Assembly: GCA_000806015.1 (NCBI GenBank)
Contig: JWKY01000001.1
Location: forward strand, 43,569-107,568
Length of the DNA: 64,000 nucleotides
Direction: 5' to 3'
DNA from: an archaeon GW2011_AR19
GTDB taxonomy: Archaea > Nanobdellota > Nanobdellia > Pacearchaeales > GW2011-AR1
Below are positions 1 to 64,000 of this stretch, in pieces. The notes under the pieces are model-generated. The model was given only the letters and a program-made list of their open reading frames with translations, had not been told where the DNA came from and ran no database searches. Each line of letters starts with the position of its first letter. Positions within the stretch are counted from its first letter, which is position 1. A program made the position numbers and the translations under genes.

Positions 1-190
1 AAGACATCCCAATTGCTAAACCAACCATTAAATTTTCTGCTACAGGAGTTTCAATGCATTTTTCTTTAGGAACATCTTTTAAAGTGCCATAAGCTCTTGA
101 ACCACGATTTACGTTATATCCTAAAAATCTTACTTTGTCCAATTTTGCAAGTTCTTCCATAGATTTTTTTATTGCATCTTTGTATTTCAT
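1..190 (-). CDS. TPP-dependent E1 beta-like / transketolase C-terminal-like subunit (5' part only; gene runs off window)
   Basis: The minus-strand ATG is at 188-190. Translation is MKYKDAIKKSMEELAKLDKVRFLGYNVNRGSRAYGTLKDVPKEKCIETPVAENLMVGLAIGMS. It resembles the N-terminus of pyruvate-dehydrogenase E1 beta / transketolase pyrimidine-binding domain (TPxxE..GxAiG pattern). It sits immediately downstream of the E1-alpha-like gene on the same strand. Confidence 0.5.
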   Translation of the reverse strand, partial: MKYKDAIKKSMEELAKLDKVRFLGYNVNRGSRAYGTLKDVPKEKCIETPVAENLMVGLAIGMS

Positions 191-214
191 TGTGTTAATT
201 ATTTATTTCTCATC

Positions 215-838
215 TTAAAATGAATTTTTAATTTTAGTTCCTGAAAAATTTACAAATTTTTCTGTTCCAACATGCAAAGAAGTTGATTTATATGAATATC
301 TATACACGCATTTTGGCCATTTCATTTCTGATTTCCCATATCTTTCTGATTTTGGGGTTTCAACAGATCTATTATTGTCTTCAACTATAAACGTGCAAGG
401 CAAATCCCATCCATCAACATATCTCACTGCTTCGTAAAAATGTCCTTCGTCTTCTACACCATCACCTCCAAAGCACCAAACTTTTCTTTTACTGCATTGA
501 TGTTTTAATGCATATGCAACTCCTGCAGCAATGCAAGGAACTCCAGCAACAATAGCTGAAGTTAAAAAATTAATTTCTTTGTCAAAAACATACATGCTAT
601 CTCCTCTTAAAATCATTTTTTCAAGTTTTTCAGGAGAGCCGCCCTTAAGCAAATAATGATAATGAGAACGATGAGTTGAAAAAACATAATCTTCAGGATT
701 AATTTTTTTAAAAATTTCAATTAAATGCTCTTCATTTCCACCAGAAAAATGTACGGGGTAGGGAATTTTTGCGGCTTCCCATAATATTTTTATTTTATTT
801 TCAAAATCAATTAATTTTTCCTTTGTTATTTTTTCCAT
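215..838 (-). CDS. TPP-dependent dehydrogenase E1 alpha-like subunit (short, 207 aa)
   Basis: It has the TPP-binding GDG...NN motif (CFGGDGVEDEGHFYEAVRYVDGWDLPCTFIVEDNNRSV). It also has an E1-alpha-like YRxHxxxLxxG segment (THRSHYHYLLKGG) and an IVAGVPCIAAGVAYALK segment. It is much shorter than canonical E1 alpha (~320 aa). Confidence 0.55.
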   Translation of the reverse strand: MEKITKEKLIDFENKIKILWEAAKIPYPVHFSGGNEEHLIEIFKKINPEDYVFSTHRSHYHYLLKGGSPEKLEKMILRGDSMYVFDKEINFLTSAIVAGVPCIAAGVAYALKHQCSKRKVWCFGGDGVEDEGHFYEAVRYVDGWDLPCTFIVEDNNRSVETPKSERYGKSEMKWPKCVYRYSYKSTSLHVGTEKFVNFSGTKIKNSF

Positions 839-1024
839 CTTATCTCTTTTTAAGTGTAAGTTTTTAAAGATTTAGATTTTATAATCTTTATATTTTCGGA
901 TGTATTTGTTAGAAATTAAAATAATTTTTTCAAATTATTTTTACAAAATTTTAGTATATTCCGAAATATATTTTAAATTATCACAATAATCCTTTTAAAT
1001 CTCCTAATTTTTGCCTTTGATACA

Positions 1025-2122
1025 ATGAAAGTAAAATTTTCATATCTAGAAGAACAATTCAAAAATCCAGAACCAATTTTTAAAGATATAAAAAAATTAG
1101 TGAAGAGCAGTGATTTTACTCTTGGAAAAGAAGTTTTTGAGTTTGAAAAACAATTTGCTAAACTTTGTCAAACTAAATATGCAATAGGAGTAGGCACAGG
1201 AACAGACGCAATTAGGTTAAGCCTTCTTGCTTTAAATGTTGGAGCAAGAGACGAGGTTATAACTGTTCCAAATACTTTTTATTCTACTGCTGAAGCAATT
1301 GCAACTACGGGAGCAAAGCCAGTTTTTGTTGACGCTGGCGACGACTATAATATAAATCCTAACTTAATTGAAAAGGCAATAACAAAAAAAACAAAAGTAA
1401 TTCTTCCTGTTCATCTTTATGGTTGTCCAGCTAAGATGCCCGAAATTATAAAAATTGCTAATAAACATAATCTTTTAGTTATTGAAGATGCTTGTCAGGC
1501 AATAAATTCTGCAATAAATAAAAAGAAAGTCGGCTCTTTTGGAATTACTGGATGTTTTAGTCTTCATCCGTTAAAGGGAATTAATGTCTGGGGTGATGGC
1601 GGAATTATTACAACAAATTCTCAAATTGTTAGAGACGAACTATATATGCTTAGAAATAATGGTCTTAAAAATAGGAATGAATGCGCAAGATATTCTTATA
1701 ACTGCAGACTTGATACACTGCAAGCAATTGTTGCTCTTCATGTAATAAAAGATATTGATTGGATAACTAATAAAAGAATTGAAAATGCAAAATTTTATGA
1801 CAAAGAACTTTCAAAATTTTCTCAAATAACAATTCCAGAAAGAGCGAAAGATGTAAAACAAGTTTATCATACTTATGTTGTAAAAGCAAAAAACAGAGAC
1901 GAACTTTATAATTTTTTATTAAAAAATAAAATTGAAGCAAAAATTCATTACCCTATTCCACTGCATTTGCAGGAAGCAAGCAAATACCTTAATTACAAAA
2001 GAGGAGATTTTCCAAAAACAGAAGAACAGGTAAAATCAATAATAACGCTTCCAGCCCATCAGCATTTAAAAAAAGGGCAGTTAGAATATGTTGTTAAAAA
2101 GATAAAGGAATTCTACAAATGA
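1025..2122 (+). CDS. DegT/DnrJ/EryC1/StrS-family PLP-dependent sugar aminotransferase
   Basis: Aspartate aminotransferase fold type I sugar aminotransferase signatures: GTDAIRLSLLA and the Schiff-base lysine context CFSLHPLKGIN. Length is 365 aa. The stop overlaps the next start (ATGA). Confidence 0.85.
   Translation: MKVKFSYLEEQFKNPEPIFKDIKKLVKSSDFTLGKEVFEFEKQFAKLCQTKYAIGVGTGTDAIRLSLLALNVGARDEVITVPNTFYSTAEAIATTGAKPVFVDAGDDYNINPNLIEKAITKKTKVILPVHLYGCPAKMPEIIKIANKHNLLVIEDACQAINSAINKKKVGSFGITGCFSLHPLKGINVWGDGGIITTNSQIVRDELYMLRNNGLKNRNECARYSYNCRLDTLQAIVALHVIKDIDWITNKRIENAKFYDKELSKFSQITIPERAKDVKQVYHTYVVKAKNRDELYNFLLKNKIEAKIHYPIPLHLQEASKYLNYKRGDFPKTEEQVKSIITLPAHQHLKKGQLEYVVKKIKEFYK
1316..1397 (+). 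repeat. 82-nt block identical to 2422..2503 inside two paralogous aminotransferase genes (a 36-nt core also recurs at 14315..14350)
   Basis: Direct reading of both loci: aagccagtttttgttgacgctggcgacgactataatataaatcctaacttaattgaaaaggcaataacaaaaaaaacaaaag. Confidence 0.8.
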
Positions 2123-3222
2123 ACGAAATTTTAGTTAAATACATAAATTTTCCCCTTCAATATAAAAAAATAAAAACAGAATTGTTTAGGACTATTGAAA
2201 ATGTTTTTGAATCTGGAAATTTTATTCTTGGTTCAGAAGTAGAAAAATTTGAAAAAAATTTCGCAAAATACTGCGAAACTAAATATGCTCTCGGAGTTGG
2301 GAATGGAACAAGCGCTCTATTTTTGGCAATGAAAGCGCTCGGAATTGGAAATGGGGATGAAATCATAACAGCTTCTAATTCTTTTCTTGCAACTACCGGC
2401 GCAATAGCGGCGACAGGGGCGAAGCCAGTTTTTGTTGACGCTGGCGACGACTATAATATAAATCCTAACTTAATTGAAAAGGCAATAACAAAAAAAACAA
2501 AAGCAATAATGCCTGTTCATCTTACTGGAAGACCTGCAAGTTTAGATAAAATTTTAGAAATTGCAGATAAAAATAAAATTTATTTGATTGAAGATGCGGC
2601 TCAAGCTATTGGCGCAAAATATAATGGAAAAAAAGTTGGCTCTTTTGGAATTGCAGGTTGCTTTAGCTTGCATCCGCTTAAAAATTTGAATGCTTATGGA
2701 GATGGTGGAGTAATAACTGTTAAAGATAAACAACTTTATGAAAATCTAAAAAAAATGCGCAATCATGGTCTCAAAAATAGGGACGAATGTGATTTTTTTG
2801 CTTTCAATTCAAGACTGGATGAGTTGCAGGCATCAATACTAAATGTGAAAATGAAATATTTAGACAAATGGACAAAAAAGAAGCGTGAAATAGCATCTTT
2901 TTATCAAAAAAAACTTTCTAATATTGTAAAAGTTCCTCTCGATAAATCAAATGAATACGCAGTCTATCACACATTTATAATTCAGGTAAATAAAAGAGAT
3001 AAATTACAAAAGTTTTTGCTGCAAAAAGGAATTGAAACAAAAATTCATTATCCTATTCCAATTCATTTACAGAGAGCTGCTCAATATCTTGGTTATAAAA
3101 AAGGAGATTTTCCAAAAGCAGAAAAGCAAGCTGAAAAAATATTAAGTTTGCCAATATATCCGGAACTTAAAGAAGAGCAATTAGAACTTGTTGTAAAAGA
3201 GATAAGAAATTTTTATTCTTAA
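2119..3222 (+). CDS. DegT-family PLP-dependent sugar aminotransferase (tandem paralog)
   Basis: Same family (GNGTSALFLAMKALG; CFSLHPLKNLN). It shares an 82-nt perfectly identical block with the upstream paralog (2422..2503 = 1316..1397). Confidence 0.85.
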   Translation: MNEILVKYINFPLQYKKIKTELFRTIENVFESGNFILGSEVEKFEKNFAKYCETKYALGVGNGTSALFLAMKALGIGNGDEIITASNSFLATTGAIAATGAKPVFVDAGDDYNINPNLIEKAITKKTKAIMPVHLTGRPASLDKILEIADKNKIYLIEDAAQAIGAKYNGKKVGSFGIAGCFSLHPLKNLNAYGDGGVITVKDKQLYENLKKMRNHGLKNRDECDFFAFNSRLDELQASILNVKMKYLDKWTKKKREIASFYQKKLSNIVKVPLDKSNEYAVYHTFIIQVNKRDKLQKFLLQKGIETKIHYPIPIHLQRAAQYLGYKKGDFPKAEKQAEKILSLPIYPELKEEQLELVVKEIRNFYS

Positions 3223-4487
3223 ATAAAATTAACATGCATCGGAATCTTTTCTCCAGAAACATCTGGAAGAGGGATATTTTTTTCTGCAAGATCAAACAAA
3301 ACTTCATTTACTTTATCCTGTAAACACAATGTTCCGCATCTTTTTCTAGGATCAAATTTGTCTGAGCCTAAATAGCCCATAACTTTCCAGTATCTATCAC
3401 TTGCCCAAATGTCTTTAAATCTTTGTTGAGCAAAATTACCAATATGGAAATTTTTATAATCTGTGTGAAAAAACATTCCGCATGGCGCCACAAGGCAGGT
3501 GCCTGATGTTTGCAATAAAACTGGAGGTCCAAAACATTTTGAATATTTTCTATCTCTGCCTGTTCTGATTTTTGACCATTTTGCCTGCACTGAATAATCT
3601 TTTGTTGAAAGCGCTTCTGCTATTTTTAAAAGCCCTAAAGCTTCTGGAGTTTTGTACCAGTTATAATCAACTCCAAGTCTGCCGTTTTCATCGTCGCTGC
3701 AGTGTTTTATAATAGTATAGTCAATTTCAGTATCTCTTCCAAGAAGAGCTAAAGGAATAATTTGGTCTGCGCATTCTGGGAGCAAAACCATTTGCGCTCC
3801 TATTGTTACATCAAAATTATTTTCTTTTTTTATTTTGACGCATTCTTTCATTGTATCTATTACTTTATGGAAATTTTTTTCATTAGTTCCCATAATTTTT
3901 GCATATGCTTCAGGTTCTCCCGCAGAAATATTAAAGCGAAGATATGTTAATTCAGAGAGCAACTCTTCAAGTTTTTCACGCTTTAATGCCTGCCCATTAG
4001 TTCCAGATGCCATGTCAAAACCATTTTGTTTTCCTTTTTTAACAAAATCATAAAAATAAGGATTTAAAGTGCTTTCGCCGTCGCTGACAAGACTTATTGC
4101 TTTTACTCCTTCTCCAGGTTTGTGTCCTATTTTAACGCAATCATCAAGAAAATTAGAATAAACCTCCCAGGTCGTTGGTGAATCTGGATTGAACTGCAAA
4201 CCAGCATAACAATAAGTGCAGGCATACTGGCATTTCTGAGTAAGCGCCATATCAATGGTAATAGGCGCGATTTTTTCTCCTCTAAACCAGGCATCTACTC
4301 TTTCTTTATGAAAAGCTATTTTTGTTGTATCAAGATGAAATTTTTCTCTCGGATCTATCTCAAAATTTAGCAGAGGTTTTATGCGTTGAATATCGCTTTT
4401 TATTTTTTCCCAGTTTGTACTATGATTAGAACCATTATTGCTTATTTTGTTTTTTCCTTCAAGCAATTGAGATATTATTTCTTCCAT
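3219..4487 (-). CDS. radical SAM enzyme with Cys-rich C-terminal (SPASM/twitch-like) region
   Basis: Cx3Cx2C motif in TQKCQYACTYCYAG. Several additional C-terminal cysteines (CFGPP...CLVAPCGMF...CGTLCLQD). Confidence 0.7.
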   Translation of the reverse strand: MEEIISQLLEGKNKISNNGSNHSTNWEKIKSDIQRIKPLLNFEIDPREKFHLDTTKIAFHKERVDAWFRGEKIAPITIDMALTQKCQYACTYCYAGLQFNPDSPTTWEVYSNFLDDCVKIGHKPGEGVKAISLVSDGESTLNPYFYDFVKKGKQNGFDMASGTNGQALKREKLEELLSELTYLRFNISAGEPEAYAKIMGTNEKNFHKVIDTMKECVKIKKENNFDVTIGAQMVLLPECADQIIPLALLGRDTEIDYTIIKHCSDDENGRLGVDYNWYKTPEALGLLKIAEALSTKDYSVQAKWSKIRTGRDRKYSKCFGPPVLLQTSGTCLVAPCGMFFHTDYKNFHIGNFAQQRFKDIWASDRYWKVMGYLGSDKFDPRKRCGTLCLQDKVNEVLFDLAEKNIPLPDVSGEKIPMHVNFI

Positions 4488-4551
4488 TTTATAATTAAAG
4501 TGTATAATCAGAAATAATAAACTATAAAAACTTATTGGTTATCAAATTTTT

Positions 4552-4893
4552 ATGAGACAAATTCCAAACATTTTAGAAAATACTGGCATAAGCAGAGATT
4601 ACATTTTGGCATTTGGCAGTATAGATAATTATATCAGAAGAATAGAAAAAAAAGAAGGACTAAGATGGATAAGGTTGGCTGAAAATGCATATTTTAATCG
4701 ACCAATTCTTAAATATGAAGAATATTTTAATCATTCAGAATATGAACAAGTTATTACAGATAAAAATCATGAAAAAATAAAAAATCTTGATGAACTTGTG
4801 GAAGAAATAAACAAAATGAGGGAAAATAAACAAAAAGATTATGAAAAACTTTCTGTATTATGGAAAAAAGCAAAAAAAATTATTTTTAGCTAA
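4552..4893 (+). CDS. hypothetical protein (113 aa)
   Basis: ORF only; Lys/Glu-rich C-terminus; no recognisable motif. Confidence 0.3.
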   Translation: MRQIPNILENTGISRDYILAFGSIDNYIRRIEKKEGLRWIRLAENAYFNRPILKYEEYFNHSEYEQVITDKNHEKIKNLDELVEEINKMRENKQKDYEKLSVLWKKAKKIIFS

Positions 4894-4954
4894 GCGCAAA
4901 AAATTTTAGAGGATAGAATTTGATTATTTTTTTTATTTAAATGTATGAAAATTT

Positions 4955-5953
4955 TTATTTTAAATTCACTTGCTGCATAAGTTTAATATTATGATATAAT
5001 GGATTAGACAAACCTTCTTTTATCAAGCTATTATTATATACCTCAACAAGACTTTGCACAGCATTTTCTAATGTATATTTTGGTTCAAAATTCAAAATGC
5101 GTTTCATTTTATCAGAATTAATATGATAAGACCTTGTATCTGTTGTAGGAAGATATTCAAATTCAACTGAATCATCATTAATAACCTTTTTTACTATTTT
5201 AGCGATGTCTTCCACAGTTCTGTTTTGGTATCCGATATTAAAGATTTCTCTGTTAATTTTTTTTCCTGGCGCTTCCAAAAGAATTTCATACGCCTGCGCC
5301 ATATCTTTTATATTTATGTTTGGTCTAAGCTGTTTTCCTCCAAAAATTTTTATTTTCTTATTTATCAGAGCATTCATAGTTAGTATATTCACAGTTAAAT
5401 CTATTCTCAAGCGCGGAGCATAACCGCATACTGTTGCAGGTCTTGCTATAATATATTCTAAGCCATTGAGATTTGAGTTTGATAAAACTTTTTCACATTC
5501 AAGTTTGTATTTTGAATAATCTGTTAAAGGTTCAGGAAAAGTTTCTTCTGTAACATTTTTTTCTTTTTTAACTCCATAAACACTGGAAGAGCTGGCATAA
5601 ATAATTCTTTTAACATTATTTTTTTTTGCAGCTTCTAAAATATTGAAAAAAGCATCATAGTTTATAGATTTTCCAAGCGCAGGATTAAGTTCATAGCTTG
5701 GATCATTTGAAATGCATGCTAAATGTATAATTGCGTCGGCATTTTTCGCAGATTCTATTAATTTTTTTTTGTTCCTGATATCTCCTTTTATTTGATTTAA
5801 ATTTGGATTGCTTTTTAAATTAGAAAAAATATCTCCATACAAATATAAATCATAAACAGAAACATTATAATTTTTTTTCAATAGAGCTGGAACTAAGGCG
5901 CTGCCAACATAACCAGCCCCACCAGTAATAAAAATATTTTTGAATTGTGTCAT
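4955..5953 (-). CDS. NAD-dependent NDP-sugar epimerase/dehydratase (extended SDR)
   Basis: N-terminal Rossmann motif ITGGAGYVGSALV. 332 aa with an YxxxK-type catalytic region (YSKYK). Confidence 0.8.
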   Translation of the reverse strand: MTQFKNIFITGGAGYVGSALVPALLKKNYNVSVYDLYLYGDIFSNLKSNPNLNQIKGDIRNKKKLIESAKNADAIIHLACISNDPSYELNPALGKSINYDAFFNILEAAKKNNVKRIIYASSSSVYGVKKEKNVTEETFPEPLTDYSKYKLECEKVLSNSNLNGLEYIIARPATVCGYAPRLRIDLTVNILTMNALINKKIKIFGGKQLRPNINIKDMAQAYEILLEAPGKKINREIFNIGYQNRTVEDIAKIVKKVINDDSVEFEYLPTTDTRSYHINSDKMKRILNFEPKYTLENAVQSLVEVYNNSLIKEGLSNPLYHNIKLMQQVNLK

Positions 5954-5954
5954 T

Positions 5955-7481
5955 TTACCAGCTCATCAGAGATTTAATATATTTATAAAGCGCAATTTTT
6001 TCTATAGATTCTTTATTTCCTATTGTTTTTACTTTCAAAGCGCCAATAGCATTTCCAATAAAACCTACAATTTCCATAGGAACGTTTAAAGCTACGAGAG
6101 GGGAAGTTATAGAAAGAAAAGCATCTCCGGCGCCCATTGTATCAACAACATGGTTTGAAAAAGCAGGTATTTTTTTTATGCTGTTTGAAGAAAAAATTAT
6201 GCAGCCCTGAGAACCCCGAGTAACAAGAATTTTATCACAAGAAACTCTTTTTGCTGCAATTGGAAGAAGTTCCGAGATTTCATCTTTTTTATTTAGGCAC
6301 TCCAGACGCAATTCACGTTCATCAAGACAAATATAATCTGCTTTGGAATATTTGGAAATAACATTATAGCCCATATTTCCTGCGTTTACTTGAGTATTAA
6401 CTGCAAGAAATTTTGATTTTTTTGTAATTAAATCAATTAATTCATTATTTAACATTCCATGTCCAAAATCTGCAACAATAATTACATCATAATCCGGGAG
6501 TATTTCATCTAAATGAAGATATAATTCTTTTGCCTGATCGTAATCAAGGTGGTTATCATTAAATTCATAAAATTCTAAGAGTTTTCTAAAATCTGGAACT
6601 TCTTCAATAAATCTTCTTTTGACAATGGTTGGAGAATCTTTTTTATGATGAAAAAGTCTTTTTATTTTTTTATTTAAATTATCTTCAATAAAATTTTCTT
6701 GAATATCTCTCTCTCCCAGCAATGTAAAAAGAGCTACATTCTCGCAGAAATCCGCTAAATGATTTGCTATTGCGAGAGTGCCGCCGGCAAATTTTTCTGT
6801 ATTTAGATATTTTAGCGCAAGAATAGGTTCTTTGCCCGCTTTTCCTATAGATTTGCCATAGCAATATTCATCTATGATTGCTTCGCCAATAACTAATATT
6901 TTTAAATTTTTTATTTGCTCAAGATAGCCTATTACTTCTTTTTGGCTGTATTTTTTAGAAAGTTCAATAAGAAAATTTTCAGATTCTTTTGTAAAAATAT
7001 TCATGTAGCGATTGATAAGCGCTGAAGAGCTGAAAACTAAATCATCAGTAAATTTTAACTGCCCCCCAACTTCTTTTATCGCGTTTTCTTCTTCAATTAT
7101 GCCCCGAGAATAATCATTTTCAATATTTTTATATTCTATCCCTTTAACATAGAAATCTGGTTTGAGAAACTTCATAGTATTTACTGCAGTTGGCCATTTA
7201 TTTAGAGCAACATAATCAATGATATCAAGAGAAGCAAGCACTTCCATTCTGATATTTTGATGAAATATCGGGTTATGTGGTCCTTTTTTTACATATTCAT
7301 CAGGAGTTAAAGTAACAATAAGTATGTCTCCGTATTTTTTTGCTTGTTCAAAATGTCTAATATGGCCTATATGCAATAAATCAAAAACGCCATGGCAATA
7401 CACAATTTTTTTCCCTCCTGTTTTTAAATTTGAAATTATATTTTGTAACTCTTCCAAATTTACTAATTTGTTGTTTTTCAT
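5955..7481 (-). CDS. hldE: bifunctional heptose-1-phosphate adenylyltransferase / heptose-7-phosphate kinase (HldE/RfaE-like, domains in reversed order)
   Basis: The N-terminal is a cytidylyl/adenylyltransferase domain with an HxGH motif (VYCHGVFDLLHIGHIRHFEQAKKYGDILIV; KGPHNP). The C-terminal is a pfkB/ribokinase domain with the RfaE-domain-I-like start ILVIGEAIIDEYCYG and the DTxGAGD motif (VVDTMGAGDAF). Confidence 0.7.
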   Translation of the reverse strand: MKNNKLVNLEELQNIISNLKTGGKKIVYCHGVFDLLHIGHIRHFEQAKKYGDILIVTLTPDEYVKKGPHNPIFHQNIRMEVLASLDIIDYVALNKWPTAVNTMKFLKPDFYVKGIEYKNIENDYSRGIIEEENAIKEVGGQLKFTDDLVFSSSALINRYMNIFTKESENFLIELSKKYSQKEVIGYLEQIKNLKILVIGEAIIDEYCYGKSIGKAGKEPILALKYLNTEKFAGGTLAIANHLADFCENVALFTLLGERDIQENFIEDNLNKKIKRLFHHKKDSPTIVKRRFIEEVPDFRKLLEFYEFNDNHLDYDQAKELYLHLDEILPDYDVIIVADFGHGMLNNELIDLITKKSKFLAVNTQVNAGNMGYNVISKYSKADYICLDERELRLECLNKKDEISELLPIAAKRVSCDKILVTRGSQGCIIFSSNSIKKIPAFSNHVVDTMGAGDAFLSITSPLVALNVPMEIVGFIGNAIGALKVKTIGNKESIEKIALYKYIKSLMSW

Positions 7482-7530
7482 TTGGCAAATTTTCTGTTTG
7501 ACGAATGCGTCAAAAATTTTTGTTCTATTT

Positions 7531-8541
7531 TCATTTTTTGTCTAAATATTTAAACCAATCTTTTGTTGCTTTAGATATAGATTTTTCATTCCAAACAGGA
7601 GCGGTTTTCCAATAATTTATATTGTTGAGCATTATTTTAACTCCTTCTTCTAAACTAATCTTTGGCTGCCAGCCTATTTTTTTCTTTATTTGTGTTATAT
7701 CTGCTAAAGTTTTATCTGGCTCTCCAGGTCGTTTAGGGATATAAATCTTTTTTTCTCCGCCTAAAAGATTTGCTAATTTATTTATACTTTGATCTTCTCC
7801 AGAACCAATATTAAAAATCTCTCCTTTCAAATCTGATTTTGCTGACAGAACATAAGCTTTTACTACATCGCTGACAAATACAAAATCTCTTGTTTGATTT
7901 CCATCTCCGACTATTGTAAAAGGTTTTTCTGAGATTTTCTGGGCTAAAAAAACTCCAAATACTGCGCCATATGCTCCTGAAGTTCTGGATCTTGGACCAT
8001 AAACATTAAACATTCTTAAAGATAAAGAAGGCAAGCCATAAATTTTATTCCAATGCATTACATATTGTTCAGCTAAATATTTTGTAAGCGCATAAGGATA
8101 TTGCGGATTTGTCGACGCTGTTTCTGGAGTTGGATATTTATCTGGAATGCCATAACAAGATGAAGAAGCAGCATAAACAAAACGTTTTACATTATTTATG
8201 CGCGATGCCTCTAAAACCGAAATTGTTCCTTCTACATTTGAATGATGATAAGACAATGGATTTTTTATTGAAGGAACAATATCTGCAAGAGCAGCAAGAT
8301 GAAAGACATAATCTATTTTGTTAAAATATTTTTTGATATTCTTAAAATCAGCAACATCTGCATTTACAATTCTTAAATTTTTATTTTTTTTGTGTTGAAC
8401 AAGATTATCTATTCTGCCGGAAGAAAAATTATCGATAACTGTAACTTTGTAATCTTCTTTTAGCAAATAATCCACTAAATGGCTTCCTATGAATCCCGCG
8501 CCTCCCGTTACAATAGCATTTTCTAATTTTGATTTTTTCAT
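7531..8541 (-). CDS. NAD-dependent NDP-sugar epimerase/dehydratase (extended SDR)
   Basis: IVTGGAGFIGSHLVDYLL Rossmann motif; YxxxK (YALTK); 336 aa. Confidence 0.8.
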   Translation of the reverse strand: MKKSKLENAIVTGGAGFIGSHLVDYLLKEDYKVTVIDNFSSGRIDNLVQHKKNKNLRIVNADVADFKNIKKYFNKIDYVFHLAALADIVPSIKNPLSYHHSNVEGTISVLEASRINNVKRFVYAASSSCYGIPDKYPTPETASTNPQYPYALTKYLAEQYVMHWNKIYGLPSLSLRMFNVYGPRSRTSGAYGAVFGVFLAQKISEKPFTIVGDGNQTRDFVFVSDVVKAYVLSAKSDLKGEIFNIGSGEDQSINKLANLLGGEKKIYIPKRPGEPDKTLADITQIKKKIGWQPKISLEEGVKIMLNNINYWKTAPVWNEKSISKATKDWFKYLDKK

Positions 8542-8603
8542 AATTTTATGATTTTGTTTCGCATTTAAATATTTGTTGATGAATAATTATCTTTAATATT
8601 AAA

Positions 8604-9170
8604 TTATTTTTTTTCAAGATATTCTATCACTTTATGGCAAATCTGCAGATGAATGTCTTCAACAATTCTGTATTCTTTTTTAGCAGTTTTGACTAAAATA
8701 TAATCATCTAATATATCTTTGGCTTTACCTCCATCAAAGCCGAGCAATCCAAAAGTGTATGCGCCGAGAGTCTTTGCAGTTTTTATTGCCTTTAAAATGT
8801 TTGGAGAATTTCCGCTTGCGCTAATAACTATTTCTAATCCCCCTTTAGATAAATAATTTATTGATTGTTGCGAAAATACTTCATCGTAGGAAAGATCATT
8901 TCCATAAGCTGTTATTGCAGCCACATCATTTAAACTCATTGCTCTGAATCTTTTTTCATTAATTGAGTTTAAATTTTTGACGGTGCTTTTGTTTAAGTCT
9001 AAACTAAAATGAGAAGCTGTTGTTGAGCTTCCTCCATTTCCCATAATTAAAATTGGTTTGCGTTTATCGCGAGCTTTTTGAAGCAATAAAACCAGTTTTT
9101 CTATTTTGGCGTTATCAACAGTTTTTTTCGCATATTCAAATTTTGAATCATACTCTTTTAAGCAGTCCAT
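8604..9170 (-). CDS. gmhA: SIS-domain phosphoheptose isomerase (GmhA-like)
   Basis: ILIMGNGGSSTTASHFSLDL matches the GNGGSxxxAxHFxxEL sedoheptulose-7-P isomerase signature. 188 aa. Confidence 0.65.
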   Translation of the reverse strand: MDCLKEYDSKFEYAKKTVDNAKIEKLVLLLQKARDKRKPILIMGNGGSSTTASHFSLDLNKSTVKNLNSINEKRFRAMSLNDVAAITAYGNDLSYDEVFSQQSINYLSKGGLEIVISASGNSPNILKAIKTAKTLGAYTFGLLGFDGGKAKDILDDYILVKTAKKEYRIVEDIHLQICHKVIEYLEKK

Positions 9171-9532
9171 TAGAATTTTAAGATATTAGCTTTTTAAAGG
9201 TTATATTTTCTTGAATTATTATGTTTTTATATACTCTTTTTCAAGATTATTAATATATTCTCCTAATTTTTTTAATTTTTCACTAGGATAAAGGTAAGGT
9301 ATTTCAAAATCCGGAACGGGATTTCTTATATATTCTGCCAAAACATCTGTTTTATATATTCCTTGATTTAATAATTGGAGATAATATTCTGAATCTGGGG
9401 TAGAAAATTTTAGCGGATTTTTGATTAAACTATCTTAATTTCATTTTCAAATTAATTTTAAGCAGGTTTTAATATATATTTTAGATTATCACGAGAATAT
9501 TTTTAAATCCTTTAATTTTTGTTGTTGATGCA

Positions 9533-10678
9533 ATGAAAAAGCAAATAGTTTTTATAGAGTATTTTCCAACGATAAATGGATATAAGATAGCTAAAGGTCT
9601 TAAGAATACCGGAAAGTATGAAACAGTTTTAATATCTTTTAATAAAGTTGATAAAAAATTTTTTGGAATTGCTTATGATAAAATTATTAATTTAGAAATA
9701 AGTCAGAAAATTAATCTTAAAAATTTGTTCTTTTTTATTAAGAAAATATTTAGTAAAGAGGGGTCAAAGTTCTTTGCAGAAATAAAATCTCTCCATCCAT
9801 ATATTGTTCAAGTTAATAATTTGGATTTATTAACCAGGCTCTCTCTTTTTTTAATTGATGCAAAAGTTCCAAAAATTTATTATGCTTATGATATTCTTGC
9901 ATTTTACAGGAAAAAGTTTAGTATGCGGGAAAATTTTCTAAAAAAAATTGAAAAATATTATTTTAAAAATATGGATGGAATATTACATAAAGGTCCAAAA
10001 GGAGAGCTGGAATTTTTAGATTATTCAGTAAATGCTCCTGATTTAGCCTTGCTTCCAGGATGCTTGGAAGATTGGACTCATGTTCCTAAAAAAAAGAATA
10101 TGAAAGAAATTCACCTTGCTGTTGCTGGACCTCCGCTTGAAGGCAGTTATTATCTCCACTCCTTTAAAGACATAATAAAAGAGATTACCTCTCAAAAAAT
10201 CCATTTGCATACTTATGGAAAATCTCTTTTTAATGACGAGTATTTTTTAAATGAACAAAAAAATAATTTTTATTTTCATTATCATGATAAAATTAATCCA
10301 AAAGAACTGAATAAAGAAATTTCTAATTATCAATATGGCATAGTCCTTGATTTTTTTAACAAATTAATTAATCCTTTATGGTTAAAAACTTCTATTGGTA
10401 ATAAGATGTATAATTATTTGGAAGCAGGCTTGCCAATAATAATGACTAATGATCTCAAGGCTATGACGGAGATTGTTAAAAAACATAAACTTGGAATTGG
10501 TATTGATTACAAAGATATTAAAGAATTAAAAAATATTTTAAGTAAGCTGAATTATGAAAAACTTCAAAAAAATGTAAAGATAGCTCAAAAAGAATTAAGC
10601 ATAACTAATCTCGTCAAAGAATTGGAAAGTTTTTATGAAAAAGCAGCTGAAAGCAAAAATAGGAAATTTGCCAAATGA
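9533..10678 (+). CDS. hypothetical protein, possible divergent GT-B fold glycosyltransferase
   Basis: The C-terminal region (YNYLEAGLPIIMTNDLKAMTEIV) resembles the EX7E-region of GT1/GT4 enzymes. Otherwise no clear motif. Confidence 0.4.
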   Translation: MKKQIVFIEYFPTINGYKIAKGLKNTGKYETVLISFNKVDKKFFGIAYDKIINLEISQKINLKNLFFFIKKIFSKEGSKFFAEIKSLHPYIVQVNNLDLLTRLSLFLIDAKVPKIYYAYDILAFYRKKFSMRENFLKKIEKYYFKNMDGILHKGPKGELEFLDYSVNAPDLALLPGCLEDWTHVPKKKNMKEIHLAVAGPPLEGSYYLHSFKDIIKEITSQKIHLHTYGKSLFNDEYFLNEQKNNFYFHYHDKINPKELNKEISNYQYGIVLDFFNKLINPLWLKTSIGNKMYNYLEAGLPIIMTNDLKAMTEIVKKHKLGIGIDYKDIKELKNILSKLNYEKLQKNVKIAQKELSITNLVKELESFYEKAAESKNRKFAK

Positions 10679-10743
10679 AAGAAAAATTAAAAATAGATAG
10701 TAGATATTAAAAAAGATTAAAAACCCATTATCCAATAATATTT

Positions 10744-11613
10744 TTGTATAAAATGGAGAAAATCTTAATTACTGGGGGCAGCGGGTTCATTGGTTCGCAC
10801 TTATCTGAATTTCTTTTAGGTCGAAACTACAAACCAGTAATATTTGATGCTAAAACTCCTCCATCTAATGGTATAGAATGTTATCTTGGAGATATAACTA
10901 AAAAAAATTCATTAAAGGAAATTCCAGAAGTCGACGGAATTGTTCATCTTTGCGCAATAAGCAGAGTTAAAGATGCTTTTGATAATCCTGCTCATTGCAT
11001 GGATATTAATCTAATGGGAACTATAAATATTCTTGAATTTGCAAGAACCTCTAAAAAAAATCCATGGGTCTTAATTGGAAGCACAACTGAACCCCCTAAA
11101 AATATTTACGGAGTTTCAAAACATCTCGCTGAACTTTGCGCTGAAACATATTCGCGAGAATATAATTTAAATATTTCTGCATTGAGATTTGGTACAGTTT
11201 ATGGATCACCCAGAGACAACCAAGATAGATTAATACCTCGTTGGATAGAAAATGCCAAATCTGGCAAAGAAATCATAGTAGACAACCCTGCAAGGCAGTT
11301 TGATTTTATTTATATTGATGATGTGATTGAAGGAATTTTTAGAGGCATAAATTATGTGAATTATGGAAGACCCTTTGAAGCAATTCCAATATGCACTGGA
11401 ACTCCGACTAATTTAGGAGACTTAGCTAAGATAATAGTTGAAGAAGCGCAATCACCATCTAAAATTATTTCTAAAGACGCGCATCAAGAATATTTCATTC
11501 AGCCAAATCCTGAAAAGGCAAGGAACTTACTGGAATTTGAAGCAAAAACTTCTATGCGCGAAGGAATTAGAAGATTGTTATCAGTTGATTTACTAAATTA
11601 TGTTGAAAGCTAA
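10744..11613 (+). CDS. NAD-dependent epimerase/dehydratase (short SDR, 289 aa)
   Basis: ILITGGSGFIGSHLSEFLL Rossmann motif; YGVSK catalytic Tyr/Lys. Confidence 0.75.
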   Translation: MYKMEKILITGGSGFIGSHLSEFLLGRNYKPVIFDAKTPPSNGIECYLGDITKKNSLKEIPEVDGIVHLCAISRVKDAFDNPAHCMDINLMGTINILEFARTSKKNPWVLIGSTTEPPKNIYGVSKHLAELCAETYSREYNLNISALRFGTVYGSPRDNQDRLIPRWIENAKSGKEIIVDNPARQFDFIYIDDVIEGIFRGINYVNYGRPFEAIPICTGTPTNLGDLAKIIVEEAQSPSKIISKDAHQEYFIQPNPEKARNLLEFEAKTSMREGIRRLLSVDLLNYVES

Positions 11614-12043
11614 TTCATATAAAATGGAAAATTATAAAAAATCAGTCAATGCAATTTTAGTTAATTCTAAAAAACAAATTCTTCTTCACCTTAGAGATGA
11701 TAAGCCTGGAATACTTGCTCCAGGATGTTGGGCTTTTATTGGGGGAGGTGTTGAAGAAGGAGAAAGCGGACCGGATGCAATTAAACGGGAAGTAAAAGAG
11801 GAAATAAATTATTTAATAAATGATTTTCAATATTTGGATAAAATTTATTTTAGGAAATATAAAATGGATGTCTTAGTTTATATTGGAAAATTAGATGCGC
11901 GTGAGGATGAGATTAAACTTACTGAAGGCCAAGGCGTAAGATTTTTTTATCCAGATGAAATAAAAAAACTTAAAATGTCTAATCTTCTTAAGAAAATAAT
12001 TTTCAGAAATTTAGAGAAAATTATTTTTGCAGCAAATAATTAA
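11600..12043 (+). CDS. NUDIX hydrolase
   Basis: Nudix box GGGVEEGESGPDAIKREVKEEINY (GX5EX7REUXEEXGU). Confidence 0.8.
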   Translation: MLKANSYKMENYKKSVNAILVNSKKQILLHLRDDKPGILAPGCWAFIGGGVEEGESGPDAIKREVKEEINYLINDFQYLDKIYFRKYKMDVLVYIGKLDAREDEIKLTEGQGVRFFYPDEIKKLKMSNLLKKIIFRNLEKIIFAANN

Positions 12044-12238
12044 AAATTTTATGAGAAATTTTATTATTTATAGATGATTGACGCATTTTAGCAAACTGTG
12101 AAATATTACATCAAATTCAAGCAATAAAAGAAATAGTTTTTAAATCACAATAATCTTTTTAAACAATTTTTGCCCAAAAATTAAACTCAATAAAAATGAA
12201 AAACTATAAAATCCTCGTTATAAAAACTTTTAAAGAAA

Positions 12239-13948
12239 ATGGCTTCAAAAAATAATCTTTTGGGAATTTGTGCTGGTGGTCCCAGCGGGGCTGCATTATT
12301 TCAAAATGAAAAATTGACATTAGCAGTCAATGAAGAAAGATTTACTGGAATCAAATTAGATCGGTCTTATCCCCATAATTCTATAAATTGGTGTCTTAAA
12401 GAGTCAGGATTGTCAAATAAAGATATAGACGCTATTTGTTATGGCTTCTCAAATGGAATTGAGCAGGGAGATTTTATGGCATCCATGATAAAAAGAATTT
12501 ACGAATATTCTGATAATCCCAAATCCTTAAAAGCGATATGTGAACGGCTTAGCGTCGAAGCTGAAGTTGACTCTAAAAAAAGAAAAAGTTTTTATGAAGA
12601 AACATCTAAAATTTTTTCAGAAGTTCCTATTTATTCCTGCTCTCATCATCAAGCGCATCAAGCCTGCGCGTATATGGCCTCTCCTTTTAAAAAGGCGCTT
12701 GTAATAACTTCTGATGGAAGAGGGGATTTTGAATCATTAACAGTTAGCGCCGCAAATTCAAAAGGAATTAATAAAATTTATAGCGCCTTTAGCTGGGAAA
12801 GTTTGGGATATTTTTATGGACGAATAACTCATTTATGCGGTTTCAAACCAGAACGGCATGAAGGAAAGATCCTTGGATTATCTGCGCATGGAAACCCAAA
12901 AATAGCAAAAAAGTTAATAGATAAAATGGTGGACATTAAAGATGGAAAGATATGCACTTTTCCAGGAGATTTTTATACGCCTTTTTTTACAAACTATTCC
13001 AAACGCTTAAAAAAAGAAGCTTCTGAATTTTCTAGAGAGGATTTAGCAGCAGCCACTCAATTAAAGTTAGAGGAAGTGGTTTGTAATATTGTTTCAAAGA
13101 ATGTTCATAAAACTGGTTTAAAAAATATTTGTCTTGCTGGAGGGGTGTTTTCAAATGTAAGATTAAATCAAAAAATTAGAGAACTTCCAGAAGTTAAGGA
13201 TGTTTTTGTTTATCCTAACATGGGAGATGATGGTTTATGCGCTGGAGCAGTATATCATAAATTATTATATGAACATAAAATTTCCAGCAGTCCAATAAAA
13301 TCTCTTTATCTTGGTCCTAAAATTTCTAATGATGTTCTTTTATCTACTTTGAACAAAAAAGGGTTTAAAGTTGAAAAACCAGATAAGTTATACGATTCTA
13401 TTGTTAAGCTTTTAGAAGAAGAACAGGTCATAGCTTTAGTGCAAGGAAGAACCGAATTTGGTCCAAGAGCATTGGGAAATCGAAGTATTTTACTAACTCC
13501 TGATTCAGAATCTTTAAGCAATTTTTTAAATAAACGTTTAAATAGAAATGACTTCATGCCCTTTGCGCCGGTTATTGCTTCTAATCTTGCAAAACATTGT
13601 CTTGTGAATTATTCCAAATCACAATTTTCAGCCCGCCATATGGTTATGACCTATGATGTTTCACCTAAATTTAAAAAAAATTCGCCCGCAGTAGTGCACG
13701 TTGACAGCACTGTCCGTCCGCAGGTAGTTTTTAAAGAAGATAATTTATTTTTATATGAATTATTAAATCATTGGTATAATAAAACAGGAAAACTATGCCT
13801 TATTAATACTTCATTTAATTTACATGAAAATCCCATAGCTTCTTTAGAAAAAGATATAATTTATAGTTTTGAATCAAATGCTGCTGATTGTCTTTTATTT
13901 CCGCCGTATATATCTTATCAAAAAGAAATGGAGTTGTCTCTTTATTAA
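12239..13948 (+). CDS. carbamoyltransferase (NodU/CmcH family)
   Basis: N-terminal ICAGGPSGAALFQNEKLTLAVNEERFTGIK resembles NodU/CmcH (HDSAAAL...EERFTR). 569 aa, typical two-domain size. Confidence 0.75.
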   Translation: MASKNNLLGICAGGPSGAALFQNEKLTLAVNEERFTGIKLDRSYPHNSINWCLKESGLSNKDIDAICYGFSNGIEQGDFMASMIKRIYEYSDNPKSLKAICERLSVEAEVDSKKRKSFYEETSKIFSEVPIYSCSHHQAHQACAYMASPFKKALVITSDGRGDFESLTVSAANSKGINKIYSAFSWESLGYFYGRITHLCGFKPERHEGKILGLSAHGNPKIAKKLIDKMVDIKDGKICTFPGDFYTPFFTNYSKRLKKEASEFSREDLAAATQLKLEEVVCNIVSKNVHKTGLKNICLAGGVFSNVRLNQKIRELPEVKDVFVYPNMGDDGLCAGAVYHKLLYEHKISSSPIKSLYLGPKISNDVLLSTLNKKGFKVEKPDKLYDSIVKLLEEEQVIALVQGRTEFGPRALGNRSILLTPDSESLSNFLNKRLNRNDFMPFAPVIASNLAKHCLVNYSKSQFSARHMVMTYDVSPKFKKNSPAVVHVDSTVRPQVVFKEDNLFLYELLNHWYNKTGKLCLINTSFNLHENPIASLEKDIIYSFESNAADCLLFPPYISYQKEMELSLY

Positions 13949-13950
13949 AA

Positions 13951-15063
13951 ATGATTTGGAAAGTGCCGTATATTAATCTTGGAAAACAATTTAAAAATTT
14001 AGAAAAAGAATTAACTGCAGAATTTAAAAGAGTGATGAATAATGGAGATTTTATTCTCAGGGCAGATGTAAAAAAATTTGAAGAGAACTTGGCAAATTAT
14101 TTAGGAGTAAATCATGTTATTGGTGTTAATTCTGGAACTGATGCTCTATATCTTTCTACAGATGCTTTAGAAATTAAGTCTGGTGACGAGGTTATAACTG
14201 TTGCTCATAGTTTTGTTGCAACAGCAGCTTCTATAGTTTATAGAAGAGCAAAACCAATTTTTGTTGATATTGGAGATGATTATAATATAAATTCTAATTT
14301 AATTGAAAAAGTAATAACAAAAAAAACAAAAGCAATAATGCCTGTTCATTTAAATGGGCGATCTTGTGAAATTGAGAAAATAATAGATGTGGCAAAAAAA
14401 TATGGGCTATTTGTGATAGAAGATGCTGCTCAAGCACTGGGCGCAGAATATAAAGGAAGGAAAGTCGGAAGTTTTGGAAATCTTGGTTGTTTTTCATTGC
14501 ATCCAATGAAAACTTTAAGTTGTGCAGGAGATGGAGGGTTTATATCTACAAACAATGATTTTTTAGCAGATAAAATCAGAACATTAAGAGACCACGGGCA
14601 AAAGATTAAAGGAGATTATTTATTTTTTGGGCATAATAGCAGACTGGATAACTTGCAGGCAGCAATATTAAATGTTAAATTTCAACATTTGGACGAGTAT
14701 ATAAAAAAAAGAAGAGAAATTGCAGAAAAATATAATGAAGAATTATCTTCACTACCAATAATTCTTCCTCCTGCCCCTTCTAATGAAAAATATTTTGATA
14801 CTTATACTTCTTATGTTATTAGAACAGATAAACAAGAAAAATTAATTAAATTTTTAAGAGCTCAAGACATAGAGTCATATATTCATATTAATCAGCCCCT
14901 ATATTCTTATCCTGGCCTCAATTTAAAAAATTTTCATTTGAAAAATAACGAAAAAATATGCAAAGAAATTTTATCTCTCCCCATTTATCCTGAAATGAAT
15001 GATAAACAAACTAAATATGTTATTGATTCAATGCATAAATTTTTTAGTGAGGATAGTAGTTAA
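13951..15063 (+). CDS. DegT-family PLP-dependent sugar aminotransferase (third paralog)
   Basis: GTDALYLSTDAL and CFSLHPMKTLS. The start is moved to the first ATG after the upstream stop (MIWKVPY...). It shares a near-identical nucleotide patch with the 2119..3222 paralog. Confidence 0.8.
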   Translation: MIWKVPYINLGKQFKNLEKELTAEFKRVMNNGDFILRADVKKFEENLANYLGVNHVIGVNSGTDALYLSTDALEIKSGDEVITVAHSFVATAASIVYRRAKPIFVDIGDDYNINSNLIEKVITKKTKAIMPVHLNGRSCEIEKIIDVAKKYGLFVIEDAAQALGAEYKGRKVGSFGNLGCFSLHPMKTLSCAGDGGFISTNNDFLADKIRTLRDHGQKIKGDYLFFGHNSRLDNLQAAILNVKFQHLDEYIKKRREIAEKYNEELSSLPIILPPAPSNEKYFDTYTSYVIRTDKQEKLIKFLRAQDIESYIHINQPLYSYPGLNLKNFHLKNNEKICKEILSLPIYPEMNDKQTKYVIDSMHKFFSEDSS

Positions 15064-15085
15064 TAATAGAGAAGATGAATAAAAA

Positions 15086-15694
15086 ATGATTTATCAATAT
15101 AAAAATATTAAAATGCATTATGAACCCTGTCTTGACGGAGGCGGTAGAGAGTGTTATCCAGAGTTTTTACAAATTATTCAAGAAAAAATAGGAAAAGTAA
15201 ATAGTGCATTTGAGTTTTGCGCTGGAACGGCTTTTATTGGTTTTTCTTTATTAGCAGATGAAATGTGTGAAAAATTAACATTGGCAGACATAGAAAAAGA
15301 GTCTGTTGAATGTTGTAAAAAAACTATAAAAGAAAATAATTTAGAAAATAAAGCATCAGCATATCATTCTGATTGTTTAAAACAAATACCCGCTCAAAAA
15401 TGGGATTTGGTCGTCGGTAATCCTCCCCACTTTTCAGAACGCCAAACTAATTTGCCGCAAACAATTGTAATTAATGTAGATAAAAATTGGGAAATTCATA
15501 GAAGTTTTTATACAGACATTAGTGAATATTTAAATCCAAATGGTTCAATACTTCTTGTTGAAAATGGCCGGGGCTCTAGCCCAAAAGTGTTTTATGATAT
15601 GATTAAAAAAAATGGATTAAGAGTTGCAGAGGTTATTAAATGCAACTTAAATAGGCCTTCAAAATTTTATTTTATGCTGGTTAAAAAAAATTAG
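15086..15694 (+). CDS. class I SAM-dependent methyltransferase (NPPH-motif, small MTase domain)
   Basis: FEFCAGTAFIGFSLL (SAM-binding motif I-like) and DLVVGNPPHF (amino-MTase (D/N)PP(Y/F/H) motif). Confidence 0.6.
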   Translation: MIYQYKNIKMHYEPCLDGGGRECYPEFLQIIQEKIGKVNSAFEFCAGTAFIGFSLLADEMCEKLTLADIEKESVECCKKTIKENNLENKASAYHSDCLKQIPAQKWDLVVGNPPHFSERQTNLPQTIVINVDKNWEIHRSFYTDISEYLNPNGSILLVENGRGSSPKVFYDMIKKNGLRVAEVIKCNLNRPSKFYFMLVKKN

Positions 15695-15850
15695 ATAACT
15701 GAAAATTAATTGAAACTTTTTATAACAAAGGTTAAGAGGTTCGCTCTCCCAAATTTTTCTATTTGTTTAGATGGAGTTCCTAATCCTTCGGATAATTTGT
15801 TTGGCTTCGTCGAGAGATAGATTTTTAAGTTTCATTTTTCTGTTTATTCT

Positions 15851-16828
15851 ATGAAACTTAAATTAAATGATCATTTTTTTGCATGGGCTTTTATTTATTC
15901 AATTGGAGCTTTCTTATCTATTTTACTTATAAATTATTTTAGTCTTAATAATAGTTTAATTGGAATCTTTTTGGCAGGAACAACAATTACTTTGTTTTCT
16001 TGGATAATATATTCTTTTTTGTACAAAGATAAATTCAAACTAAGTAAGTGGTTTTTTATTTGGTTATTCACTCACTCATTTAATTTTTGGTTAATTGATT
16101 TAATCTTAAGAAAACTAACATTAACTTATGAAGGATTCTTCTATTTCCTACTCTTTGGTTTAATTTATCATCTTCTTACTTGGGTAATAAAAAATAAAGT
16201 CTATTATAAATTAGAAATGAATAATCCAAAAACAATCGGGCTTGTTCTAATCTTCATTATCGCTTTATTGTTTATATCTTCTCAGTCTTTCTCCGAAATC
16301 CAAACAATAGGAATTAGTGAAACTAATTCTTTAGGTTCTAGCTTAAGTTCCTTAAGAAATCTACTTTCATTCAATCTAAATCTAGGGAACAATTGTCCCC
16401 AATTACCCATTCCTTTACTACCTGATAAAAGACTTTGGGTTGAAGTAATGTCTCAAGAGGAAGGTAATAATTCTTTTGAAGGGTGGAAAGTTAAAAAGTA
16501 TGACTCCGCAGATTTATTTGGCTTTTCTGTAACCCCTAGAATTTATTGTTATCAAGGAAGGGAAGATGGACAAAATCCAAACCACTATTATTGTGGTTAC
16601 TGGGATAATGGGGATAATTGGGATATGAGGGATTTGATTTATATGGAGAAGACATTTATGAATCCAGATGGCAGTCTTGGTAAAACTATCCAAAAAACCT
16701 TTGTAAATGTTTATGATGAAAATGGAAATTATCTTAAAACAATTTGTGGTCTATCTCCCGAAGAGGTAAGTACTAAAAAGTTTAAAGGAAGAATGCGAGA
16801 TTTAGATAGTTTCTTCAGTTTAAAATAA
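15851..16828 (+). CDS. membrane protein with C-terminal Cys/Trp/Asp-rich extracellular domain, unknown function
   Basis: About five predicted TM helices in the first 150 aa. The C-terminal domain (CYQGREDGQNPNHYYCGYWDNGDNWDMRD) is hydrophilic. Confidence 0.4.
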   Translation: MKLKLNDHFFAWAFIYSIGAFLSILLINYFSLNNSLIGIFLAGTTITLFSWIIYSFLYKDKFKLSKWFFIWLFTHSFNFWLIDLILRKLTLTYEGFFYFLLFGLIYHLLTWVIKNKVYYKLEMNNPKTIGLVLIFIIALLFISSQSFSEIQTIGISETNSLGSSLSSLRNLLSFNLNLGNNCPQLPIPLLPDKRLWVEVMSQEEGNNSFEGWKVKKYDSADLFGFSVTPRIYCYQGREDGQNPNHYYCGYWDNGDNWDMRDLIYMEKTFMNPDGSLGKTIQKTFVNVYDENGNYLKTICGLSPEEVSTKKFKGRMRDLDSFFSLK

Positions 16829-16829
16829 G

Positions 16830-17015
16830 ATGGCAAGGGAAAAAGAAATAAAACAAAGTGCATTAATTATAATAGCAGCTTTAGCAGGGGCTTTTTTATC
16901 TTTTTTCTTTAGTAAATTTATGACATACAATTTTCCTTTAAATTTAATTTCAATTATGATATACACAATTTTTGTTCTCTTTGTAGTTAAGTGGTTCATT
17001 AAAGCATATGTATAA
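16830..17015 (+). CDS. small membrane protein (61 aa)
   Basis: Two hydrophobic helices. Start is 2 nt after the upstream stop. Confidence 0.25.
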   Translation: MAREKEIKQSALIIIAALAGAFLSFFFSKFMTYNFPLNLISIMIYTIFVLFVVKWFIKAYV

Positions 17016-17345
17016 CTTTCTTTTTAGAAAAAGAAGCAAAAATAACGGAACCCCCCATTTTCTTTTTAAAAAAAAGAAACAAAAAGCGGGCGGGCAATCT
17101 CTCAAAATTAAATGGTCGTCGGAAGAAGCCCCACCTGAAAGAAAAATTAAAACTCACGAGGAAATCTGACTTCTGTTAATGCCGATGTTATTAATAACAA
17201 AAAACAATGAGTAAATATTTCTCTTGCTATAGAATCTTTTTAGAAATTTTTTTGAGATATAAATTTTTGTTGGGAGATTAGTTTAGTGTCGGATTTTACT
17301 AATCGCCTTCTTCTATAAAATAATTTATTCCTTTCAGAGCATCTT

Positions 17346-17912
17346 CTATAATCTTTCTTTTGAAGTTACTCTTGTTTCTAAGAAATGCGCTTTTCCTAAA
17401 TTAGACATTTCTGCTAAATCTCTAACGCCCTTTAAGTTAACATCTCGAAGATTGGCATTCCCGAAGTAAGTGCCCTTGAGGTAAGCACTCTGGAGGTTAG
17501 CGCCATCGAGGTTGGCGCCTCTGAAGTTAGCAATCCAGAAGTCAGCATTAACAAGGTAAGCGCTCTTGAAGTTAGTACCCTTGAGGTTGGCATTCCCAAA
17601 GTTAGCATTCTCGAAATTGGCGTTCTCGAAAATAGCATACTCGAGAATAGCCCCTCTGAAGTTAGCATTTCTACCAATTGTGAAAGGTAAATATAATCCT
17701 CTTGCTTTTACATATTGAAGTTGGGAATTACTAATATCGACCGGTTCTTCTTGTAAGTTTTGCGCTTTCAAATACATTTTTAATTCTTGAAATGCACTAT
17801 GCCCACTTAAATCAAATCTTTCTTCAAGAGATATTTTAGAAAAATTTCTTTCTCCACTTAAGAGTTTTACTATGAATTCCTCTCCTGAAACTTTTGTTAA
17901 ACTTTCTGCCAT
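17346..17912 (-). CDS. pentapeptide-repeat protein
   Basis: Tandem A(N/D)LxG/A(N/D)Fxx pentapeptides (ANFRGAILEYAIFENANFENANFGNANLKGTNFKSAYLVNADFWIANFRGANLDGANLQSAYL) after an ~80-aa N-terminal domain. Confidence 0.8.
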   Translation of the reverse strand: MAESLTKVSGEEFIVKLLSGERNFSKISLEERFDLSGHSAFQELKMYLKAQNLQEEPVDISNSQLQYVKARGLYLPFTIGRNANFRGAILEYAIFENANFENANFGNANLKGTNFKSAYLVNADFWIANFRGANLDGANLQSAYLKGTYFGNANLRDVNLKGVRDLAEMSNLGKAHFLETRVTSKERL

Positions 17913-18099
17913 AATCTTTTTAAAAGCAAATGATATTTAAAGATTTGTATAGATAGATACTATCAAATTAAAGTGATATAATTTTTTCTGACAAATCTGA
18001 TTAAATCCAGTAACATAAAAACCGAAAGATATAAATATACTTTTTTATTAAAAATTAAAATGTTTGAAAAGTATAACAAAACGATAAGTAAAAGATAAA

Positions 18100-19401
18100 A
18101 TGTCAAAATCTAAAAAAGTTGTGTTTGCGACAATGCCAAATGATAAATGCCCTAAAGATTGGAGGGCTCCAGATTATTATAAAACGGTAATAGATCCAGC
18201 AAAACATATGCCTTTAGGAATTTTATCTTTAGCTACAAATCTTAAACCAGGACATGAAGTAAAAATCATAGACGCAAGAAGCGATCGATTCACACTTGAA
18301 GAAACTATTTATCGTATTGAGCAAGAAAAACCAGATGTCTTAGGAATGACTGCGCAGAGCATGAGGGCTTATGCTTTAAAAGAAATTCTTCAAAAAACCA
18401 GCGCGCCATATAAAGTTGTGGTTGGCGGTCATGCAAATGAACATCCCGAATTAATTTTAAGTCAGGGAGCAGATGCAGTTTTAGTTGGACAACTTGTTGA
18501 CGTAGAATTTAGAGACGCAGTAGAGACAATGCCAAAAGGAATTATAAGATGCAGCAAGACAAAATTTGAAGACATAAAATTCCCAGATAGAACTTTTGTG
18601 GATGATTATAGGACCTACTTTCCGAAAGATTTTGTCTTTTTCAAAACTAAAAATAGATTGCATATGGTTAGCAGTGTTGGATGCTATCAACATTGTAATT
18701 TTTGTTATATGCCCTTTCATAAAATGAAAAGAAAAACCCCCCCATCTACTGTTGATGAAATGCAGCATTTATATAATCTTGGCGCAAGGAGTGTCCATAT
18801 TCTGGATGACAACTTTGACGTTAGTGCAGGATGGCTTAATGAAGTATTGGATGAGATGGATAAAAGAAATTTTGAGGTGGAATGGAGCGGTAGAGGAGAG
18901 ATAAGGATGGATGACGGGTTAGCAAAAAGAATGTCTGAGCATGGTTTTAAGAGAATTCATGTTGGAATTGAAGCATTAGATGATAATATATTAACAAATT
19001 TTTTCAAAAAAAATTCGTCTGAAAAAAGAATTTATGAGTTTTGTAATACTATGAATAAAAATAATATTGATGTTTTAGGATTTTTCATTATAGGAACTCC
19101 TTTAGAAACAGAAGAATACTTAGATGCTTTGCCTGGAAAAATTAGAAATCTAAGAATAAAACATCCATATATCCAAATTCTTTCTCCAACCCCCCATACA
19201 GAATATTATCGAGATCTGGTAACACAAGGAATATTCAAAAAAGATTATTGGGCAGAATATTTTGAGAACCCAGTTCCAGATTTTGAAATACCTTCTCCCC
19301 ATTCTACAGAAAGATTAAGAGAATTAAGAGAGCGTGTTGACAGTATAGAAAAAGAATATGTGTTGGAGAATGTGGATGGGGATTATGCCTCTATGGATTA
19401 A
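18100..19401 (+). CDS. B12-binding (class B) radical SAM enzyme
   Basis: N-terminal cobalamin-binding-like domain (MPLGILSLATNLKPGHEVKIID). Cx3Cx2C motif VGCYQHCNFCYMP. Confidence 0.8.
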   Translation: MSKSKKVVFATMPNDKCPKDWRAPDYYKTVIDPAKHMPLGILSLATNLKPGHEVKIIDARSDRFTLEETIYRIEQEKPDVLGMTAQSMRAYALKEILQKTSAPYKVVVGGHANEHPELILSQGADAVLVGQLVDVEFRDAVETMPKGIIRCSKTKFEDIKFPDRTFVDDYRTYFPKDFVFFKTKNRLHMVSSVGCYQHCNFCYMPFHKMKRKTPPSTVDEMQHLYNLGARSVHILDDNFDVSAGWLNEVLDEMDKRNFEVEWSGRGEIRMDDGLAKRMSEHGFKRIHVGIEALDDNILTNFFKKNSSEKRIYEFCNTMNKNNIDVLGFFIIGTPLETEEYLDALPGKIRNLRIKHPYIQILSPTPHTEYYRDLVTQGIFKKDYWAEYFENPVPDFEIPSPHSTERLRELRERVDSIEKEYVLENVDGDYASMD

Positions 19402-19556
19402 TTACCGCAGGATATGAAAGAAATAAATGTAAACGCCGATTCAATGCATCAACTGAAGAGGATTGCTGAATGGAAAGATTGGTTTAGATTATAGATAACT
19501 GACTAAATTAAGTTACATCAAATAGCTAAAAAGATTGCTCAATATTAACTATTTCT

Positions 19557-20897
19557 TCAATCACTTAAATTTTTATAATTTATTTTTAAAAATTGAGTTT
19601 TATAATCTTTAATTCGTAATTCCGCCATTTTTTCCATGCTTCCATTATCGAGAGGGATTTCTAATAATACTTGGATAAATTCCACTGGAAGATTATATTT
19701 TGTGATGAAATGCCACCATCGTTGTAATCTTTGTATTTTATCTTTATCTGGAATGTCTAATCTGCTTTCGTTGAAATAATTATCTCCGCAATAATCTTCA
19801 AGGTTTCCTTTTGCAAAACCATGCTCTAAACAATATTCTCCTAATTTTGTTTTTGGATATGGTTGATAGATAGTAACCCATGATTCATCAGGTTTGTTTT
19901 TTAAAGAAAATTTTAAAGTATTCAATGCATCTTCCAACGGATTTTCTATAGGCAAACCTATCATTTGTTGAAGCCTTATCATGATATTATACTTTTTGAA
20001 AAACATTATTGATTCTTCTATATCTTGGTTTGTTATTTGTCCTCTATTAAGTATTTCTTTTTGTACATATGGGCTTGCGCTTTCTATAGAAAAATGAACT
20101 CTGCTTAATCCTGCATTTTTTAATTTTACAACTAAATCCTCTTTTACAAGATTGGCCCTCACACAGCAAATGAATGGAAGGTTTATGCTCTTTTTATATT
20201 TCTCACAGAATTCATCAAGCCATTTTTTATTCCCAAGAAAATTATCATCAATAAACAATATCCTTTCCAAGGGATAATTTTTTTTGATATTTTCTATTTC
20301 CTTAATAGTATAATCAACTGTTTTTCTTTGAAACATCTTATGCTTTTCATCTTTGAATAGTTCTCTGTTCAGATGATTATGGCAATAGGTGCAATCATAT
20401 GGACAGTCTCTTTGAGTTATTACGTTTTTCATCGGATTATTCCTAAATGCATCATATTTGTATAGAATCTCCCTATCAGGAATTGGAAGAGAATTTAAGT
20501 TTTCTATTAATGGTTTTTTGATTATTTTTTGTTTTGTTTTTCCTTCTATAATCTCTATCATTGCTTCCTCTCCTTGACCTATCACCACAAAATCCACATC
20601 TTTCTCATTAGCTATTTCTGGAAAGAATGTAGGATGCGCCCCGCCGAAGACAGAAAGGATGTGTGGGTATCTTTTTTTTATTTTTTCATTGGTCTTCAAA
20701 GCATGTCTATGTTCTCCAGTGCATGTTGAATATGCAAAGACATTTGGCTTGAATCTTTCTATCGCTTCAAATATATCTTCTTCGTCGGTTTGCACAAGTT
20801 CAGTATTGTGTCCTCTCTCTTTCAGATATGCTGATAAATACATCATTCCTAATTTCTCGGTTTCCATTTTTTTTTCAATAAATAATATGTTTGACAT
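19557..20897 (-). CDS. B12-binding (class B) radical SAM enzyme
   Basis: N-terminal B12-binding-like domain (LSAYLKERGHNTELV...VFGGAHPT). Cx3Cx2C motif RDCPYDCTYCHNH. Confidence 0.8.
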   Translation of the reverse strand: MSNILFIEKKMETEKLGMMYLSAYLKERGHNTELVQTDEEDIFEAIERFKPNVFAYSTCTGEHRHALKTNEKIKKRYPHILSVFGGAHPTFFPEIANEKDVDFVVIGQGEEAMIEIIEGKTKQKIIKKPLIENLNSLPIPDREILYKYDAFRNNPMKNVITQRDCPYDCTYCHNHLNRELFKDEKHKMFQRKTVDYTIKEIENIKKNYPLERILFIDDNFLGNKKWLDEFCEKYKKSINLPFICCVRANLVKEDLVVKLKNAGLSRVHFSIESASPYVQKEILNRGQITNQDIEESIMFFKKYNIMIRLQQMIGLPIENPLEDALNTLKFSLKNKPDESWVTIYQPYPKTKLGEYCLEHGFAKGNLEDYCGDNYFNESRLDIPDKDKIQRLQRWWHFITKYNLPVEFIQVLLEIPLDNGSMEKMAELRIKDYKTQFLKINYKNLSD

Positions 20898-20981
20898 TTT
20901 TTATTTTTTCCTTTTAATTTATTTTTTGTATAAATCTCATTAACAAAAGATTTATTAATTTTATTAAGATTAAATATACAC

Positions 20982-21941
20982 TTATCTATTCTGCTTCCCT
21001 TTAATAAATCCGTTTATAGCTCCAATTGTCTGAACTATTGATATAAATATTCCTGCAAATGGATATAAAAGCAAACCAGGAAGCCAGTTTGTTCTGACAA
21101 AAGGATAAATTGTTTGCATTATAGAAGCAAGAAAAAATGGCAAAAGAAAAAATAAACTTATTACTGGATTAATAAATAAACTAATCAGAAATCCAAACAA
21201 AAATAAAATGCGTATTTCAAAATCAAACAAACCTATTCTTCTAAGTAAACCATATTCTCTTTTAAGAGCCCCATGCGCCTCGCCATAACGCTGTTCTTTT
21301 TTTAGCGCGCTTGAAAATTTGCTGTTTTTATCGTAATGCACATGAATAATTTTATCTTCTACGCGTTCTAATTTATATCCTTGTTTTTTTATTCTAACAT
21401 GCATATCGCAATCTTCTCCTGCAAATGCATAATTTTTGGGATTGAAAAAACCAACTTTATCAAACACTTCTTTTTTGTAATTTCCTCCGCCATATTGCGG
21501 TTTTGAAATATGCCTGAATGTAAGCAGCCTTATAAGAAAAGGATATTTTTGCCAGGCTTTTACAGGCCAGACAATAGGAGAGACGACGCACCCTATTTTA
21601 TCATCTGAATAAAGTTTTTTTATGACGTTGCTAAGCCAACTTTTATTTTCAGGAAAATAATCTCTGCAAAGAATTGAGATTACTTGTGTTTTTGAAGATT
21701 TGATGCCTAAATTGAGACTTTCAGAAATTCCTTTGTTTACTGGATTATTTATTAATTTAATTTTATTAACTTTCATAAATTTCAGCATTGAAGCTGAAGG
21801 TTTTGATTTTGGGTTATCATTAACGACGACGATTTCCATTTTAGGATAATCTTGTTTAAGAATATGCCTTAAAGCTTCTTCACTTTTGTCAATTTCAAAT
21901 GTAGGCATAATTATTGTAACTGAAATTTCTTTTTGGGCCAT
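20982..21941 (-). CDS. family 2 glycosyltransferase with C-terminal TM helices
   Basis: VTIIMPTFEIDKSEEALRHILKQDYPKMEIVVVNDNP is a GT-A N-terminal signature. Confidence 0.8.
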   Translation of the reverse strand: MAQKEISVTIIMPTFEIDKSEEALRHILKQDYPKMEIVVVNDNPKSKPSASMLKFMKVNKIKLINNPVNKGISESLNLGIKSSKTQVISILCRDYFPENKSWLSNVIKKLYSDDKIGCVVSPIVWPVKAWQKYPFLIRLLTFRHISKPQYGGGNYKKEVFDKVGFFNPKNYAFAGEDCDMHVRIKKQGYKLERVEDKIIHVHYDKNSKFSSALKKEQRYGEAHGALKREYGLLRRIGLFDFEIRILFLFGFLISLFINPVISLFFLLPFFLASIMQTIYPFVRTNWLPGLLLYPFAGIFISIVQTIGAINGFIKGKQNR

Positions 21942-22015
21942 CTTTGATTAATTCCCTTATAGTTTAAAAACTTAAGTAGGATAAAAATTATAAATCTTCT
22001 TTTCCAGATTAGAAC

Positions 22016-22738
22016 ATGATAGATATTGTTACCGGCAGAAGCAAAAGTGCGCAATTTTTTATTAACTTGGTTCCAAAAAATTTTAGATTAATTTTTAATC
22101 CAAACAGACGATGCATTGAAAAGTTTATTGAGAAAAGCGCCAAAAAAATGGAAAAGGGCGCGAAAATTTTAGATGCAGGAGCAGGGCCCTGTCCATATAA
22201 AAAATTATTTTCACATTGTGATTATGAAGCAACAGATTTTATAGATAAATATAAAATTCTTGATTTTACCTGTCAATTAGATAATATTCCTAAAAAGAAA
22301 GATACTTATGATGCTATACTCTGCACAGAAGTTTTGGAACATGTAGAATATCCGCAAAAAGTAGTTAATGAACTTTATAGAATATTAAAAAAAAATGGAA
22401 AATTATTTTTGACTGTCCCGCAAGCATGGATGATTCATCAGGAACCTTATAATTTTTATTATTTTACTAAATATGGGCTCGCGAGCCTATTAAAGAATGC
22501 GGGTTTTAAAGAATATAAAATTATTCCAAAAGGAGGCTATTTTTGGTTTTTAGCAGACGCTATTAGGTTTAATGAAATTGCCCAGCAATATAAAAAATAT
22601 CCTTTAATATATTATCCCCTAAAAATTTTATCATTTCCATTCACTTCAATAATCTTCCCATTTATTTTATTTTATTTAGATTTTTTAGATAAAGAAAAAA
22701 AATGGACAATGGGTTATGTAGTTGAAGCTAAAAAATAA
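22016..22738 (+). CDS. class I SAM-dependent methyltransferase (Methyltransf_11-like)
   Basis: Motif I KILDAGAGPCPY. Motif post-I/II ILCTEVLEHVEYP. Confidence 0.75.
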   Translation: MIDIVTGRSKSAQFFINLVPKNFRLIFNPNRRCIEKFIEKSAKKMEKGAKILDAGAGPCPYKKLFSHCDYEATDFIDKYKILDFTCQLDNIPKKKDTYDAILCTEVLEHVEYPQKVVNELYRILKKNGKLFLTVPQAWMIHQEPYNFYYFTKYGLASLLKNAGFKEYKIIPKGGYFWFLADAIRFNEIAQQYKKYPLIYYPLKILSFPFTSIIFPFILFYLDFLDKEKKWTMGYVVEAKK

Positions 22739-22753
22739 ATTAGGATAATTTTT

Positions 22754-23557
22754 TCATATCGTCTGCTTGCCCATTAAAAAACCTTTCCAAAAACCAAAAA
22801 GATAGTAAAAATGGTCTGGAAAAGAACTCAATATATAAACTGGAAATAATTTTGTTTCTTTTTTATTAAATGGAAAAGAAAAGATTGTTGCAACTATTCC
22901 AAATATTGGAATCGCCTTTATTAAAAAAGAATGCCATCCGCGCATTTTCAAGCCATAAATTCTAAAAATCGCTCCGCCTCCGTTGGCATATTGACGAGTT
23001 TTTTTTAATCTTTTCATATAAGTTGTTGGATGATAGTGCAATATTCCTGCTTTTGGATAAGCTATTGCTCCTTTTTCTTTTATTTTCATATAAAGATCCA
23101 AATCTTCTCCCCCTGTTTTAAAAGTTTTTTCATCAAAATAATTAACTGATTTTAAAATATCTTTTCTATACGCCCCGCCCTTTCCGTCCAACAAAGAGGT
23201 AATAATTCCTTTTTCTTTTATATTAGCTGCTTTAGCAAATATACTTAAATTTTTCCAGATAAAATCTGGAAGGCGAATCTTAGAAACAGAAGCAATTACA
23301 TTTTTATTTTTGAAAGGTTCAACTAAATTTTTTAACCAAGATTCATTTGCAGGAACGCAATCCTGCGGCAGTTCAACAACAATATCGTATTTTGATTTTT
23401 TTATACCAAGATTTATCTGTTTTGCAAAACCCATATTTTCTTCTATTTCTAATATTTCAATTTTTCCTTTGAATTTTTGTTCTTTTACTGCTTGAATAAG
23501 TTTTTTCAACACATCCCTGTCTGGATTAAATATTGGGATGACGATTGAAACATTCAT
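22754..23557 (-). CDS. family 2 glycosyltransferase
   Basis: MNVSIVIPIFNPDRDVLKKLIQAVKEQKF...DIVVELPQD is a GT-A N-terminal signature. Confidence 0.75.
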   Translation of the reverse strand: MNVSIVIPIFNPDRDVLKKLIQAVKEQKFKGKIEILEIEENMGFAKQINLGIKKSKYDIVVELPQDCVPANESWLKNLVEPFKNKNVIASVSKIRLPDFIWKNLSIFAKAANIKEKGIITSLLDGKGGAYRKDILKSVNYFDEKTFKTGGEDLDLYMKIKEKGAIAYPKAGILHYHPTTYMKRLKKTRQYANGGGAIFRIYGLKMRGWHSFLIKAIPIFGIVATIFSFPFNKKETKLFPVYILSSFPDHFYYLFGFWKGFLMGKQTI

Positions 23558-23828
23558 TAATTTTTAATATTTTTATAGTTTAAATCTTTTCTGTAAGGAA
23601 AAGTTTTGTCAAAAAACTCCTGTTTTTTGTTCCCATTTAAGTCTTTTTCGTTTAAAAAAAGCTTACGCGAAAATCTCGTTAGAGATATCTTCAGCATAAA
23701 TCTTTTCTGGAAGTGATTATTTGTATTTATTAATTCTTCAAAATCATAGATTTTGATAATTTTTAGCTCGGTCTGCTTATTGAAAAAAATAAATTATAAT
23801 AAATAAAATTTGAATGTCCAAGTAGAAA

Positions 23829-24263
23829 CTATTTCATTAGATATTTCTCGATGAATTTTTTATGGGCAGAATGTATATTTTTCGGCGGTTTTTTGAAAAA
23901 TTTTATTTCATCTGCCTGCCAGCTCCCCTTGATTTTTCCGGATTTTCTTTTTACCAAAAAAGCCAAACTAATAGGATGCCCAAATACTTCTTTTTTTTGT
24001 GGAAATTCTATCGCCCCTAAAAGTTTAACGATTTTTACATTTAAGTTGATTTCTTCTTTGGCAGTTCTTTTTACAGCTTGTTTCAATGTTTCATTAAAGA
24101 GAATACTGCCCCCTGGAAAATGCCACATTCCTTTTGAAGGGGGAATTAATCTCTTCGTCAATAATACGCCGTCTTTTGTTTTTAGAATTATTTCAACGCA
24201 TAATCTCGGAACTTGGTTATAAATGCAATTAAATTTTTTTTGAGAGAGTTTTTTTGGAACCAT
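23829..24263 (-). CDS. NUDIX hydrolase
   Basis: Nudix box GGSILFNETLKQAVKRTAKEEINL. Confidence 0.7.
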   Translation of the reverse strand: MVPKKLSQKKFNCIYNQVPRLCVEIILKTKDGVLLTKRLIPPSKGMWHFPGGSILFNETLKQAVKRTAKEEINLNVKIVKLLGAIEFPQKKEVFGHPISLAFLVKRKSGKIKGSWQADEIKFFKKPPKNIHSAHKKFIEKYLMK

Positions 24264-24353
24264 GAAAATTTTTAGTAAAAGAAACTTTAAAAATGTTTTA
24301 TTTTGTTAACTCATTTTTATATTAACTTTTTTAAGAAATCGTTGCAAAGTCGT

Positions 24354-25286
24354 TTATTTTTTATAAAATTCTATTGTTCTTTTTATTCCATCTTCTAAAG
24401 AGGTCTTTGGGGTCCAACCTATTTTTTTCAAACCTGAATTATCACAGACAAAATCAACAATTCCAACATTTTTATGAAAATCCGGCGGGGTGATTACCTT
24501 AACTTTTGTATTTGGAATTTGTTCTCTTACAATATTTATTAATTCCCTGAATTTTGTGAATTCTCCTCTTCCAACATAGTATACTTTGTTTGTCTCTCCT
24601 TTTTCTGCAAGAGTCATGCAGGCATCTGCAACATCATCAACATAAATATAATCTCTGACAAAATCTCCATTATTATAAAGTTGAATTTCTTTGCCTTTCA
24701 CAGCTTGATTTATCATAAAATTAAATCCTGCCTTTTTTTTATTATTTCCATCTTCAAATGGACCAAAAACATTAGTAAATCTGGCAATTATTACATCCAA
24801 ATTAAAAACATTATGATAAATGCGGCAAAAATGTTCTGCAGCAAGTTTTGTAGCTGGATATAAACCCAGAGGATTGCAGGGAGAATCTGCATTAACAGGA
24901 AGTTTATCTGCATTGCCATTAACAAAAAATGTGCTCCCAAAAATAATTTTTGCTTTAGGATTATATTTTTTGCATGCTTCTAAAAGAGCAATTGTTCCAT
25001 TGCAGTTTATTTTTATATCTTTATAGGGTTTGTCTTCTTTAATAGCATAATTATCAACAGTGCCGGCTAAATGAAAAATATAATCTTTATTTTTTACATC
25101 ATCTTCATTTATTTTTCTTACATCTTTTATTATTAAATTAATTTTATTTTCAATATTAAAAATATTATTTTTTTTATTGTAAGATCTTGATAATATATAA
25201 ATATCGTTTTTACTTTCTAAATATTTTTTAGCTAAATGGCTTCCAATAAATCCCATTCCGCCGGTGATTAGAATTTTTTTATTCAT
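24354..25286 (-). CDS. NAD-dependent NDP-sugar epimerase/reductase (extended SDR)
   Basis: ILITGGMGFIGSHLAKKYL; YPATK catalytic pair; 310 aa. It lies directly downstream of the putative 3-dehydratase. Confidence 0.8.
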   Translation of the reverse strand: MNKKILITGGMGFIGSHLAKKYLESKNDIYILSRSYNKKNNIFNIENKINLIIKDVRKINEDDVKNKDYIFHLAGTVDNYAIKEDKPYKDIKINCNGTIALLEACKKYNPKAKIIFGSTFFVNGNADKLPVNADSPCNPLGLYPATKLAAEHFCRIYHNVFNLDVIIARFTNVFGPFEDGNNKKKAGFNFMINQAVKGKEIQLYNNGDFVRDYIYVDDVADACMTLAEKGETNKVYYVGRGEFTKFRELINIVREQIPNTKVKVITPPDFHKNVGIVDFVCDNSGLKKIGWTPKTSLEDGIKRTIEFYKK

Positions 25287-25287
25287 T

Positions 25288-26493
25288 TTATGATTTATAT
25301 TCTCCTAAAAATTTTTTTAATATATTATAATAATCTTTTTTTTGATTTTCAGGCATGCCCCAGCATGGAATGAAAAGTGATCTTTTTTCTATATCGTCGC
25401 CAACTGGAAAATTTCCATTATTGAGAGAGAGCCATTCTGCTCTTTCAAATGGTTTTTGTTTTGTAATATTCCCGCACATTAATGGTCTTACTTCAACTTT
25501 ATTTGCAGTGAGATATCGCGCAAAGCTTGATCTATCAAAAGAAGAACTTTCTTTAATAGTAAGAGGATATGAAAACCAGCTTGGGTCTGCTTTTGGATGA
25601 GTTTGGGGAAGATGAAATACTTCATATTCTGTGAATAATTCTGTCATTTCATTAAATTGTTTTTTTCTTTCTTCAATAAATTTAGGTAATTTAGAAATTT
25701 GTTTTAATCCAAATGATGCCTGCAAAGCAGTCATCTGGCTGTCTGTGCCTAACGTTTCATATGTATATCTCTTTAAAAATTCATCATCTGCAGGACGAAA
25801 ATCTCTACCCCAAAAAATTAGGCTTTTAAGAGTATCGCTTAATTTTTTATTGTTTGTTGCCACAGCTCCGCCAACCCCTCCAGAAGTAATATGATGAGAA
25901 GCATAAAAGCTGTATGCTGCTGCATCCCCATACGAGCCCACACATTTATTTTGATATTTACTTCCTAAAGTATCACAGCAATCTTCTAAAAGAAATCTTG
26001 TTTTTCCTAAAATTTTTAAAATTTTTTCTAAATCAGGAACATTTCCTAATAAATGCGGTAAAATCATTCCTCTTGTTTCCGGATATCTTTCTATTGCTGC
26101 AGACACTTGTTCTGAATCAGCGACATAAGTAGATGGTTTGGTTTCAATAAATATCGGGACTATTCCTAAATTAATTGCTGAGGAAATGCTTGTTGCAAAT
26201 GTAGTTACAGGATGAATTATTTTATCTCCAATTCTCCAGCGGCCATCATGTTTCAAAGCTAATAAAGCATTTTCTATTGCCGCTGAACCGCTATTTGTTA
26301 AATGCACATACGGAATTTCTAAGAATTTTGACATTTCTTTTTCAAGATTTTTATTTGGTTTTCCATATCCAAACCAATCATCCCGAAGCACTTCAGTTAA
26401 AGCTTTTCTTTCTTCTTCTCCCCACTGGACTCTATTAATTAGGTGCGGGTCTCCCATTTTTTCCCATTTTTTCCATCCTATTTTTTTATTCAT
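25288..26493 (-). CDS. DegT-family PLP/PMP enzyme with His replacing the Schiff-base Lys: putative NDP-hexose 3-dehydratase (ColD/E1-like)
   Basis: Family signatures LTNSGSAAIENALLALK. The region aligned to the aminotransferase SLHPLK is AYSFYASHHITSGGVGG, so the Lys position is His. Confidence 0.6.
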   Translation of the reverse strand: MNKKIGWKKWEKMGDPHLINRVQWGEEERKALTEVLRDDWFGYGKPNKNLEKEMSKFLEIPYVHLTNSGSAAIENALLALKHDGRWRIGDKIIHPVTTFATSISSAINLGIVPIFIETKPSTYVADSEQVSAAIERYPETRGMILPHLLGNVPDLEKILKILGKTRFLLEDCCDTLGSKYQNKCVGSYGDAAAYSFYASHHITSGGVGGAVATNNKKLSDTLKSLIFWGRDFRPADDEFLKRYTYETLGTDSQMTALQASFGLKQISKLPKFIEERKKQFNEMTELFTEYEVFHLPQTHPKADPSWFSYPLTIKESSSFDRSSFARYLTANKVEVRPLMCGNITKQKPFERAEWLSLNNGNFPVGDDIEKRSLFIPCWGMPENQKKDYYNILKKFLGEYKS

Positions 26494-26633
26494 TGAGGTT
26501 TATCCTAAATTTATTTTAAATAGTTTATGCTGATGGAAAGCATATTATTCAGGAGAAGTTTAAAATCTTCTGTCAAATAATCTTTGACTATCGTCGTAGA
26601 TTTGATTAATTATAAACCCCTTTAATATGTTTT

Positions 26634-27143
26634 ATGATAAATCTTCAAAACAATAATGCTTTTAAATTAACTAAAATTTGGGTGTTTATGAAAAAAGATA
26701 AGGCAACTAAGGAAAAAGTAGAAAGAATAATAAATGCGGTAAATCCTTACATTGATGCTCGTGGAAAAATAGAGAATTATCTTCTTCCTCAGACAATTAA
26801 TCTTTTAGCGACAATAACTTCAAAAAAAGGAAGCATAAGAGCAAACCACTATCATCCTGAACAAGAACAAATGTGTCTTGTTATTTCTGGAAGCTATGTA
26901 AGTGTTTACAAAGATTTAACCATTTCAAATAGTCAGATTAGACATCAAATTATTAAGGCAGGAGATTTATCAATAATGCCCCCAAATGTTGCGCATACCA
27001 TGATCTTTTTAGAAGATTCTGTTTTTCTCAATTTAGTAAATGGAAATAGAGACCATAATAAATTTGAAGAGCATACTATTAAATACGAATTAGTGAAGCC
27101 TTCTGAAATAGATGATTATCTTCACTTGTATTCAAACGAATAA
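26634..27143 (+). CDS. cupin-fold WxcM/FdtA-like sugar 3,4-ketoisomerase (possible start at 26688)
   Basis: DARGKIENYLLPQTINLLATITSKKGSIRANHYHPEQEQMCLVISGSY matches the FdtA/WxcM pattern D.RG.L...P..I.R......G..RG.H.H...EQ.......G. Confidence 0.55.
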   Translation: MINLQNNNAFKLTKIWVFMKKDKATKEKVERIINAVNPYIDARGKIENYLLPQTINLLATITSKKGSIRANHYHPEQEQMCLVISGSYVSVYKDLTISNSQIRHQIIKAGDLSIMPPNVAHTMIFLEDSVFLNLVNGNRDHNKFEEHTIKYELVKPSEIDDYLHLYSNE

Positions 27144-27156
27144 TTTTCTATAAAAA

Positions 27157-29466
27157 ATGGAAATCGGATTTGATAACAGCACCATAAAGGAAGACATAAA
27201 CAACATTGTTAGAGATTTAGGAAATCTTTGTAAAAAGTTTGAAGGCAAAACTATACTTATAACCGGAGGCGCAGGATTTTTAGGAAAATATCTTGTTTGG
27301 TTTTTAATTTTTTTGAATAAAAATATTTTAGAAAGACCGTGTAAAATAATAATTTTGGACAACTTTATTACAGGAATTAAAGGCAGTCTTGAAGAAAATG
27401 AAAATACAATAATTATAGAACAAGATATTTCTAAACCTTTTAAAATAGAAGGAAATATAGATTATATACTGCATGCAGCAAGCATCGCTGCCCCTTTATT
27501 CTATAATAAATACAGATTAGAAACAATTGATGTAGGTTTTATAGGAACAAAGAATCTTTTAGAATTAGCAAAAGAAAAAAAAATTAAAAGTTTTTTATTT
27601 TTTAGCACAAGCGAAATTTACGGAAATCCAGATTCTAAATCTATTCCTACTCCGGAAACATATTTTGGAAATGTTTCATGTACGGGTCCAAGAGCAGCTT
27701 ATGATGAACCAAAGAGAATTGGTGAAACTTTATGCATGACTTATGCAGACATGTACAATCTTCCAATAAAAATAGTCCGCCCCTTTAATGTTTTTGGTCC
27801 TGGAATGAGATTTGATGACGGAAGAGGCGCAATAAACTTTGTTGTTTCCGCATTAAGAGGGGAAAAAATTCCTGTTTATGGCGATGGAAGAAATACAAGA
27901 ACCTGGACATATATTTCAGATGCGATCACAGCATTTTTCCAAGTTCTTTTATCAGATCATAATGGTGAAGCATTTAATGTAGGGTCAGATGAACAAGAAA
28001 TAGAAATGAGGCATCTCGCGCAGCTCGTTGCAGGATTAGTAAAAAATCAAAACATAGAAATTCATAATCTTGAAGGCCCAAATGAAGCTTATTCTAAGGC
28101 TGATGTAAATAGAAGATGTCCTGATTTAACAAAAATTAGAACAATGATTGGATTTATTCCGCGAGTTACTCTTGTTTCTGGATTAAAAAGATTTATAGAA
28201 TGGACAGAAGAAGCATTAAAAGAGCAGCAAAATCTTACGGGTTTTCAATTAAAATGCAGAATTTGTGAAAACCCTGAATTAGAAAAGGTTGTCTCTTTAG
28301 GAAAATCTCCTTTAGCAAATAATCTTCTTTCTATTGGCGATTTAAATAAAGATGAAGAATTATATCCTTTAGAAATAATGCACTGCAGCAAATGTAATTT
28401 ATGCCAGCTTTCATATGTCGTTCCTCCAGAAAAAATGTTCAAAAATTATCTTTATGTTACATCAACAACAGATTATTTTAAAAAACATTTCGGAGAATTG
28501 GCGGATAAAATAAAAAAAGAATTTAACTTAACAAATAATTCATTGGTAGTGGATATAGGGAGTAATGATGGTTTATTATTGAAAAAATTTAAGGAAAATG
28601 GAGTTAGAGTTGTAGGAATTGAATCAGCAGAGAATATTTGTAACCTTGCTAGAAGTGATGGAGTAGATACTTTAAGCGGATTTTTTAATGAGGATATTGT
28701 CGAAGAAATAGTAAAAATGAAAGGAAAAGCAGACGTCGTTACTGCAAATAATGTTTTTGCCCATGTGGGGAATATAAAAGGATTTATAAAAAATGTAAAA
28801 AATTTATTAAAAGATGATGGAATTTTTGTTATAGAAGTACAATATCTTCTTGATATGATACAAACTTTAACGTTTGATAATATCTACCACGAGCATCTCT
28901 CTTATTTCAGCGTTTTATCTTTAAATGAATTTTTCAAAAGACAAGATATGGAAATTTTTAAAGTTGAACATATTGATAGTCATGGAGGATCAATAAGGAT
29001 ATTTATCCAAAAAGCGAAAAAACATTTAAAGGATAACTCTGCAGAAGAATTTATTAGAAAAGAAATGTTTTTTGGTTTAGACAGCTCAAAAACTTATCAA
29101 GAATTTGGAAATAAATTAAACGGAATAAGAGAAAAAATAAGAGATTTTATAATAAAAACTAAAAAAGATGGGAAAAAAATTGTTGGTTATGGCGCGCCGG
29201 CAAAAGCAACAACTCTTCTAAATTATTATGATATAGATAATAAACATCTCGATTTTATTGTTGAAGACAATATTCTAAAACAAGGAAAAATTGTCCCGGG
29301 AGTAAGAATTCCAATTAAAAAAAAGGAAGTTCTTGATCAAATAAATCCAGATTATATTCTTATTTTAGCATGGAATTTTGCAGATGAAATAATGAAAAAA
29401 AATAATATCTATAAAGAGAAAGGCGCAAAGTTTGTCATTATTTCTCCAGAATTAAAAATTGTTTAG
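27157..29466 (+). CDS. fusion protein: N-terminal NDP-sugar epimerase/dehydratase (SDR) + C-terminal sugar C-methyltransferase (TylC3-like)
   Basis: N-terminal ILITGGAGFLGKYLVWFL Rossmann with YDEPK. From ~aa 365 there is a Zn-binding CRICENPELEKVVSLGKSPLANNLL...MHCSKCNLCQLSYVVPPEKMFKNYLYVTS (Methyltransf_13-like). It is followed by the SAM motif VVDIGSNDGLLL and a C-terminal C-methyltransferase domain. Confidence 0.7.
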   Translation: MEIGFDNSTIKEDINNIVRDLGNLCKKFEGKTILITGGAGFLGKYLVWFLIFLNKNILERPCKIIILDNFITGIKGSLEENENTIIIEQDISKPFKIEGNIDYILHAASIAAPLFYNKYRLETIDVGFIGTKNLLELAKEKKIKSFLFFSTSEIYGNPDSKSIPTPETYFGNVSCTGPRAAYDEPKRIGETLCMTYADMYNLPIKIVRPFNVFGPGMRFDDGRGAINFVVSALRGEKIPVYGDGRNTRTWTYISDAITAFFQVLLSDHNGEAFNVGSDEQEIEMRHLAQLVAGLVKNQNIEIHNLEGPNEAYSKADVNRRCPDLTKIRTMIGFIPRVTLVSGLKRFIEWTEEALKEQQNLTGFQLKCRICENPELEKVVSLGKSPLANNLLSIGDLNKDEELYPLEIMHCSKCNLCQLSYVVPPEKMFKNYLYVTSTTDYFKKHFGELADKIKKEFNLTNNSLVVDIGSNDGLLLKKFKENGVRVVGIESAENICNLARSDGVDTLSGFFNEDIVEEIVKMKGKADVVTANNVFAHVGNIKGFIKNVKNLLKDDGIFVIEVQYLLDMIQTLTFDNIYHEHLSYFSVLSLNEFFKRQDMEIFKVEHIDSHGGSIRIFIQKAKKHLKDNSAEEFIRKEMFFGLDSSKTYQEFGNKLNGIREKIRDFIIKTKKDGKKIVGYGAPAKATTLLNYYDIDNKHLDFIVEDNILKQGKIVPGVRIPIKKKEVLDQINPDYILILAWNFADEIMKKNNIYKEKGAKFVIISPELKIV

Positions 29467-29474
29467 TTTCTTTT

Positions 29475-30398
29475 TTGAAAATTTTAAAAATGAAAAAATT
29501 AAAAGTAGCAATTCTCGGCGCAGGAAATATTGGAAAGTTTCACGTTAGAGAATTCAAAAATGCTGGTTGTGATGTTGTTGCTATTTTAGGAAGTTCAGCA
29601 AAAAGTGTAAAAAAAGCTGCTGAAGAACTTTATAATATGTTTCGTGTTGAAGTTAGACAATATCATAATTTAGTTAGTTTACTGGAAAACGAAAAGATAG
29701 ATGCAGTGAGTATTTGCACTCCCCCTGAGCTGCATTCTAAACAAATAAAACAATGTTTAGAATATAGTCTGCACATATTATGTGAAAAACCCTTGGTATT
29801 TGATTCAAAATATGAAAATTACAAAATAGCGCAAAACCTTATTAAAACATCAAAAGAGAGGAAAAAAGTTTTGACAGTAAATACGCAGTGGCCATCAATC
29901 TTAGATAAACTTAATTTGAAAGAGAAAAAAATTAATAACTTTACAATGTATATGGAGCCCCCAGGATTCGGAGAAACAACAATAATTTCTGAAGCAGTTC
30001 CCCATATGAATAGCATACTTATTAGACTGGCTAATAGCGGGGAAGCGACTGATTTTAAATTTTATAAATCTAAAGAAGATATAAAAATAAAATTTAACTA
30101 TGAAAACAATAATAATATTTGTAAAGTTATTTATCACATTAAACCAAAACAAGAAAGGCCCAGAATTATTAATTTTTCTATAAATGATAAAGAATACAAA
30201 AGAGAAGTAACGAGAGAGAATCGGCATTTTATTGTAAGTAAGCGTATGAAACTGGAGATAGAAGATCCTTTGAAAGTTTCTATCAAAACATTTGTGGGGG
30301 CCATTATGGGCAGCGAACCATTAATATCCGAAACAGAACTTTTGGAAAATATAAAATTGCAGGACATTATATTAAAAAAACTTTCTTCACAAAAATGA
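29475..30398 (+). CDS. Gfo/Idh/MocA-family NAD(P)-dependent sugar oxidoreductase
   Basis: VAILGAGNIGKFHVREF...IDAVSICTPPELHSKQIKQCLEYSLHILCEKPL. Confidence 0.75.
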   Translation: MKILKMKKLKVAILGAGNIGKFHVREFKNAGCDVVAILGSSAKSVKKAAEELYNMFRVEVRQYHNLVSLLENEKIDAVSICTPPELHSKQIKQCLEYSLHILCEKPLVFDSKYENYKIAQNLIKTSKERKKVLTVNTQWPSILDKLNLKEKKINNFTMYMEPPGFGETTIISEAVPHMNSILIRLANSGEATDFKFYKSKEDIKIKFNYENNNNICKVIYHIKPKQERPRIINFSINDKEYKREVTRENRHFIVSKRMKLEIEDPLKVSIKTFVGAIMGSEPLISETELLENIKLQDIILKKLSSQK

Positions 30399-30411
30399 TT
30401 CTAATAATTTT

Positions 30412-31434
30412 TTAAAATTTGTTTTTCATGCTAAGATCTTCATTTAAAAACATTCTGCTTTCACCATTTTTAATTCTTTTTCTATATTTCATGCAATAAT
30501 AAAGAGCCTGCCATAAATATTTGGTTTTTAGAAAATTTTCTTTTTTTGGTTTTATTATAACTCTTAGTATGTTCAAAAAATTAATCCAAAATAATTCCCA
30601 GATTAGTTTTAAAGTTCCACCAAGATTGTAAAAATATCTGTAATAAAAATTAAAATGATCTTCATGATTTACAAAAATTCTTTTTTTATCAGGATATCTT
30701 TCAATATCTGAATAATGGTGATATGCTCTCACTCTTTTTGGAATCACCAAACTCCCGTTTCCATACTTAGTATAGACATGATAACCTAAATCAATATCCT
30801 CTGAAACATCATATCCAATTCTTTCTGGAATCTTGTAATTATCAAAAACTTTATCCCTATAACACATTATAAAACCAGATATCCACTGACAATCCCTAAT
30901 ATCTTTTTCAATTTTAGGCGTTGAAGTATTTCCATATGGTCCTAAAATTTTAAATTTATGATTATCTTTATGGGGTAAAAGAAAAAAACCTAAAATAAAA
31001 TTAAGAAGTTTAAATTTTAAAGAATTATATTTTTTGAAATCAAATTTATTGTAATCATTAATATCTACTGCGCCAACACCCATAATTTTTGGATTAGAAT
31101 TAAATTCTTTTAGAACCTCTTTAATAAATCCTTGGATTAATTCGGCATCATCATCTATTAAAATAATTATTTTGAATTTATTTTTAATTTTTATCAAAGC
31201 GTCATTTAATGCATTGTTTTTACTTGGTATTTTGTAATGTTTATATTCTATGAATTTGTTTTTTTTAAGATATATTTGCGCCATATTTTTTGTTTTTTCA
31301 TTTTTGCTTTGATCAAGAATAATAAGTTTTGCTGGATGTTCCTTTTGCAGAATAATGCTTTTTAAAAGCTTTTCTAAATCTTCCGAGCGATTATAAGTTG
31401 GGATAAGGATGCATACATCTTTTTCTTTTAACAT
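30412..31434 (-). CDS. family 2 glycosyltransferase
   Basis: VCILIPTYNRSEDLEKLLKSIILQKEH...IILDQS...IILIDDDAE (GT-A with DxD). Confidence 0.7.
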   Translation of the reverse strand: MLKEKDVCILIPTYNRSEDLEKLLKSIILQKEHPAKLIILDQSKNEKTKNMAQIYLKKNKFIEYKHYKIPSKNNALNDALIKIKNKFKIIILIDDDAELIQGFIKEVLKEFNSNPKIMGVGAVDINDYNKFDFKKYNSLKFKLLNFILGFFLLPHKDNHKFKILGPYGNTSTPKIEKDIRDCQWISGFIMCYRDKVFDNYKIPERIGYDVSEDIDLGYHVYTKYGNGSLVIPKRVRAYHHYSDIERYPDKKRIFVNHEDHFNFYYRYFYNLGGTLKLIWELFWINFLNILRVIIKPKKENFLKTKYLWQALYYCMKYRKRIKNGESRMFLNEDLSMKNKF

Positions 31435-31570
31435 GACTAAGCATTTATTTTACTATTAAAAAACCTTTCTCACTCAACCAACCACGAAAAATTTAAAAGA
31501 GCATAATTTTTTCATCTTTATTTTATTTAGTTTCAATAGAATATAGAAAAAAGATTTCTATTTATAAAAA

Positions 31571-33772
31571 TTAAATACAAGCCCCATTTGAACATCCCTT
31601 TGGACAGGTATACCATTCTGAAACTGTAGTCGCATAGGTCACTCCAGATACAACATTAGAAACACAAGAATATTCTGCTAATGAGCCAGTGACGCTACTG
31701 CAGAAGTCCCAATTATCTGCAGAAATAGGAGTAGATGAACCAATTGGACCATAATAACTATTTCCCTTTACATTATAATTTTTTCCTCCATCAGAATCTG
31801 TGCACCAAGTTCCTTGATTAGTTTGATTAGTTGTTGTGTTATTTCCTGTTTGATTTCCAAGAGTTTGGTTATAAGTATAATTTCCCGGTAAAGTAATATT
31901 TGTCTGATTTAAAGTCAAATTCCCAGTTTGATTTCCTGGAAGAGTAAAATTTGTTATATTCAAAATTACGCCGGTCAAATTAGTTTGATTTTTAGGAGGA
32001 AGAGTATAATTAGTTTGATTTCCAAGAAGTCCGGAAATTTCAATTGGTTTAACCTTGACTACCAAAAAATTCCACCAGGGTTTTTCTGAACTGATAATCT
32101 TACCAGTTTCGCTGTCAATTTGCGCTTCTAATTTTAATTTAATTTTAAACAAACCTATTAATCTGCCGTCTTTATCTTCTTTAGCAATATAAACTGCTCT
32201 TAGATTGTCTCCTTCTCCAACTTCTTTTAATTCAATATTAAATCCTTTGCTTTTTAATTTTTCCAATGCTATTTCAGATGCTTCATCTGGCATAATTTTT
32301 ATTTCCCGTTCATTTCCATTAGATAATTGGGCTTTAAGTTTTATTTCGTCGTCTTCAAATTTTTCTAATATTTTTAGCTCAGATTTAATTTCATTTTCAT
32401 TAATTATAATCTTTCTCTCAAGCGTTGCGCTTCCATCTGCTTTAACTTCAGTTTTAATTTCAATTTTAACTTCTTCCCCATTTTTATTTATAAAAGTCCT
32501 TTTTTCTCTAACTACGCTTGAACCATCTTCATTAATTTCTGCATTAATTTTAATCTTAATTTCATTTCCTTTTTTATCTGTAATTTTTTTAACTTCTTCT
32601 ATGAATTTTATATTCTCTTTAATTTCTTCTTTAATGCTGATTGTTTCTTCAAAAACTCCTAATGAAGAACTGCTCCCACTGCTTCCTCCTCCACCTGATA
32701 CTGTTCCTGCAGAAGCAGTTGTTGTGCTTGTTGTAGAAATAGTTGGAATTGTAGTTGTGGTGGATGAAGTTGTTGCATTTGTTTGATTAGTTGTTGTATT
32801 ATTCCTAGTTTGATTTGTTGTAGTTGAAACGCAAGCCCCATCAGAACATCCATTTGGACAAGTATAAATTTCAGCATCTGGTCCGCAAAAAAGTTCTACT
32901 ACAGCTGTTCCATCGCCATTGCAATAGTCTGAATAAGTGTAAGAACCATAAGTCCTAGCTCCTTTTACATTATAGTTTTTTCCCCCGTCGCTGTCTGTGC
33001 ATGTTGTTTGATTTGTCGTCGTAGTTGAAACACAGGCGCCATTAGAGCATCCATTTGGACAAGAATAATATTCTGAAGATATTCCATTAACAATAGCAAA
33101 GCCGTTAACAATGCAAAAATATTCTGCTACACTTTGACCATTGCAGTAATCTACATGATTTGGAGAATTTGAAGAGATAGTATTTCCTTTTATATAATAA
33201 TCCTTTCCCCCGTCGCTATCAGAACAAGAAATTCCTGTTTGATTAGTTGTATTTGTTGCAGCAGAAACACAAGCCCCATTTGAGCATCCGTTTGGACAAG
33301 TGTAAGTTTCTCCGCTTTGTTGTTTATCAGCAGTGCAGAAATATTCTACTAATGAATTTGAGCTGCTGCACAAATCTGTAACATCTATAGAAGATGTTGG
33401 CGAATTCGCAACAACATTTCCTTTAGTTGAATATGCTTTTCCTCCGTCGCTATCTGCGCAAGTAAAGGTGTTTGAAACACAAGCGCCAGCAACACAAGTT
33501 TCACCTGATGAGCAGGAGATTACAGAACTAAACTCTAAACAAGAATCAGAATCATAATTCCCGCAAGTTTTATAGCCGTCGCCAGAACATTGTTTTGCCC
33601 CGTTAGACGAGCAATCATCAGAACAGGTCAGATTTGTTGTATCATTTTCAGTAGTTTTTCCAGTTAATTTTTTCCAAAAATCTCCAAACCATGTTGCAGA
33701 CACAAATCCTATTGACATAATTAAAGTAATTAATATTAAAGAAATTAAAACAATTACTAAACTCTTTTTCAT
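31571..33772 (-). CDS. secreted modular surface protein: signal peptide, four Cys-rich ~65-aa modules, Thr-rich linker, beta-rich K/E repeats, dense N-glycosylation sequon cassette
   Basis: N-terminal MKKSLVIVLISLILITLIMSIGFVSA is a signal peptide. Four modules follow the pattern C.DSDGGK.Y..KG...C...E(Y/L).C...Y(T/S)CP(N/K)GCS(N/D)GAC. A TTTNQT...SGGGGSSGSSSS linker is present. About 16 N-x-T sequons lie in aa 583-655 (nt 31808..32026). Confidence 0.7.
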   Translation of the reverse strand: MKKSLVIVLISLILITLIMSIGFVSATWFGDFWKKLTGKTTENDTTNLTCSDDCSSNGAKQCSGDGYKTCGNYDSDSCLEFSSVISCSSGETCVAGACVSNTFTCADSDGGKAYSTKGNVVANSPTSSIDVTDLCSSSNSLVEYFCTADKQQSGETYTCPNGCSNGACVSAATNTTNQTGISCSDSDGGKDYYIKGNTISSNSPNHVDYCNGQSVAEYFCIVNGFAIVNGISSEYYSCPNGCSNGACVSTTTTNQTTCTDSDGGKNYNVKGARTYGSYTYSDYCNGDGTAVVELFCGPDAEIYTCPNGCSDGACVSTTTNQTRNNTTTNQTNATTSSTTTTIPTISTTSTTTASAGTVSGGGGSSGSSSSLGVFEETISIKEEIKENIKFIEEVKKITDKKGNEIKIKINAEINEDGSSVVREKRTFINKNGEEVKIEIKTEVKADGSATLERKIIINENEIKSELKILEKFEDDEIKLKAQLSNGNEREIKIMPDEASEIALEKLKSKGFNIELKEVGEGDNLRAVYIAKEDKDGRLIGLFKIKLKLEAQIDSETGKIISSEKPWWNFLVVKVKPIEISGLLGNQTNYTLPPKNQTNLTGVILNITNFTLPGNQTGNLTLNQTNITLPGNYTYNQTLGNQTGNNTTTNQTNQGTWCTDSDGGKNYNVKGNSYYGPIGSSTPISADNWDFCSSVTGSLAEYSCVSNVVSGVTYATTVSEWYTCPKGCSNGACI

Positions 33773-33866
33773 TATTTTATATATTAATTAGGGTTTATTA
33801 ATTTATTTGTGTTGATTTCTATTTTAGTTTCTAAATCTTTATAAGTCTTTTAAATATATTTCTTAT

Positions 33867-35072
33867 ATGAAAATACTTGAAGTATGCCCATATTCAGCAG
33901 GCATTTGCGGAGTTTGGACAAGAGTTTTGGAAGAATCTAAAAGATTAAGTAAACGGGGTTTTGAAATAAAAATTTTTTCTTCAAATGCTGTTAAAGGTTC
34001 AAATGAAATTGCTCCTTCACACGAAAAATTAGGCCCCAAAGGGGTCTCCTCTGGAGTAAAAATAGAAATTTTAAGATTTCCTTTTAAAAAATTAGGCGGT
34101 GAAAGTTTTATGTCTTGGGATTTTGAAAAAGAAGCGTTGAATTATTCGCCAGACATCATAATTGCTCACAATTATAGACATTTGCATACAACAAAATGTC
34201 TTAAAATTGCAGAAAAATTAAAAGGAGAAAACAAAAAATGCAAAGTTTTTCTTGTAACTCATGCTCCCTTTGAAAGAAAATTAACAAGAACTTTTTTGCA
34301 AAACTTAATTGTTAAAATTTATGATTTATTTATTGGAAGAAAAACAATTAATAAGTTTGATAAAATTTTGGCAATAACCAAATGGGAGATGCCTTATTTG
34401 CTAAAATTAGGAGCAAAAAAAGAAAAAATTATTTATATTCCTAATGGCATTTCTCCTGAATTTTTTAGTCTGAAAAAGCAAGCAAAAAAAGAACAAAAAA
34501 CAGGAAATTTTTTGACAAACTCGCCCAAGCGTGGTCGAGTTAAAGAAGAAAATAAGATATTATTTTTAGGCCGTATTTCTCCGATTAAAAATTTGGAAGT
34601 ATTAATTAAAGCAATGGATTTCGTTAAAAACAAGAAGATTTTATTGGAGATTGTGGGCCCCCCAGAAAAAAATTATTTTATAAAATTAAAAAATTTAATT
34701 AAAAAACTTGGACTAAATGATAAAATAAAATTTTCTTTACCAATCTATAATCTAAAAGAAAAGATAGCTAAAATAGATTCTTGCCAAATATTTGTCTTGC
34801 CAAGTAAAATGGAAGGCATGCCCCAATCTTTAATAGAAGTAATGGCAAGAGAAAAAATTGTAATTGGAAGCAATAGCTTGGCAATAAGGGATTTAATCGA
34901 GAATGGAGAAAATGGATTTTTATTTGAATTTAATGACCCAAAAGATTTAGCAAAAAAAATTGATGAAGCGCTTTCACAAAAAAATTTAGAAATAAAAAAA
35001 CAGGCAAGAAAAAGTGTTGAACATTTTTCCTGGAACAAAGTAATTAAAAAAATAGTGGGAGTTATACAATGA
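33867..35072 (+). CDS. family 4 (GT-B) glycosyltransferase
   Basis: C-terminal EX7E region EGMPQSLIEVMAREKIVIGSN...NGENGFLF. Confidence 0.75.
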   Translation: MKILEVCPYSAGICGVWTRVLEESKRLSKRGFEIKIFSSNAVKGSNEIAPSHEKLGPKGVSSGVKIEILRFPFKKLGGESFMSWDFEKEALNYSPDIIIAHNYRHLHTTKCLKIAEKLKGENKKCKVFLVTHAPFERKLTRTFLQNLIVKIYDLFIGRKTINKFDKILAITKWEMPYLLKLGAKKEKIIYIPNGISPEFFSLKKQAKKEQKTGNFLTNSPKRGRVKEENKILFLGRISPIKNLEVLIKAMDFVKNKKILLEIVGPPEKNYFIKLKNLIKKLGLNDKIKFSLPIYNLKEKIAKIDSCQIFVLPSKMEGMPQSLIEVMAREKIVIGSNSLAIRDLIENGENGFLFEFNDPKDLAKKIDEALSQKNLEIKKQARKSVEHFSWNKVIKKIVGVIQ

Positions 35073-36955
35073 AAATTCTAATAATTAAAACGGGTGCTTT
35101 AGGAGATGTCTTAAGAACAAGTTTTTTAGCTCAGGCTTTAAAAGATAAATATAAAAAAACAAATTCAAAAATATTTTGGTTAACTTCGCAACAATCTTCG
35201 CAATTTTTTATTAATAATCCATATATAAATGAGCTGATTATTTCAGGAGAAAGAGATAATTTAAAAAAAATAAAATTTGATTTAGTTATAAATTTAGAGG
35301 AATCCAAAGAGGATGCCAGATTTACTTCTTTATTAAAACCAAAAAAAATAATTGGTGTTTTTTTAAATAAAAACGGAGAAATAGAATATACTCAAGAGAC
35401 TTCTTATTGGTTTGATATGTCTATGATAAGCAGATTAGGAAAAGAAAAAGCAGATATTTTAAAAAATAAAAATAAAAAAACTCATCGACAGATTATGTCA
35501 GAAATTATTGGAATGGATTGGAGAAAATATGAACCTTTTTTAAGATTAACAGACGCTCAAAGAAAAATGGCGCAAGAATTTTCAAACAAACATCATCTTT
35601 CAAAAAGTGATTTAATAATTGGAATCAACACGGGCGCTGCAGACAGATGGCCTAAAGAACTTTCAATAAAAAAAACTATTGAGATAATTGAAAATCTTTA
35701 TAAAAAGTATAATACAAAAATTTTGCTATTTGGGGGGCCAAATGAGATTAAAAGAAACAAAGAGATTATTAAATTAGCAGAATCTCCAATAATAGATACT
35801 GGTTGCGGAAATAATCTCGTTGAATTTCCAGCGTTAGTAAGTGTTTGCAATATAGTTATAACGACTGATAGTTTGGGGCTGCATGTTGCTTTGGCATTAA
35901 AAAGAAAAACAATTTGTTTAATCGGTCCGACATCTTCTTCGGAAATAGATTTGTATAATTTAGGAGAAAAAATAATAGCCAAATCAAAAGATGTTTGTTC
36001 TTATAAAACAGAAACAGATTGCATGGATAAAATAGATTTAAATGAAATTAAAACAGCAATAGATAAAATTTTAAAACAAAAAATAACTTTGCTGATAACT
36101 GCATTTAAAGAGCCAAAGACAATTATAAAAGCGGTTGAAGGCGCTTTGGCCCAAAAAACATCAAGGAAATATGAAATTGTTGTTTCTGCTCCAGATAATG
36201 AAACTTTAGATGCAATAAAAAAGCATAAAAATTTAAAAATTTTTAAAGATCCTGGAAAAGGAAAAAGTTACGCATTAAATTTAATTTTTGAAAAATTAAA
36301 AACAGATATTTTGATTTTGACGGACGGGGATGTTTTTATTTCGGATAATGTTGTTGAAAACTTTGCAAATTTATTTTTAGATTCAGAAATTGGATGCGCA
36401 ACCGGGAGACCTATTCCTATAGAGAACAAAAAAACCAAATATGGTTTTTGGGCAAATTTTTTATTTGACTCTGCTCACAGATTAAGGAAGAAAGCATTTC
36501 AGCAAAATAAATTTTTAGAGTGTTCAGGATATCTATTTGCTTTTAGAAAAGAATTTATCCGTAAAATTCCTTTAGATGTGGCTGAAGATACTCTTATTCC
36601 ATATTTATTTTGGCAAAAAGGATATAAAATTGGTTATTCTGAAAATTCACGAGTTTATGTTAAAAATGTTGATAATTTTAGAGATTGGATTAACCAAAAG
36701 ATTAGAACTTCTAAGGCGCATGAAACTTTATATAAATATGTTGATATTAAAACAACTCCGAGGATAAAAACTTTTAAAACAGAAGCAAAAGGATTTTTTT
36801 CTCTTTTTAGCTACCCTGAAAATTTCCAGCAATTTTGGTGGTCAAGTTTGCTCGCTTTATCAAGATTTTATATGTGGATGAAAGTTTTTTATGACACAAA
36901 ATTTAAGAAAAAACATTATCAAGATGCTTGGAAGAGAGTTGAAAGCGCGAAATAA
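35069..36955 (+). CDS. fusion protein: N-terminal GT9 heptosyltransferase-like domain + C-terminal GT2 domain
   Basis: The N-terminus MKILIIKTGALGDVLRTSFLAQALKDKYKK...IFWLT matches the RfaC/RfaF (GT9) signature MKILIIR..LGDV..T.P...LK. From ~aa 330, ITLLITAFKEPKTIIKAVEGALAQ...ILILTDGDVFIS is a GT-A (GT2) domain. Confidence 0.6.
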   Translation: MKILIIKTGALGDVLRTSFLAQALKDKYKKTNSKIFWLTSQQSSQFFINNPYINELIISGERDNLKKIKFDLVINLEESKEDARFTSLLKPKKIIGVFLNKNGEIEYTQETSYWFDMSMISRLGKEKADILKNKNKKTHRQIMSEIIGMDWRKYEPFLRLTDAQRKMAQEFSNKHHLSKSDLIIGINTGAADRWPKELSIKKTIEIIENLYKKYNTKILLFGGPNEIKRNKEIIKLAESPIIDTGCGNNLVEFPALVSVCNIVITTDSLGLHVALALKRKTICLIGPTSSSEIDLYNLGEKIIAKSKDVCSYKTETDCMDKIDLNEIKTAIDKILKQKITLLITAFKEPKTIIKAVEGALAQKTSRKYEIVVSAPDNETLDAIKKHKNLKIFKDPGKGKSYALNLIFEKLKTDILILTDGDVFISDNVVENFANLFLDSEIGCATGRPIPIENKKTKYGFWANFLFDSAHRLRKKAFQQNKFLECSGYLFAFRKEFIRKIPLDVAEDTLIPYLFWQKGYKIGYSENSRVYVKNVDNFRDWINQKIRTSKAHETLYKYVDIKTTPRIKTFKTEAKGFFSLFSYPENFQQFWWSSLLALSRFYMWMKVFYDTKFKKKHYQDAWKRVESAK

Positions 36956-37000
36956 ATAACCTACAATAAACAATAAAAAGCATTTTTAATTATAGTTCTT

Positions 37001-38668
37001 ATGGAAATTTTATATAAAGAGCTAACCCCTGATCATTTTAATAAAAAAGAAAATTTTGGACAAAATTTTTTAAATTGGTTTAAAGATTCGTATAATTTAA
37101 CATTTTTAGGAATATTGCTTCTTGCTATTGTGATAAGAATTTATTATTTTATTTTAACTGCCAATCAGCCTTTATGGTGGGATGAAGCAGATTATCTTGC
37201 TTATGCAAAAAATATTGCAAACTTAGGAGGGGACTGGATTGTAACTGCCCAGCATAATTCACTTTATCCATTTATCGTCGCCGGATTATTTTTGCTGGGA
37301 TTGGGAGAACCGGCAGTTAAATTTTTCATTCAGATAATACCTTCTATTTTATCTGTTTGGTTAGTTTATGCAATTTGCAATGAAATATATGATGATAAAA
37401 GGATAGGCCTGATAGCTTCATTTTTAATGACTACTTTATGGGTTGTTTTATTTAATTCAATGAGATTTCATGTAGATATTCCCGGAATGTTTTTTGGTTT
37501 ACTTGCGCTTTATGTTTTTTGGAGAGGTTATGAAAATAAAAAGAAAATTTTTGGAAAAATAAATTCTAATTTGGCAATTCCTCTTGCAGTCTTTTTTGCA
37601 GTTTTAGCATATTCTATAAGAAGAGCTTATTTTCTTTTTGCAGTTTTTATTTTAGTTTATGTTTTATTGACAACTAAAGATTGGAAAAAATTAATTAAAG
37701 ATAAATATAACTGGATTGGAATTGTATTTGGAGTTTTCTTATTTTTCTTAGTTGAAAAATTTATATTTTTTTCAGGAATAACTGAAGTAGGATCAACCTA
37801 TTATCATCCAGAAAATCCCATTAGTCTCGGAGCATTAAAAGTATTTAGCTCATTTTTTTCTTTTGGAAGTTTGTTTAAAAATATTTATTTTTATTTATTT
37901 TTAATTGGAATAATTTTTATTTTTATTAATCTGCTTATTTATTTAGGACACATAAAAAAAGAGAAAAATAAAAAAGTAAGAGGAGATTTATTTGCCGTTA
38001 TCCTCGTTATTTTTACATTAGCTAATTTTATTTTTATTCTTAGGACTTTTGGAGAGGAAAGATGGTATTTGCCGTTGGCTCTTGGAGCGTTTATTGCAGT
38101 TTCTCAAGGAATTTTATTAATTGGAGATTCTATTAAAAAATATAGTAAAATCATTGGGATAATTTTTATAATTTTGTTAATTGCACTTGGAGGATATTAT
38201 CAGGTCAAAAACGCGGAGGGAATCATAAAAAATAAAATTCCAAGTTTTGAAGGAATCAAAGAGGCAGGTTTATTTTTGAAACAAATCTCTAATCCCGACG
38301 ATATTATTGTTAGCGTTCCAATCCCACAACCAATATATTATTCAGGAAGAAAAGTTATGAACCCTGCAGGCATTTTGAATAAAACAAGCAATCAGGATGT
38401 TAGTTTTGAAGAATTTTTATTAAAGTTGAGTGAAAATACTAAAATAAAATATATTATTGTTACATTTTCAGAACCGGGTCATCCAAATTGGATGCAGCAG
38501 CAATCATCAAATTTTTGGAGCATTCCGTTTATGGATACTGCTATAGATTTTACAAACAATAAACAAGACATAAAACAAGAAAAGACTTATGGAAATATAA
38601 CTTTTAAATTAATTGCATTAAAACAAGATGCTTTTGTTTACGAGATTATAAGAAAGCAAGATTTTTAA
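37001..38668 (+). CDS. GT-C fold membrane glycosyltransferase (ArnT/PMT, GT39/GT83-like)
   Basis: More than 10 TM helices. The first-loop acidic motif LWWDEADYLAYAKNI is typical of the ArnT/PMT_2 family. There is a C-terminal soluble domain. Confidence 0.55.
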   Translation: MEILYKELTPDHFNKKENFGQNFLNWFKDSYNLTFLGILLLAIVIRIYYFILTANQPLWWDEADYLAYAKNIANLGGDWIVTAQHNSLYPFIVAGLFLLGLGEPAVKFFIQIIPSILSVWLVYAICNEIYDDKRIGLIASFLMTTLWVVLFNSMRFHVDIPGMFFGLLALYVFWRGYENKKKIFGKINSNLAIPLAVFFAVLAYSIRRAYFLFAVFILVYVLLTTKDWKKLIKDKYNWIGIVFGVFLFFLVEKFIFFSGITEVGSTYYHPENPISLGALKVFSSFFSFGSLFKNIYFYLFLIGIIFIFINLLIYLGHIKKEKNKKVRGDLFAVILVIFTLANFIFILRTFGEERWYLPLALGAFIAVSQGILLIGDSIKKYSKIIGIIFIILLIALGGYYQVKNAEGIIKNKIPSFEGIKEAGLFLKQISNPDDIIVSVPIPQPIYYSGRKVMNPAGILNKTSNQDVSFEEFLLKLSENTKIKYIIVTFSEPGHPNWMQQQSSNFWSIPFMDTAIDFTNNKQDIKQEKTYGNITFKLIALKQDAFVYEIIRKQDF

Positions 38669-38721
38669 TAAATTCTATCTTAAAAATAATAAAAAAGTTT
38701 ATTCTAGAGAAATATTAAAAA

Positions 38722-39966
38722 TTATATAATTTCCAATTTTGGAATTGGAACAATTAATCTTGCCCCCCATTCTTTTGTATATTCTAATCTTTTTTTTATA
38801 GAATCTTTAAAATTCCAGGGCAAAATCAATATATTGTCTGGTTTTGTCTCTCTTAATTTCTCTTCTCCAACAACAGGAATATGGCTTTCTGGAAGATATT
38901 TTCCCTGTTTAAACGGGGTTAAATCTGCGACATAACTTATAAGGTCTTTTCTTATACCGCAATAATTTAATAGAGTATTTCCTTTTGCAGCCGCCCCATA
39001 ACCGACAACTGTTTTTCCGTTTTCTTTTTGTTCAATAAGAAATTTTAACAAATCATATTTAACTTTATCAACTCGCGGCGTGAATCCATTATAATAATCA
39101 AGGTTCATCATTCCAGAATCAATTTCTTTTTTTTCAAGTAAATTTACTCTCTCTGAAATTCCATGAGTATTATCATTTTCATGCTTAGCGTAAATTCTAA
39201 GCGAACCTCCATGAGTTGGAATTTCTTCAACATCAAATAATTTTAATTTGTGAGAGTTAAATATTTTTTTGACCACGCTAAATGAAAAGTAAGAATAATG
39301 CTCCTGATAAATTGTATCAAACTGATTTTGTTCTACAATATTTTTTAAATGAGGAAATTCCATAGTTAAAACTCCTTTATTTCCTAAGATTTTTTCTAAC
39401 CCTTTAACAAAATCATTTACATTTGGAACATGAGCAAGGACATTATTTCCAATTAACAAATCAGCCTTAGTTCCTAATTTGACAAGCTCTTCTGCAAGTG
39501 TAATTCCAAAAAATTTCTCAATTGTTGGGATTCCATTTTTAATTGCGATTTTTGCAGTGCTTGACGAAGGTTCTATACCTAAAACAGGAATTTCTTTTTC
39601 TTTAAAATATTGCAATAAATAACCATCATTTGAAGCAATTTCAATAACTTGTGATTTATTATTTAAGTTTAAATGAGGAATTATAAAATCTGCGTATTTT
39701 TTGCAATGTTCTAACCAGGGTTGTGAAACAGAAGAAAAATAAACATAATCGTCCCCAAAAATTTCATTATGCGCTCTGTGTTCGTCTACTTGCACAAGAA
39801 AACATTTATCGCATACAAAAACTCTTAGAGGATACGCAATTTCTGGTTCATTTAATTGTTCTTCTGTTCTAAATGAATTTGTTGGAGGGGCGTTTCCCAA
39901 TTCTATAAAAATATTATCAAGAGGGCTATTGCAAAATCTGCACCCCATTTTATTCCCTTGCACCAT
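38722..39966 (-). CDS. sugar C-methyltransferase (TylC3/NovU-like: Zn-binding domain + SAM MTase + C-MT C-terminal domain)
   Basis: MGCRFCNSPLDNIFIELGNAPPTNSF...VFVCDKCFLVQVDEHRAHNEIFGDDYVYFSSVS (Methyltransf_13 pattern). SAM motif VIEIASNDGYLLQYF. Confidence 0.7.
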   Translation of the reverse strand: MVQGNKMGCRFCNSPLDNIFIELGNAPPTNSFRTEEQLNEPEIAYPLRVFVCDKCFLVQVDEHRAHNEIFGDDYVYFSSVSQPWLEHCKKYADFIIPHLNLNNKSQVIEIASNDGYLLQYFKEKEIPVLGIEPSSSTAKIAIKNGIPTIEKFFGITLAEELVKLGTKADLLIGNNVLAHVPNVNDFVKGLEKILGNKGVLTMEFPHLKNIVEQNQFDTIYQEHYSYFSFSVVKKIFNSHKLKLFDVEEIPTHGGSLRIYAKHENDNTHGISERVNLLEKKEIDSGMMNLDYYNGFTPRVDKVKYDLLKFLIEQKENGKTVVGYGAAAKGNTLLNYCGIRKDLISYVADLTPFKQGKYLPESHIPVVGEEKLRETKPDNILILPWNFKDSIKKRLEYTKEWGARLIVPIPKLEII

Positions 39967-40063
39967 TTTTTATTTTAAACAATATTCTTTCTGATAAAAA
40001 TTAGTTTTTAAGCATTATCGTGATTTATCTAAATCTTTAAAAAGATATCAATAAAGTAATTTT

Positions 40064-40603
40064 ATGGAAATACAATCTACAGAGTTTAAAGGATTATTTT
40101 TAATAGCGCCAAATGTATATTCAGATAGCAGGGGTTATTTTTTTGAAAAATATAATAAAAAAATATTCGCAGAAAAGAGCATTACTCAAGATTTTTTGCA
40201 GGAAAGTGAATCTTTTTCTTATAAAAATACCCTTAGAGGATTGCATTTTCAAAAAAAACCTTTTGAACAAGGAAAACTTGTTTCTGTTGTTCAGGGAAGC
40301 ATAAAAGATGTTGTTGTGGATATAAGAAAAGATTCTCAGAATTATGGAAAATGGAAAGCATTTCTTCTTGATTCTAAAGAAAAAAAATCTCTTTTTGTTC
40401 CAGAAGGATTTGCCCACGGATTTCTTGCTTTAGAGGATTCAATAGTGTCTTATAGAATAACTGCACTTTATAATAAAGAATCAGAGTCGGGCATAATTTG
40501 GAATGATTCATTTCTGAATATAAATTGGGGGATATCTAATCCTATTTTATCTGAGAAAGATAAAAAACTCCCAATTTTCAATGACCTATCAAATCTAATT
40601 TAA
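40064..40603 (+). CDS. rmlC: dTDP-4-dehydrorhamnose 3,5-epimerase family (RmlC)
   Basis: DSRGYFFE...LRGLHFQKKPFEQGKLVSVVQGSIKDVVVDIRKDSQNYGKW...FVPEGFAHGF...GIIWND is a full RmlC signature. Confidence 0.85.
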   Translation: MEIQSTEFKGLFLIAPNVYSDSRGYFFEKYNKKIFAEKSITQDFLQESESFSYKNTLRGLHFQKKPFEQGKLVSVVQGSIKDVVVDIRKDSQNYGKWKAFLLDSKEKKSLFVPEGFAHGFLALEDSIVSYRITALYNKESESGIIWNDSFLNINWGISNPILSEKDKKLPIFNDLSNLI

Positions 40604-40607
40604 TAAC

Positions 40608-41423
40608 TCAAACTAAATTTTTCTTATAATCTATTAGACATGCTCTTACCGCATTGTGGATGTCAGGCATTATAATTCCCTCTTTAGATAATTTTGAAGT
40701 ATCAAGAATTCCATCTGCCTTTTTATTTAATAATAATTTGTCCAATTCTTTATTAGAGATAATTTCAAATTTATGTGTCGGGTCTACAATTTCTTTATAC
40801 ATTTCCATTATTTCAACAAGTGAAATCAAACCCGGATTTGTTGCATTATATATTCCAATTTTTCTTTTTTCAATTAAACTTTCAAGCGCATTAAGTATAT
40901 CCGGCACAACTGTAATAGAATTTTTAACATCAGCGATTTGATTATATCCCTTTAGTTTATCTATTAAATTTTTTTCATGGGATCGGCAATCTAAAGGCAT
41001 ATTTATTCTTAATTGCAAACATGGAAATTCTTTTAGTATTTTTTCAGAAATTATTTTTGTTCTTGCATGAGTTTGCAAATAAAAGTTAGGTTCGTCCTCT
41101 TCATTAAATTCTTTATTCTTTCCTGTATAAATTCCTCCAGTCCCAAAATGCACAAAATAAATTCCTTTTTGTGAGCATGTAATCCCAAGATTTGCGGCAG
41201 CAACTACATTTGACATAAATGTTTCTTCCTTATGGGTTTCACACCAGTCAATATTTGGTTTTCCGGTTTTTCCAACCGCGTTAATAACAATGTCTGGTTT
41301 TGTTTGTTCAAGTGTTTGCTCAAGAGCATATCTATCAAGAACATCTATCTCCGATAAATAATAATTAAATTTATCAGCTATTCTTTTGCCTATAAATCCT
41401 GCTCCAAATACTAAACCTTTCAT
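40608..41423 (-). CDS. rmlD: dTDP-4-dehydrorhamnose reductase-like (RmlD family)
   Basis: MKGLVFGAGFIGKRI...KPDIVINAVGKTGKPNIDWCETHKEETFMSNVVAAANL...YFVHFGTGGIYTG follows the RmlD pattern (PD.VINAAA.T.VD..E......N..G...L). Confidence 0.7.
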   Translation of the reverse strand: MKGLVFGAGFIGKRIADKFNYYLSEIDVLDRYALEQTLEQTKPDIVINAVGKTGKPNIDWCETHKEETFMSNVVAAANLGITCSQKGIYFVHFGTGGIYTGKNKEFNEEDEPNFYLQTHARTKIISEKILKEFPCLQLRINMPLDCRSHEKNLIDKLKGYNQIADVKNSITVVPDILNALESLIEKRKIGIYNATNPGLISLVEIMEMYKEIVDPTHKFEIISNKELDKLLLNKKADGILDTSKLSKEGIIMPDIHNAVRACLIDYKKNLV

Positions 41424-41537
41424 GGATTTTGTCAGTTTTTCTTGTTTAAGAATTTAACTATTTTATAATTTTAAAATGACATATGTCCTTGATTATAATT
41501 TCATTAAAAAATAATCTAATCCAAACAATTTTTGTAT

Positions 41538-42557
41538 TTAATCTTTCTTATTTAATATTCTAACTGCCAAAAATGAATATATATAATTTAGAGTTATCGC
41601 AAATGTTAAAATCGGATGAACAAGCCAGGAAAATTCTTTTTGTTTAATAGCCATTTTTATTCCATCAAAAAGTCTTGGAAAAATTATAAGATTATAAAAA
41701 ACATTTTTAACAAATTTAAGATTCTGTTTGAAATTATTTTTTTCTAAACTTATCCAATAAAAGTTTCTATGCTGAATATTCTCTCTTAAATAATACCTAA
41801 CATAAAATCCTCTTTTTTTAACAAATTCAAAAAATTCTGAAGAAGTTTTATGAAATACCTTCAAATCCAATGGGATAGCAACATTATATTTGTGTTTGTT
41901 TAATGCCATTCTATAAAAATTATCTATATCTTGTGTATATCCTTTGTTGTCAAAAAAGTCTTTTTTCCTTATTAAAAATCCATTATCTCCCCCATAACAA
42001 AAATCATTTTTACTTATTGTATAAATAAAATATTTTTCTTTTTTATTAAATTCAAATTTTTTTGGATGAAGTATGACTTCTGATTTTAGGGAATAGGGTA
42101 TAGCAAAAGGATCTTCAATCCCTGTTGCTCCGAGATATCTGTCTATGGTAGAGCCCCCTTCAGGAATAAGTGTAAGTGACTGAACACAAGAAAGGGTTTT
42201 ATTCTTCATAAGAATTTCAGCCATTGATTTTAACCAAAACTTCTGGATAAGAAGATTATCTTGGTCAATCATTAAAATAAATTCTCCAGTTGCTTTTTTA
42301 GAAGCGATATCTGCTCCTCCACCGCGTCCAACTTTATATTTTTTAGGATTATCTATTAATTTTATTATTTTAGGGTATTTTTTTTGATAATTTTTAATAA
42401 TGCTTAAAGTTTTATCTGTGCTTCCTCCATCGGCAACTATCATCTCAAGTTTGTCCTTGGGATAAGTTTGCTCGAAAAATAGTTTTAAACAATCTTCAAT
42501 AGTTTTCTCGCCGTTATATGTCACTAAAACTACGCTTATTTTAGGATATTTTTCCAT
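41538..42557 (-). CDS. family 2 glycosyltransferase
   Basis: ISVVLVTYNGEKTIEDCLKLFFEQTYPKDKLEMIVADGGSTDKT. Confidence 0.8.
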   Translation of the reverse strand: MEKYPKISVVLVTYNGEKTIEDCLKLFFEQTYPKDKLEMIVADGGSTDKTLSIIKNYQKKYPKIIKLIDNPKKYKVGRGGGADIASKKATGEFILMIDQDNLLIQKFWLKSMAEILMKNKTLSCVQSLTLIPEGGSTIDRYLGATGIEDPFAIPYSLKSEVILHPKKFEFNKKEKYFIYTISKNDFCYGGDNGFLIRKKDFFDNKGYTQDIDNFYRMALNKHKYNVAIPLDLKVFHKTSSEFFEFVKKRGFYVRYYLRENIQHRNFYWISLEKNNFKQNLKFVKNVFYNLIIFPRLFDGIKMAIKQKEFSWLVHPILTFAITLNYIYSFLAVRILNKKD

Positions 42558-42558
42558 T

Positions 42559-43491
42559 TTATTTTTCTGCTTCTACTTCTAATATAGAACCCCCTTTCAT
42601 ATAAGTAACTAAAAGACTTATTGGCGTAAACAATATTTTAGATAAACTAGAAAAGATTAAATTATGTTTTTTTCTTTTATCTTTTTGTTTGTCAACAAGA
42701 TAAAACTTAATAGAGCCGTCTAACATATAAGGAATGTCATAAGTTCTTATTTTGTTTATTTTAAATCCATATTTTTCCAATCTAATTTTTATATTTTTAG
42801 GATTATAAGTATAAAGATGTCTGGGAACATCATATCCATACCAATTTTTTCCAAATATTTTATTCCAAAGTCCATCCCCATTTGGAACAACAATAATTAG
42901 TTTTCCTCCATTTTTTAAGAGAGAATAACTTTTTTTTAAAACTGCATCTTGATTGGGAATATGTTCTAAAACTTCTTTCATAATAATATAATCAAAGCTT
43001 TCTGTAGGAAAATTTGATTTAAGGATATTTTTTCTTTCTATTCCTAAGTTTTTTTCTCTTTGTGTAAGATTTAGTCCATATGGTTCTAATCCTGCAGTTC
43101 TTAAACCATATTTTTTATAAAATTCAAGTTGCATTCCGTCTCCACATCCAATCTCAAGAAGTTTTTTGCCAGGGTCTATTCTGTAGTGATATAATAAAGA
43201 ACTAAAAGGCCAGAATAAAATATTAAATAACAGATTCTTATTAGAATAATACTCTGCTGAGATTTTGTGATATAAGATTGAGAGTTTAGATTTTTTATGG
43301 TAAGAGTAATACTCTGAGGGAGGATAATATTTTGCTATTTGTTTTTCGTTCAATAACGGCTCAATAAATTTAAATTCGCAATTAGAACATTTATTTAATG
43401 AAAATTCTCCCGATACAAAATAATCTTTATCATACATAGAAGAATACAAAATGTTAGCTTTTCCTTCACATAAGGGACATCTTTTTTCCAT
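42559..43491 (-). CDS. SAM-dependent methyltransferase with N-terminal Cys4 zinc-ribbon
   Basis: CPLCEGK...CSNCEF zinc ribbon. Motif I LLEIGCGDGMQL. IIMKEVLEHIPNQD. Confidence 0.75.
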   Translation of the reverse strand: MEKRCPLCEGKANILYSSMYDKDYFVSGEFSLNKCSNCEFKFIEPLLNEKQIAKYYPPSEYYSYHKKSKLSILYHKISAEYYSNKNLLFNILFWPFSSLLYHYRIDPGKKLLEIGCGDGMQLEFYKKYGLRTAGLEPYGLNLTQREKNLGIERKNILKSNFPTESFDYIIMKEVLEHIPNQDAVLKKSYSLLKNGGKLIIVVPNGDGLWNKIFGKNWYGYDVPRHLYTYNPKNIKIRLEKYGFKINKIRTYDIPYMLDGSIKFYLVDKQKDKRKKHNLIFSSLSKILFTPISLLVTYMKGGSILEVEAEK

Positions 43492-44417
43492 TATCTCGTT
43501 AGCCTCATTTTCCAGCCTTCTTTGGTTGAAATATTTCTTTTAAATTTACTTTTAATTGAGCCTATTAAAAATGCTAAATTTAATAATGAAAATCCAAGAA
43601 ATTCTTTTAAACTCATATTGGGTATTTTTCTTATAATATAAAAAAAGAATTTCGGCGATAAAATTTTTACTGGTCTTTTTATAGCCTTTAATTGGTTTCT
43701 GGCTAATGCTGTTCTTTCTTTTATTTTTATTAATTCCTTAAATTTATAAGTTTCACCTGCAGTAATCATTCTTGGCAACTTTTGGTTTGTTGTTGCAACA
43801 ATTTCTAAACCAGAATTTACTATGTCATAAAATCTCTCAAAATCATCTCCCAATGTTTGGTTTTGTTTGTATAGCTTTTTTCTAAAGATATTCACAATTA
43901 GCGGTGAAAAATTTTTATCTGCAATTGTCCATAAATCATTTATTTTTTTTCCATGTTCTTTTATATAATCAATCCAAATTTGATTTTGTATCATTACCCC
44001 TATTTCAAGAATTCCTGCTTCTTTTCTTGCAGGATATTGCACTGAGAACGAATCCGCAATGCACCCCACTTTAGGATTATTGAAAATATCTAATAATTGT
44101 TTTAATGAATCCTTATCTTTAACTCTAAATATCCAATCTGCATCATTAATAATCATAATTTCACCTTTTGCTTTTTTTATTATTTTGTTTATAACTGCCG
44201 GCTTGCCTTCTCTTATATTCAGATTATAATGTCTTATTTTTTTAGATTTTTTTTCAAAAGATTTTACTATCTCTTCAGTCTTGTCTGTACAGCCGTCTAA
44301 CCCTATAATTACTTCATAATTTTTATATGGCAGAGAAATAAGATTTTTCAAATTTTTGGATATTATTTTTTCTTCATTATGGACTGCCATTAAAAATGAA
44401 ACCTTTATTTCTTTCAT
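43491..44417 (-). CDS. family 2 glycosyltransferase
   Basis: VSFLMAVHNEEKIISKNLKNLISLPYKNYEVIIGLDGCTDKT. Confidence 0.7.
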   Translation of the reverse strand: MKEIKVSFLMAVHNEEKIISKNLKNLISLPYKNYEVIIGLDGCTDKTEEIVKSFEKKSKKIRHYNLNIREGKPAVINKIIKKAKGEIMIINDADWIFRVKDKDSLKQLLDIFNNPKVGCIADSFSVQYPARKEAGILEIGVMIQNQIWIDYIKEHGKKINDLWTIADKNFSPLIVNIFRKKLYKQNQTLGDDFERFYDIVNSGLEIVATTNQKLPRMITAGETYKFKELIKIKERTALARNQLKAIKRPVKILSPKFFFYIIRKIPNMSLKEFLGFSLLNLAFLIGSIKSKFKRNISTKEGWKMRLTR

Positions 44418-45211
44418 CTATTCAATCTCCTTCTTGTTCTAAGTGAGGCATTTACACTCCAATCATAAAACTTTATTAAACTTTTGAAAGGAGAACTTAA
44501 AATTCTTAATCTCACTATAGCTAATAACATTACTGGTCCCGATTTAGCAAAATTTACTTTAGAATATTCTTTGTCACTCCAAGAAGTAGAGATTTCTTTA
44601 ATTTTAAATCCAAGTCTTTTCATATTATAAAGAACCTCTACATCAAAAGCGAGTTGCGAAAAAGTTAATTTTGGAATTGTTTTTTCCAAGGTTTTTCGTT
44701 TAAAAAGTTTGGCTCCGCATTGAGTATCTTTAAATTGCAATCCTAAGATAATCCTTATCATAAAATTAAAAATTCTTGAAGCAAAAATTCTTTCAAAAGT
44801 GGGTTTTGGAGCAATGATTGAGTCTTTAACATATCTGCTTGCAATTATCCCGTCGTAATTATTAATTTTTTTAACCAGCTCATAAAAAGTTTCAGGCGAA
44901 GTAGCCATATCAGCGTCCTTAAATCCAATTAAATTGCTATTTCCTTTTAGCGCTTCTTTAAAACCCTCAATAACTGCATAACCTTTAGCTCCTCTTTTTA
45001 AATTTAAATATTTTAATTCTTTGTTTTTTTTAGCGAGCTCTTTTACAATTTCAAGAGTCTTATCAGTTGAACCATTTACAACTGCAATTATTTCAAAATC
45101 TAAAATTTTATTTTTTTTAATGGCTTTAAAAAATTTTAAATTTGAATCAAGAGTTTCTTTAATTCGTTTCTCTTCATTATAAGCGGGGATAATTATGCTG
45201 ATTTTTTCCAT
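44414..45211 (-). CDS. dolichyl-phosphate hexose synthase-like GT2 (DPM1/AglD/AglJ-like)
   Basis: ISIIIPAYNEEKRIKETL...IIAVVNGSTDKT...FKDADMATSP...DTQCGAKLFKRK...FDVEVL matches the Dpm1 pattern. 265 aa. Confidence 0.7.
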   Translation of the reverse strand: MEKISIIIPAYNEEKRIKETLDSNLKFFKAIKKNKILDFEIIAVVNGSTDKTLEIVKELAKKNKELKYLNLKRGAKGYAVIEGFKEALKGNSNLIGFKDADMATSPETFYELVKKINNYDGIIASRYVKDSIIAPKPTFERIFASRIFNFMIRIILGLQFKDTQCGAKLFKRKTLEKTIPKLTFSQLAFDVEVLYNMKRLGFKIKEISTSWSDKEYSKVNFAKSGPVMLLAIVRLRILSSPFKSLIKFYDWSVNASLRTRRRLNR

Positions 45212-46440
45212 TTTCTAACAAAAATAAAAGCCCCTATAAAGGTTATTATAGTAGAGAACATAAATGCAAGAGTAAATTGTTTAATGTCTGCATTAAATAA
45301 AAATAGCAAAATTATCTCTATAACTAAAAAGAGGATAATTAATAATAAATGGGGTAAATTAAATTCGTCTGTTGAGATTCTATATAATATAAGAATATTT
45401 AGAAAAGCTATCAAGCTAAACGCGATTCCAAGATATGGCAATAATTCTGCTATTTCTAAATACTGGCTGCCAAATAATAATTTTATTGTCAGTTCTGGAA
45501 GAATAATAAAAAGAGCGACAGCAGCGGCGCATAATATAAAAACATACAGCGAGGCTTTTTTAATGATTCCGCTTGTTTTGGCTTTTGCATAATGTCTTTC
45601 AGCGCTTATAGGAAACATCGCATTTCCAATAGACATTGTAGAAAATAAAATCATTTTTCCTATTGTTGAAAGCACTGCATACTGGCCTGCAATTTCACTT
45701 GAAAAAAACACCCTTGCTAAAATTACATCAATGCTGTAAATAAAAACAAAAACTAAAATTGAACCAAAAATCAAGCTATTTTCTTTAGTTAAAATTTTTG
45801 TCCCATCATTATCTCTTTTAGCGTTTATTATTTCCTTTATATACGGCAAAGCAAGAATAAAACCAAAAACCATTCCTAAAATAAAACCTAAAATAGCTCC
45901 ATAAACTTTAAATCCAAAAATTACAAGAATTATTGCAACTACAATTTTTATAAAAAAAACTAAAAGAGTGTTCCAGCCAAGAGCTGAGAATTTTTTCATT
46001 CCCTGCAAAGAGCCCGCAGCAAGAGGGTAAACAAATGAGGCAATTATTAAAGTTCCTGTTAAAACTAAAAGCCAAAAAGAAATATTAAGGGGTTTTATAA
46101 TAAAAAAAGACAAGATTACAAAAAGAATAAAAACAATAAGCGAGAAAATAAATAATTTTTTTAAAAAACTAAAAAACAAGCCACCCATTTTATTGTATTC
46201 TTTTGTTGCATTGAATATTGCAATTTTTTTTGATACAGCAGTTTGTATCGCTAATGTCGGAATTGTAAAAATATATGTAAAACTTATTAAAACAGCAAGA
46301 ATTCCATAGTCTGAAGGCCCAAGCATTCTCGCCATAATAATTTGATAAAGATAATTAATTAGATTTCCAATATTAATTAAAACAAAAAGAATTAAACTTC
46401 CTCTAAAAAGTTCATTTTTCTTAATTTTTTCAAAAATCAT
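45193..46440 (-). CDS. Wzx/AglR-type oligosaccharide flippase (polysaccharide biosynthesis protein family)
   Basis: 415 aa with about 12 TM helices. Its position is between the OST and the lipid-linked GT genes. Confidence 0.65.
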   Translation of the reverse strand: MIFEKIKKNELFRGSLILFVLINIGNLINYLYQIIMARMLGPSDYGILAVLISFTYIFTIPTLAIQTAVSKKIAIFNATKEYNKMGGLFFSFLKKLFIFSLIVFILFVILSFFIIKPLNISFWLLVLTGTLIIASFVYPLAAGSLQGMKKFSALGWNTLLVFFIKIVVAIILVIFGFKVYGAILGFILGMVFGFILALPYIKEIINAKRDNDGTKILTKENSLIFGSILVFVFIYSIDVILARVFFSSEIAGQYAVLSTIGKMILFSTMSIGNAMFPISAERHYAKAKTSGIIKKASLYVFILCAAAVALFIILPELTIKLLFGSQYLEIAELLPYLGIAFSLIAFLNILILYRISTDEFNLPHLLLIILFLVIEIILLFLFNADIKQFTLAFMFSTIITFIGAFIFVRKWKKSA

Positions 46441-46441
46441 T

Positions 46442-49195
46442 TTACAATTCCCAACTTAAATATTTTGAAGAATCTCTGTCAAGGTATTCTTGTTTTTTTT
46501 CCTCGTTTCCAGTATATTTAATTTCCCAGATTTTTATAGGCCCCTGAATTCCCTGATAATAAACAAATTCATTTAAATTTACACCTTGTTTTTTTAGCTC
46601 GCTGACTATTAAATTATCTTCTGAATGAACTAATTTAAAGTTTAAGAATTTGTTAAAAGGATCATTTAATAAATATTTTTGGGCAAAATATCCCCTCATA
46701 ACCCGAGGAGAAATATAAATCATGCTTCCAAAATCATCCATCTTGACCTGTCCGTTAACAACCTCTATTTTTTGAATTATCTTTATAGTCCCTTCTAATC
46801 CGCTTCCAAAATCAACAAATTTATTATTATATTCTAAATATCTTAAAGGAAGATTATATTGCTGGCCATTATAAACAAAAACTCCTGTTGGCTGAATAAA
46901 ACTCAGGCTTTCATTATTTTGAGAACTCTGGAGGATTACCCCCCCGATTCCTGCTGCTCCAGACGGCAGGAAAATTTCTGAATTATTTAAATTGTAAATT
47001 ATATCTTCATCTAATCCAACTCCCCCGCTATAAACTCTCATCATTCCAGAACTTGTTTCTCTGCTTTGGCTTTTGTCGAAATGAATTGTTGGAATAAAAG
47101 ATAATCGATCATAATTCTCGCTGCTGCCAATGCTTGAAAACGCCCCGTATTTTCCAATATCTGAAGAATCTATTAATAAATAATTTGCATCATGGCTATA
47201 TAAAAATTCTAAAGCATCTTTTTGATTATCGCCAGTCAAGACTAATCTTCCAGTTAAGTAATTCCACCAGACAACCATGTTTCCACCGTCTGTAACTGTC
47301 GCTCTCTCTCCTATTGATTGAAGCCAGTAACCATAATCCCACCAGTGCGCAAAAACACTATTTTGAGGGGTTTCATCTCTGACCCATTTCATTGCTTTTT
47401 GCCATTGTTGATTATAAGCAGATGGAACAGCATTATATGCCTGGGATTTAATTTCTTTATAATATGAAATAAATATAAATATTGTCAAGACAATTAAAAT
47501 TATTGCAATAATTCCTAAAAATAATCTTTTTTCTTCTTTTGAATTTTTAAATGAGAAAATTGACTGGTCAATTAAATATCCAACGAATATTGGAACAATT
47601 GGTCCGAGAATCATAACTAATCTTACAGCACTTCTGGCGCTGAATAATGCAAGAACTAATAAAGACAACAAAAGCAGAGAGCTATATTCTATTTTTTCAA
47701 AACCTTTGTGTTTTTCTTTTTGATATTTAACATAATAATAAATAAAAAATCCGACTAAAAGAGCAATTGATAAAAGAAAAAAAGTTTTGCTTATGAAATT
47801 TTCTCCATTAAACATGCTTGAGGGAGAATATCTTGAAAACATTAATCCAGATAAAAATAAAACAAATAAACCAGTTAGTATCCATGAATCTTTTTTCTTA
47901 ATTTCATTTAACATTTTTTTAAAGAAAACTATTGAGCCAATAAAAAATAACCAGAACATTATTGGAATCGCTTTAATGAATGGTCCGAAACTTCCAACCC
48001 ATTCAGTAAAATAAGGCTGTTTATTTTCTGCAACTGTCTGATTCCATCTTCCTGTTACAGGTTTAAAAAGAGTATTGTTAATCTGTTTTATTTTGTCGGA
48101 TAGCATTGAAGGATTTATAATAAGAGCGATTATTAAAAGCGCTAAAACCAGAACCAAAATTGAAATTATATTTTTTGGAAGATTTATTTTCTTTAAAAAT
48201 TTATTTTCAGAAATTTTTGTATTCCATAGTAGAAGGTGCAAAAATAATAGCATTAGTAAAATAAATGTGGCACTGTTTATCAAGGAAGATGAAATAAAAC
48301 TAACATGGCCTTTTCCAGGAAGAAGAGATAAAAACAATCTTGCAGAAATCCACCATGAAGAATAAACAATTATTTCTTTCTTTTTAAATTTGTTTAAAAT
48401 AAATGCAGTAAAACTCGCGGCAAAAGTTGCCCAATATAAATAAGCAGATAATCCAGATACTAATGCCATACCTGCAGTCGCAGCTCCTGCTAAAATTCCG
48501 TAAATTAAAGCATGTTTTATTTTTTCAGATTTCCAGGCTTTTAAAAATAAAAATAACGCAAGAAATAAAAAGAAAAACATTGCAGATTCTTTTTCTGGAA
48601 TGCCTGCAACTGTCCTTGATAATAAAATTGGAATTACAATCATTAAAAATGTAGAAATTAAAGAAATTATGTTTGCGCGAATTTTGCTTAATTTAGACTC
48701 TCTTGCAAAAAGTTCTCTTACAAATAAGAAAAAAACGATTATTGTCAGCGCAAAAATGATTACAGGAAATAGCGCTGCTCCAAATTCAACATTCGCCTGC
48801 GGATAAAAAATCTTTGAGAGTTTGTAAGCCAAGGCAACCATATACGGGAGCAAAACTGTTTCTTCTGATGTTTTAAATCCAAGAGGAACATTTCTCATTG
48901 TGTCTATCTCTGGAATTGACCCTTCATTTACAATTAATTTTGCCATTCTTGTAAATAGCCAGGGATCTAAATCAGGTCCGAGCGTCCAAGTATTTGTTGC
49001 AACATCCCAAAGTCCGGGATTTCCGCCATGATCTGACATAGGCAAACTTCTAATATATATTCCAAGAATTAAAGCAATTATTAAGAGACCAATCACCCAA
49101 ACTTCCGGCTTTTTAAGAAAATTTATTATTTTGTCTTTTCTTATTTTAATTAATTCATCTTCGCTATTTGATTTATTTTCGGCTAAACTTTCCAT
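46442..49195 (-). CDS. aglB: oligosaccharyltransferase AglB (STT3 family)
   Basis: 917 aa with about 13 N-terminal TM helices plus a C-terminal soluble domain. The hallmark WWDYGYW motif is at aa 618-624 (nt 47324..47344). An acidic first-loop motif is present (GPDLDPW). Confidence 0.9.
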   Translation of the reverse strand: MESLAENKSNSEDELIKIRKDKIINFLKKPEVWVIGLLIIALILGIYIRSLPMSDHGGNPGLWDVATNTWTLGPDLDPWLFTRMAKLIVNEGSIPEIDTMRNVPLGFKTSEETVLLPYMVALAYKLSKIFYPQANVEFGAALFPVIIFALTIIVFFLFVRELFARESKLSKIRANIISLISTFLMIVIPILLSRTVAGIPEKESAMFFFLFLALFLFLKAWKSEKIKHALIYGILAGAATAGMALVSGLSAYLYWATFAASFTAFILNKFKKKEIIVYSSWWISARLFLSLLPGKGHVSFISSSLINSATFILLMLLFLHLLLWNTKISENKFLKKINLPKNIISILVLVLALLIIALIINPSMLSDKIKQINNTLFKPVTGRWNQTVAENKQPYFTEWVGSFGPFIKAIPIMFWLFFIGSIVFFKKMLNEIKKKDSWILTGLFVLFLSGLMFSRYSPSSMFNGENFISKTFFLLSIALLVGFFIYYYVKYQKEKHKGFEKIEYSSLLLLSLLVLALFSARSAVRLVMILGPIVPIFVGYLIDQSIFSFKNSKEEKRLFLGIIAIILIVLTIFIFISYYKEIKSQAYNAVPSAYNQQWQKAMKWVRDETPQNSVFAHWWDYGYWLQSIGERATVTDGGNMVVWWNYLTGRLVLTGDNQKDALEFLYSHDANYLLIDSSDIGKYGAFSSIGSSENYDRLSFIPTIHFDKSQSRETSSGMMRVYSGGVGLDEDIIYNLNNSEIFLPSGAAGIGGVILQSSQNNESLSFIQPTGVFVYNGQQYNLPLRYLEYNNKFVDFGSGLEGTIKIIQKIEVVNGQVKMDDFGSMIYISPRVMRGYFAQKYLLNDPFNKFLNFKLVHSEDNLIVSELKKQGVNLNEFVYYQGIQGPIKIWEIKYTGNEEKKQEYLDRDSSKYLSWEL

Positions 49196-49230
49196 TTTTA
49201 GATTAGAATAATTTTATATTTAAAGCTTTG

Positions 49231-50220
49231 TTATACCATGAAAATCCAAAATCCGAGCAAGATAATCATTATCTGAAATCCATTAATTAAATAGACGACA
49301 TCTGTTTCATAAACTTTTTTTGACGGCTTTATTTTTTTCAAAAGTTTTATTGCTAAATGTTCCAATCCATATATTTTCTCATAAGGCATCTCCAAACTTC
49401 TATCTTTATTTAGCTTTGCAAAACTTTCTTTTCTAAGCCATCCTCTTAATTTTAAAATTGTTTCAAGGATATATGGAATAAAAAAGAATAATGCGATTTT
49501 TTCAATGTTTCCGAGGATGGCAATTACTGCAATCAGCGCTCCAACAGGATAAGTTAAAGTATCTCCGGGAAATATTTTTGCAGGATATTTGTTAAATATG
49601 TAAAAAGCGATTAAAGCCGCAACCATACATAATGCAATTATGCTTAACCAGGAATTTCCAGTTAAAAAAGTTACAATAGACAGTGCAGATAAAATTAAAA
49701 TTCCCTGACTTGCTTCTAATCCGTTGTATCCAGCTAAAAAATTAAAAGTTGTTGATGCTCCTACAATTCCTATTGGAATTAAAAATAATGGATATACTAA
49801 TCCAAAATCTATTCCAAATAGAATGGATTCTCCGGCATTTATTACCATCAGAGGGATAGCAGCAAAAAGCATCATCACAATCCTCATTGATTTGCTTAAG
49901 CCCTTTTTCCAGCCCAATAAATCATCTATTGAACCAAGCATAGTGGCAATAAATAAAGTTGTTAAAATTGCAAATATAGAAGATAAAAATTCACTTCTTT
50001 TAAAATAAAAAGTATTTATTGCAATATATAATAATACACCGATTGAAAATCCAAACATGACGCTGACTCCACCGCCTTCTGCAATCTTTTTTTTATCTTG
50101 TTTATGCATATCTTTTCCAACTAAATTCTCTTGATTGGCTTTTCTTATCCAAAAGGGAATTATAAAAAGAGCGCAGAAAAAACTAATTAATATTGTTGCT
50201 AATAATAATATTTCCACCAT
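49231..50220 (-). CDS. aglH: dolichyl-phosphate HexNAc-1-phosphate transferase (GPT/Alg7/AglH, MraY-WecA superfamily)
   Basis: DMHKQDKKKIAEGGG (D..K....P..GG). NFLAGYNGLEA matches the eukaryotic/archaeal GPT NAINILAGINGLE. IDDLLG and PGDTLTY motifs. 10 TM helices. Confidence 0.8.
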   Translation of the reverse strand: MVEILLLATILISFFCALFIIPFWIRKANQENLVGKDMHKQDKKKIAEGGGVSVMFGFSIGVLLYIAINTFYFKRSEFLSSIFAILTTLFIATMLGSIDDLLGWKKGLSKSMRIVMMLFAAIPLMVINAGESILFGIDFGLVYPLFLIPIGIVGASTTFNFLAGYNGLEASQGILILSALSIVTFLTGNSWLSIIALCMVAALIAFYIFNKYPAKIFPGDTLTYPVGALIAVIAILGNIEKIALFFFIPYILETILKLRGWLRKESFAKLNKDRSLEMPYEKIYGLEHLAIKLLKKIKPSKKVYETDVVYLINGFQIMIILLGFWIFMV

Positions 50221-50578
50221 TTTTATTATATGCTGAGAGAATTTTTAAAGGTATTTATGTACAATGCCTGCTCACTCTGTTCGCAGAATTTATTTGCTAC
50301 GAAATAGATTTCATCATATTTCTTCGCTAAAAGAAAAGGCTTATCGCGGTAATACTTTTGAAAGGCTGGATTAATCCTTAAATAAATTAATGAATAAAAG
50401 CTGTTTGGAGTAATATCCTAAATAAATCCTCGCGACTTTGGAGTGAGCAATTTAGCATCTAAGAAAAATATAATTTTTAGTCCGAAAATTACCCAATCAT
50501 CAATATTTTTATTATATATTCATTATTAAATGATAACAAAATCGAAAGATTTATATAGCTCATTTCTTTTTAGTTATT

Positions 50579-51091
50579 ATGGAAATAATAAAAAAAGTAT
50601 GGAAAGGAATATGGAAAGACTCTCCTCATGTTACTGCTTATGGTGGCGGGATGCCTTCTATCGGTTGTTTTGGAATTACAGCTTTAGTGACTTTTGGTAT
50701 TGCGGGTCTTTTTGTGTATGCTCTTAAATCTGGTTTTGATAAACACGTGAAAGAAGAAAATCCTAATCTACAAAAAAGCAACTCTTTTATTACAGCGAAA
50801 GTTTTAGATGAATTTTATGAAAAAGTAGACAATCGTTCCAATTATACTTTAAGATGCCTTACTGACAAAAATAAAGAAATGTATATCTCTATAACAGATG
50901 CTCTAACTAAAAAGAAAGAATCTTTAGATTCATTAATAAATAAAGGAGATAAAATAACCTTTCCTAAGGGAAATCTTTCTGAAAATATTGGTTTTATTTC
51001 AGGTTATCATGAGATTGAAGAAGAAATTTATTTTACAGATTCTACTAAAGTTGGAAATAAATGCGCAGATAGAATAAAAGTTCTAAAATGA
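50579..51091 (+). CDS. membrane-anchored hypothetical protein (single TM, extracytoplasmic domain)
   Basis: TM IGCFGITALVTFGIAGLFVYAL. The stop overlaps the PHP gene start (ATGA). Confidence 0.35.
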   Translation: MEIIKKVWKGIWKDSPHVTAYGGGMPSIGCFGITALVTFGIAGLFVYALKSGFDKHVKEENPNLQKSNSFITAKVLDEFYEKVDNRSNYTLRCLTDKNKEMYISITDALTKKKESLDSLINKGDKITFPKGNLSENIGFISGYHEIEEEIYFTDSTKVGNKCADRIKVLK

Positions 51092-51933
51092 AAAAAATAA
51101 AAGCAGATTTGCATAATCATCTGAGGTCAAGCAGTATTTTGGAAAATTCTGACTTTAATAATTCAGTTGATATTGCATCTAAAAAATTAGGCAGCGGAGC
51201 TTGTTTTGGATTGATTAATATGCATGACAGGAGATATGAAAAATTTGCTGATTTAAAAGGTTATGAAAGAGAATGGGTTGGAGAAAATAGAAACGCGATT
51301 TATATTCCTGAAAAAGATGTTTTGGTTATTAGAGGTCAAGAGGTGACAACAAAGCAAGGGCATTTATTAGTTTTAGGTTTAGGATATGATGTTCATTTAA
51401 AAAATTCAATATCTTTAGAAGATACTTTAAAAAAAGCAAAAGATAATAACGGAACCATAATTGCTGACCATCCTTTTTATATAGAAGGAATAGGAAAATC
51501 TCTGGAAAAAAATATGCAATTATTAAAATATTTTGATGCTATTGAAATTTATAATGGAGAAGCGACTTTTGGTTTGCCGATAGGACCTTTCCCAAAAAAT
51601 GCCAATGAAAAAGCTCAAAAATTTTATAATGAGATAAAAGAGGATTTCCCACATTTAGGGGCAATATCTTCTTCTGACGGACATTCAATTTCTGAGATAG
51701 GTTCAAGCTATACAGAGATTAACTCTCTTGATATTGCAAATAAAAAAAATTTTGTTTATTCTTTAAGAGATTCTGTAAGGGGCGCAAATTTGGATGATTG
51801 CAAAAAAATGAACTCTTCATTTTTTAGTTCTATGAAACATATAAGTGAATTAGTCGGAATAATTGCATCTGAAAAAATTGGCTACAAAGGTTTTAAAACA
51901 GAACGGCCCGATGAATTGGAGTTGAGTATTTGA
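51088..51933 (+). CDS. PHP-domain metal-dependent phosphoesterase
   Basis: DLHNHL, GHLLVLG and ADHPFY motifs of the PHP (polymerase/histidinol-phosphatase) fold. Confidence 0.65.
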   Translation: MKKIKADLHNHLRSSSILENSDFNNSVDIASKKLGSGACFGLINMHDRRYEKFADLKGYEREWVGENRNAIYIPEKDVLVIRGQEVTTKQGHLLVLGLGYDVHLKNSISLEDTLKKAKDNNGTIIADHPFYIEGIGKSLEKNMQLLKYFDAIEIYNGEATFGLPIGPFPKNANEKAQKFYNEIKEDFPHLGAISSSDGHSISEIGSSYTEINSLDIANKKNFVYSLRDSVRGANLDDCKKMNSSFFSSMKHISELVGIIASEKIGYKGFKTERPDELELSI

Positions 51934-51938
51934 TTTTT

Positions 51939-52361
51939 TTATTTCCACCCCAGAAAAATTATTCCAATAGTTGTCAGTAGAACCCCAACAAGTTTTAAAG
52001 GCGTTAATTCTGATTTAAACAAAAATATTGATGCAAATAATACTGCAACTCCACTCGCAGAAATTATTGCTTGAGTATACCCTGGATTTTCTGCAAATTT
52101 AAAGGAATATGTCGCTGCAAGATTTCCAAAAAGAGCAAGCACTCCTGCAAGAATAAGAAAGATAATCCAGATGTTTGGAACTATAATATTTTGCTTAGTG
52201 ACTATTGCTGTTATTAAAAATAGTGCAAATGTAAACGCCATTAAATATAGTCCAAAAATTATAGGATGTATTCCAAGATTAAGAAGATGTTTTTGAATCA
52301 AGGTAATTCCTGCAAACATAAATAAACTTGCAAAAGCCAATAAAAACCAATTCATTTTCAC
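51939..52361 (-). CDS. small 4-TM EamA/DMT-superfamily membrane protein (ArnE/F- or SMR-sized)
   Basis: 140 aa with four hydrophobic helices and an EamA-like half-transporter architecture. Confidence 0.5.
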   Translation of the reverse strand: MKMNWFLLAFASLFMFAGITLIQKHLLNLGIHPIIFGLYLMAFTFALFLITAIVTKQNIIVPNIWIIFLILAGVLALFGNLAATYSFKFAENPGYTQAIISASGVAVLFASIFLFKSELTPLKLVGVLLTTIGIIFLGWK

Positions 52362-52441
52362 TATATTTATTAATGCTTATTAAGTATAAAAAACTTTCTT
52401 AAATCAGGTAGAAATTTAAATAAAGAATACTTAACCAATTT

Positions 52442-53266
52442 ATGAAAACTTACAAACTATCTTTACACTCCCATACAACAAATTTTATTCATTTTATCCT
52501 AACAAAACCAAACAAGAAAAAATATTTAAAAAAGCTTTTGAAAATTTTATTTATAAAAAAAGGAAATTTAGTTTTAGGAATATCTAATTTTAACGATGAT
52601 GACAGGTACAAAAAACTTCTTGAAACTGCCGAGAAACTAAAACTTTATAGATTTGACGGAAAAAATAAGGATTTTTTCTTTTCAATAGAAAAAGATAATA
52701 AAAAAGTTTATTTTATCAAAACTGATGAAATTGAAACAGATAAAGGCCATCTTTTGATTGTGGGATTTAAAGGTAAAATTAGAAAAAGAAAATTAGAAGA
52801 AGTTTTGAAAGAAGTGCATAAACAAAAGTGTATTATTATTGCAAATCATCCTCTCCATAATTTTGGAGTGCCTTATTTTTTAGTAGAGAAGATTTTAGGA
52901 AAATATAATGGTGTAAGTTTTAATAAAAAAGAATTAATGAAATATAAAAAAGATTTTGATGCAATTGAGTTAGATGCTTATTTTCCTGAAGATTGGATAA
53001 AAATTAAAAAATTTGCAACTAAAAATAAAATTCCTATAATTTCCGATTCAGACGCTCATTTTTTAGATGAAATATTTACTTCTTTTTATGAAATAGAAAA
53101 TTTAAATTTTAGTAATCCGACTTCGTTCAAAAAATCCTTAAAAAATGCTCTAAAAAAAAGGATTCATTTGCATGCAAAGAAATACGGTTATCTTGCAAGA
53201 TATAAACATCTTTTTGAAGTGATTTTAGAAAATTTTGGAAGGAAAATAGGTTTGCTTAAATCCTAA
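52442..53266 (+). CDS. PHP-domain metal-dependent phosphoesterase (paralog)
   Basis: LSLHSHTTNF, KGHLLIVGF, ANHPLHNFG and ISDSDAH motifs. Confidence 0.6.
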   Translation: MKTYKLSLHSHTTNFIHFILTKPNKKKYLKKLLKILFIKKGNLVLGISNFNDDDRYKKLLETAEKLKLYRFDGKNKDFFFSIEKDNKKVYFIKTDEIETDKGHLLIVGFKGKIRKRKLEEVLKEVHKQKCIIIANHPLHNFGVPYFLVEKILGKYNGVSFNKKELMKYKKDFDAIELDAYFPEDWIKIKKFATKNKIPIISDSDAHFLDEIFTSFYEIENLNFSNPTSFKKSLKNALKKRIHLHAKKYGYLARYKHLFEVILENFGRKIGLLKS

Positions 53267-54120
53267 TTAAACAACATCGGAGTAAAATAAACTTCAATAA
53301 TCCCCCCAATAAGGATAAGAATAATTGCTATAAATAATAACATAATGCTGTGCTGCAATACTTTATAGAATCTTTCGTCTTTTATTCCGTGTCTTAAAAT
53401 TCCCACTCCAAAAATTCCCCCTGCGAGCGCCGCCACAAAATAAGCGCCTATTTCCGGCAATCCATGAATCATATATCTCGCAATTCCAAGGGGAATTTCC
53501 TGAATAGAATATTTTGTGAAAACTCCTATTGCTGCAGCAATTACGCTAGCATTCCATATTAAAATAAAAATTGCTCCGGCCCCGAAAATTAATGAAAAAA
53601 TTAAAGTAAAAATCATTACATACACATTATTTTCAATTATAGAAAGCAGTCTTGTTTCTTTTAAAACTGCGCCAGACACTTTATCTGGCCCCATAATATA
53701 TTGTTCAACACAGGCATTTATATCTGTTGGATTATTTATTCTGCAATAAGTCTGCAGCTGGAAATTAAGCAGATTTGCGTCCTGCAATACAATATACCAA
53801 AAAGAAAATGCAATAACGAATCCCAAAAACAACCACATAAAAGCATAAAGCGCGTCCTTGTGGGCATTCCAGACTCCTTTAAAACCCTCTACAGTTTCAT
53901 CTTCTTTTTCTTCTTTTTTGATAATAAAATACATATAAGGCAGAGAAAACATTATTAAAAAAATGACGACCATCATTCCAGAAGCCTTTGACAAATCAGG
54001 GTCCTGCGAAAAAAACCAGTGAACTAAAATCAGCGACAGCGACGCATAAATAAGTCCGATAAAAAACATTTTCCATGGACCTTTCTGAGTTCTTTTTGGA
54101 TGAATTATATCTTCAAGCAT
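53263..54120 (-). CDS. polytopic membrane protein (SpoIIM/DUF95-like)
   Basis: About six TM helices. C-terminal HGLPEIGAYFVAALAGGIFG is typical of DUF95. Confidence 0.4.
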   Translation of the reverse strand: MLEDIIHPKRTQKGPWKMFFIGLIYASLSLILVHWFFSQDPDLSKASGMMVVIFLIMFSLPYMYFIIKKEEKEDETVEGFKGVWNAHKDALYAFMWLFLGFVIAFSFWYIVLQDANLLNFQLQTYCRINNPTDINACVEQYIMGPDKVSGAVLKETRLLSIIENNVYVMIFTLIFSLIFGAGAIFILIWNASVIAAAIGVFTKYSIQEIPLGIARYMIHGLPEIGAYFVAALAGGIFGVGILRHGIKDERFYKVLQHSIMLLFIAIILILIGGIIEVYFTPMLFN

Positions 54121-54170
54121 GCTTTATTAAAAAAAAGAGAATATTTAAAGTTTCGTGGGATGTAAATAAT

Positions 54171-54959
54171 ATGAACAAAAAAAAGGCGTTCAATAAAATT
54201 TTAAGAGATATAAAAGAAATTAAAATTCAGGGAGCAAGAAATATTGCAAAAAAAGCCCTTTATGCTTATTCTTTATTCCCAAATCAAAAATCAAAAAAGA
54301 AACTCTTTTCTTTAAGACCAACAGAGCCAATGTTAATTAATGTTCTTAATAAAATGGATAAAGAGCCTTATGAAAAAATACTAAAACATTTTGATGAATC
54401 CCAGAAAAAAATTAATGAAAATGTTTTAAAAATTATTGGAAAAAATAAAGTTATTTTTACTCACTGCCATTCAACAAATGTTTCAGGAGCTTTGATTTAT
54501 GCTAAGAAAAAAGGGGAAAAATTTGAAGTTTATAACACTGAAACCCGTCCATTATTTCAGGGAAGAAAAACTGCTAAAGAATTAAAAAAAGCAGGGATAA
54601 AAGTAACAATGTTCATAGATTCAGCTTTGGGAGTTGCATTAAAAGATGCTGAGATTATTTTTTTAGGCGCAGACGCGCTTTTAAAAAACGGAATAATAAA
54701 CAAAATAGGTTCAGGAATCATAGCAAGAATTGCTAGAGATGAAAAAATTCCCGTTTATATTGTCGCTGATTCCTGGAAATTTACAAAAAATAAAATTCCA
54801 ATAGAACAGAGAAATTTGAATGAAGTTTGGGACAAGGCTCCAAAAAATATTAAAATAAAAAATCCTGCATTTGAATTTGTTGAGAAAAAATATATTTCAG
54901 GAATTGTCAGCGAGTTGGGAGTTATGGGATATGATAAATTTGTTGGGAAAATGAAATAG
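54171..54959 (+). CDS. eIF-2B alpha/beta/delta-family protein (aIF-2B / ribose-1,5-bisphosphate isomerase-like)
   Basis: VIFTHCHSTNVSGALIYAKKKG...ETRPLFQGRKTAKEL...FLGADALLKNGIINKIGS...YIVADSWKF. The start is moved to MNKKK to avoid overlap with the upstream gene. Confidence 0.7.
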   Translation: MNKKKAFNKILRDIKEIKIQGARNIAKKALYAYSLFPNQKSKKKLFSLRPTEPMLINVLNKMDKEPYEKILKHFDESQKKINENVLKIIGKNKVIFTHCHSTNVSGALIYAKKKGEKFEVYNTETRPLFQGRKTAKELKKAGIKVTMFIDSALGVALKDAEIIFLGADALLKNGIINKIGSGIIARIARDEKIPVYIVADSWKFTKNKIPIEQRNLNEVWDKAPKNIKIKNPAFEFVEKKYISGIVSELGVMGYDKFVGKMK

Positions 54960-54993
54960 AAAAGTTTAAATACTTCGTAAGATTAGACTTACC

Positions 54994-55263
54994 ATGACTA
55001 ATATTAATATAATCAAAATGAGTTCAAAAGGACAGATTGTAATTCCTCTTGACATGAGAAAAGGAATTAAAGAGGGGGATAAATTATTTATCATCCAGAA
55101 TGAAGGAAAATTAATTATTAAAAAAGCAAGCGAATCTGATGAAAATTTTCAAGAAGATTTAGAATTTGCTAGAAGAACAGAAAAAGCATGGAAGCAGATA
55201 GAAGAAGGGAAATGTAAAACTTATACACTAAAGGAATTTAAAAAGAAACTGATAAATGGTTAA
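54994..55263 (+). CDS. AbrB/MazE/SpoVT-type antitoxin
   Basis: SSKGQIVIPLDMRKGI swapped-hairpin signature. 89 aa. Overlaps the downstream RelE-like gene by 8 nt. Confidence 0.55.
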   Translation: MTNINIIKMSSKGQIVIPLDMRKGIKEGDKLFIIQNEGKLIIKKASESDENFQEDLEFARRTEKAWKQIEEGKCKTYTLKEFKKKLING

Positions 55264-55501
55264 TGTTAAACCTTCAGAGGATTTTGAGAAAATTTTAAGC
55301 AAATTAGATAAAAGTGTAAGGATTAAAATTAATAAATTAATAGATAGAATAATTCTAAATCCAAAAATTGGGAAACATATGATGTATGATAGAAAGGGGA
55401 CAATGGAAGTTTATGCTAAACCTTTTAGGCTTTCATATTCTTATGATAAAAACGCAGATACTTTATATTTGTTGGATTTATATCATAAAAAGAAACAATA
55501 A
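55256..55501 (+). CDS. RelE/ParE-family toxin
   Basis: LNPKIGKHM...RKGTMEVYAKPFRLSYSYDKNADTLYLLDLYHKK follows the RelE/ParE pattern (L.NP..G......G..E.R....R..Y.......i.il.i.HR). Confidence 0.6.
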   Translation: MVNVKPSEDFEKILSKLDKSVRIKINKLIDRIILNPKIGKHMMYDRKGTMEVYAKPFRLSYSYDKNADTLYLLDLYHKKKQ

Positions 55502-55510
55502 ATTTTTTTA

Positions 55511-55690
55511 ATGTCTGGATTGCTCGGCTCCCGACCTCGCACGGGTTATTAATAAATTAAAATTACTCCCTACCACGAAGTCGCTCGGCTCCCAATCTCA
55601 CTCGGTTATTTCTATAATTTACCTAATTAATTTTCTCCTCCGTGAAGTCGCTCGTCGCAAGACGACTCGAATTTGGAAAAGATTATCTTC
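55511..55690. repeat. three degenerate ~34-nt GC-rich units (..gtcgctcggctccc..ggttatt) separated by 26-33-nt AT-rich spacers
   Basis: Units at 55517-55550, 55577-55610 and 55644-55676 (~75% pairwise identity). The motif ctcctccgtgaagtcgctcgtcg recurs at 58489-58510. Confidence 0.5.
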
Positions 55691-55836
55691 TAAACAGCTC
55701 TTTGATTATTAATAATTTCAATTGATTAATCCAGCTTCTAAAAATGTTGATAGTGATAATTTCTTTTTAGCGAAGAAATCTGCGCTTGCGCGATTTCGGA
55801 GCAAATAAATTTATTTTTCCTAAGGAAAAATGCAAA

Positions 55837-56268
55837 TCATCCAGTTTTCCCCTGATACTCAATCATCGTCCTTGTTATTTCTTCATTAATCTTTTCTAAT
55901 TCCCCTTCTAAACTTTCTCTAACTTTTTCTAATTTCAGTATCTGTTCCTGAATTAATTTTTTTGTTTGAGGAATTGATTTTTTAAGATAATTTTTATCCC
56001 CAATTCCAACAACCAGTTCTTCTGAGATAATTTTTGCTTTTGCAAATATTCCTGCGCCAACTGAAGCAAGAATTTCTTTATCTTTTTTTATTTCATCTAA
56101 TCCTAAATTCAGAGAAGTCATATCAAGAAGTGTCTGCTCAACAGCCTGCAATTGCTGCTGAATTGCAACTATCTGCTGTTCCATCATCTGAAATTTAAAT
56201 GTTAATTCTTGTTCTGCGTTTTTTTCCATATTAAACAATATCCCACCATTTTCTAAGTATTGCTCCAA
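55837..56268 (-). CDS. pfdA: prefoldin alpha-type subunit
   Basis: 143 aa. Coiled coil, central beta-hairpin region (ILASVGAGIFAKAKI...EELVVGIGDKNYLKK), then coiled coil. Q/E/L heptads. Confidence 0.55.
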   Translation of the reverse strand: MEQYLENGGILFNMEKNAEQELTFKFQMMEQQIVAIQQQLQAVEQTLLDMTSLNLGLDEIKKDKEILASVGAGIFAKAKIISEELVVGIGDKNYLKKSIPQTKKLIQEQILKLEKVRESLEGELEKINEEITRTMIEYQGKTG

Positions 56269-56995
56269 AAACTATTGCAAATAAAATATAAAATAAAAAC
56301 CAACTCATGCCTAACCATAATCTAATCGGTTCTCCAGCTATTTCTTCTGCAGCAATAAAATAATCTCCAAACCATCTGAAAAATAAAATAAATGGGATAC
56401 CTGTATAGGCAAGGGCACGCATGCTTAATTTCATTTGTTTTGGCATTAGTTTCCATTGTTTTTTTGTTAATTCCATTACCTTTTCAGGATGGTTTTTAAA
56501 TTCCTTCATTTGTTTTTGAATTTCTTTTTGTTCTTTTTTTAATTCTTTCAGAGCTTCTTGATTTGTCGCGTATTTCTGGACAATTGTCGTCAATAAAGTA
56601 ATCACAAAAACAACAATCAGCATTCCTATATTTAAATTCCAATCAAGCAGAAATCCTGCGCTTGGATTTAAAATATAATGAACAGAATTTTTTATTGCCG
56701 GCGTTTTATCCCATAAAGAAGCAATTAACAAGGAAGCCAGCATTATTATAATAATTAATGTAAAACCCCCTTCTCCTTTTTTATCTTTTAAATTAGGATG
56801 TTTTTTTTCAATTTCTTTAATTTTTTCTTCCTGAGCTTCAATTTCTTTTTTTCTGGTTTCAACTTCTTTAGAATGATTTTTTTCTTTTTTTAGCTCTTCA
56901 ACTTTTTTATCCAAAGCTTCTAAATCAGGCTCATACTTTTGAGTTGCAGGATTAAATTTTGTTGGAATTTCTATTGTCGTTTTATTATTTTCCAT
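56231..56995 (-). CDS. DUF106 / archaeal YidC-Oxa1-like membrane insertase family protein with Lys/Glu-rich N-terminal extension
   Basis: TM1, a basic coiled-coil segment (KELKKEQKEIQKQMKEFKN) and two C-terminal TM helices form the DUF106 architecture. Position downstream of secY is typical in archaea. Confidence 0.55.
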   Translation of the reverse strand: MENNKTTIEIPTKFNPATQKYEPDLEALDKKVEELKKEKNHSKEVETRKKEIEAQEEKIKEIEKKHPNLKDKKGEGGFTLIIIIMLASLLIASLWDKTPAIKNSVHYILNPSAGFLLDWNLNIGMLIVVFVITLLTTIVQKYATNQEALKELKKEQKEIQKQMKEFKNHPEKVMELTKKQWKLMPKQMKLSMRALAYTGIPFILFFRWFGDYFIAAEEIAGEPIRLWLGMSWFLFYILFAIVFGAILRKWWDIV

Positions 56996-58387
56996 TTAAT
57001 CGCCCCCCATGAATTTTCTCATTGCAGGATTCATATCCGTCATATGCTGCTGCGCAATGCTCTGATAAAACTGATGGAAAATCATGATTACTAATAAAAT
57101 AGAAGTTCCGCCGACTAAAGCCCCAAGCAGATTTGTAAATGAAGCAAGCAACCCAATTGCCGCCCCGCCCATCACGGTTAAAGGCATAATATATCTGTCT
57201 AAAATACTTTCTAAAATTCTTATATCTTGTCTGAATCCTGAAACCTGCAATCCTGATGAAGCAATTTTTTTAGCCTGACTTTTTGAATCCATTCCTGCTG
57301 TTTTAACCCAAAATACCGAGAATAAAGTAGCTAATCCCATATAAAATAAAATATGAATTAATGACTGGAGAAGATATTTCCATAAAAACCCGCCTCTTAT
57401 CAGTAACTCCAATAAATTAGTTGAGCCTATCCAAAAAGCCAAACCTGAAACTGCCTGGCCTCCTGCAAAACTTCCTAAAAATGTCGGACCTCCTCTCCAA
57501 TTTTCTATTAATCCTCCAAACAACTGAATATTTGCGACTAACGCTGCTGTTAAAATAACTGGAATTACCGACGCATAGAAAAAAGCCAAAGGCCATTTAA
57601 TTCCATATCCTCTTATTCTTCCGAATGATAATGGAATCTCAACTTTTAGAGACTGAGCCCAGACAACTATTAAGAAAATTGCAATTGTTGCCAGAATTGC
57701 AGCAAGCGCAGAAAGTATTTCTACAGGATATTTATTAATAATAGATTGAACTAAAACAAAAACTTTTCCGGAACATGGAGTATTGCCAAAATCAAGCAGA
57801 CAATTTTTCCCCTGTTGATTTATGAATTGAAATGCGCTTGTAAATAAAGTCCAGGAAACTCCTGCTCCGATAAATAAACTGACTCCTGAGCCAAAGCCCC
57901 ATTTTTCGCAAACTTCATTCATATAAAAAATAGCCAAGCCTCCTAAAATTAATTGAAAAATTACAATCCCCATTAATCCCGGCGCAGCTTCTAATCCTTT
58001 CATTGCCACATAAACAATTGATTCAAATAATATAAAAAAGAAAACTAAAATTTTTTGAATTCCCTGAAAAAATTTTCTTCCTTCAGGCGTCGTTGTATCA
58101 ATATTTAATATTCCAGAACCAGCAAGCAACTGCAGAATAATAGAACCCATAACAATCGGTCCGATTCCCAACGAGATTATACTTCCAAAATCAGTAGCAA
58201 GCAAAACAGCGAGGAATTCAAATCTTTCAAGCGCATTATTAGAAAGCCCGAATAAAGGGATATTTGCTAAAATGAAAAATGCAGCAAGAATTATTAGTGT
58301 CCATTTTAATTTTATATTAAAGCCTAATTTTTTTTCTTCCGGTTTTCTAACTTCCGGAATCCAACTGAAAATTTTAGTTAAATTCAT
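56996..58387 (-). CDS. secY: preprotein translocase subunit SecY
   Basis: 463 aa with 10 TM helices. The conserved plug/TM2 region is GIGPIVMGSIILQLLAGSGI. It follows rpl15 in the archaeal spc cluster. Confidence 0.9.
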   Translation of the reverse strand: MNLTKIFSWIPEVRKPEEKKLGFNIKLKWTLIILAAFFILANIPLFGLSNNALERFEFLAVLLATDFGSIISLGIGPIVMGSIILQLLAGSGILNIDTTTPEGRKFFQGIQKILVFFFILFESIVYVAMKGLEAAPGLMGIVIFQLILGGLAIFYMNEVCEKWGFGSGVSLFIGAGVSWTLFTSAFQFINQQGKNCLLDFGNTPCSGKVFVLVQSIINKYPVEILSALAAILATIAIFLIVVWAQSLKVEIPLSFGRIRGYGIKWPLAFFYASVIPVILTAALVANIQLFGGLIENWRGGPTFLGSFAGGQAVSGLAFWIGSTNLLELLIRGGFLWKYLLQSLIHILFYMGLATLFSVFWVKTAGMDSKSQAKKIASSGLQVSGFRQDIRILESILDRYIMPLTVMGGAAIGLLASFTNLLGALVGGTSILLVIMIFHQFYQSIAQQHMTDMNPAMRKFMGGD

Positions 58388-58439
58388 TAGATATTCAATA
58401 AAAATTAGCTTTTAAATTTAGTTATTTTTAGATTTTGTC

Positions 58440-58540
58440 TCTGAAATTGCTCGTCGCTTTCGCTCCTCTACTCGCGCCCTCACTCAGAAATAAAAATTGA
58501 TAATTTACCCTCCGTGAAAGCGCTCGGATTTATTTGTCTT
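58440..58540. repeat. second locus of the GC-rich repeat family
   Basis: gaaattgctcgtcgctttcgctcctc... and ccctccgtgaaagcgctcgg match units in 55511-55690. Confidence 0.45.
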
Positions 58541-58629
58541 CTACATAGACGGCTTTTTATTAATCTTAGTTATTAAAATATTTTCTTACATAATAATCTT
58601 CTTAATTTCTTCATTTTTTCTTTAACATT

Positions 58630-58690
58630 CTTATTTTTCAGCTCAACCAAAAAGATTAAATAATCTTATTTATTATGTTTTTTATGGAAA
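58630..58690 (+). promoter_or_regulatory. ~60-bp element duplicated at 59285..59347; precedes the ATG of small ORFs (putative shared promoter/5' leader)
   Basis: ttcttatttttcagctcaaccaaaaagattaaataatcttatttattatgttttttATGGAAA versus ttcttattttttcagctgaaccaaaaagattaaataatcttttttattataatttttATGGAAA. Confidence 0.45.
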
Positions 58691-58855
58691 AACAAACATT
58701 TGTAACAAGAGAAGAACTAAATGAATTTATGAGACAGCTTGAGAGTATGAAATCTACAATTGAAATTCTGCAAGATAAAGAAATGATGGGTCAGCATAAA
58801 GAGAGTGAAAAACTTTTAAAAGAGGGTGTTGAACTTGAAGAATTTAAATATTAAT
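58676..58855 (+). CDS. small hypothetical protein (59 aa; probably starts at second ATG 58685), possible antitoxin-like
   Basis: Not in the ORF track. MEKQTFVTREELNEFMRQLESMKSTIEILQDKEMMGQHKESEKLLKEGVELEEFKY. Same upstream element as the DUF433 gene. Its 3' end overlaps the convergent RelE gene by 5 nt. Confidence 0.25.
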
Positions 58856-59108
58856 ATATTTTATGCGTTCCTACGGCAGTTATTATAATTATTTCATTTA
58901 AATCATCAATTATGTACATTGTTCTTATATTTGAACCGAGCCAACAAGCCCATTTTCCTTCAAGTTTTCCCTTAAGAGGATGAGCCCCGCAATTTTTTCT
59001 GGGGTTTTCTTTTAGAGAATCTAATTTTTTCCTGATGTTTTCTCTTTGTTGAATATAGCTTTCTAATTTATTCATCACCTTTTTATTTGGTATTGATATC
59101 TTATACAT
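58851..59108 (-). CDS. RelE/StbE-family toxin
   Basis: LKENPRKNCGAHPLKGKLEGKWACWLGSNIRTMYIIDDLNEIIIITAVGTHKIY matches L..NP...G..L.G.L.G.W..R.G.NYRIIY.IDD.....I..IGHRK.IY. Confidence 0.6.
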   Translation of the reverse strand: MYKISIPNKKVMNKLESYIQQRENIRKKLDSLKENPRKNCGAHPLKGKLEGKWACWLGSNIRTMYIIDDLNEIIIITAVGTHKIY

Positions 59109-59284
59109 AATAAATAAAACAGATTTTTATTTTTAAATGCATGGACTAAAAGATTATAAAGGGGTTATTGAGAAAATTGGAAAATACTTTGAGTCAATGG
59201 ACAGCAAATATTATTCTGAATTAGAAGGAAAACCGGACGATATGGAAGAATTAGTTAAGTATTTGAATAATCTTAAAATTTAAT

Positions 59285-59347
59285 TCTTATTTTTTCAGCT
59301 GAACCAAAAAGATTAAATAATCTTTTTTATTATAATTTTTATGGAAA
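59285..59347 (+). promoter_or_regulatory. second copy of the ~60-bp duplicated upstream element
   Basis: See 58630..58690. Immediately precedes the DUF433 start codon. Confidence 0.45.
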
Positions 59348-59577
59348 TCAAGATTAATAATTTTATTGTAGCTGATAGTAATGTTTGTGGGGGAAAACCC
59401 GTATTTAAGGGGACACGAATCATGGTTTGGCAGATTCTTGAACTTCTTGGTTCAGGAGTCAGTATTGACGAAATTCTTAAAAATTACTTTCCACAGCTTA
59501 CAAAAAAAGCAATTTTATCTGTTTTGAATTATGCATCAAAAGTTATGGAAGAAGAAAAATGTGTTTCCCTTAATTAA
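59341..59577 (+). CDS. DUF433-family protein (antitoxin-like partner of DUF5615)
   Basis: ADSNVCGGKPVFKGTRIMVWQILELLGSGVSIDEILKNYFPQLTKKAILSVLNYA matches the DUF433 pattern (dp.v..GkPvi.GTRi.v..vl..l..G.s.eeil..YP.Lt.e.i.aal.YA). Confidence 0.65.
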   Translation: MEIKINNFIVADSNVCGGKPVFKGTRIMVWQILELLGSGVSIDEILKNYFPQLTKKAILSVLNYASKVMEEEKCVSLN

Positions 59578-59908
59578 AATTATTTCTGATGAGAATATTC
59601 CCGTAAAACTAACATAATTATTAAAAGAAAAAGGCTTTGACATAATAAAAGCCCCTTTAAAATCAACTGACAAACAAATTTCCAAAATAGCTAAAAAAGA
59701 ATCAAGGATAATTTTGACTTTTGATAAACATTTTATTAATAAAAGATTGTTTAGTCTAAAAGAACATTTTGGAATTATTTTTATCCAGATACATCCTCCT
59801 TTAATTGATGTAGTTTTTCATTCTTTAATAAAATTATTTAATGTAGTCGATAATTTTGAAGAAAGATTATTTATCTTATCTGAACAAGGCTTTAAGATTA
59901 AAGGATAA
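59573..59908 (+). pseudogene. DUF5615 (Mut7-C/PIN-like) toxin gene interrupted by in-frame TAA at 59615..59617
   Basis: Same frame throughout: IKIISDENIPVKLT*LLKEKGFDIIKAPLKS...ILTFDKHF... matches DUF5615 (DENLP..L...L...GHD...V.......D..I...A..E.R.L.T.DKDF). The stop replaces the conserved E/W position and there is no ATG. Confidence 0.5.
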
Positions 59909-59909
59909 A

Positions 59910-60392
59910 TTATTTTTCTTCTTTTTCCTTTTTCTCTCCAACTTTCTTCTCAGGCAAAATTATCTTCCCGCCAGCTTTTTCAACTTTTTCTATTGCTGAG
60001 CCAGAAGAGCTTTGAGCTGTAATAATTAATTTCTTTTTAATTTCCAACTGCCCTGCCAAAATTTTGTAAGAATTTAAATTAATTTCATAAGCATCGCCTT
60101 TTCTCTTTCCAAAACTTTCTAAATTTTTATAGATTGAATCTAGATTTATCCTCTTTCTTTTATCTCTTTCTGTTTTTTTACTGGTTATTCCCTGCTTTCC
60201 AAAATAGTCATGCCCGTAAAGTTTTAAGATTAATGTTTTTTTCTGGTCTGCTCTTTTTCCTGTTCCGGCCATTCCTTTTCCTCCCCTATGACCAGAACCT
60301 TTCATTTTTTTTCTGGCGCCGGTTCCGCAAGTTCCCCTTTTTCTTCCGTGGTATCTTGATGATTTTTTTCGTTTTTTAGTTTTTATTGACAT
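59910..60392 (-). CDS. rpl15: 50S ribosomal protein L15 (uL15)
   Basis: Gly/Lys/Arg-rich N-terminus with HRGGKGMAGTGKR. Position between L30 and secY. Confidence 0.85.
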   Translation of the reverse strand: MSIKTKKRKKSSRYHGRKRGTCGTGARKKMKGSGHRGGKGMAGTGKRADQKKTLILKLYGHDYFGKQGITSKKTERDKRKRINLDSIYKNLESFGKRKGDAYEINLNSYKILAGQLEIKKKLIITAQSSSGSAIEKVEKAGGKIILPEKKVGEKKEKEEK

Positions 60393-60462
60393 TTACAGCA
60401 CCCTCTCGTTCGACCACGCTTGGGCGGACGACTGAATGATTTGAATTATTTTGTATATCATT

Positions 60463-60831
60463 TCAAATCATCCTCTCTATTAATTTATTAATATGTTCTT
60501 TATTATTCCCTAAAACGCCTTTTCCTATTCCAAAATGTTTCTTTGACTCAATTCCTTTTCGCGGCGGATGCAGTCTAAATGTTGGATTATTTGGTTTTCC
60601 TCTTGCTTTTTTTAATTTTTCATAAGTTTCCTGATTAATTTCTCCAAAAGCAACAAAATCGCTTACAAATTTCACCATCCCTAATTGAGAATTATTTGGA
60701 TTTTCAAGAACGACGCAACTATATTTTTTCTTAATTCTAAGCCTGTCTAAAGTTTCTTTTATTTTTATATTAATCCCTACTTGACCTACAATTCTAATTA
60801 TTGCAATTTGAGTTTTAATTTCTGGTTTCAT
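60463..60831 (-). CDS. rpl30: 50S ribosomal protein L30 (uL30)
   Basis: IAIIRIVGQVGINIKIKETLDRLRIKKKYSCVVL ferredoxin-like L30 fold signature. Position between S5 and L15. Confidence 0.8.
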   Translation of the reverse strand: MKPEIKTQIAIIRIVGQVGINIKIKETLDRLRIKKKYSCVVLENPNNSQLGMVKFVSDFVAFGEINQETYEKLKKARGKPNNPTFRLHPPRKGIESKKHFGIGKGVLGNNKEHINKLIERMI

Positions 60832-61657
60832 TTTTAATTTGTATTTTATTTGTTTTTTTTAGAGCATCAATACAGGCTTTAACTAAATTAAAAGCCGTTT
60901 TAGTTTTTCCTGAAGTTCTGCTATAAATATCTTTAATCCCGGCAAGTTTCAAAACTTTTTTTAATTCATTTGCGACCACTAAACCGGTTCCTTGAGGAGC
61001 GGGGACTAATTTTATTCCCACACTTCCGGATTTCCCAGTAATTTTAAATGGAACGGTGTGCAACTCCTGGCAGTCACAGTCAAATGCGGAACATCCCCTT
61101 TTAATTTTGAAAATATTTAATTTAGCCTGGCGAAGTGATTTATTTCTTGCAGGAAGTGTTTCAGTTGAATTTCCGGTTCCAATACCGATATGGCCATTTT
61201 CATCTCCAACAACCGCCATTGCAGAAAATTTTAAAACATTTCCCTCCTGGGTTTTTCTTTGAGTTTGTCTCCAAGCGCGCCTTTTGCCGCCGCCAAATTT
61301 ACCTTTTGCTTGTCCAATTGAAATTAAATCTGTTTTAAGAGTTAATAATGAATCTACAATTTCCGACTCAAGAATTTTTTCATCTTTATCTAAAATTTCA
61401 TCTATGTTTTTTATTTTTCCATCTTTAACTTTTCTGCCTAATTTTGTTTTTGGGTCCCAGGATTCCATAGAAAATTGTTCTTTTTCCCAAGGTTTTTTAA
61501 AAGTTTTTTCTTTAATCGGAACTTCAGCTTCTTTTTTTAGTTCTTCTATTTCTTTTATTTCCTCTTCGTTTAAAACTTCTTCGGGCTTCTCAGCATATTC
61601 ATCTGCTGATTTTTCTTCTCCGGAAGAAGCCCCCTTGGGGCCAATTATTTTTTTCAT
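60815..61657 (-). CDS. rps5: 30S ribosomal protein S5 (uS5) with ~55-aa acidic/basic N-terminal extension
   Basis: WDPKTKLGRKV...VVGDENGHIGIGTGNS...GSVGIKLVPAPQGTGLVVANELKKVLKLAGIKD. Confidence 0.9.
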   Translation of the reverse strand: MKKIIGPKGASSGEEKSADEYAEKPEEVLNEEEIKEIEELKKEAEVPIKEKTFKKPWEKEQFSMESWDPKTKLGRKVKDGKIKNIDEILDKDEKILESEIVDSLLTLKTDLISIGQAKGKFGGGKRRAWRQTQRKTQEGNVLKFSAMAVVGDENGHIGIGTGNSTETLPARNKSLRQAKLNIFKIKRGCSAFDCDCQELHTVPFKITGKSGSVGIKLVPAPQGTGLVVANELKKVLKLAGIKDIYSRTSGKTKTAFNLVKACIDALKKTNKIQIKNETRN

Positions 61658-61693
61658 TTTATTTTTTGTTTACACCATTTAGGTTGTTCCATT

Positions 61694-62176
61694 TTAATTT
61701 TTATCCATTTTAGATTTAATTTCATCAAAAGATATTTTATTTTTTAGATGTTCCCCTTTTATTCTTGATTCATCCGGAAAATTTTCTTTTTCACATTCTA
61801 TTTTAATTCCGGAATCAATTAATCCTTTAATAAAAGCGTAGACTTTTGTTTTGTGCAACACCCTCGTCATCCCAAAATCAACAATTGGCTGACCTAATTT
61901 TTTTGATAAAATTTTCTTCCCAAAAAGATAGCCTGTTAAATAAGATGCAGGAATTGACTTAATGCTTTCTTTTTCCGACCAACCATATTTTAATAATTCT
62001 TTTGAATCAATTCCAAATATTATTTTATCCTGCGCCTCTTTGCTGACAACATACTGGGCAATTAAATATCTGTTTGTTTTTCTAAAAATAATCCTCGGTA
62101 AACTGCCTTTTAATAATTCAAATCTTTTTTTATAATCTGTTTTGTATTCTTTTCTTCTGCGTTTTAAATTTTTCAT
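61694..62176 (-). CDS. rpl18: 50S ribosomal protein L18 (uL18)
   Basis: RRRKEYKTDYKKRFELLKGSLPRIIFRKTNRYLIAQ matches the archaeal L18 N-terminus. Confidence 0.85.
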   Translation of the reverse strand: MKNLKRRRKEYKTDYKKRFELLKGSLPRIIFRKTNRYLIAQYVVSKEAQDKIIFGIDSKELLKYGWSEKESIKSIPASYLTGYLFGKKILSKKLGQPIVDFGMTRVLHKTKVYAFIKGLIDSGIKIECEKENFPDESRIKGEHLKNKISFDEIKSKMDKN

Positions 62177-62607
62177 TTTTTATTTAAACCCCTCATATAT
62201 TTTTTAAGATCCGCCTTATTTTTAAATTCACGATTTCTTATTTTTTTTCTTATTTTTTCAAAATCTTCTTTGCTTATTTGAGAGGCTGTTCTTTCCGCAT
62301 ATCCTCTCAGTTTTCTTGTAATGATTACATATTCTTCTTTTCTTTTTTTAGCCATTTTTCTTATATTTCCGGCGCTTCTTCTTCCTTTTCTTTCAATTTT
62401 TTTTCTTCCTTTAATTTTTTTGAGAATTATTGCTCCGCTGGCAACTAAATCTCTAATATCTTGTTTCGTAATGGCTTCTTTAATTTCATCTTTTCTTGAT
62501 TCTATAAATACAATTCTCTTTTTTCCAATGCCAAAAGTTCTTGCTATCAATTCTTTTTTATTTCTGAGGTTCATTATGAAAAACTCCTGTTTTTTATCAT
62601 TATGCAA
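62173..62607 (-). CDS. rpl19e: 50S ribosomal protein L19e
   Basis: TFGIGKKRIVFIESRKDEI...IRDLVASGAIILKKIKGRKK...KGRRSAGNIRKMAKKRKEEY. Confidence 0.85.
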   Translation of the reverse strand: MHNDKKQEFFIMNLRNKKELIARTFGIGKKRIVFIESRKDEIKEAITKQDIRDLVASGAIILKKIKGRKKIERKGRRSAGNIRKMAKKRKEEYVIITRKLRGYAERTASQISKEDFEKIRKKIRNREFKNKADLKKYMRGLNKK

Positions 62608-62673
62608 AATTTCCTGTTTTGTATCACTATGAAAAACTCCTGTTTTTTATTTTGGAAAATTTATTTTTCATTT

Positions 62674-63063
62674 TTATGTTTTTTTAATCTCATTTTTTGG
62701 TTTCGTGTTTAATTTCAAAAATTTTTCAGGATTCATATTATATAATTCAATTTTCATTTCTTTTGCTTTATTTGCTATTTCAATTTTTTTCTTTTTTCCA
62801 ACTCCCCCAATTATTGCGATTTCATTTTCTTTTATTTTTTCTAATTCTCTTAGATTATTAATTTTTACAGGTTTTTTATCCATTAATTTATCTCTTGATT
62901 TTTTGTTTGACCTGTAACCTATACTAACTACTGCAGGATAGCCTTTTCTTTTTTCTCTCATTTTATTATCCCTTCCAGTAGGCTTTCTCCAAACTTGTTT
63001 TTTCTTTCTTCTTTTTCCAAGTTTAGAATATCTGCTCCAGGTTCTTCTTAAAAATTTGACCAT
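62674..63063 (-). CDS. rpl32e: 50S ribosomal protein L32e
   Basis: FLRRTWSRYSKLGKRRKKKQVWRKPTGRDNKMR...GYPAVVSIGYRSNKKSR. Confidence 0.85.
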   Translation of the reverse strand: MVKFLRRTWSRYSKLGKRRKKKQVWRKPTGRDNKMREKRKGYPAVVSIGYRSNKKSRDKLMDKKPVKINNLRELEKIKENEIAIIGGVGKKKKIEIANKAKEMKIELYNMNPEKFLKLNTKPKNEIKKT

Positions 63064-63064
63064 T

Positions 63065-63613
63065 TTAAATTAATTTTCCCGATTTATTTATAATATAGAT
63101 CCCATCTTGAAAAATTCTTCTGTCTTTATTCCTTACTTTTGTTATTTTTTCTAAATTTGCAGCGGTCTGTCCGGCAACCTCTTTGTTTACAGAAGTTACG
63201 GTAATTATGTCTTTATCCAATTTAACTTCTACCTTTTTTGGGAGTTCAACTTTTCTGTCAACTTTTTCACCGAGAAAATTCTTGATTATTGCTTTATTTT
63301 CTTCAAATTTTACGGTCATGGGAAAGTGGCTTGAACATATTTTTAGTTTATATTCAAATTTTTTCTTAACCCCCAGAATCATATTCTTAATATGCGCAGT
63401 AGAAGTATTAATTATTTTTTTCTCTTTTTTTGTCATCCTGTCGCAGCTAAAAATTAATTTTTTCTCTTTTTTTTCTAAATTAATTTTTCCAAGATTAAAT
63501 TCTCTGGAATTTTCTCCTTCGGGGCCTTTAACAACCAATTCATTTCCTTTCATTTCTGCTTCCACTCCTTCGGGAATCTCAATTTCTTGATTCATTTTAA
63601 TAAAAATATGCAA
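63065..63613 (-). CDS. rpl6: 50S ribosomal protein L6 (uL6)
   Basis: IPEGVEAEMKGNELVVKGPEGE...HFPMTVKFEENKAIIKNFLGEK has the two-domain L6 pattern. Confidence 0.85.
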   Translation of the reverse strand: MHIFIKMNQEIEIPEGVEAEMKGNELVVKGPEGENSREFNLGKINLEKKEKKLIFSCDRMTKKEKKIINTSTAHIKNMILGVKKKFEYKLKICSSHFPMTVKFEENKAIIKNFLGEKVDRKVELPKKVEVKLDKDIITVTSVNKEVAGQTAANLEKITKVRNKDRRIFQDGIYIINKSGKLI

Positions 63614-63977
63614 TTAAGCATCCTCCTATTTTCTCATTTTCAGCTTCTTTATGCGTCATTAAACCTTTGTTTGTGGAGATAATTAAAACTCCTAAGTTTC
63701 TAGAAGGCAAATATCTTTGTTTATATTTTTCAATATCTTCTTTTGTAACAGTAAATCGCGGTTTAACTGATTTGCATTCGGATAATTCCCCAATCGTTAT
63801 TTGAATAGATTTTTCATCGGGATCTATCCTATATCTTTTGATTGCGTTTTCTTGTTTCATTATTTTTAGAACTTCTATTAAAAGATTTGAAATCCTATTT
63901 ATCTTTATGATTTCTTTTCCTGCTCTCTTTGCATTTTTAATCATATTCAATGCATCAGCAACAACATCATGCGACAT
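63597..63977 (-). CDS. rps8: 30S ribosomal protein S8 (uS8)
   Basis: MSHDVVADALNMIKNAKRAGKEII...GGCLIAYFY C-terminus. Confidence 0.85.
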   Translation of the reverse strand: MSHDVVADALNMIKNAKRAGKEIIKINRISNLLIEVLKIMKQENAIKRYRIDPDEKSIQITIGELSECKSVKPRFTVTKEDIEKYKQRYLPSRNLGVLIISTNKGLMTHKEAENEKIGGCLIAYFY

Positions 63978-64000
63978 TTTTTATTTCTCCAAATTTATTT

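Follow-up and report, generated by a model that had tools for sequence, protein, structure and literature searches.

A predicted N-glycosylation cluster in the archaeon GW2011_AR19 joins a conserved AglB core to a putative exchangeable sugar cassette

Results

A conserved AglB core

GW2011_AR19 is a tiny groundwater archaeon of the Pacearchaeota, within the DPANN. We analyzed a 64,000-nucleotide stretch of its genome (the window) and found a gene cluster that probably (about 0.7 by our estimate) serves AglB-dependent protein N-glycosylation, with a lineage-conserved core and an exchangeable cassette for glycan specificity. It is a real yet fairly ordinary N-glycosylation cluster, in which the core is followed by strain-specific sugar-building genes. 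These genes already carry annotation in the source genome. The core comprises:

49231..50220, minus strand: GPT, polyprenyl-phosphate HexNAc-1-P transferase of the Alg7/AglH/DPAGT1 type (329 aa, about 8-10 TM)
46442..49195, minus strand: AglB, STT3-family oligosaccharyltransferase (OST) (917 aa; about 11-13 TM and a C-terminal external domain)
45193..46440, minus strand: Wzx/MOP-type flippase candidate, AglR-like role (415 aa; about 10-12 TM by TM scan; PF01943 and PF13440 above cut-off)
44414..45211, minus strand: GT2a, polyprenyl-phosphate sugar synthase-like GT2 of the DPM1/GtrB/ArnC/AglJ class (PF00535, 99 bits); last gene of the conserved core

The AglB sequence matched Pfam STT3 with 26.8 bits (GA 24.5) and TIGR04154 with 104 bits. 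Its catalytic motifs (D75/D77, E201/E203, T387VAE390, W618WDYG622 and D679xxK682) were all invariant in 31 homologues. The DLD motif aligned to yeast E45-F-D47 and the EKE motif to D166-N-E168 (D47, D166 and E168 of yeast Stt3). The external domain was closest to Pyrococcus furiosus AglB-L (3e-11), and the DK region was aligned to P. furiosus AglB. With the AF2 model (pLDDT 79, pTM 0.76), the top 17 Foldseek matches were all OST catalytic subunits. Judged by its sequence, AglB is a genuine OST of the STT3 family, its catalytic residues intact. A pseudo-OST lacking such residues, which the earlier note had named as the case to check, is ruled out by the complete motifs and the fold match.

GPT scored 104 bits against PF00953 and was nearer to human DPAGT1 (59 bits) than to MraY (29 bits). 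Its motifs D37xxK40, D99D100, N160..G164.N166GLE169..QG173 and F217PGD220 were conserved in at least 95% of 65 orthologues and are those described for Sulfolobus acidocaldarius AglH (PMC5222938). The family, the scores and the DD, NGLE and FPGD motifs all agree with the earlier assignment of this gene as aglH.

The flippase and DPM1-like assignments also held. For GT2a, the top PDB matches were the P. furiosus Dol-P-Man synthase 5MLZ (5e-12), then GtrB and ArnC, and D99-A-D101 is conserved; its top NCBIfam matches (PgfS, ArnC, AglJ and PpgS) were each under cut-off. More broadly, every component of the locus stayed below the equivalog cut-offs of all Agl models, and in the NCBIfam search each GT2 and the Cys4 methyltransferase scored far below every equivalog cut-off.

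Among 80 related species, AglB and GPT, usually with Wzx and GT2a, form the conserved core. GPT lies directly beside AglB in 58/70 species-level relatives (median spacing, 1 nt) and is its most constant partner (41/43 loci having 8 kb of downstream sequence); in L083, four unrelated small genes lie between the two. Wzx directly follows GPT in 26/54 related loci and is missing from about half, and GT2a follows Wzx in 20 of those 26. The arrangement is not due to chance, as the identical core order is found in dozens of related genomes. The cluster had been called unusually complete and ordered, but this core is the standard arrangement of the lineage. Clusters anchored by aglB are already known from Euryarchaeota and are textbook cases in Haloferax and Halobacterium (PMC8993221, PMC4335974). 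The locus also forms only one end of a roughly 50-kb glycan island within the window. This island additionally holds heptose genes (HldE-like, GT9) and amino-sugar genes, and SecY, prefoldin and IF2B genes, none of them glycan-related, show conserved synteny with the block.

A strain-specific cassette between conserved flanks

The remaining genes of the locus, its distal anchor and a candidate acceptor are:

38669..44413, both strands: strain-specific cassette between conserved GT2a and the conserved PMT_2 gene, holding the next six genes
43491..44417, minus strand: GT2b glycosyltransferase (308 aa; PF00535, 75 bits)
42559..43491, minus strand: MT, class I SAM methyltransferase (PF13489, 82 bits; Cys4 at the N terminus, C5xxC8...C35xxC38; TM helix at the C terminus, 278-296 by TM scan)
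41538..42557, minus strand: GT2c glycosyltransferase, last gene of the tight block (339 aa; PF00535, 81 bits)
40608..41423, minus strand: homologue of NRS/ER (UGER)-type NDP-4-keto-6-deoxyhexose reductases (271 aa; H119 for the SDR Tyr, G97 for the epimerase Cys)
40064..40603, plus strand: RmlC, dTDP-4-dehydrorhamnose 3,5-epimerase (TIGR01221, 212 bits against a cut-off of 156; PF00908, 213 bits)
38722..39966, minus strand: NDP-hexose 3-C-methyltransferase of the TcaB9/KijD1/MtmC type (PF08421 and PF08484)
37001..38668, plus strand: PMT_2-family GT-C membrane glycosyltransferase, distal anchor (about 9 TM by TM scan; PF13231, 39 bits; PF02366, 27 bits)
31571..33772, minus strand: secreted or anchored Cys-rich repeat protein, candidate acceptor glycoprotein (26 N-X-S/T sequons)

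By sequence comparison, the genes from GT2b through the 3-C-methyltransferase (38.7-44.4 kb) make up a swapped cassette, and the conserved PMT-like GT-C gene marks its boundary. In blastn alignments with L002 and L082, homology ends at 44463 and 44417 and returns at 38648 and 38646, respectively. The slot holds GT2, GT2, FkbM MTase and MTase genes in L002, and MTase, NTP transferase, SDR, GT2 and GT2 genes in L082. With thresholds of 35% identity and 70% coverage, GT2b occurred in 4/19 loci and the other five cassette genes were singletons; among 43 related loci, GT2b was present in only 4. The G+C content of the genome is 27-31%, and it is slightly lower in the cassette (27% versus 30%).

The PMT_2 gene is convergent and downstream of AglB in 22/43 loci, with DNA identities of 77% (L002) and 72% (L082). 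Its protein had no match in PDB or NCBIfam. By analogy, it is a candidate AglS-like enzyme using an extracellular Dol-P-sugar.

The reductase had been called rmlD, but it scored only 69 bits against RmlD TIGR01214 (cut-off 224) and is instead of the NRS/ER (UDP/dTDP-rhamnose synthase) type, with 155 bits to Arabidopsis thaliana NRS/ER (4QQR) and 103 bits to Mimivirus L780 (7JID). The SDR Tyr is conserved in at least 90% of 26 homologues, and only this reductase has His (codon CAT, 41069-41067). Without this Tyr, the enzyme may be inactive. No nucleotidyltransferase (RmlA) was found in the window, and no 4,6-dehydratase (RmlB) reached the equivalog cut-off. The 3-C-methyltransferase had full-length PDB matches to 5T64, 4RV9 and 3NDI at about 1e-63. 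This genuine sugar 3-C-methyltransferase in the same cassette makes a methylated deoxyhexose glycan, as first guessed from the DNA, plausible. The Cys4 methyltransferase, whose N-terminal CxxC...CxxC fits its description as a Zn-ribbon MTase, matched generic MTases only in PDB.

The candidate acceptor has 3.55 sequons per 100 aa versus a window mean of 0.58, and its 26 sequons compare with 14.7+-3.3 in shuffles of its own composition. Its homologues are DPANN surface-type proteins, some with S_layer_C or CARDB domains, and related modules adjoin AglB in L021 and L081.

Gene layout and predicted transcripts

The coordinates of the eight minus-strand ORFs match the mechanical ORF list and the JGI gene calls on the source contig exactly, and the family calls stand for the GT4/Alg7-type HexNAc-1-P transferase, AglB/STT3, the Wzx-like flippase, three GT2s and the Cys4 methyltransferase. 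The earlier note described the junctions as overlaps of 0-19 nt or gaps of 1-2 nt. From the ORF coordinates, this is correct for the tight junctions (AglB-Wzx, gap of 1 nt; Wzx-GT2a, overlap of 19 nt; GT2a-GT2b, overlap of 4 nt; GT2b-MT, overlap of 1 nt; MT-GT2c, gap of 1 nt) but not for GPT-AglB, where 35 nt (49196-49230) intervene. The gap between GT2c and the reductase, given as about 110 nt, measures 114 nt. RmlC is not divergent from the reductase: the two genes converge, their stop codons separated by 4 nt, and the gene from which rmlC diverges is its other neighbor, that of the 3-C-methyltransferase. We identified the following putative signals:

50242..50249, minus strand: predicted GPT promoter for a leaderless or short-leader transcript, with the TATA-like box TTTAAAAA beginning 29 nt before the ATG
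49217..49224, minus strand: predicted internal promoter between GPT and AglB, with the TATA-like box TTTAAATA beginning 29 nt before the ATG of AglB
41506..41511, minus strand: T6 run, 27 nt past the GT2c stop in the 114-nt gap (possible archaeal oligo-T terminator)

The second box, lying in the GPT-AglB gap, predicts more than one transcript: at least two and probably three. GPT and the genes from AglB through Wzx, GT2a, GT2b and MT to GT2c would each have their own -29 TATA box, and the reductase gene would be on its own transcript. That all eight genes instead form one polycistronic operon, as first proposed, with the boxes being incidental AT-rich sequence, seems unlikely to us. The genes are co-directional, five junctions overlap or have gaps of at most 1 nt, A/T-rich octamers are not rare because of the low G+C of the genome, and read-through from the GPT promoter over the 35-nt spacer is likely anyway. 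However, TTTAWAWA occurs once per about 948 nt of strand, yet 9 of the 58 ORFs in this window, GPT and AglB included, have it at -30 to -27, a peak that holds 9/18 upstream occurrences. The overlapping internal genes Wzx, GT2b, MT and GT2c all lack the box, and the AglB box is also present in L082 and L083. The 114-nt gap with its T6 run before the last gene likewise argues against a single unit, although the run is weak terminator evidence because runs of T6 or more are common in coding sequence too.

Proposed pathway

We propose that GPT would work on the cytoplasmic side of the membrane, where it would load dolichyl phosphate with HexNAc-1-phosphate to form Dol-PP-HexNAc. GT2b and GT2c, perhaps joined by further glycosyltransferases of the island, would lengthen the lipid-linked glycan from nucleotide sugars, and the membrane-anchored methyltransferase may methylate it. 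A (C-methyl) 6-deoxyhexose donor could come from the NRS/ER-like reductase together with RmlC and the 3-C-methyltransferase. The Wzx-like protein would flip the oligosaccharide, and AglB, with its catalytic residues intact, would move it to Asn of N-X-S/T sequons in surface proteins such as ORF 31571-33772. GT2a may make a Dol-P-sugar, from which the PMT_2 GT-C would add a sugar at the outer face, by analogy with Haloferax AglD/AglS. In Haloferax, the GT2s, the AglP methyltransferase, AglR, AglD and AglS are all encoded in an aglB-based cluster (PMC4335974).

Alternatively, the same locus could build its N-glycan on dolichyl monophosphate as in Euryarchaeota, with GT2a (AglJ/AglK-like) initiating and GPT having another product or an accessory role, as does AglH of Methanococcus voltae. 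Euryarchaeal-type pathways use Dol-P and a GT2 initiator, and M. voltae AglH proved not to be the initiator (PMC8993221), so GT2a could be the real one; in M. voltae, the first carrier-linked sugar is made by AglK. The membership of GT2a in the polyprenyl-phosphate glycosyltransferase class (5MLZ, GtrB, ArnC and the AglJ model match), the closeness of the AglB external domain to the euryarchaeal P. furiosus protein, and the grouping of DPANN AglB with Euryarchaeota, which use Dol-P (PMC8993221; PMC11407970), are consistent with this. We consider it doubtful, as the near-universal, translationally coupled neighbor of AglB is GPT and not GT2a, some loci (e.g., L020) have AglB-GPT-PMT2 without GT2a between, and the conserved PMT_2 GT-C leaves GT2a another job, as Dol-P-sugar donor synthase.

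We regard it as very improbable that the glycosyltransferase, flippase and sugar genes instead make a non-protein glycoconjugate, whether a surface polysaccharide dependent on Wzx, a lipoglycan or an O-linked glycan, with AglB as a mere syntenic neighbor in a compact genome. WecA/Wzx O-antigen clusters share the logic of GPT, Wzx, GT2s and deoxysugar genes, the island exceeds the needs of one N-glycan, and the block is syntenic with glycan-unrelated genes, but the window yielded neither a Wzy-type polymerase nor a chain-length regulator (its sole large unannotated ORF is secreted and single-TM, not polytopic), AglB-GPT spacing is about 1 nt in most relatives and AglB-Wzx spacing 1 nt here, and the cassette, flanked by the AglB core on one side and the GT-C gene on the other, is exchanged as one unit.

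Comparison with known systems

The Campylobacter jejuni pgl locus is compact and co-directional and encodes an initiating phosphoglycosyltransferase, glycosyltransferases, a flippase, sugar-modifying enzymes and an STT3-family OST (PglB). The same gene classes are combined here. In the pgl system the carrier is undecaprenyl-PP, the initiator is monotopic and PglC-type, and the flippase (PglK) is of the ABC type, whereas here the initiator is polytopic and Alg7-type and the flippase candidate is of the MOP/Wzx type.

Bacterial Wzx-dependent O-antigen and capsule loci have conserved flanks and a hypervariable central cassette of glycosyltransferase and deoxysugar genes, exchanged between close relatives. 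Our locus resembles them in this organization and in the slightly lower G+C of the cassette. It differs in lacking a detected Wzy polymerase or chain-length regulator and in its predicted product, which would go to protein Asn via AglB and not to lipid A-core.

The reductase aligns over its full length with NRS/ER and L780, UDP-L-rhamnose synthases, and keeps the Rossmann GxGxxG, K123 and K156. In L780, Cys108 and Lys175 are catalytic (PMC9614988). K156 is the Lys175 equivalent, but Cys108 is replaced by Gly97 and the SDR catalytic Tyr by His119, and here a separate RmlC is encoded next door.

As in S. acidocaldarius (AglH-AglB) and eukaryotes (Alg7-STT3), an Alg7-type HexNAc-1-P transferase (DxxK, DD, N..G..NGLE..G) occurs with an STT3-family OST, which together imply a Dol-PP-linked glycan. 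In Sulfolobus, however, the genes are scattered (aglH saci0093, aglB saci1274), whereas in our locus they are neighbors. The operon showed no Agl24/Alg13-14 homologue, and its AglB has ExE in EL2, not DxD/DxE. DPANN AglB has been described as different from the TACK/Asgard/eukaryote type (PMC8993221).

The agl clusters of Haloferax volcanii and Halobacterium salinarum are similar in that AglB anchors several GT2s, a SAM methyltransferase (AglP) and a Wzx/Rft1-like flippase-associated protein (AglR), together with a Dol-P-sugar synthase (AglD-type) and a GT-C adding the last sugar outside (AglS), and in that close relatives differ in cluster content (PMC4335974; PMC11407970). Haloarchaea start on Dol-P via a GT2 (AglJ), with no Alg7-type GPT beside aglB, whereas AglB of our locus has an Alg7/AglH-type GPT as its tightest partner.

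Locus architecture and its variation among relatives

The earlier note had described eight minus-strand genes as a compact N-glycosylation operon, and their claimed coordinates were matched by a mechanical ORF list and by the genes that JGI called on the source contig. These genes (with the distance to the next gene in brackets) and the features beyond them are:

49231-50220, minus: GPT, predicted Alg7/AglH/DPAGT1-type HexNAc-1-P transferase (+35 nt)
46442-49195, minus: AglB, predicted STT3-family oligosaccharyltransferase (OST) (+1 nt)
45193-46440, minus: Wzx, flippase candidate (-19 nt)
44414-45211, minus: GT2a, GT2 glycosyltransferase (-4 nt)
43491-44417, minus: GT2b, GT2 glycosyltransferase (-1 nt)
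42559-43491, minus: MT, Cys4 methyltransferase (+1 nt)
41538-42557, minus: GT2c, GT2 glycosyltransferase (+114 nt)
40608-41423, minus: reductase, formerly labelled 'rmlD'
40064-40603, plus: RmlC
38722-39966: 3-C-methyltransferase
37001-38668, plus: PMT_2, GT-C gene

The spacing is as tight as claimed from the AglB/Wzx to the MT/GT2c junction (-19 to +1 nt), but the GPT/AglB junction is +35 nt rather than 0-2 nt. RmlC, said to be divergent from the reductase, is convergent with it, with 4 nt between both stop codons. G+C is 27-33% over the whole window.

We scanned one genome per GTDB species and obtained 80 related loci. The typical order is IF2B(-) SpoIIM(+) AglB(+) GPT(+), often followed by Wzx and GT2a, then a variable stretch and finally PMT_2(-) GT9(-). 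In 58 of 70 loci, GPT is the next gene after AglB (median gap 1 nt). Wzx comes next in 26 of 54, and 20 of those 26 have GT2a after it.

Comparison at the DNA level with two close relatives revealed where conservation stops. Homology runs through AglB-Wzx-GT2a and ends at 44463 for L002 (84% identity) and at 44417 for L082 (73%); it picks up again inside PMT_2, at 38648 and 38646, respectively. Because homology stops and resumes at the edges of the stretch from GT2b to the 3-C-methyltransferase, the supposed single block is really a conserved core together with one half of a cassette that can be exchanged. The same slot holds GT2, GT2, FkbM methyltransferase and methyltransferase genes in L002, and methyltransferase, nucleotidyltransferase, SDR, GT2 and GT2 genes in L082. 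Homologues of GT2b, MT and GT2c were found in 4, 13 and 12 of 43 related loci, and those of the reductase, RmlC and the 3-C-methyltransferase in none of the 43. Across the 19 loci with both anchors, the AglB-to-PMT_2 interval spans 1.1-8.9 kb and 1-9 ORFs, and most of its gene clusters (28/41) occur in a single locus. The physical grouping of AglB with glycosyltransferases, sugar-modifying genes and a gene resembling a flippase is shared by relatives and makes this an aglB-based cluster as defined elsewhere (PMC4335974, PMC8993221).

GPT stands upstream of AglB only in the AR19 clade (AglB at least 70% identical: the window, L082 and L083), having shifted from its downstream position (window 49231-53266; L082 8978-12763; L083 5056-12766). 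In this window, four genes are inserted between SpoIIM and GPT (two PHP_C-like genes, an EamA half-transporter and a 170-aa TM protein). L083 has four small genes between GPT and AglB, one with a weak S_layer_N match.

The AglB locus sits in conserved synteny directly after a ribosomal spc-type operon, SecY, an EMC3/TMCO1 (Oxa1-like) insertase, prefoldin, IF-2B and a SpoIIM-family membrane protein (window 53263-64000; L082 1-8940; L083 1-5913). Of 67 relatives, 36 have SpoIIM directly upstream of AglB and in the same orientation. The translocon and insertase genes could be functionally linked to the OST, or this could merely be frozen synteny. A MazE-antitoxin/ParE-like toxin pair lies between IF-2B and prefoldin (window ~54994-55501, or 3695-4202 in L001, the locus of this window), and L083 carries a ParE/MazE pair at the same position.

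Predicted transcription units

The motif TTTAWAWA turns up about every 948 nt on a strand. Of the 18 copies that lie no more than 100 nt upstream of one of the 58 ORFs, 9 begin between -30 and -27, in front of nine different ORFs; examples are GPT and AglB, and the motif also precedes 40064, 50579 and 54120. Such a position is the signature of archaeal TATA boxes and, as read from the motif, indicates mostly leaderless mRNAs in this organism. The placement is serviceable as a promoter predictor for the contig. The two boxes at the core are:

50249-50242, minus: TATA-like box of GPT, -29 from the start codon
49224-49217, minus: TATA-like box of AglB, -29 from the start codon

The AglB box is kept in L082 and L083. 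No TTTAWAWA box was found upstream of Wzx, GT2b, MT or GT2c, and a T6 run lies 3' of the GT2c stop codon within the 114-nt gap. The motifs predict three units: GPT; AglB-Wzx-GT2a-GT2b-MT-GT2c; and the reductase. In place of the single transcription unit proposed earlier, the motifs point to putative promoters at both GPT and AglB and to a last gene that stands apart. Scans for sigma-70 promoters and intrinsic terminators in the window gave counts under the shuffle means; these models do not apply to archaea. Searches of the window for tRNAs and Rfam families gave no match.

AglB and GPT

AglB is 100% identical to the NCBI entry 'dolichyl-diphosphooligosaccharide-protein glycosyltransferase [archaeon GW2011_AR19]' and is also present on JGI contig Ga0209211_10000394. 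The relatives of this protein carry the label Pacearchaeota, Nanoarchaeota or Woesearchaeota, all DPANN archaea. In a hydropathy scan, AglB shows 11 TM segments and then a soluble domain (~590-917). Scores against sequence models are weak: Pfam STT3 is just above threshold (26.8 bits, GA 24.5) and PF21436 is below it (22.1 vs 23). With 104 bits for TIGR04154 (cut-off 450), the protein falls outside the archaeosortase-A-associated subfamily. The AlphaFold (AF2) model (pLDDT 79, pTM 0.76) was searched with Foldseek against the PDB, and the top 17 matches were all OST catalytic subunits (STT3A/B, yeast Stt3, A. fulgidus AglB, PglB; E 4e-12 to 6e-9, target TM-scores 0.50-0.65).

We judged the catalytic motifs on 31 homologues, 54-86% identical to the window protein, and all were invariant. 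In external loop 1, the acidic motif D75-L-D77-P-W aligns to yeast E45-F-D47-P-W. External loop 2 carries an ExE variant, G198-I-P-E201-K-E203-S, which a profile of homologues aligns to yeast/human VAGSYDNE (D166 and E168). The TIxE/SVSE-type motif of external loop 5, T387-V-A-E390-N-x-Q-P, was assigned by motif and invariance; the loop is outside the PDB profile alignment and its pLDDT is low, as expected of a flexible EL5. W618-W-D-Y-G622 and D679-I-G-K682 lie in the C-terminal domain, which aligns to P. furiosus AglB-L at WWDYG and at 'DWAKFNAI' (the DK region). By motifs and modelled fold, AglB is an STT3/AglB/PglB-type (GT66) OST. The pseudo-OST reading, which had been named beforehand as what would refute the earlier proposal, is ruled out by the invariant catalytic motifs and the matching OST fold.

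GPT matches PF00953 at 104 bits (GA 27) and human DPAGT1 at 59 bits, compared with 29 bits for MraY, and it scores far under the cut-offs of the MraY and WecA NCBIfam models. The cytoplasmic-loop motifs DxxK, DDxx(N/D), NxxNxxxGxxGLxxG and F/VxGD were defined for S. acidocaldarius AglH, in which D100 is essential (PMC5222938). The GPT counterparts D37xxK40, D99D100, N160-FLAG-Y-N166GLE-AS-QG173 and FPGD220 are at least 95% conserved across 65 orthologues. Two positions deviate: the first N of NxxN is Thr157, which is not conserved in the clade, and the residue after DDxx is Gly. The DPAGT1 sugar-recognition loop 'PCPRHR' is not conserved in the GPT alignment. By membership and motifs, GPT is an Alg7/AglH/DPAGT1-type polyprenyl-phosphate HexNAc-1-P transferase with that activity predicted.

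Flippase candidate, glycosyltransferases and predicted deoxysugar enzymes

Wzx belongs to the Polysacc_synt/MOP family, with ~10 TM segments. GT2a matches PF00535 (99 bits) and, among PDB structures, is closest to 5MLZ (P. furiosus Dol-P-Man synthase), 5EKP (GtrB) and ArnC; its DxD motif (D99-A-D101) is conserved. A TM scan gave no segment at the threshold used, and the NCBIfam equivalogs are far under cut-off (PgfS 68/500, AglJ 34/325). By its sequence matches, GT2a is nearest to the Dol-P/Und-P sugar synthases (DPM1/GtrB/ArnC/AglJ/AglD class GT2). GT2b and GT2c are generic GT2 enzymes. MT combines an N-terminal Cys4 with a C-terminal TM helix and has generic PDB neighbours. The PMT_2 protein had no match in NCBIfam or the PDB.

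The 'rmlD' label did not survive. The ORF misses the RmlD equivalog TIGR01214 (69 bits, cut-off 224) and scores at most 37 bits against bacterial and archaeal RmlD structures, whereas it matches A. thaliana NRS/ER over its full length (4QQR, 155 bits, 2.7e-44) and Mimivirus L780 (7JID, 103 bits, 2.2e-28). A classical RmlD identity is therefore ruled out; NCBI already names the protein '3,5-epimerase/4-reductase'.

Catalytic residues of the reductase depart from the expected pattern. Its SDR YxxxK pair reads H119-A-R-T-K123, with the catalytic Tyr replaced by His (codon CAT, 41069-41067). The Tyr is kept in at least 90% of 26 aligned homologues, including the 84%-identical P0123, and His occurs only in the GW2011_AR19 protein. 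Because an identical protein is recorded on 19 contigs, His119 is probably not a one-off assembly error. In Mimivirus L780, Cys108 and Lys175 form the catalytic epimerase acid/base pair (PMC9614988). The Cys position is Gly97 here, and it is Gly or Ser in five further aligned homologues (P0123, P0130, P0134, P0168, P0223), three of them the closest relatives. K156, the Lys175 equivalent, is invariant in the alignment. With His119 in place of the catalytic Tyr, the reductase may be inactive or altered.

RmlC, which adjoins the reductase, is a true RmlC (212 bits, cut-off 156), and the 3-C-methyltransferase beside it is a true sugar 3-C-methyltransferase (1e-63 to KijD1, MtmC and TcaB9). A rule that proteins without the epimerase Cys always have RmlC as a neighbour was unsupported on the two homologues tested: P0150, which keeps the Cys, lies as expected in a dehydratase-ER-nucleotidyltransferase operon without RmlC, but P0130, with Ser for Cys, has no RmlC within 6 kb. 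In L085 (4997-7535), a Cys-containing NRS/ER-like homologue is part of an operon of three genes (dehydratase-ER-nucleotidyltransferase) that lacks RmlC. One would expect this layout of a two-enzyme rhamnose pathway in the style of eukaryotes and giant viruses, in this case within DPANN archaea.

A glycan island and a candidate acceptor

Positions 1-50220 form a single large glycan-biosynthesis island (~50 kb). It holds four DegT aminotransferases, several SDR dehydratases/epimerases, a GT4-family enzyme with Agl16 as its best match, and the following:

3219-4487: rSAM-SPASM protein
5955-7481: HldE-like heptose kinase/adenylyltransferase
12239-13948: carbamoyltransferase
18100-19401 and 19557-20897: B12-radical SAM enzymes
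27157-29466, plus: dehydratase and C-methyltransferase fusion
35069-36955: GT9 and GT2 fusion

The island is greatly expanded in this window, since the glyco genes of L002 and L082 end shortly past GT9. In the 769-aa protein at 27157-29466, an SDR of the NDP-sugar 4,6-dehydratase/epimerase type is joined to a zinc-binding sugar C-methyltransferase (PF08421+PF08484); the domain fusion is unusual, and it brings the second C-methyltransferase of the island.

ORF 31571-33772 (minus strand) encodes a 733-aa secreted or anchored Cys-rich repeat protein with a single TM segment and no match in Pfam, NCBIfam or the PDB. Its 4-5 Cys-rich modules (C.DSDGGK.Y..KG...EY.C...Y.CPNGCSNGAC) are accompanied by a Thr/Ser linker, a region rich in Lys and Glu, and repeat tracts of the NQT type. 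Its 26 N-X-S/T sequons compare with 14.7+-3.3 in shuffles of its own composition, and their density (3.55 per 100 aa) is six times the window mean (0.58). The homologues are DPANN surface-type proteins, and related modules occur beside AglB in L021 and L081. On these features, the protein is the best candidate surface glycoprotein and acceptor for AglB.

Proposed pathway and comparison with known systems

AglB-dependent N-glycosylation with GPT initiating on Dol-P is the best-supported reading of the gene content. GPT would act on Dol-P to give Dol-PP-HexNAc, the cassette GT2s would lengthen the glycan and the methyltransferase would modify it. Wzx would then flip the lipid-linked glycan, and AglB would move it onto protein. 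By analogy with AglD and AglS (PMC4335974), GT2a and the PMT_2 GT-C enzyme could attach a further sugar, carried on Dol-P, on the outside.

A Dol-P pathway initiated by GT2a is the main rival. Dol-P is the euryarchaeal norm (PMC8993221, PMC11407970), and the initiator in M. voltae is AglK, not AglH (PMC8993221). We rate it lower, however, because the constant, translationally coupled neighbour of AglB is GPT and not GT2a. That the genes make a non-protein glycoconjugate is unlikely, given the tight coupling to AglB and the lack of a Wzy-like polymerase in the window, whose sole large unannotated ORF is the secreted single-TM protein.

With GPT as the initiator, the locus may represent a hybrid system in Pacearchaeota, a reading to which we tentatively give a probability of about 0.4. 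An Alg7-type Dol-PP initiator would be translationally coupled to an AglB that reportedly groups with Euryarchaeota (a grouping of DPANN AglB taken from PMC8993221), in an O-antigen-like locus whose swapped cassette yields lineage-specific surface N-glycans possibly relevant to host recognition. The wiring resembles O-antigen loci in that a glycosyltransferase, methyltransferase and deoxysugar cassette, placed between the AglB-GPT-Wzx-GT2a core and the PMT-like GT-C gene, is swapped between close relatives. If this is true, each lineage would have its own surface N-glycan, possibly for host recognition by these episymbionts; Pacearchaeota cell surfaces presumably mediate host attachment.

To our knowledge, N-glycosylation in Pacearchaeota has no experimental characterisation. 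No description of such a pathway in any DPANN archaeon was found in the literature searched, nor any mention of GW2011_AR19. The locus and its 80 relatives provide a concrete gene set: a fixed AglB/Alg7-type GPT pair, a conserved Dol-P-sugar synthase and GT-C enzyme, and a variable cassette. They predict a glycan that is linked to Dol-PP and begins with HexNAc, in a lineage with an AglB that reportedly resembles the euryarchaeal type.

Clustering of agl genes around aglB is described for Euryarchaeota, whereas Crenarchaeota are said to lack it (PMC8993221). In haloarchaea, clusters built on aglB that include GT2s, a methyltransferase and a gene resembling a flippase, and that vary between close relatives, are already established (PMC4335974, PMC11407970), and the general picture of aglB-anchored, strain-variable clusters is unchanged. 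The fixed AglB-GPT pair with a bounded cassette in Pacearchaeota may be less known.
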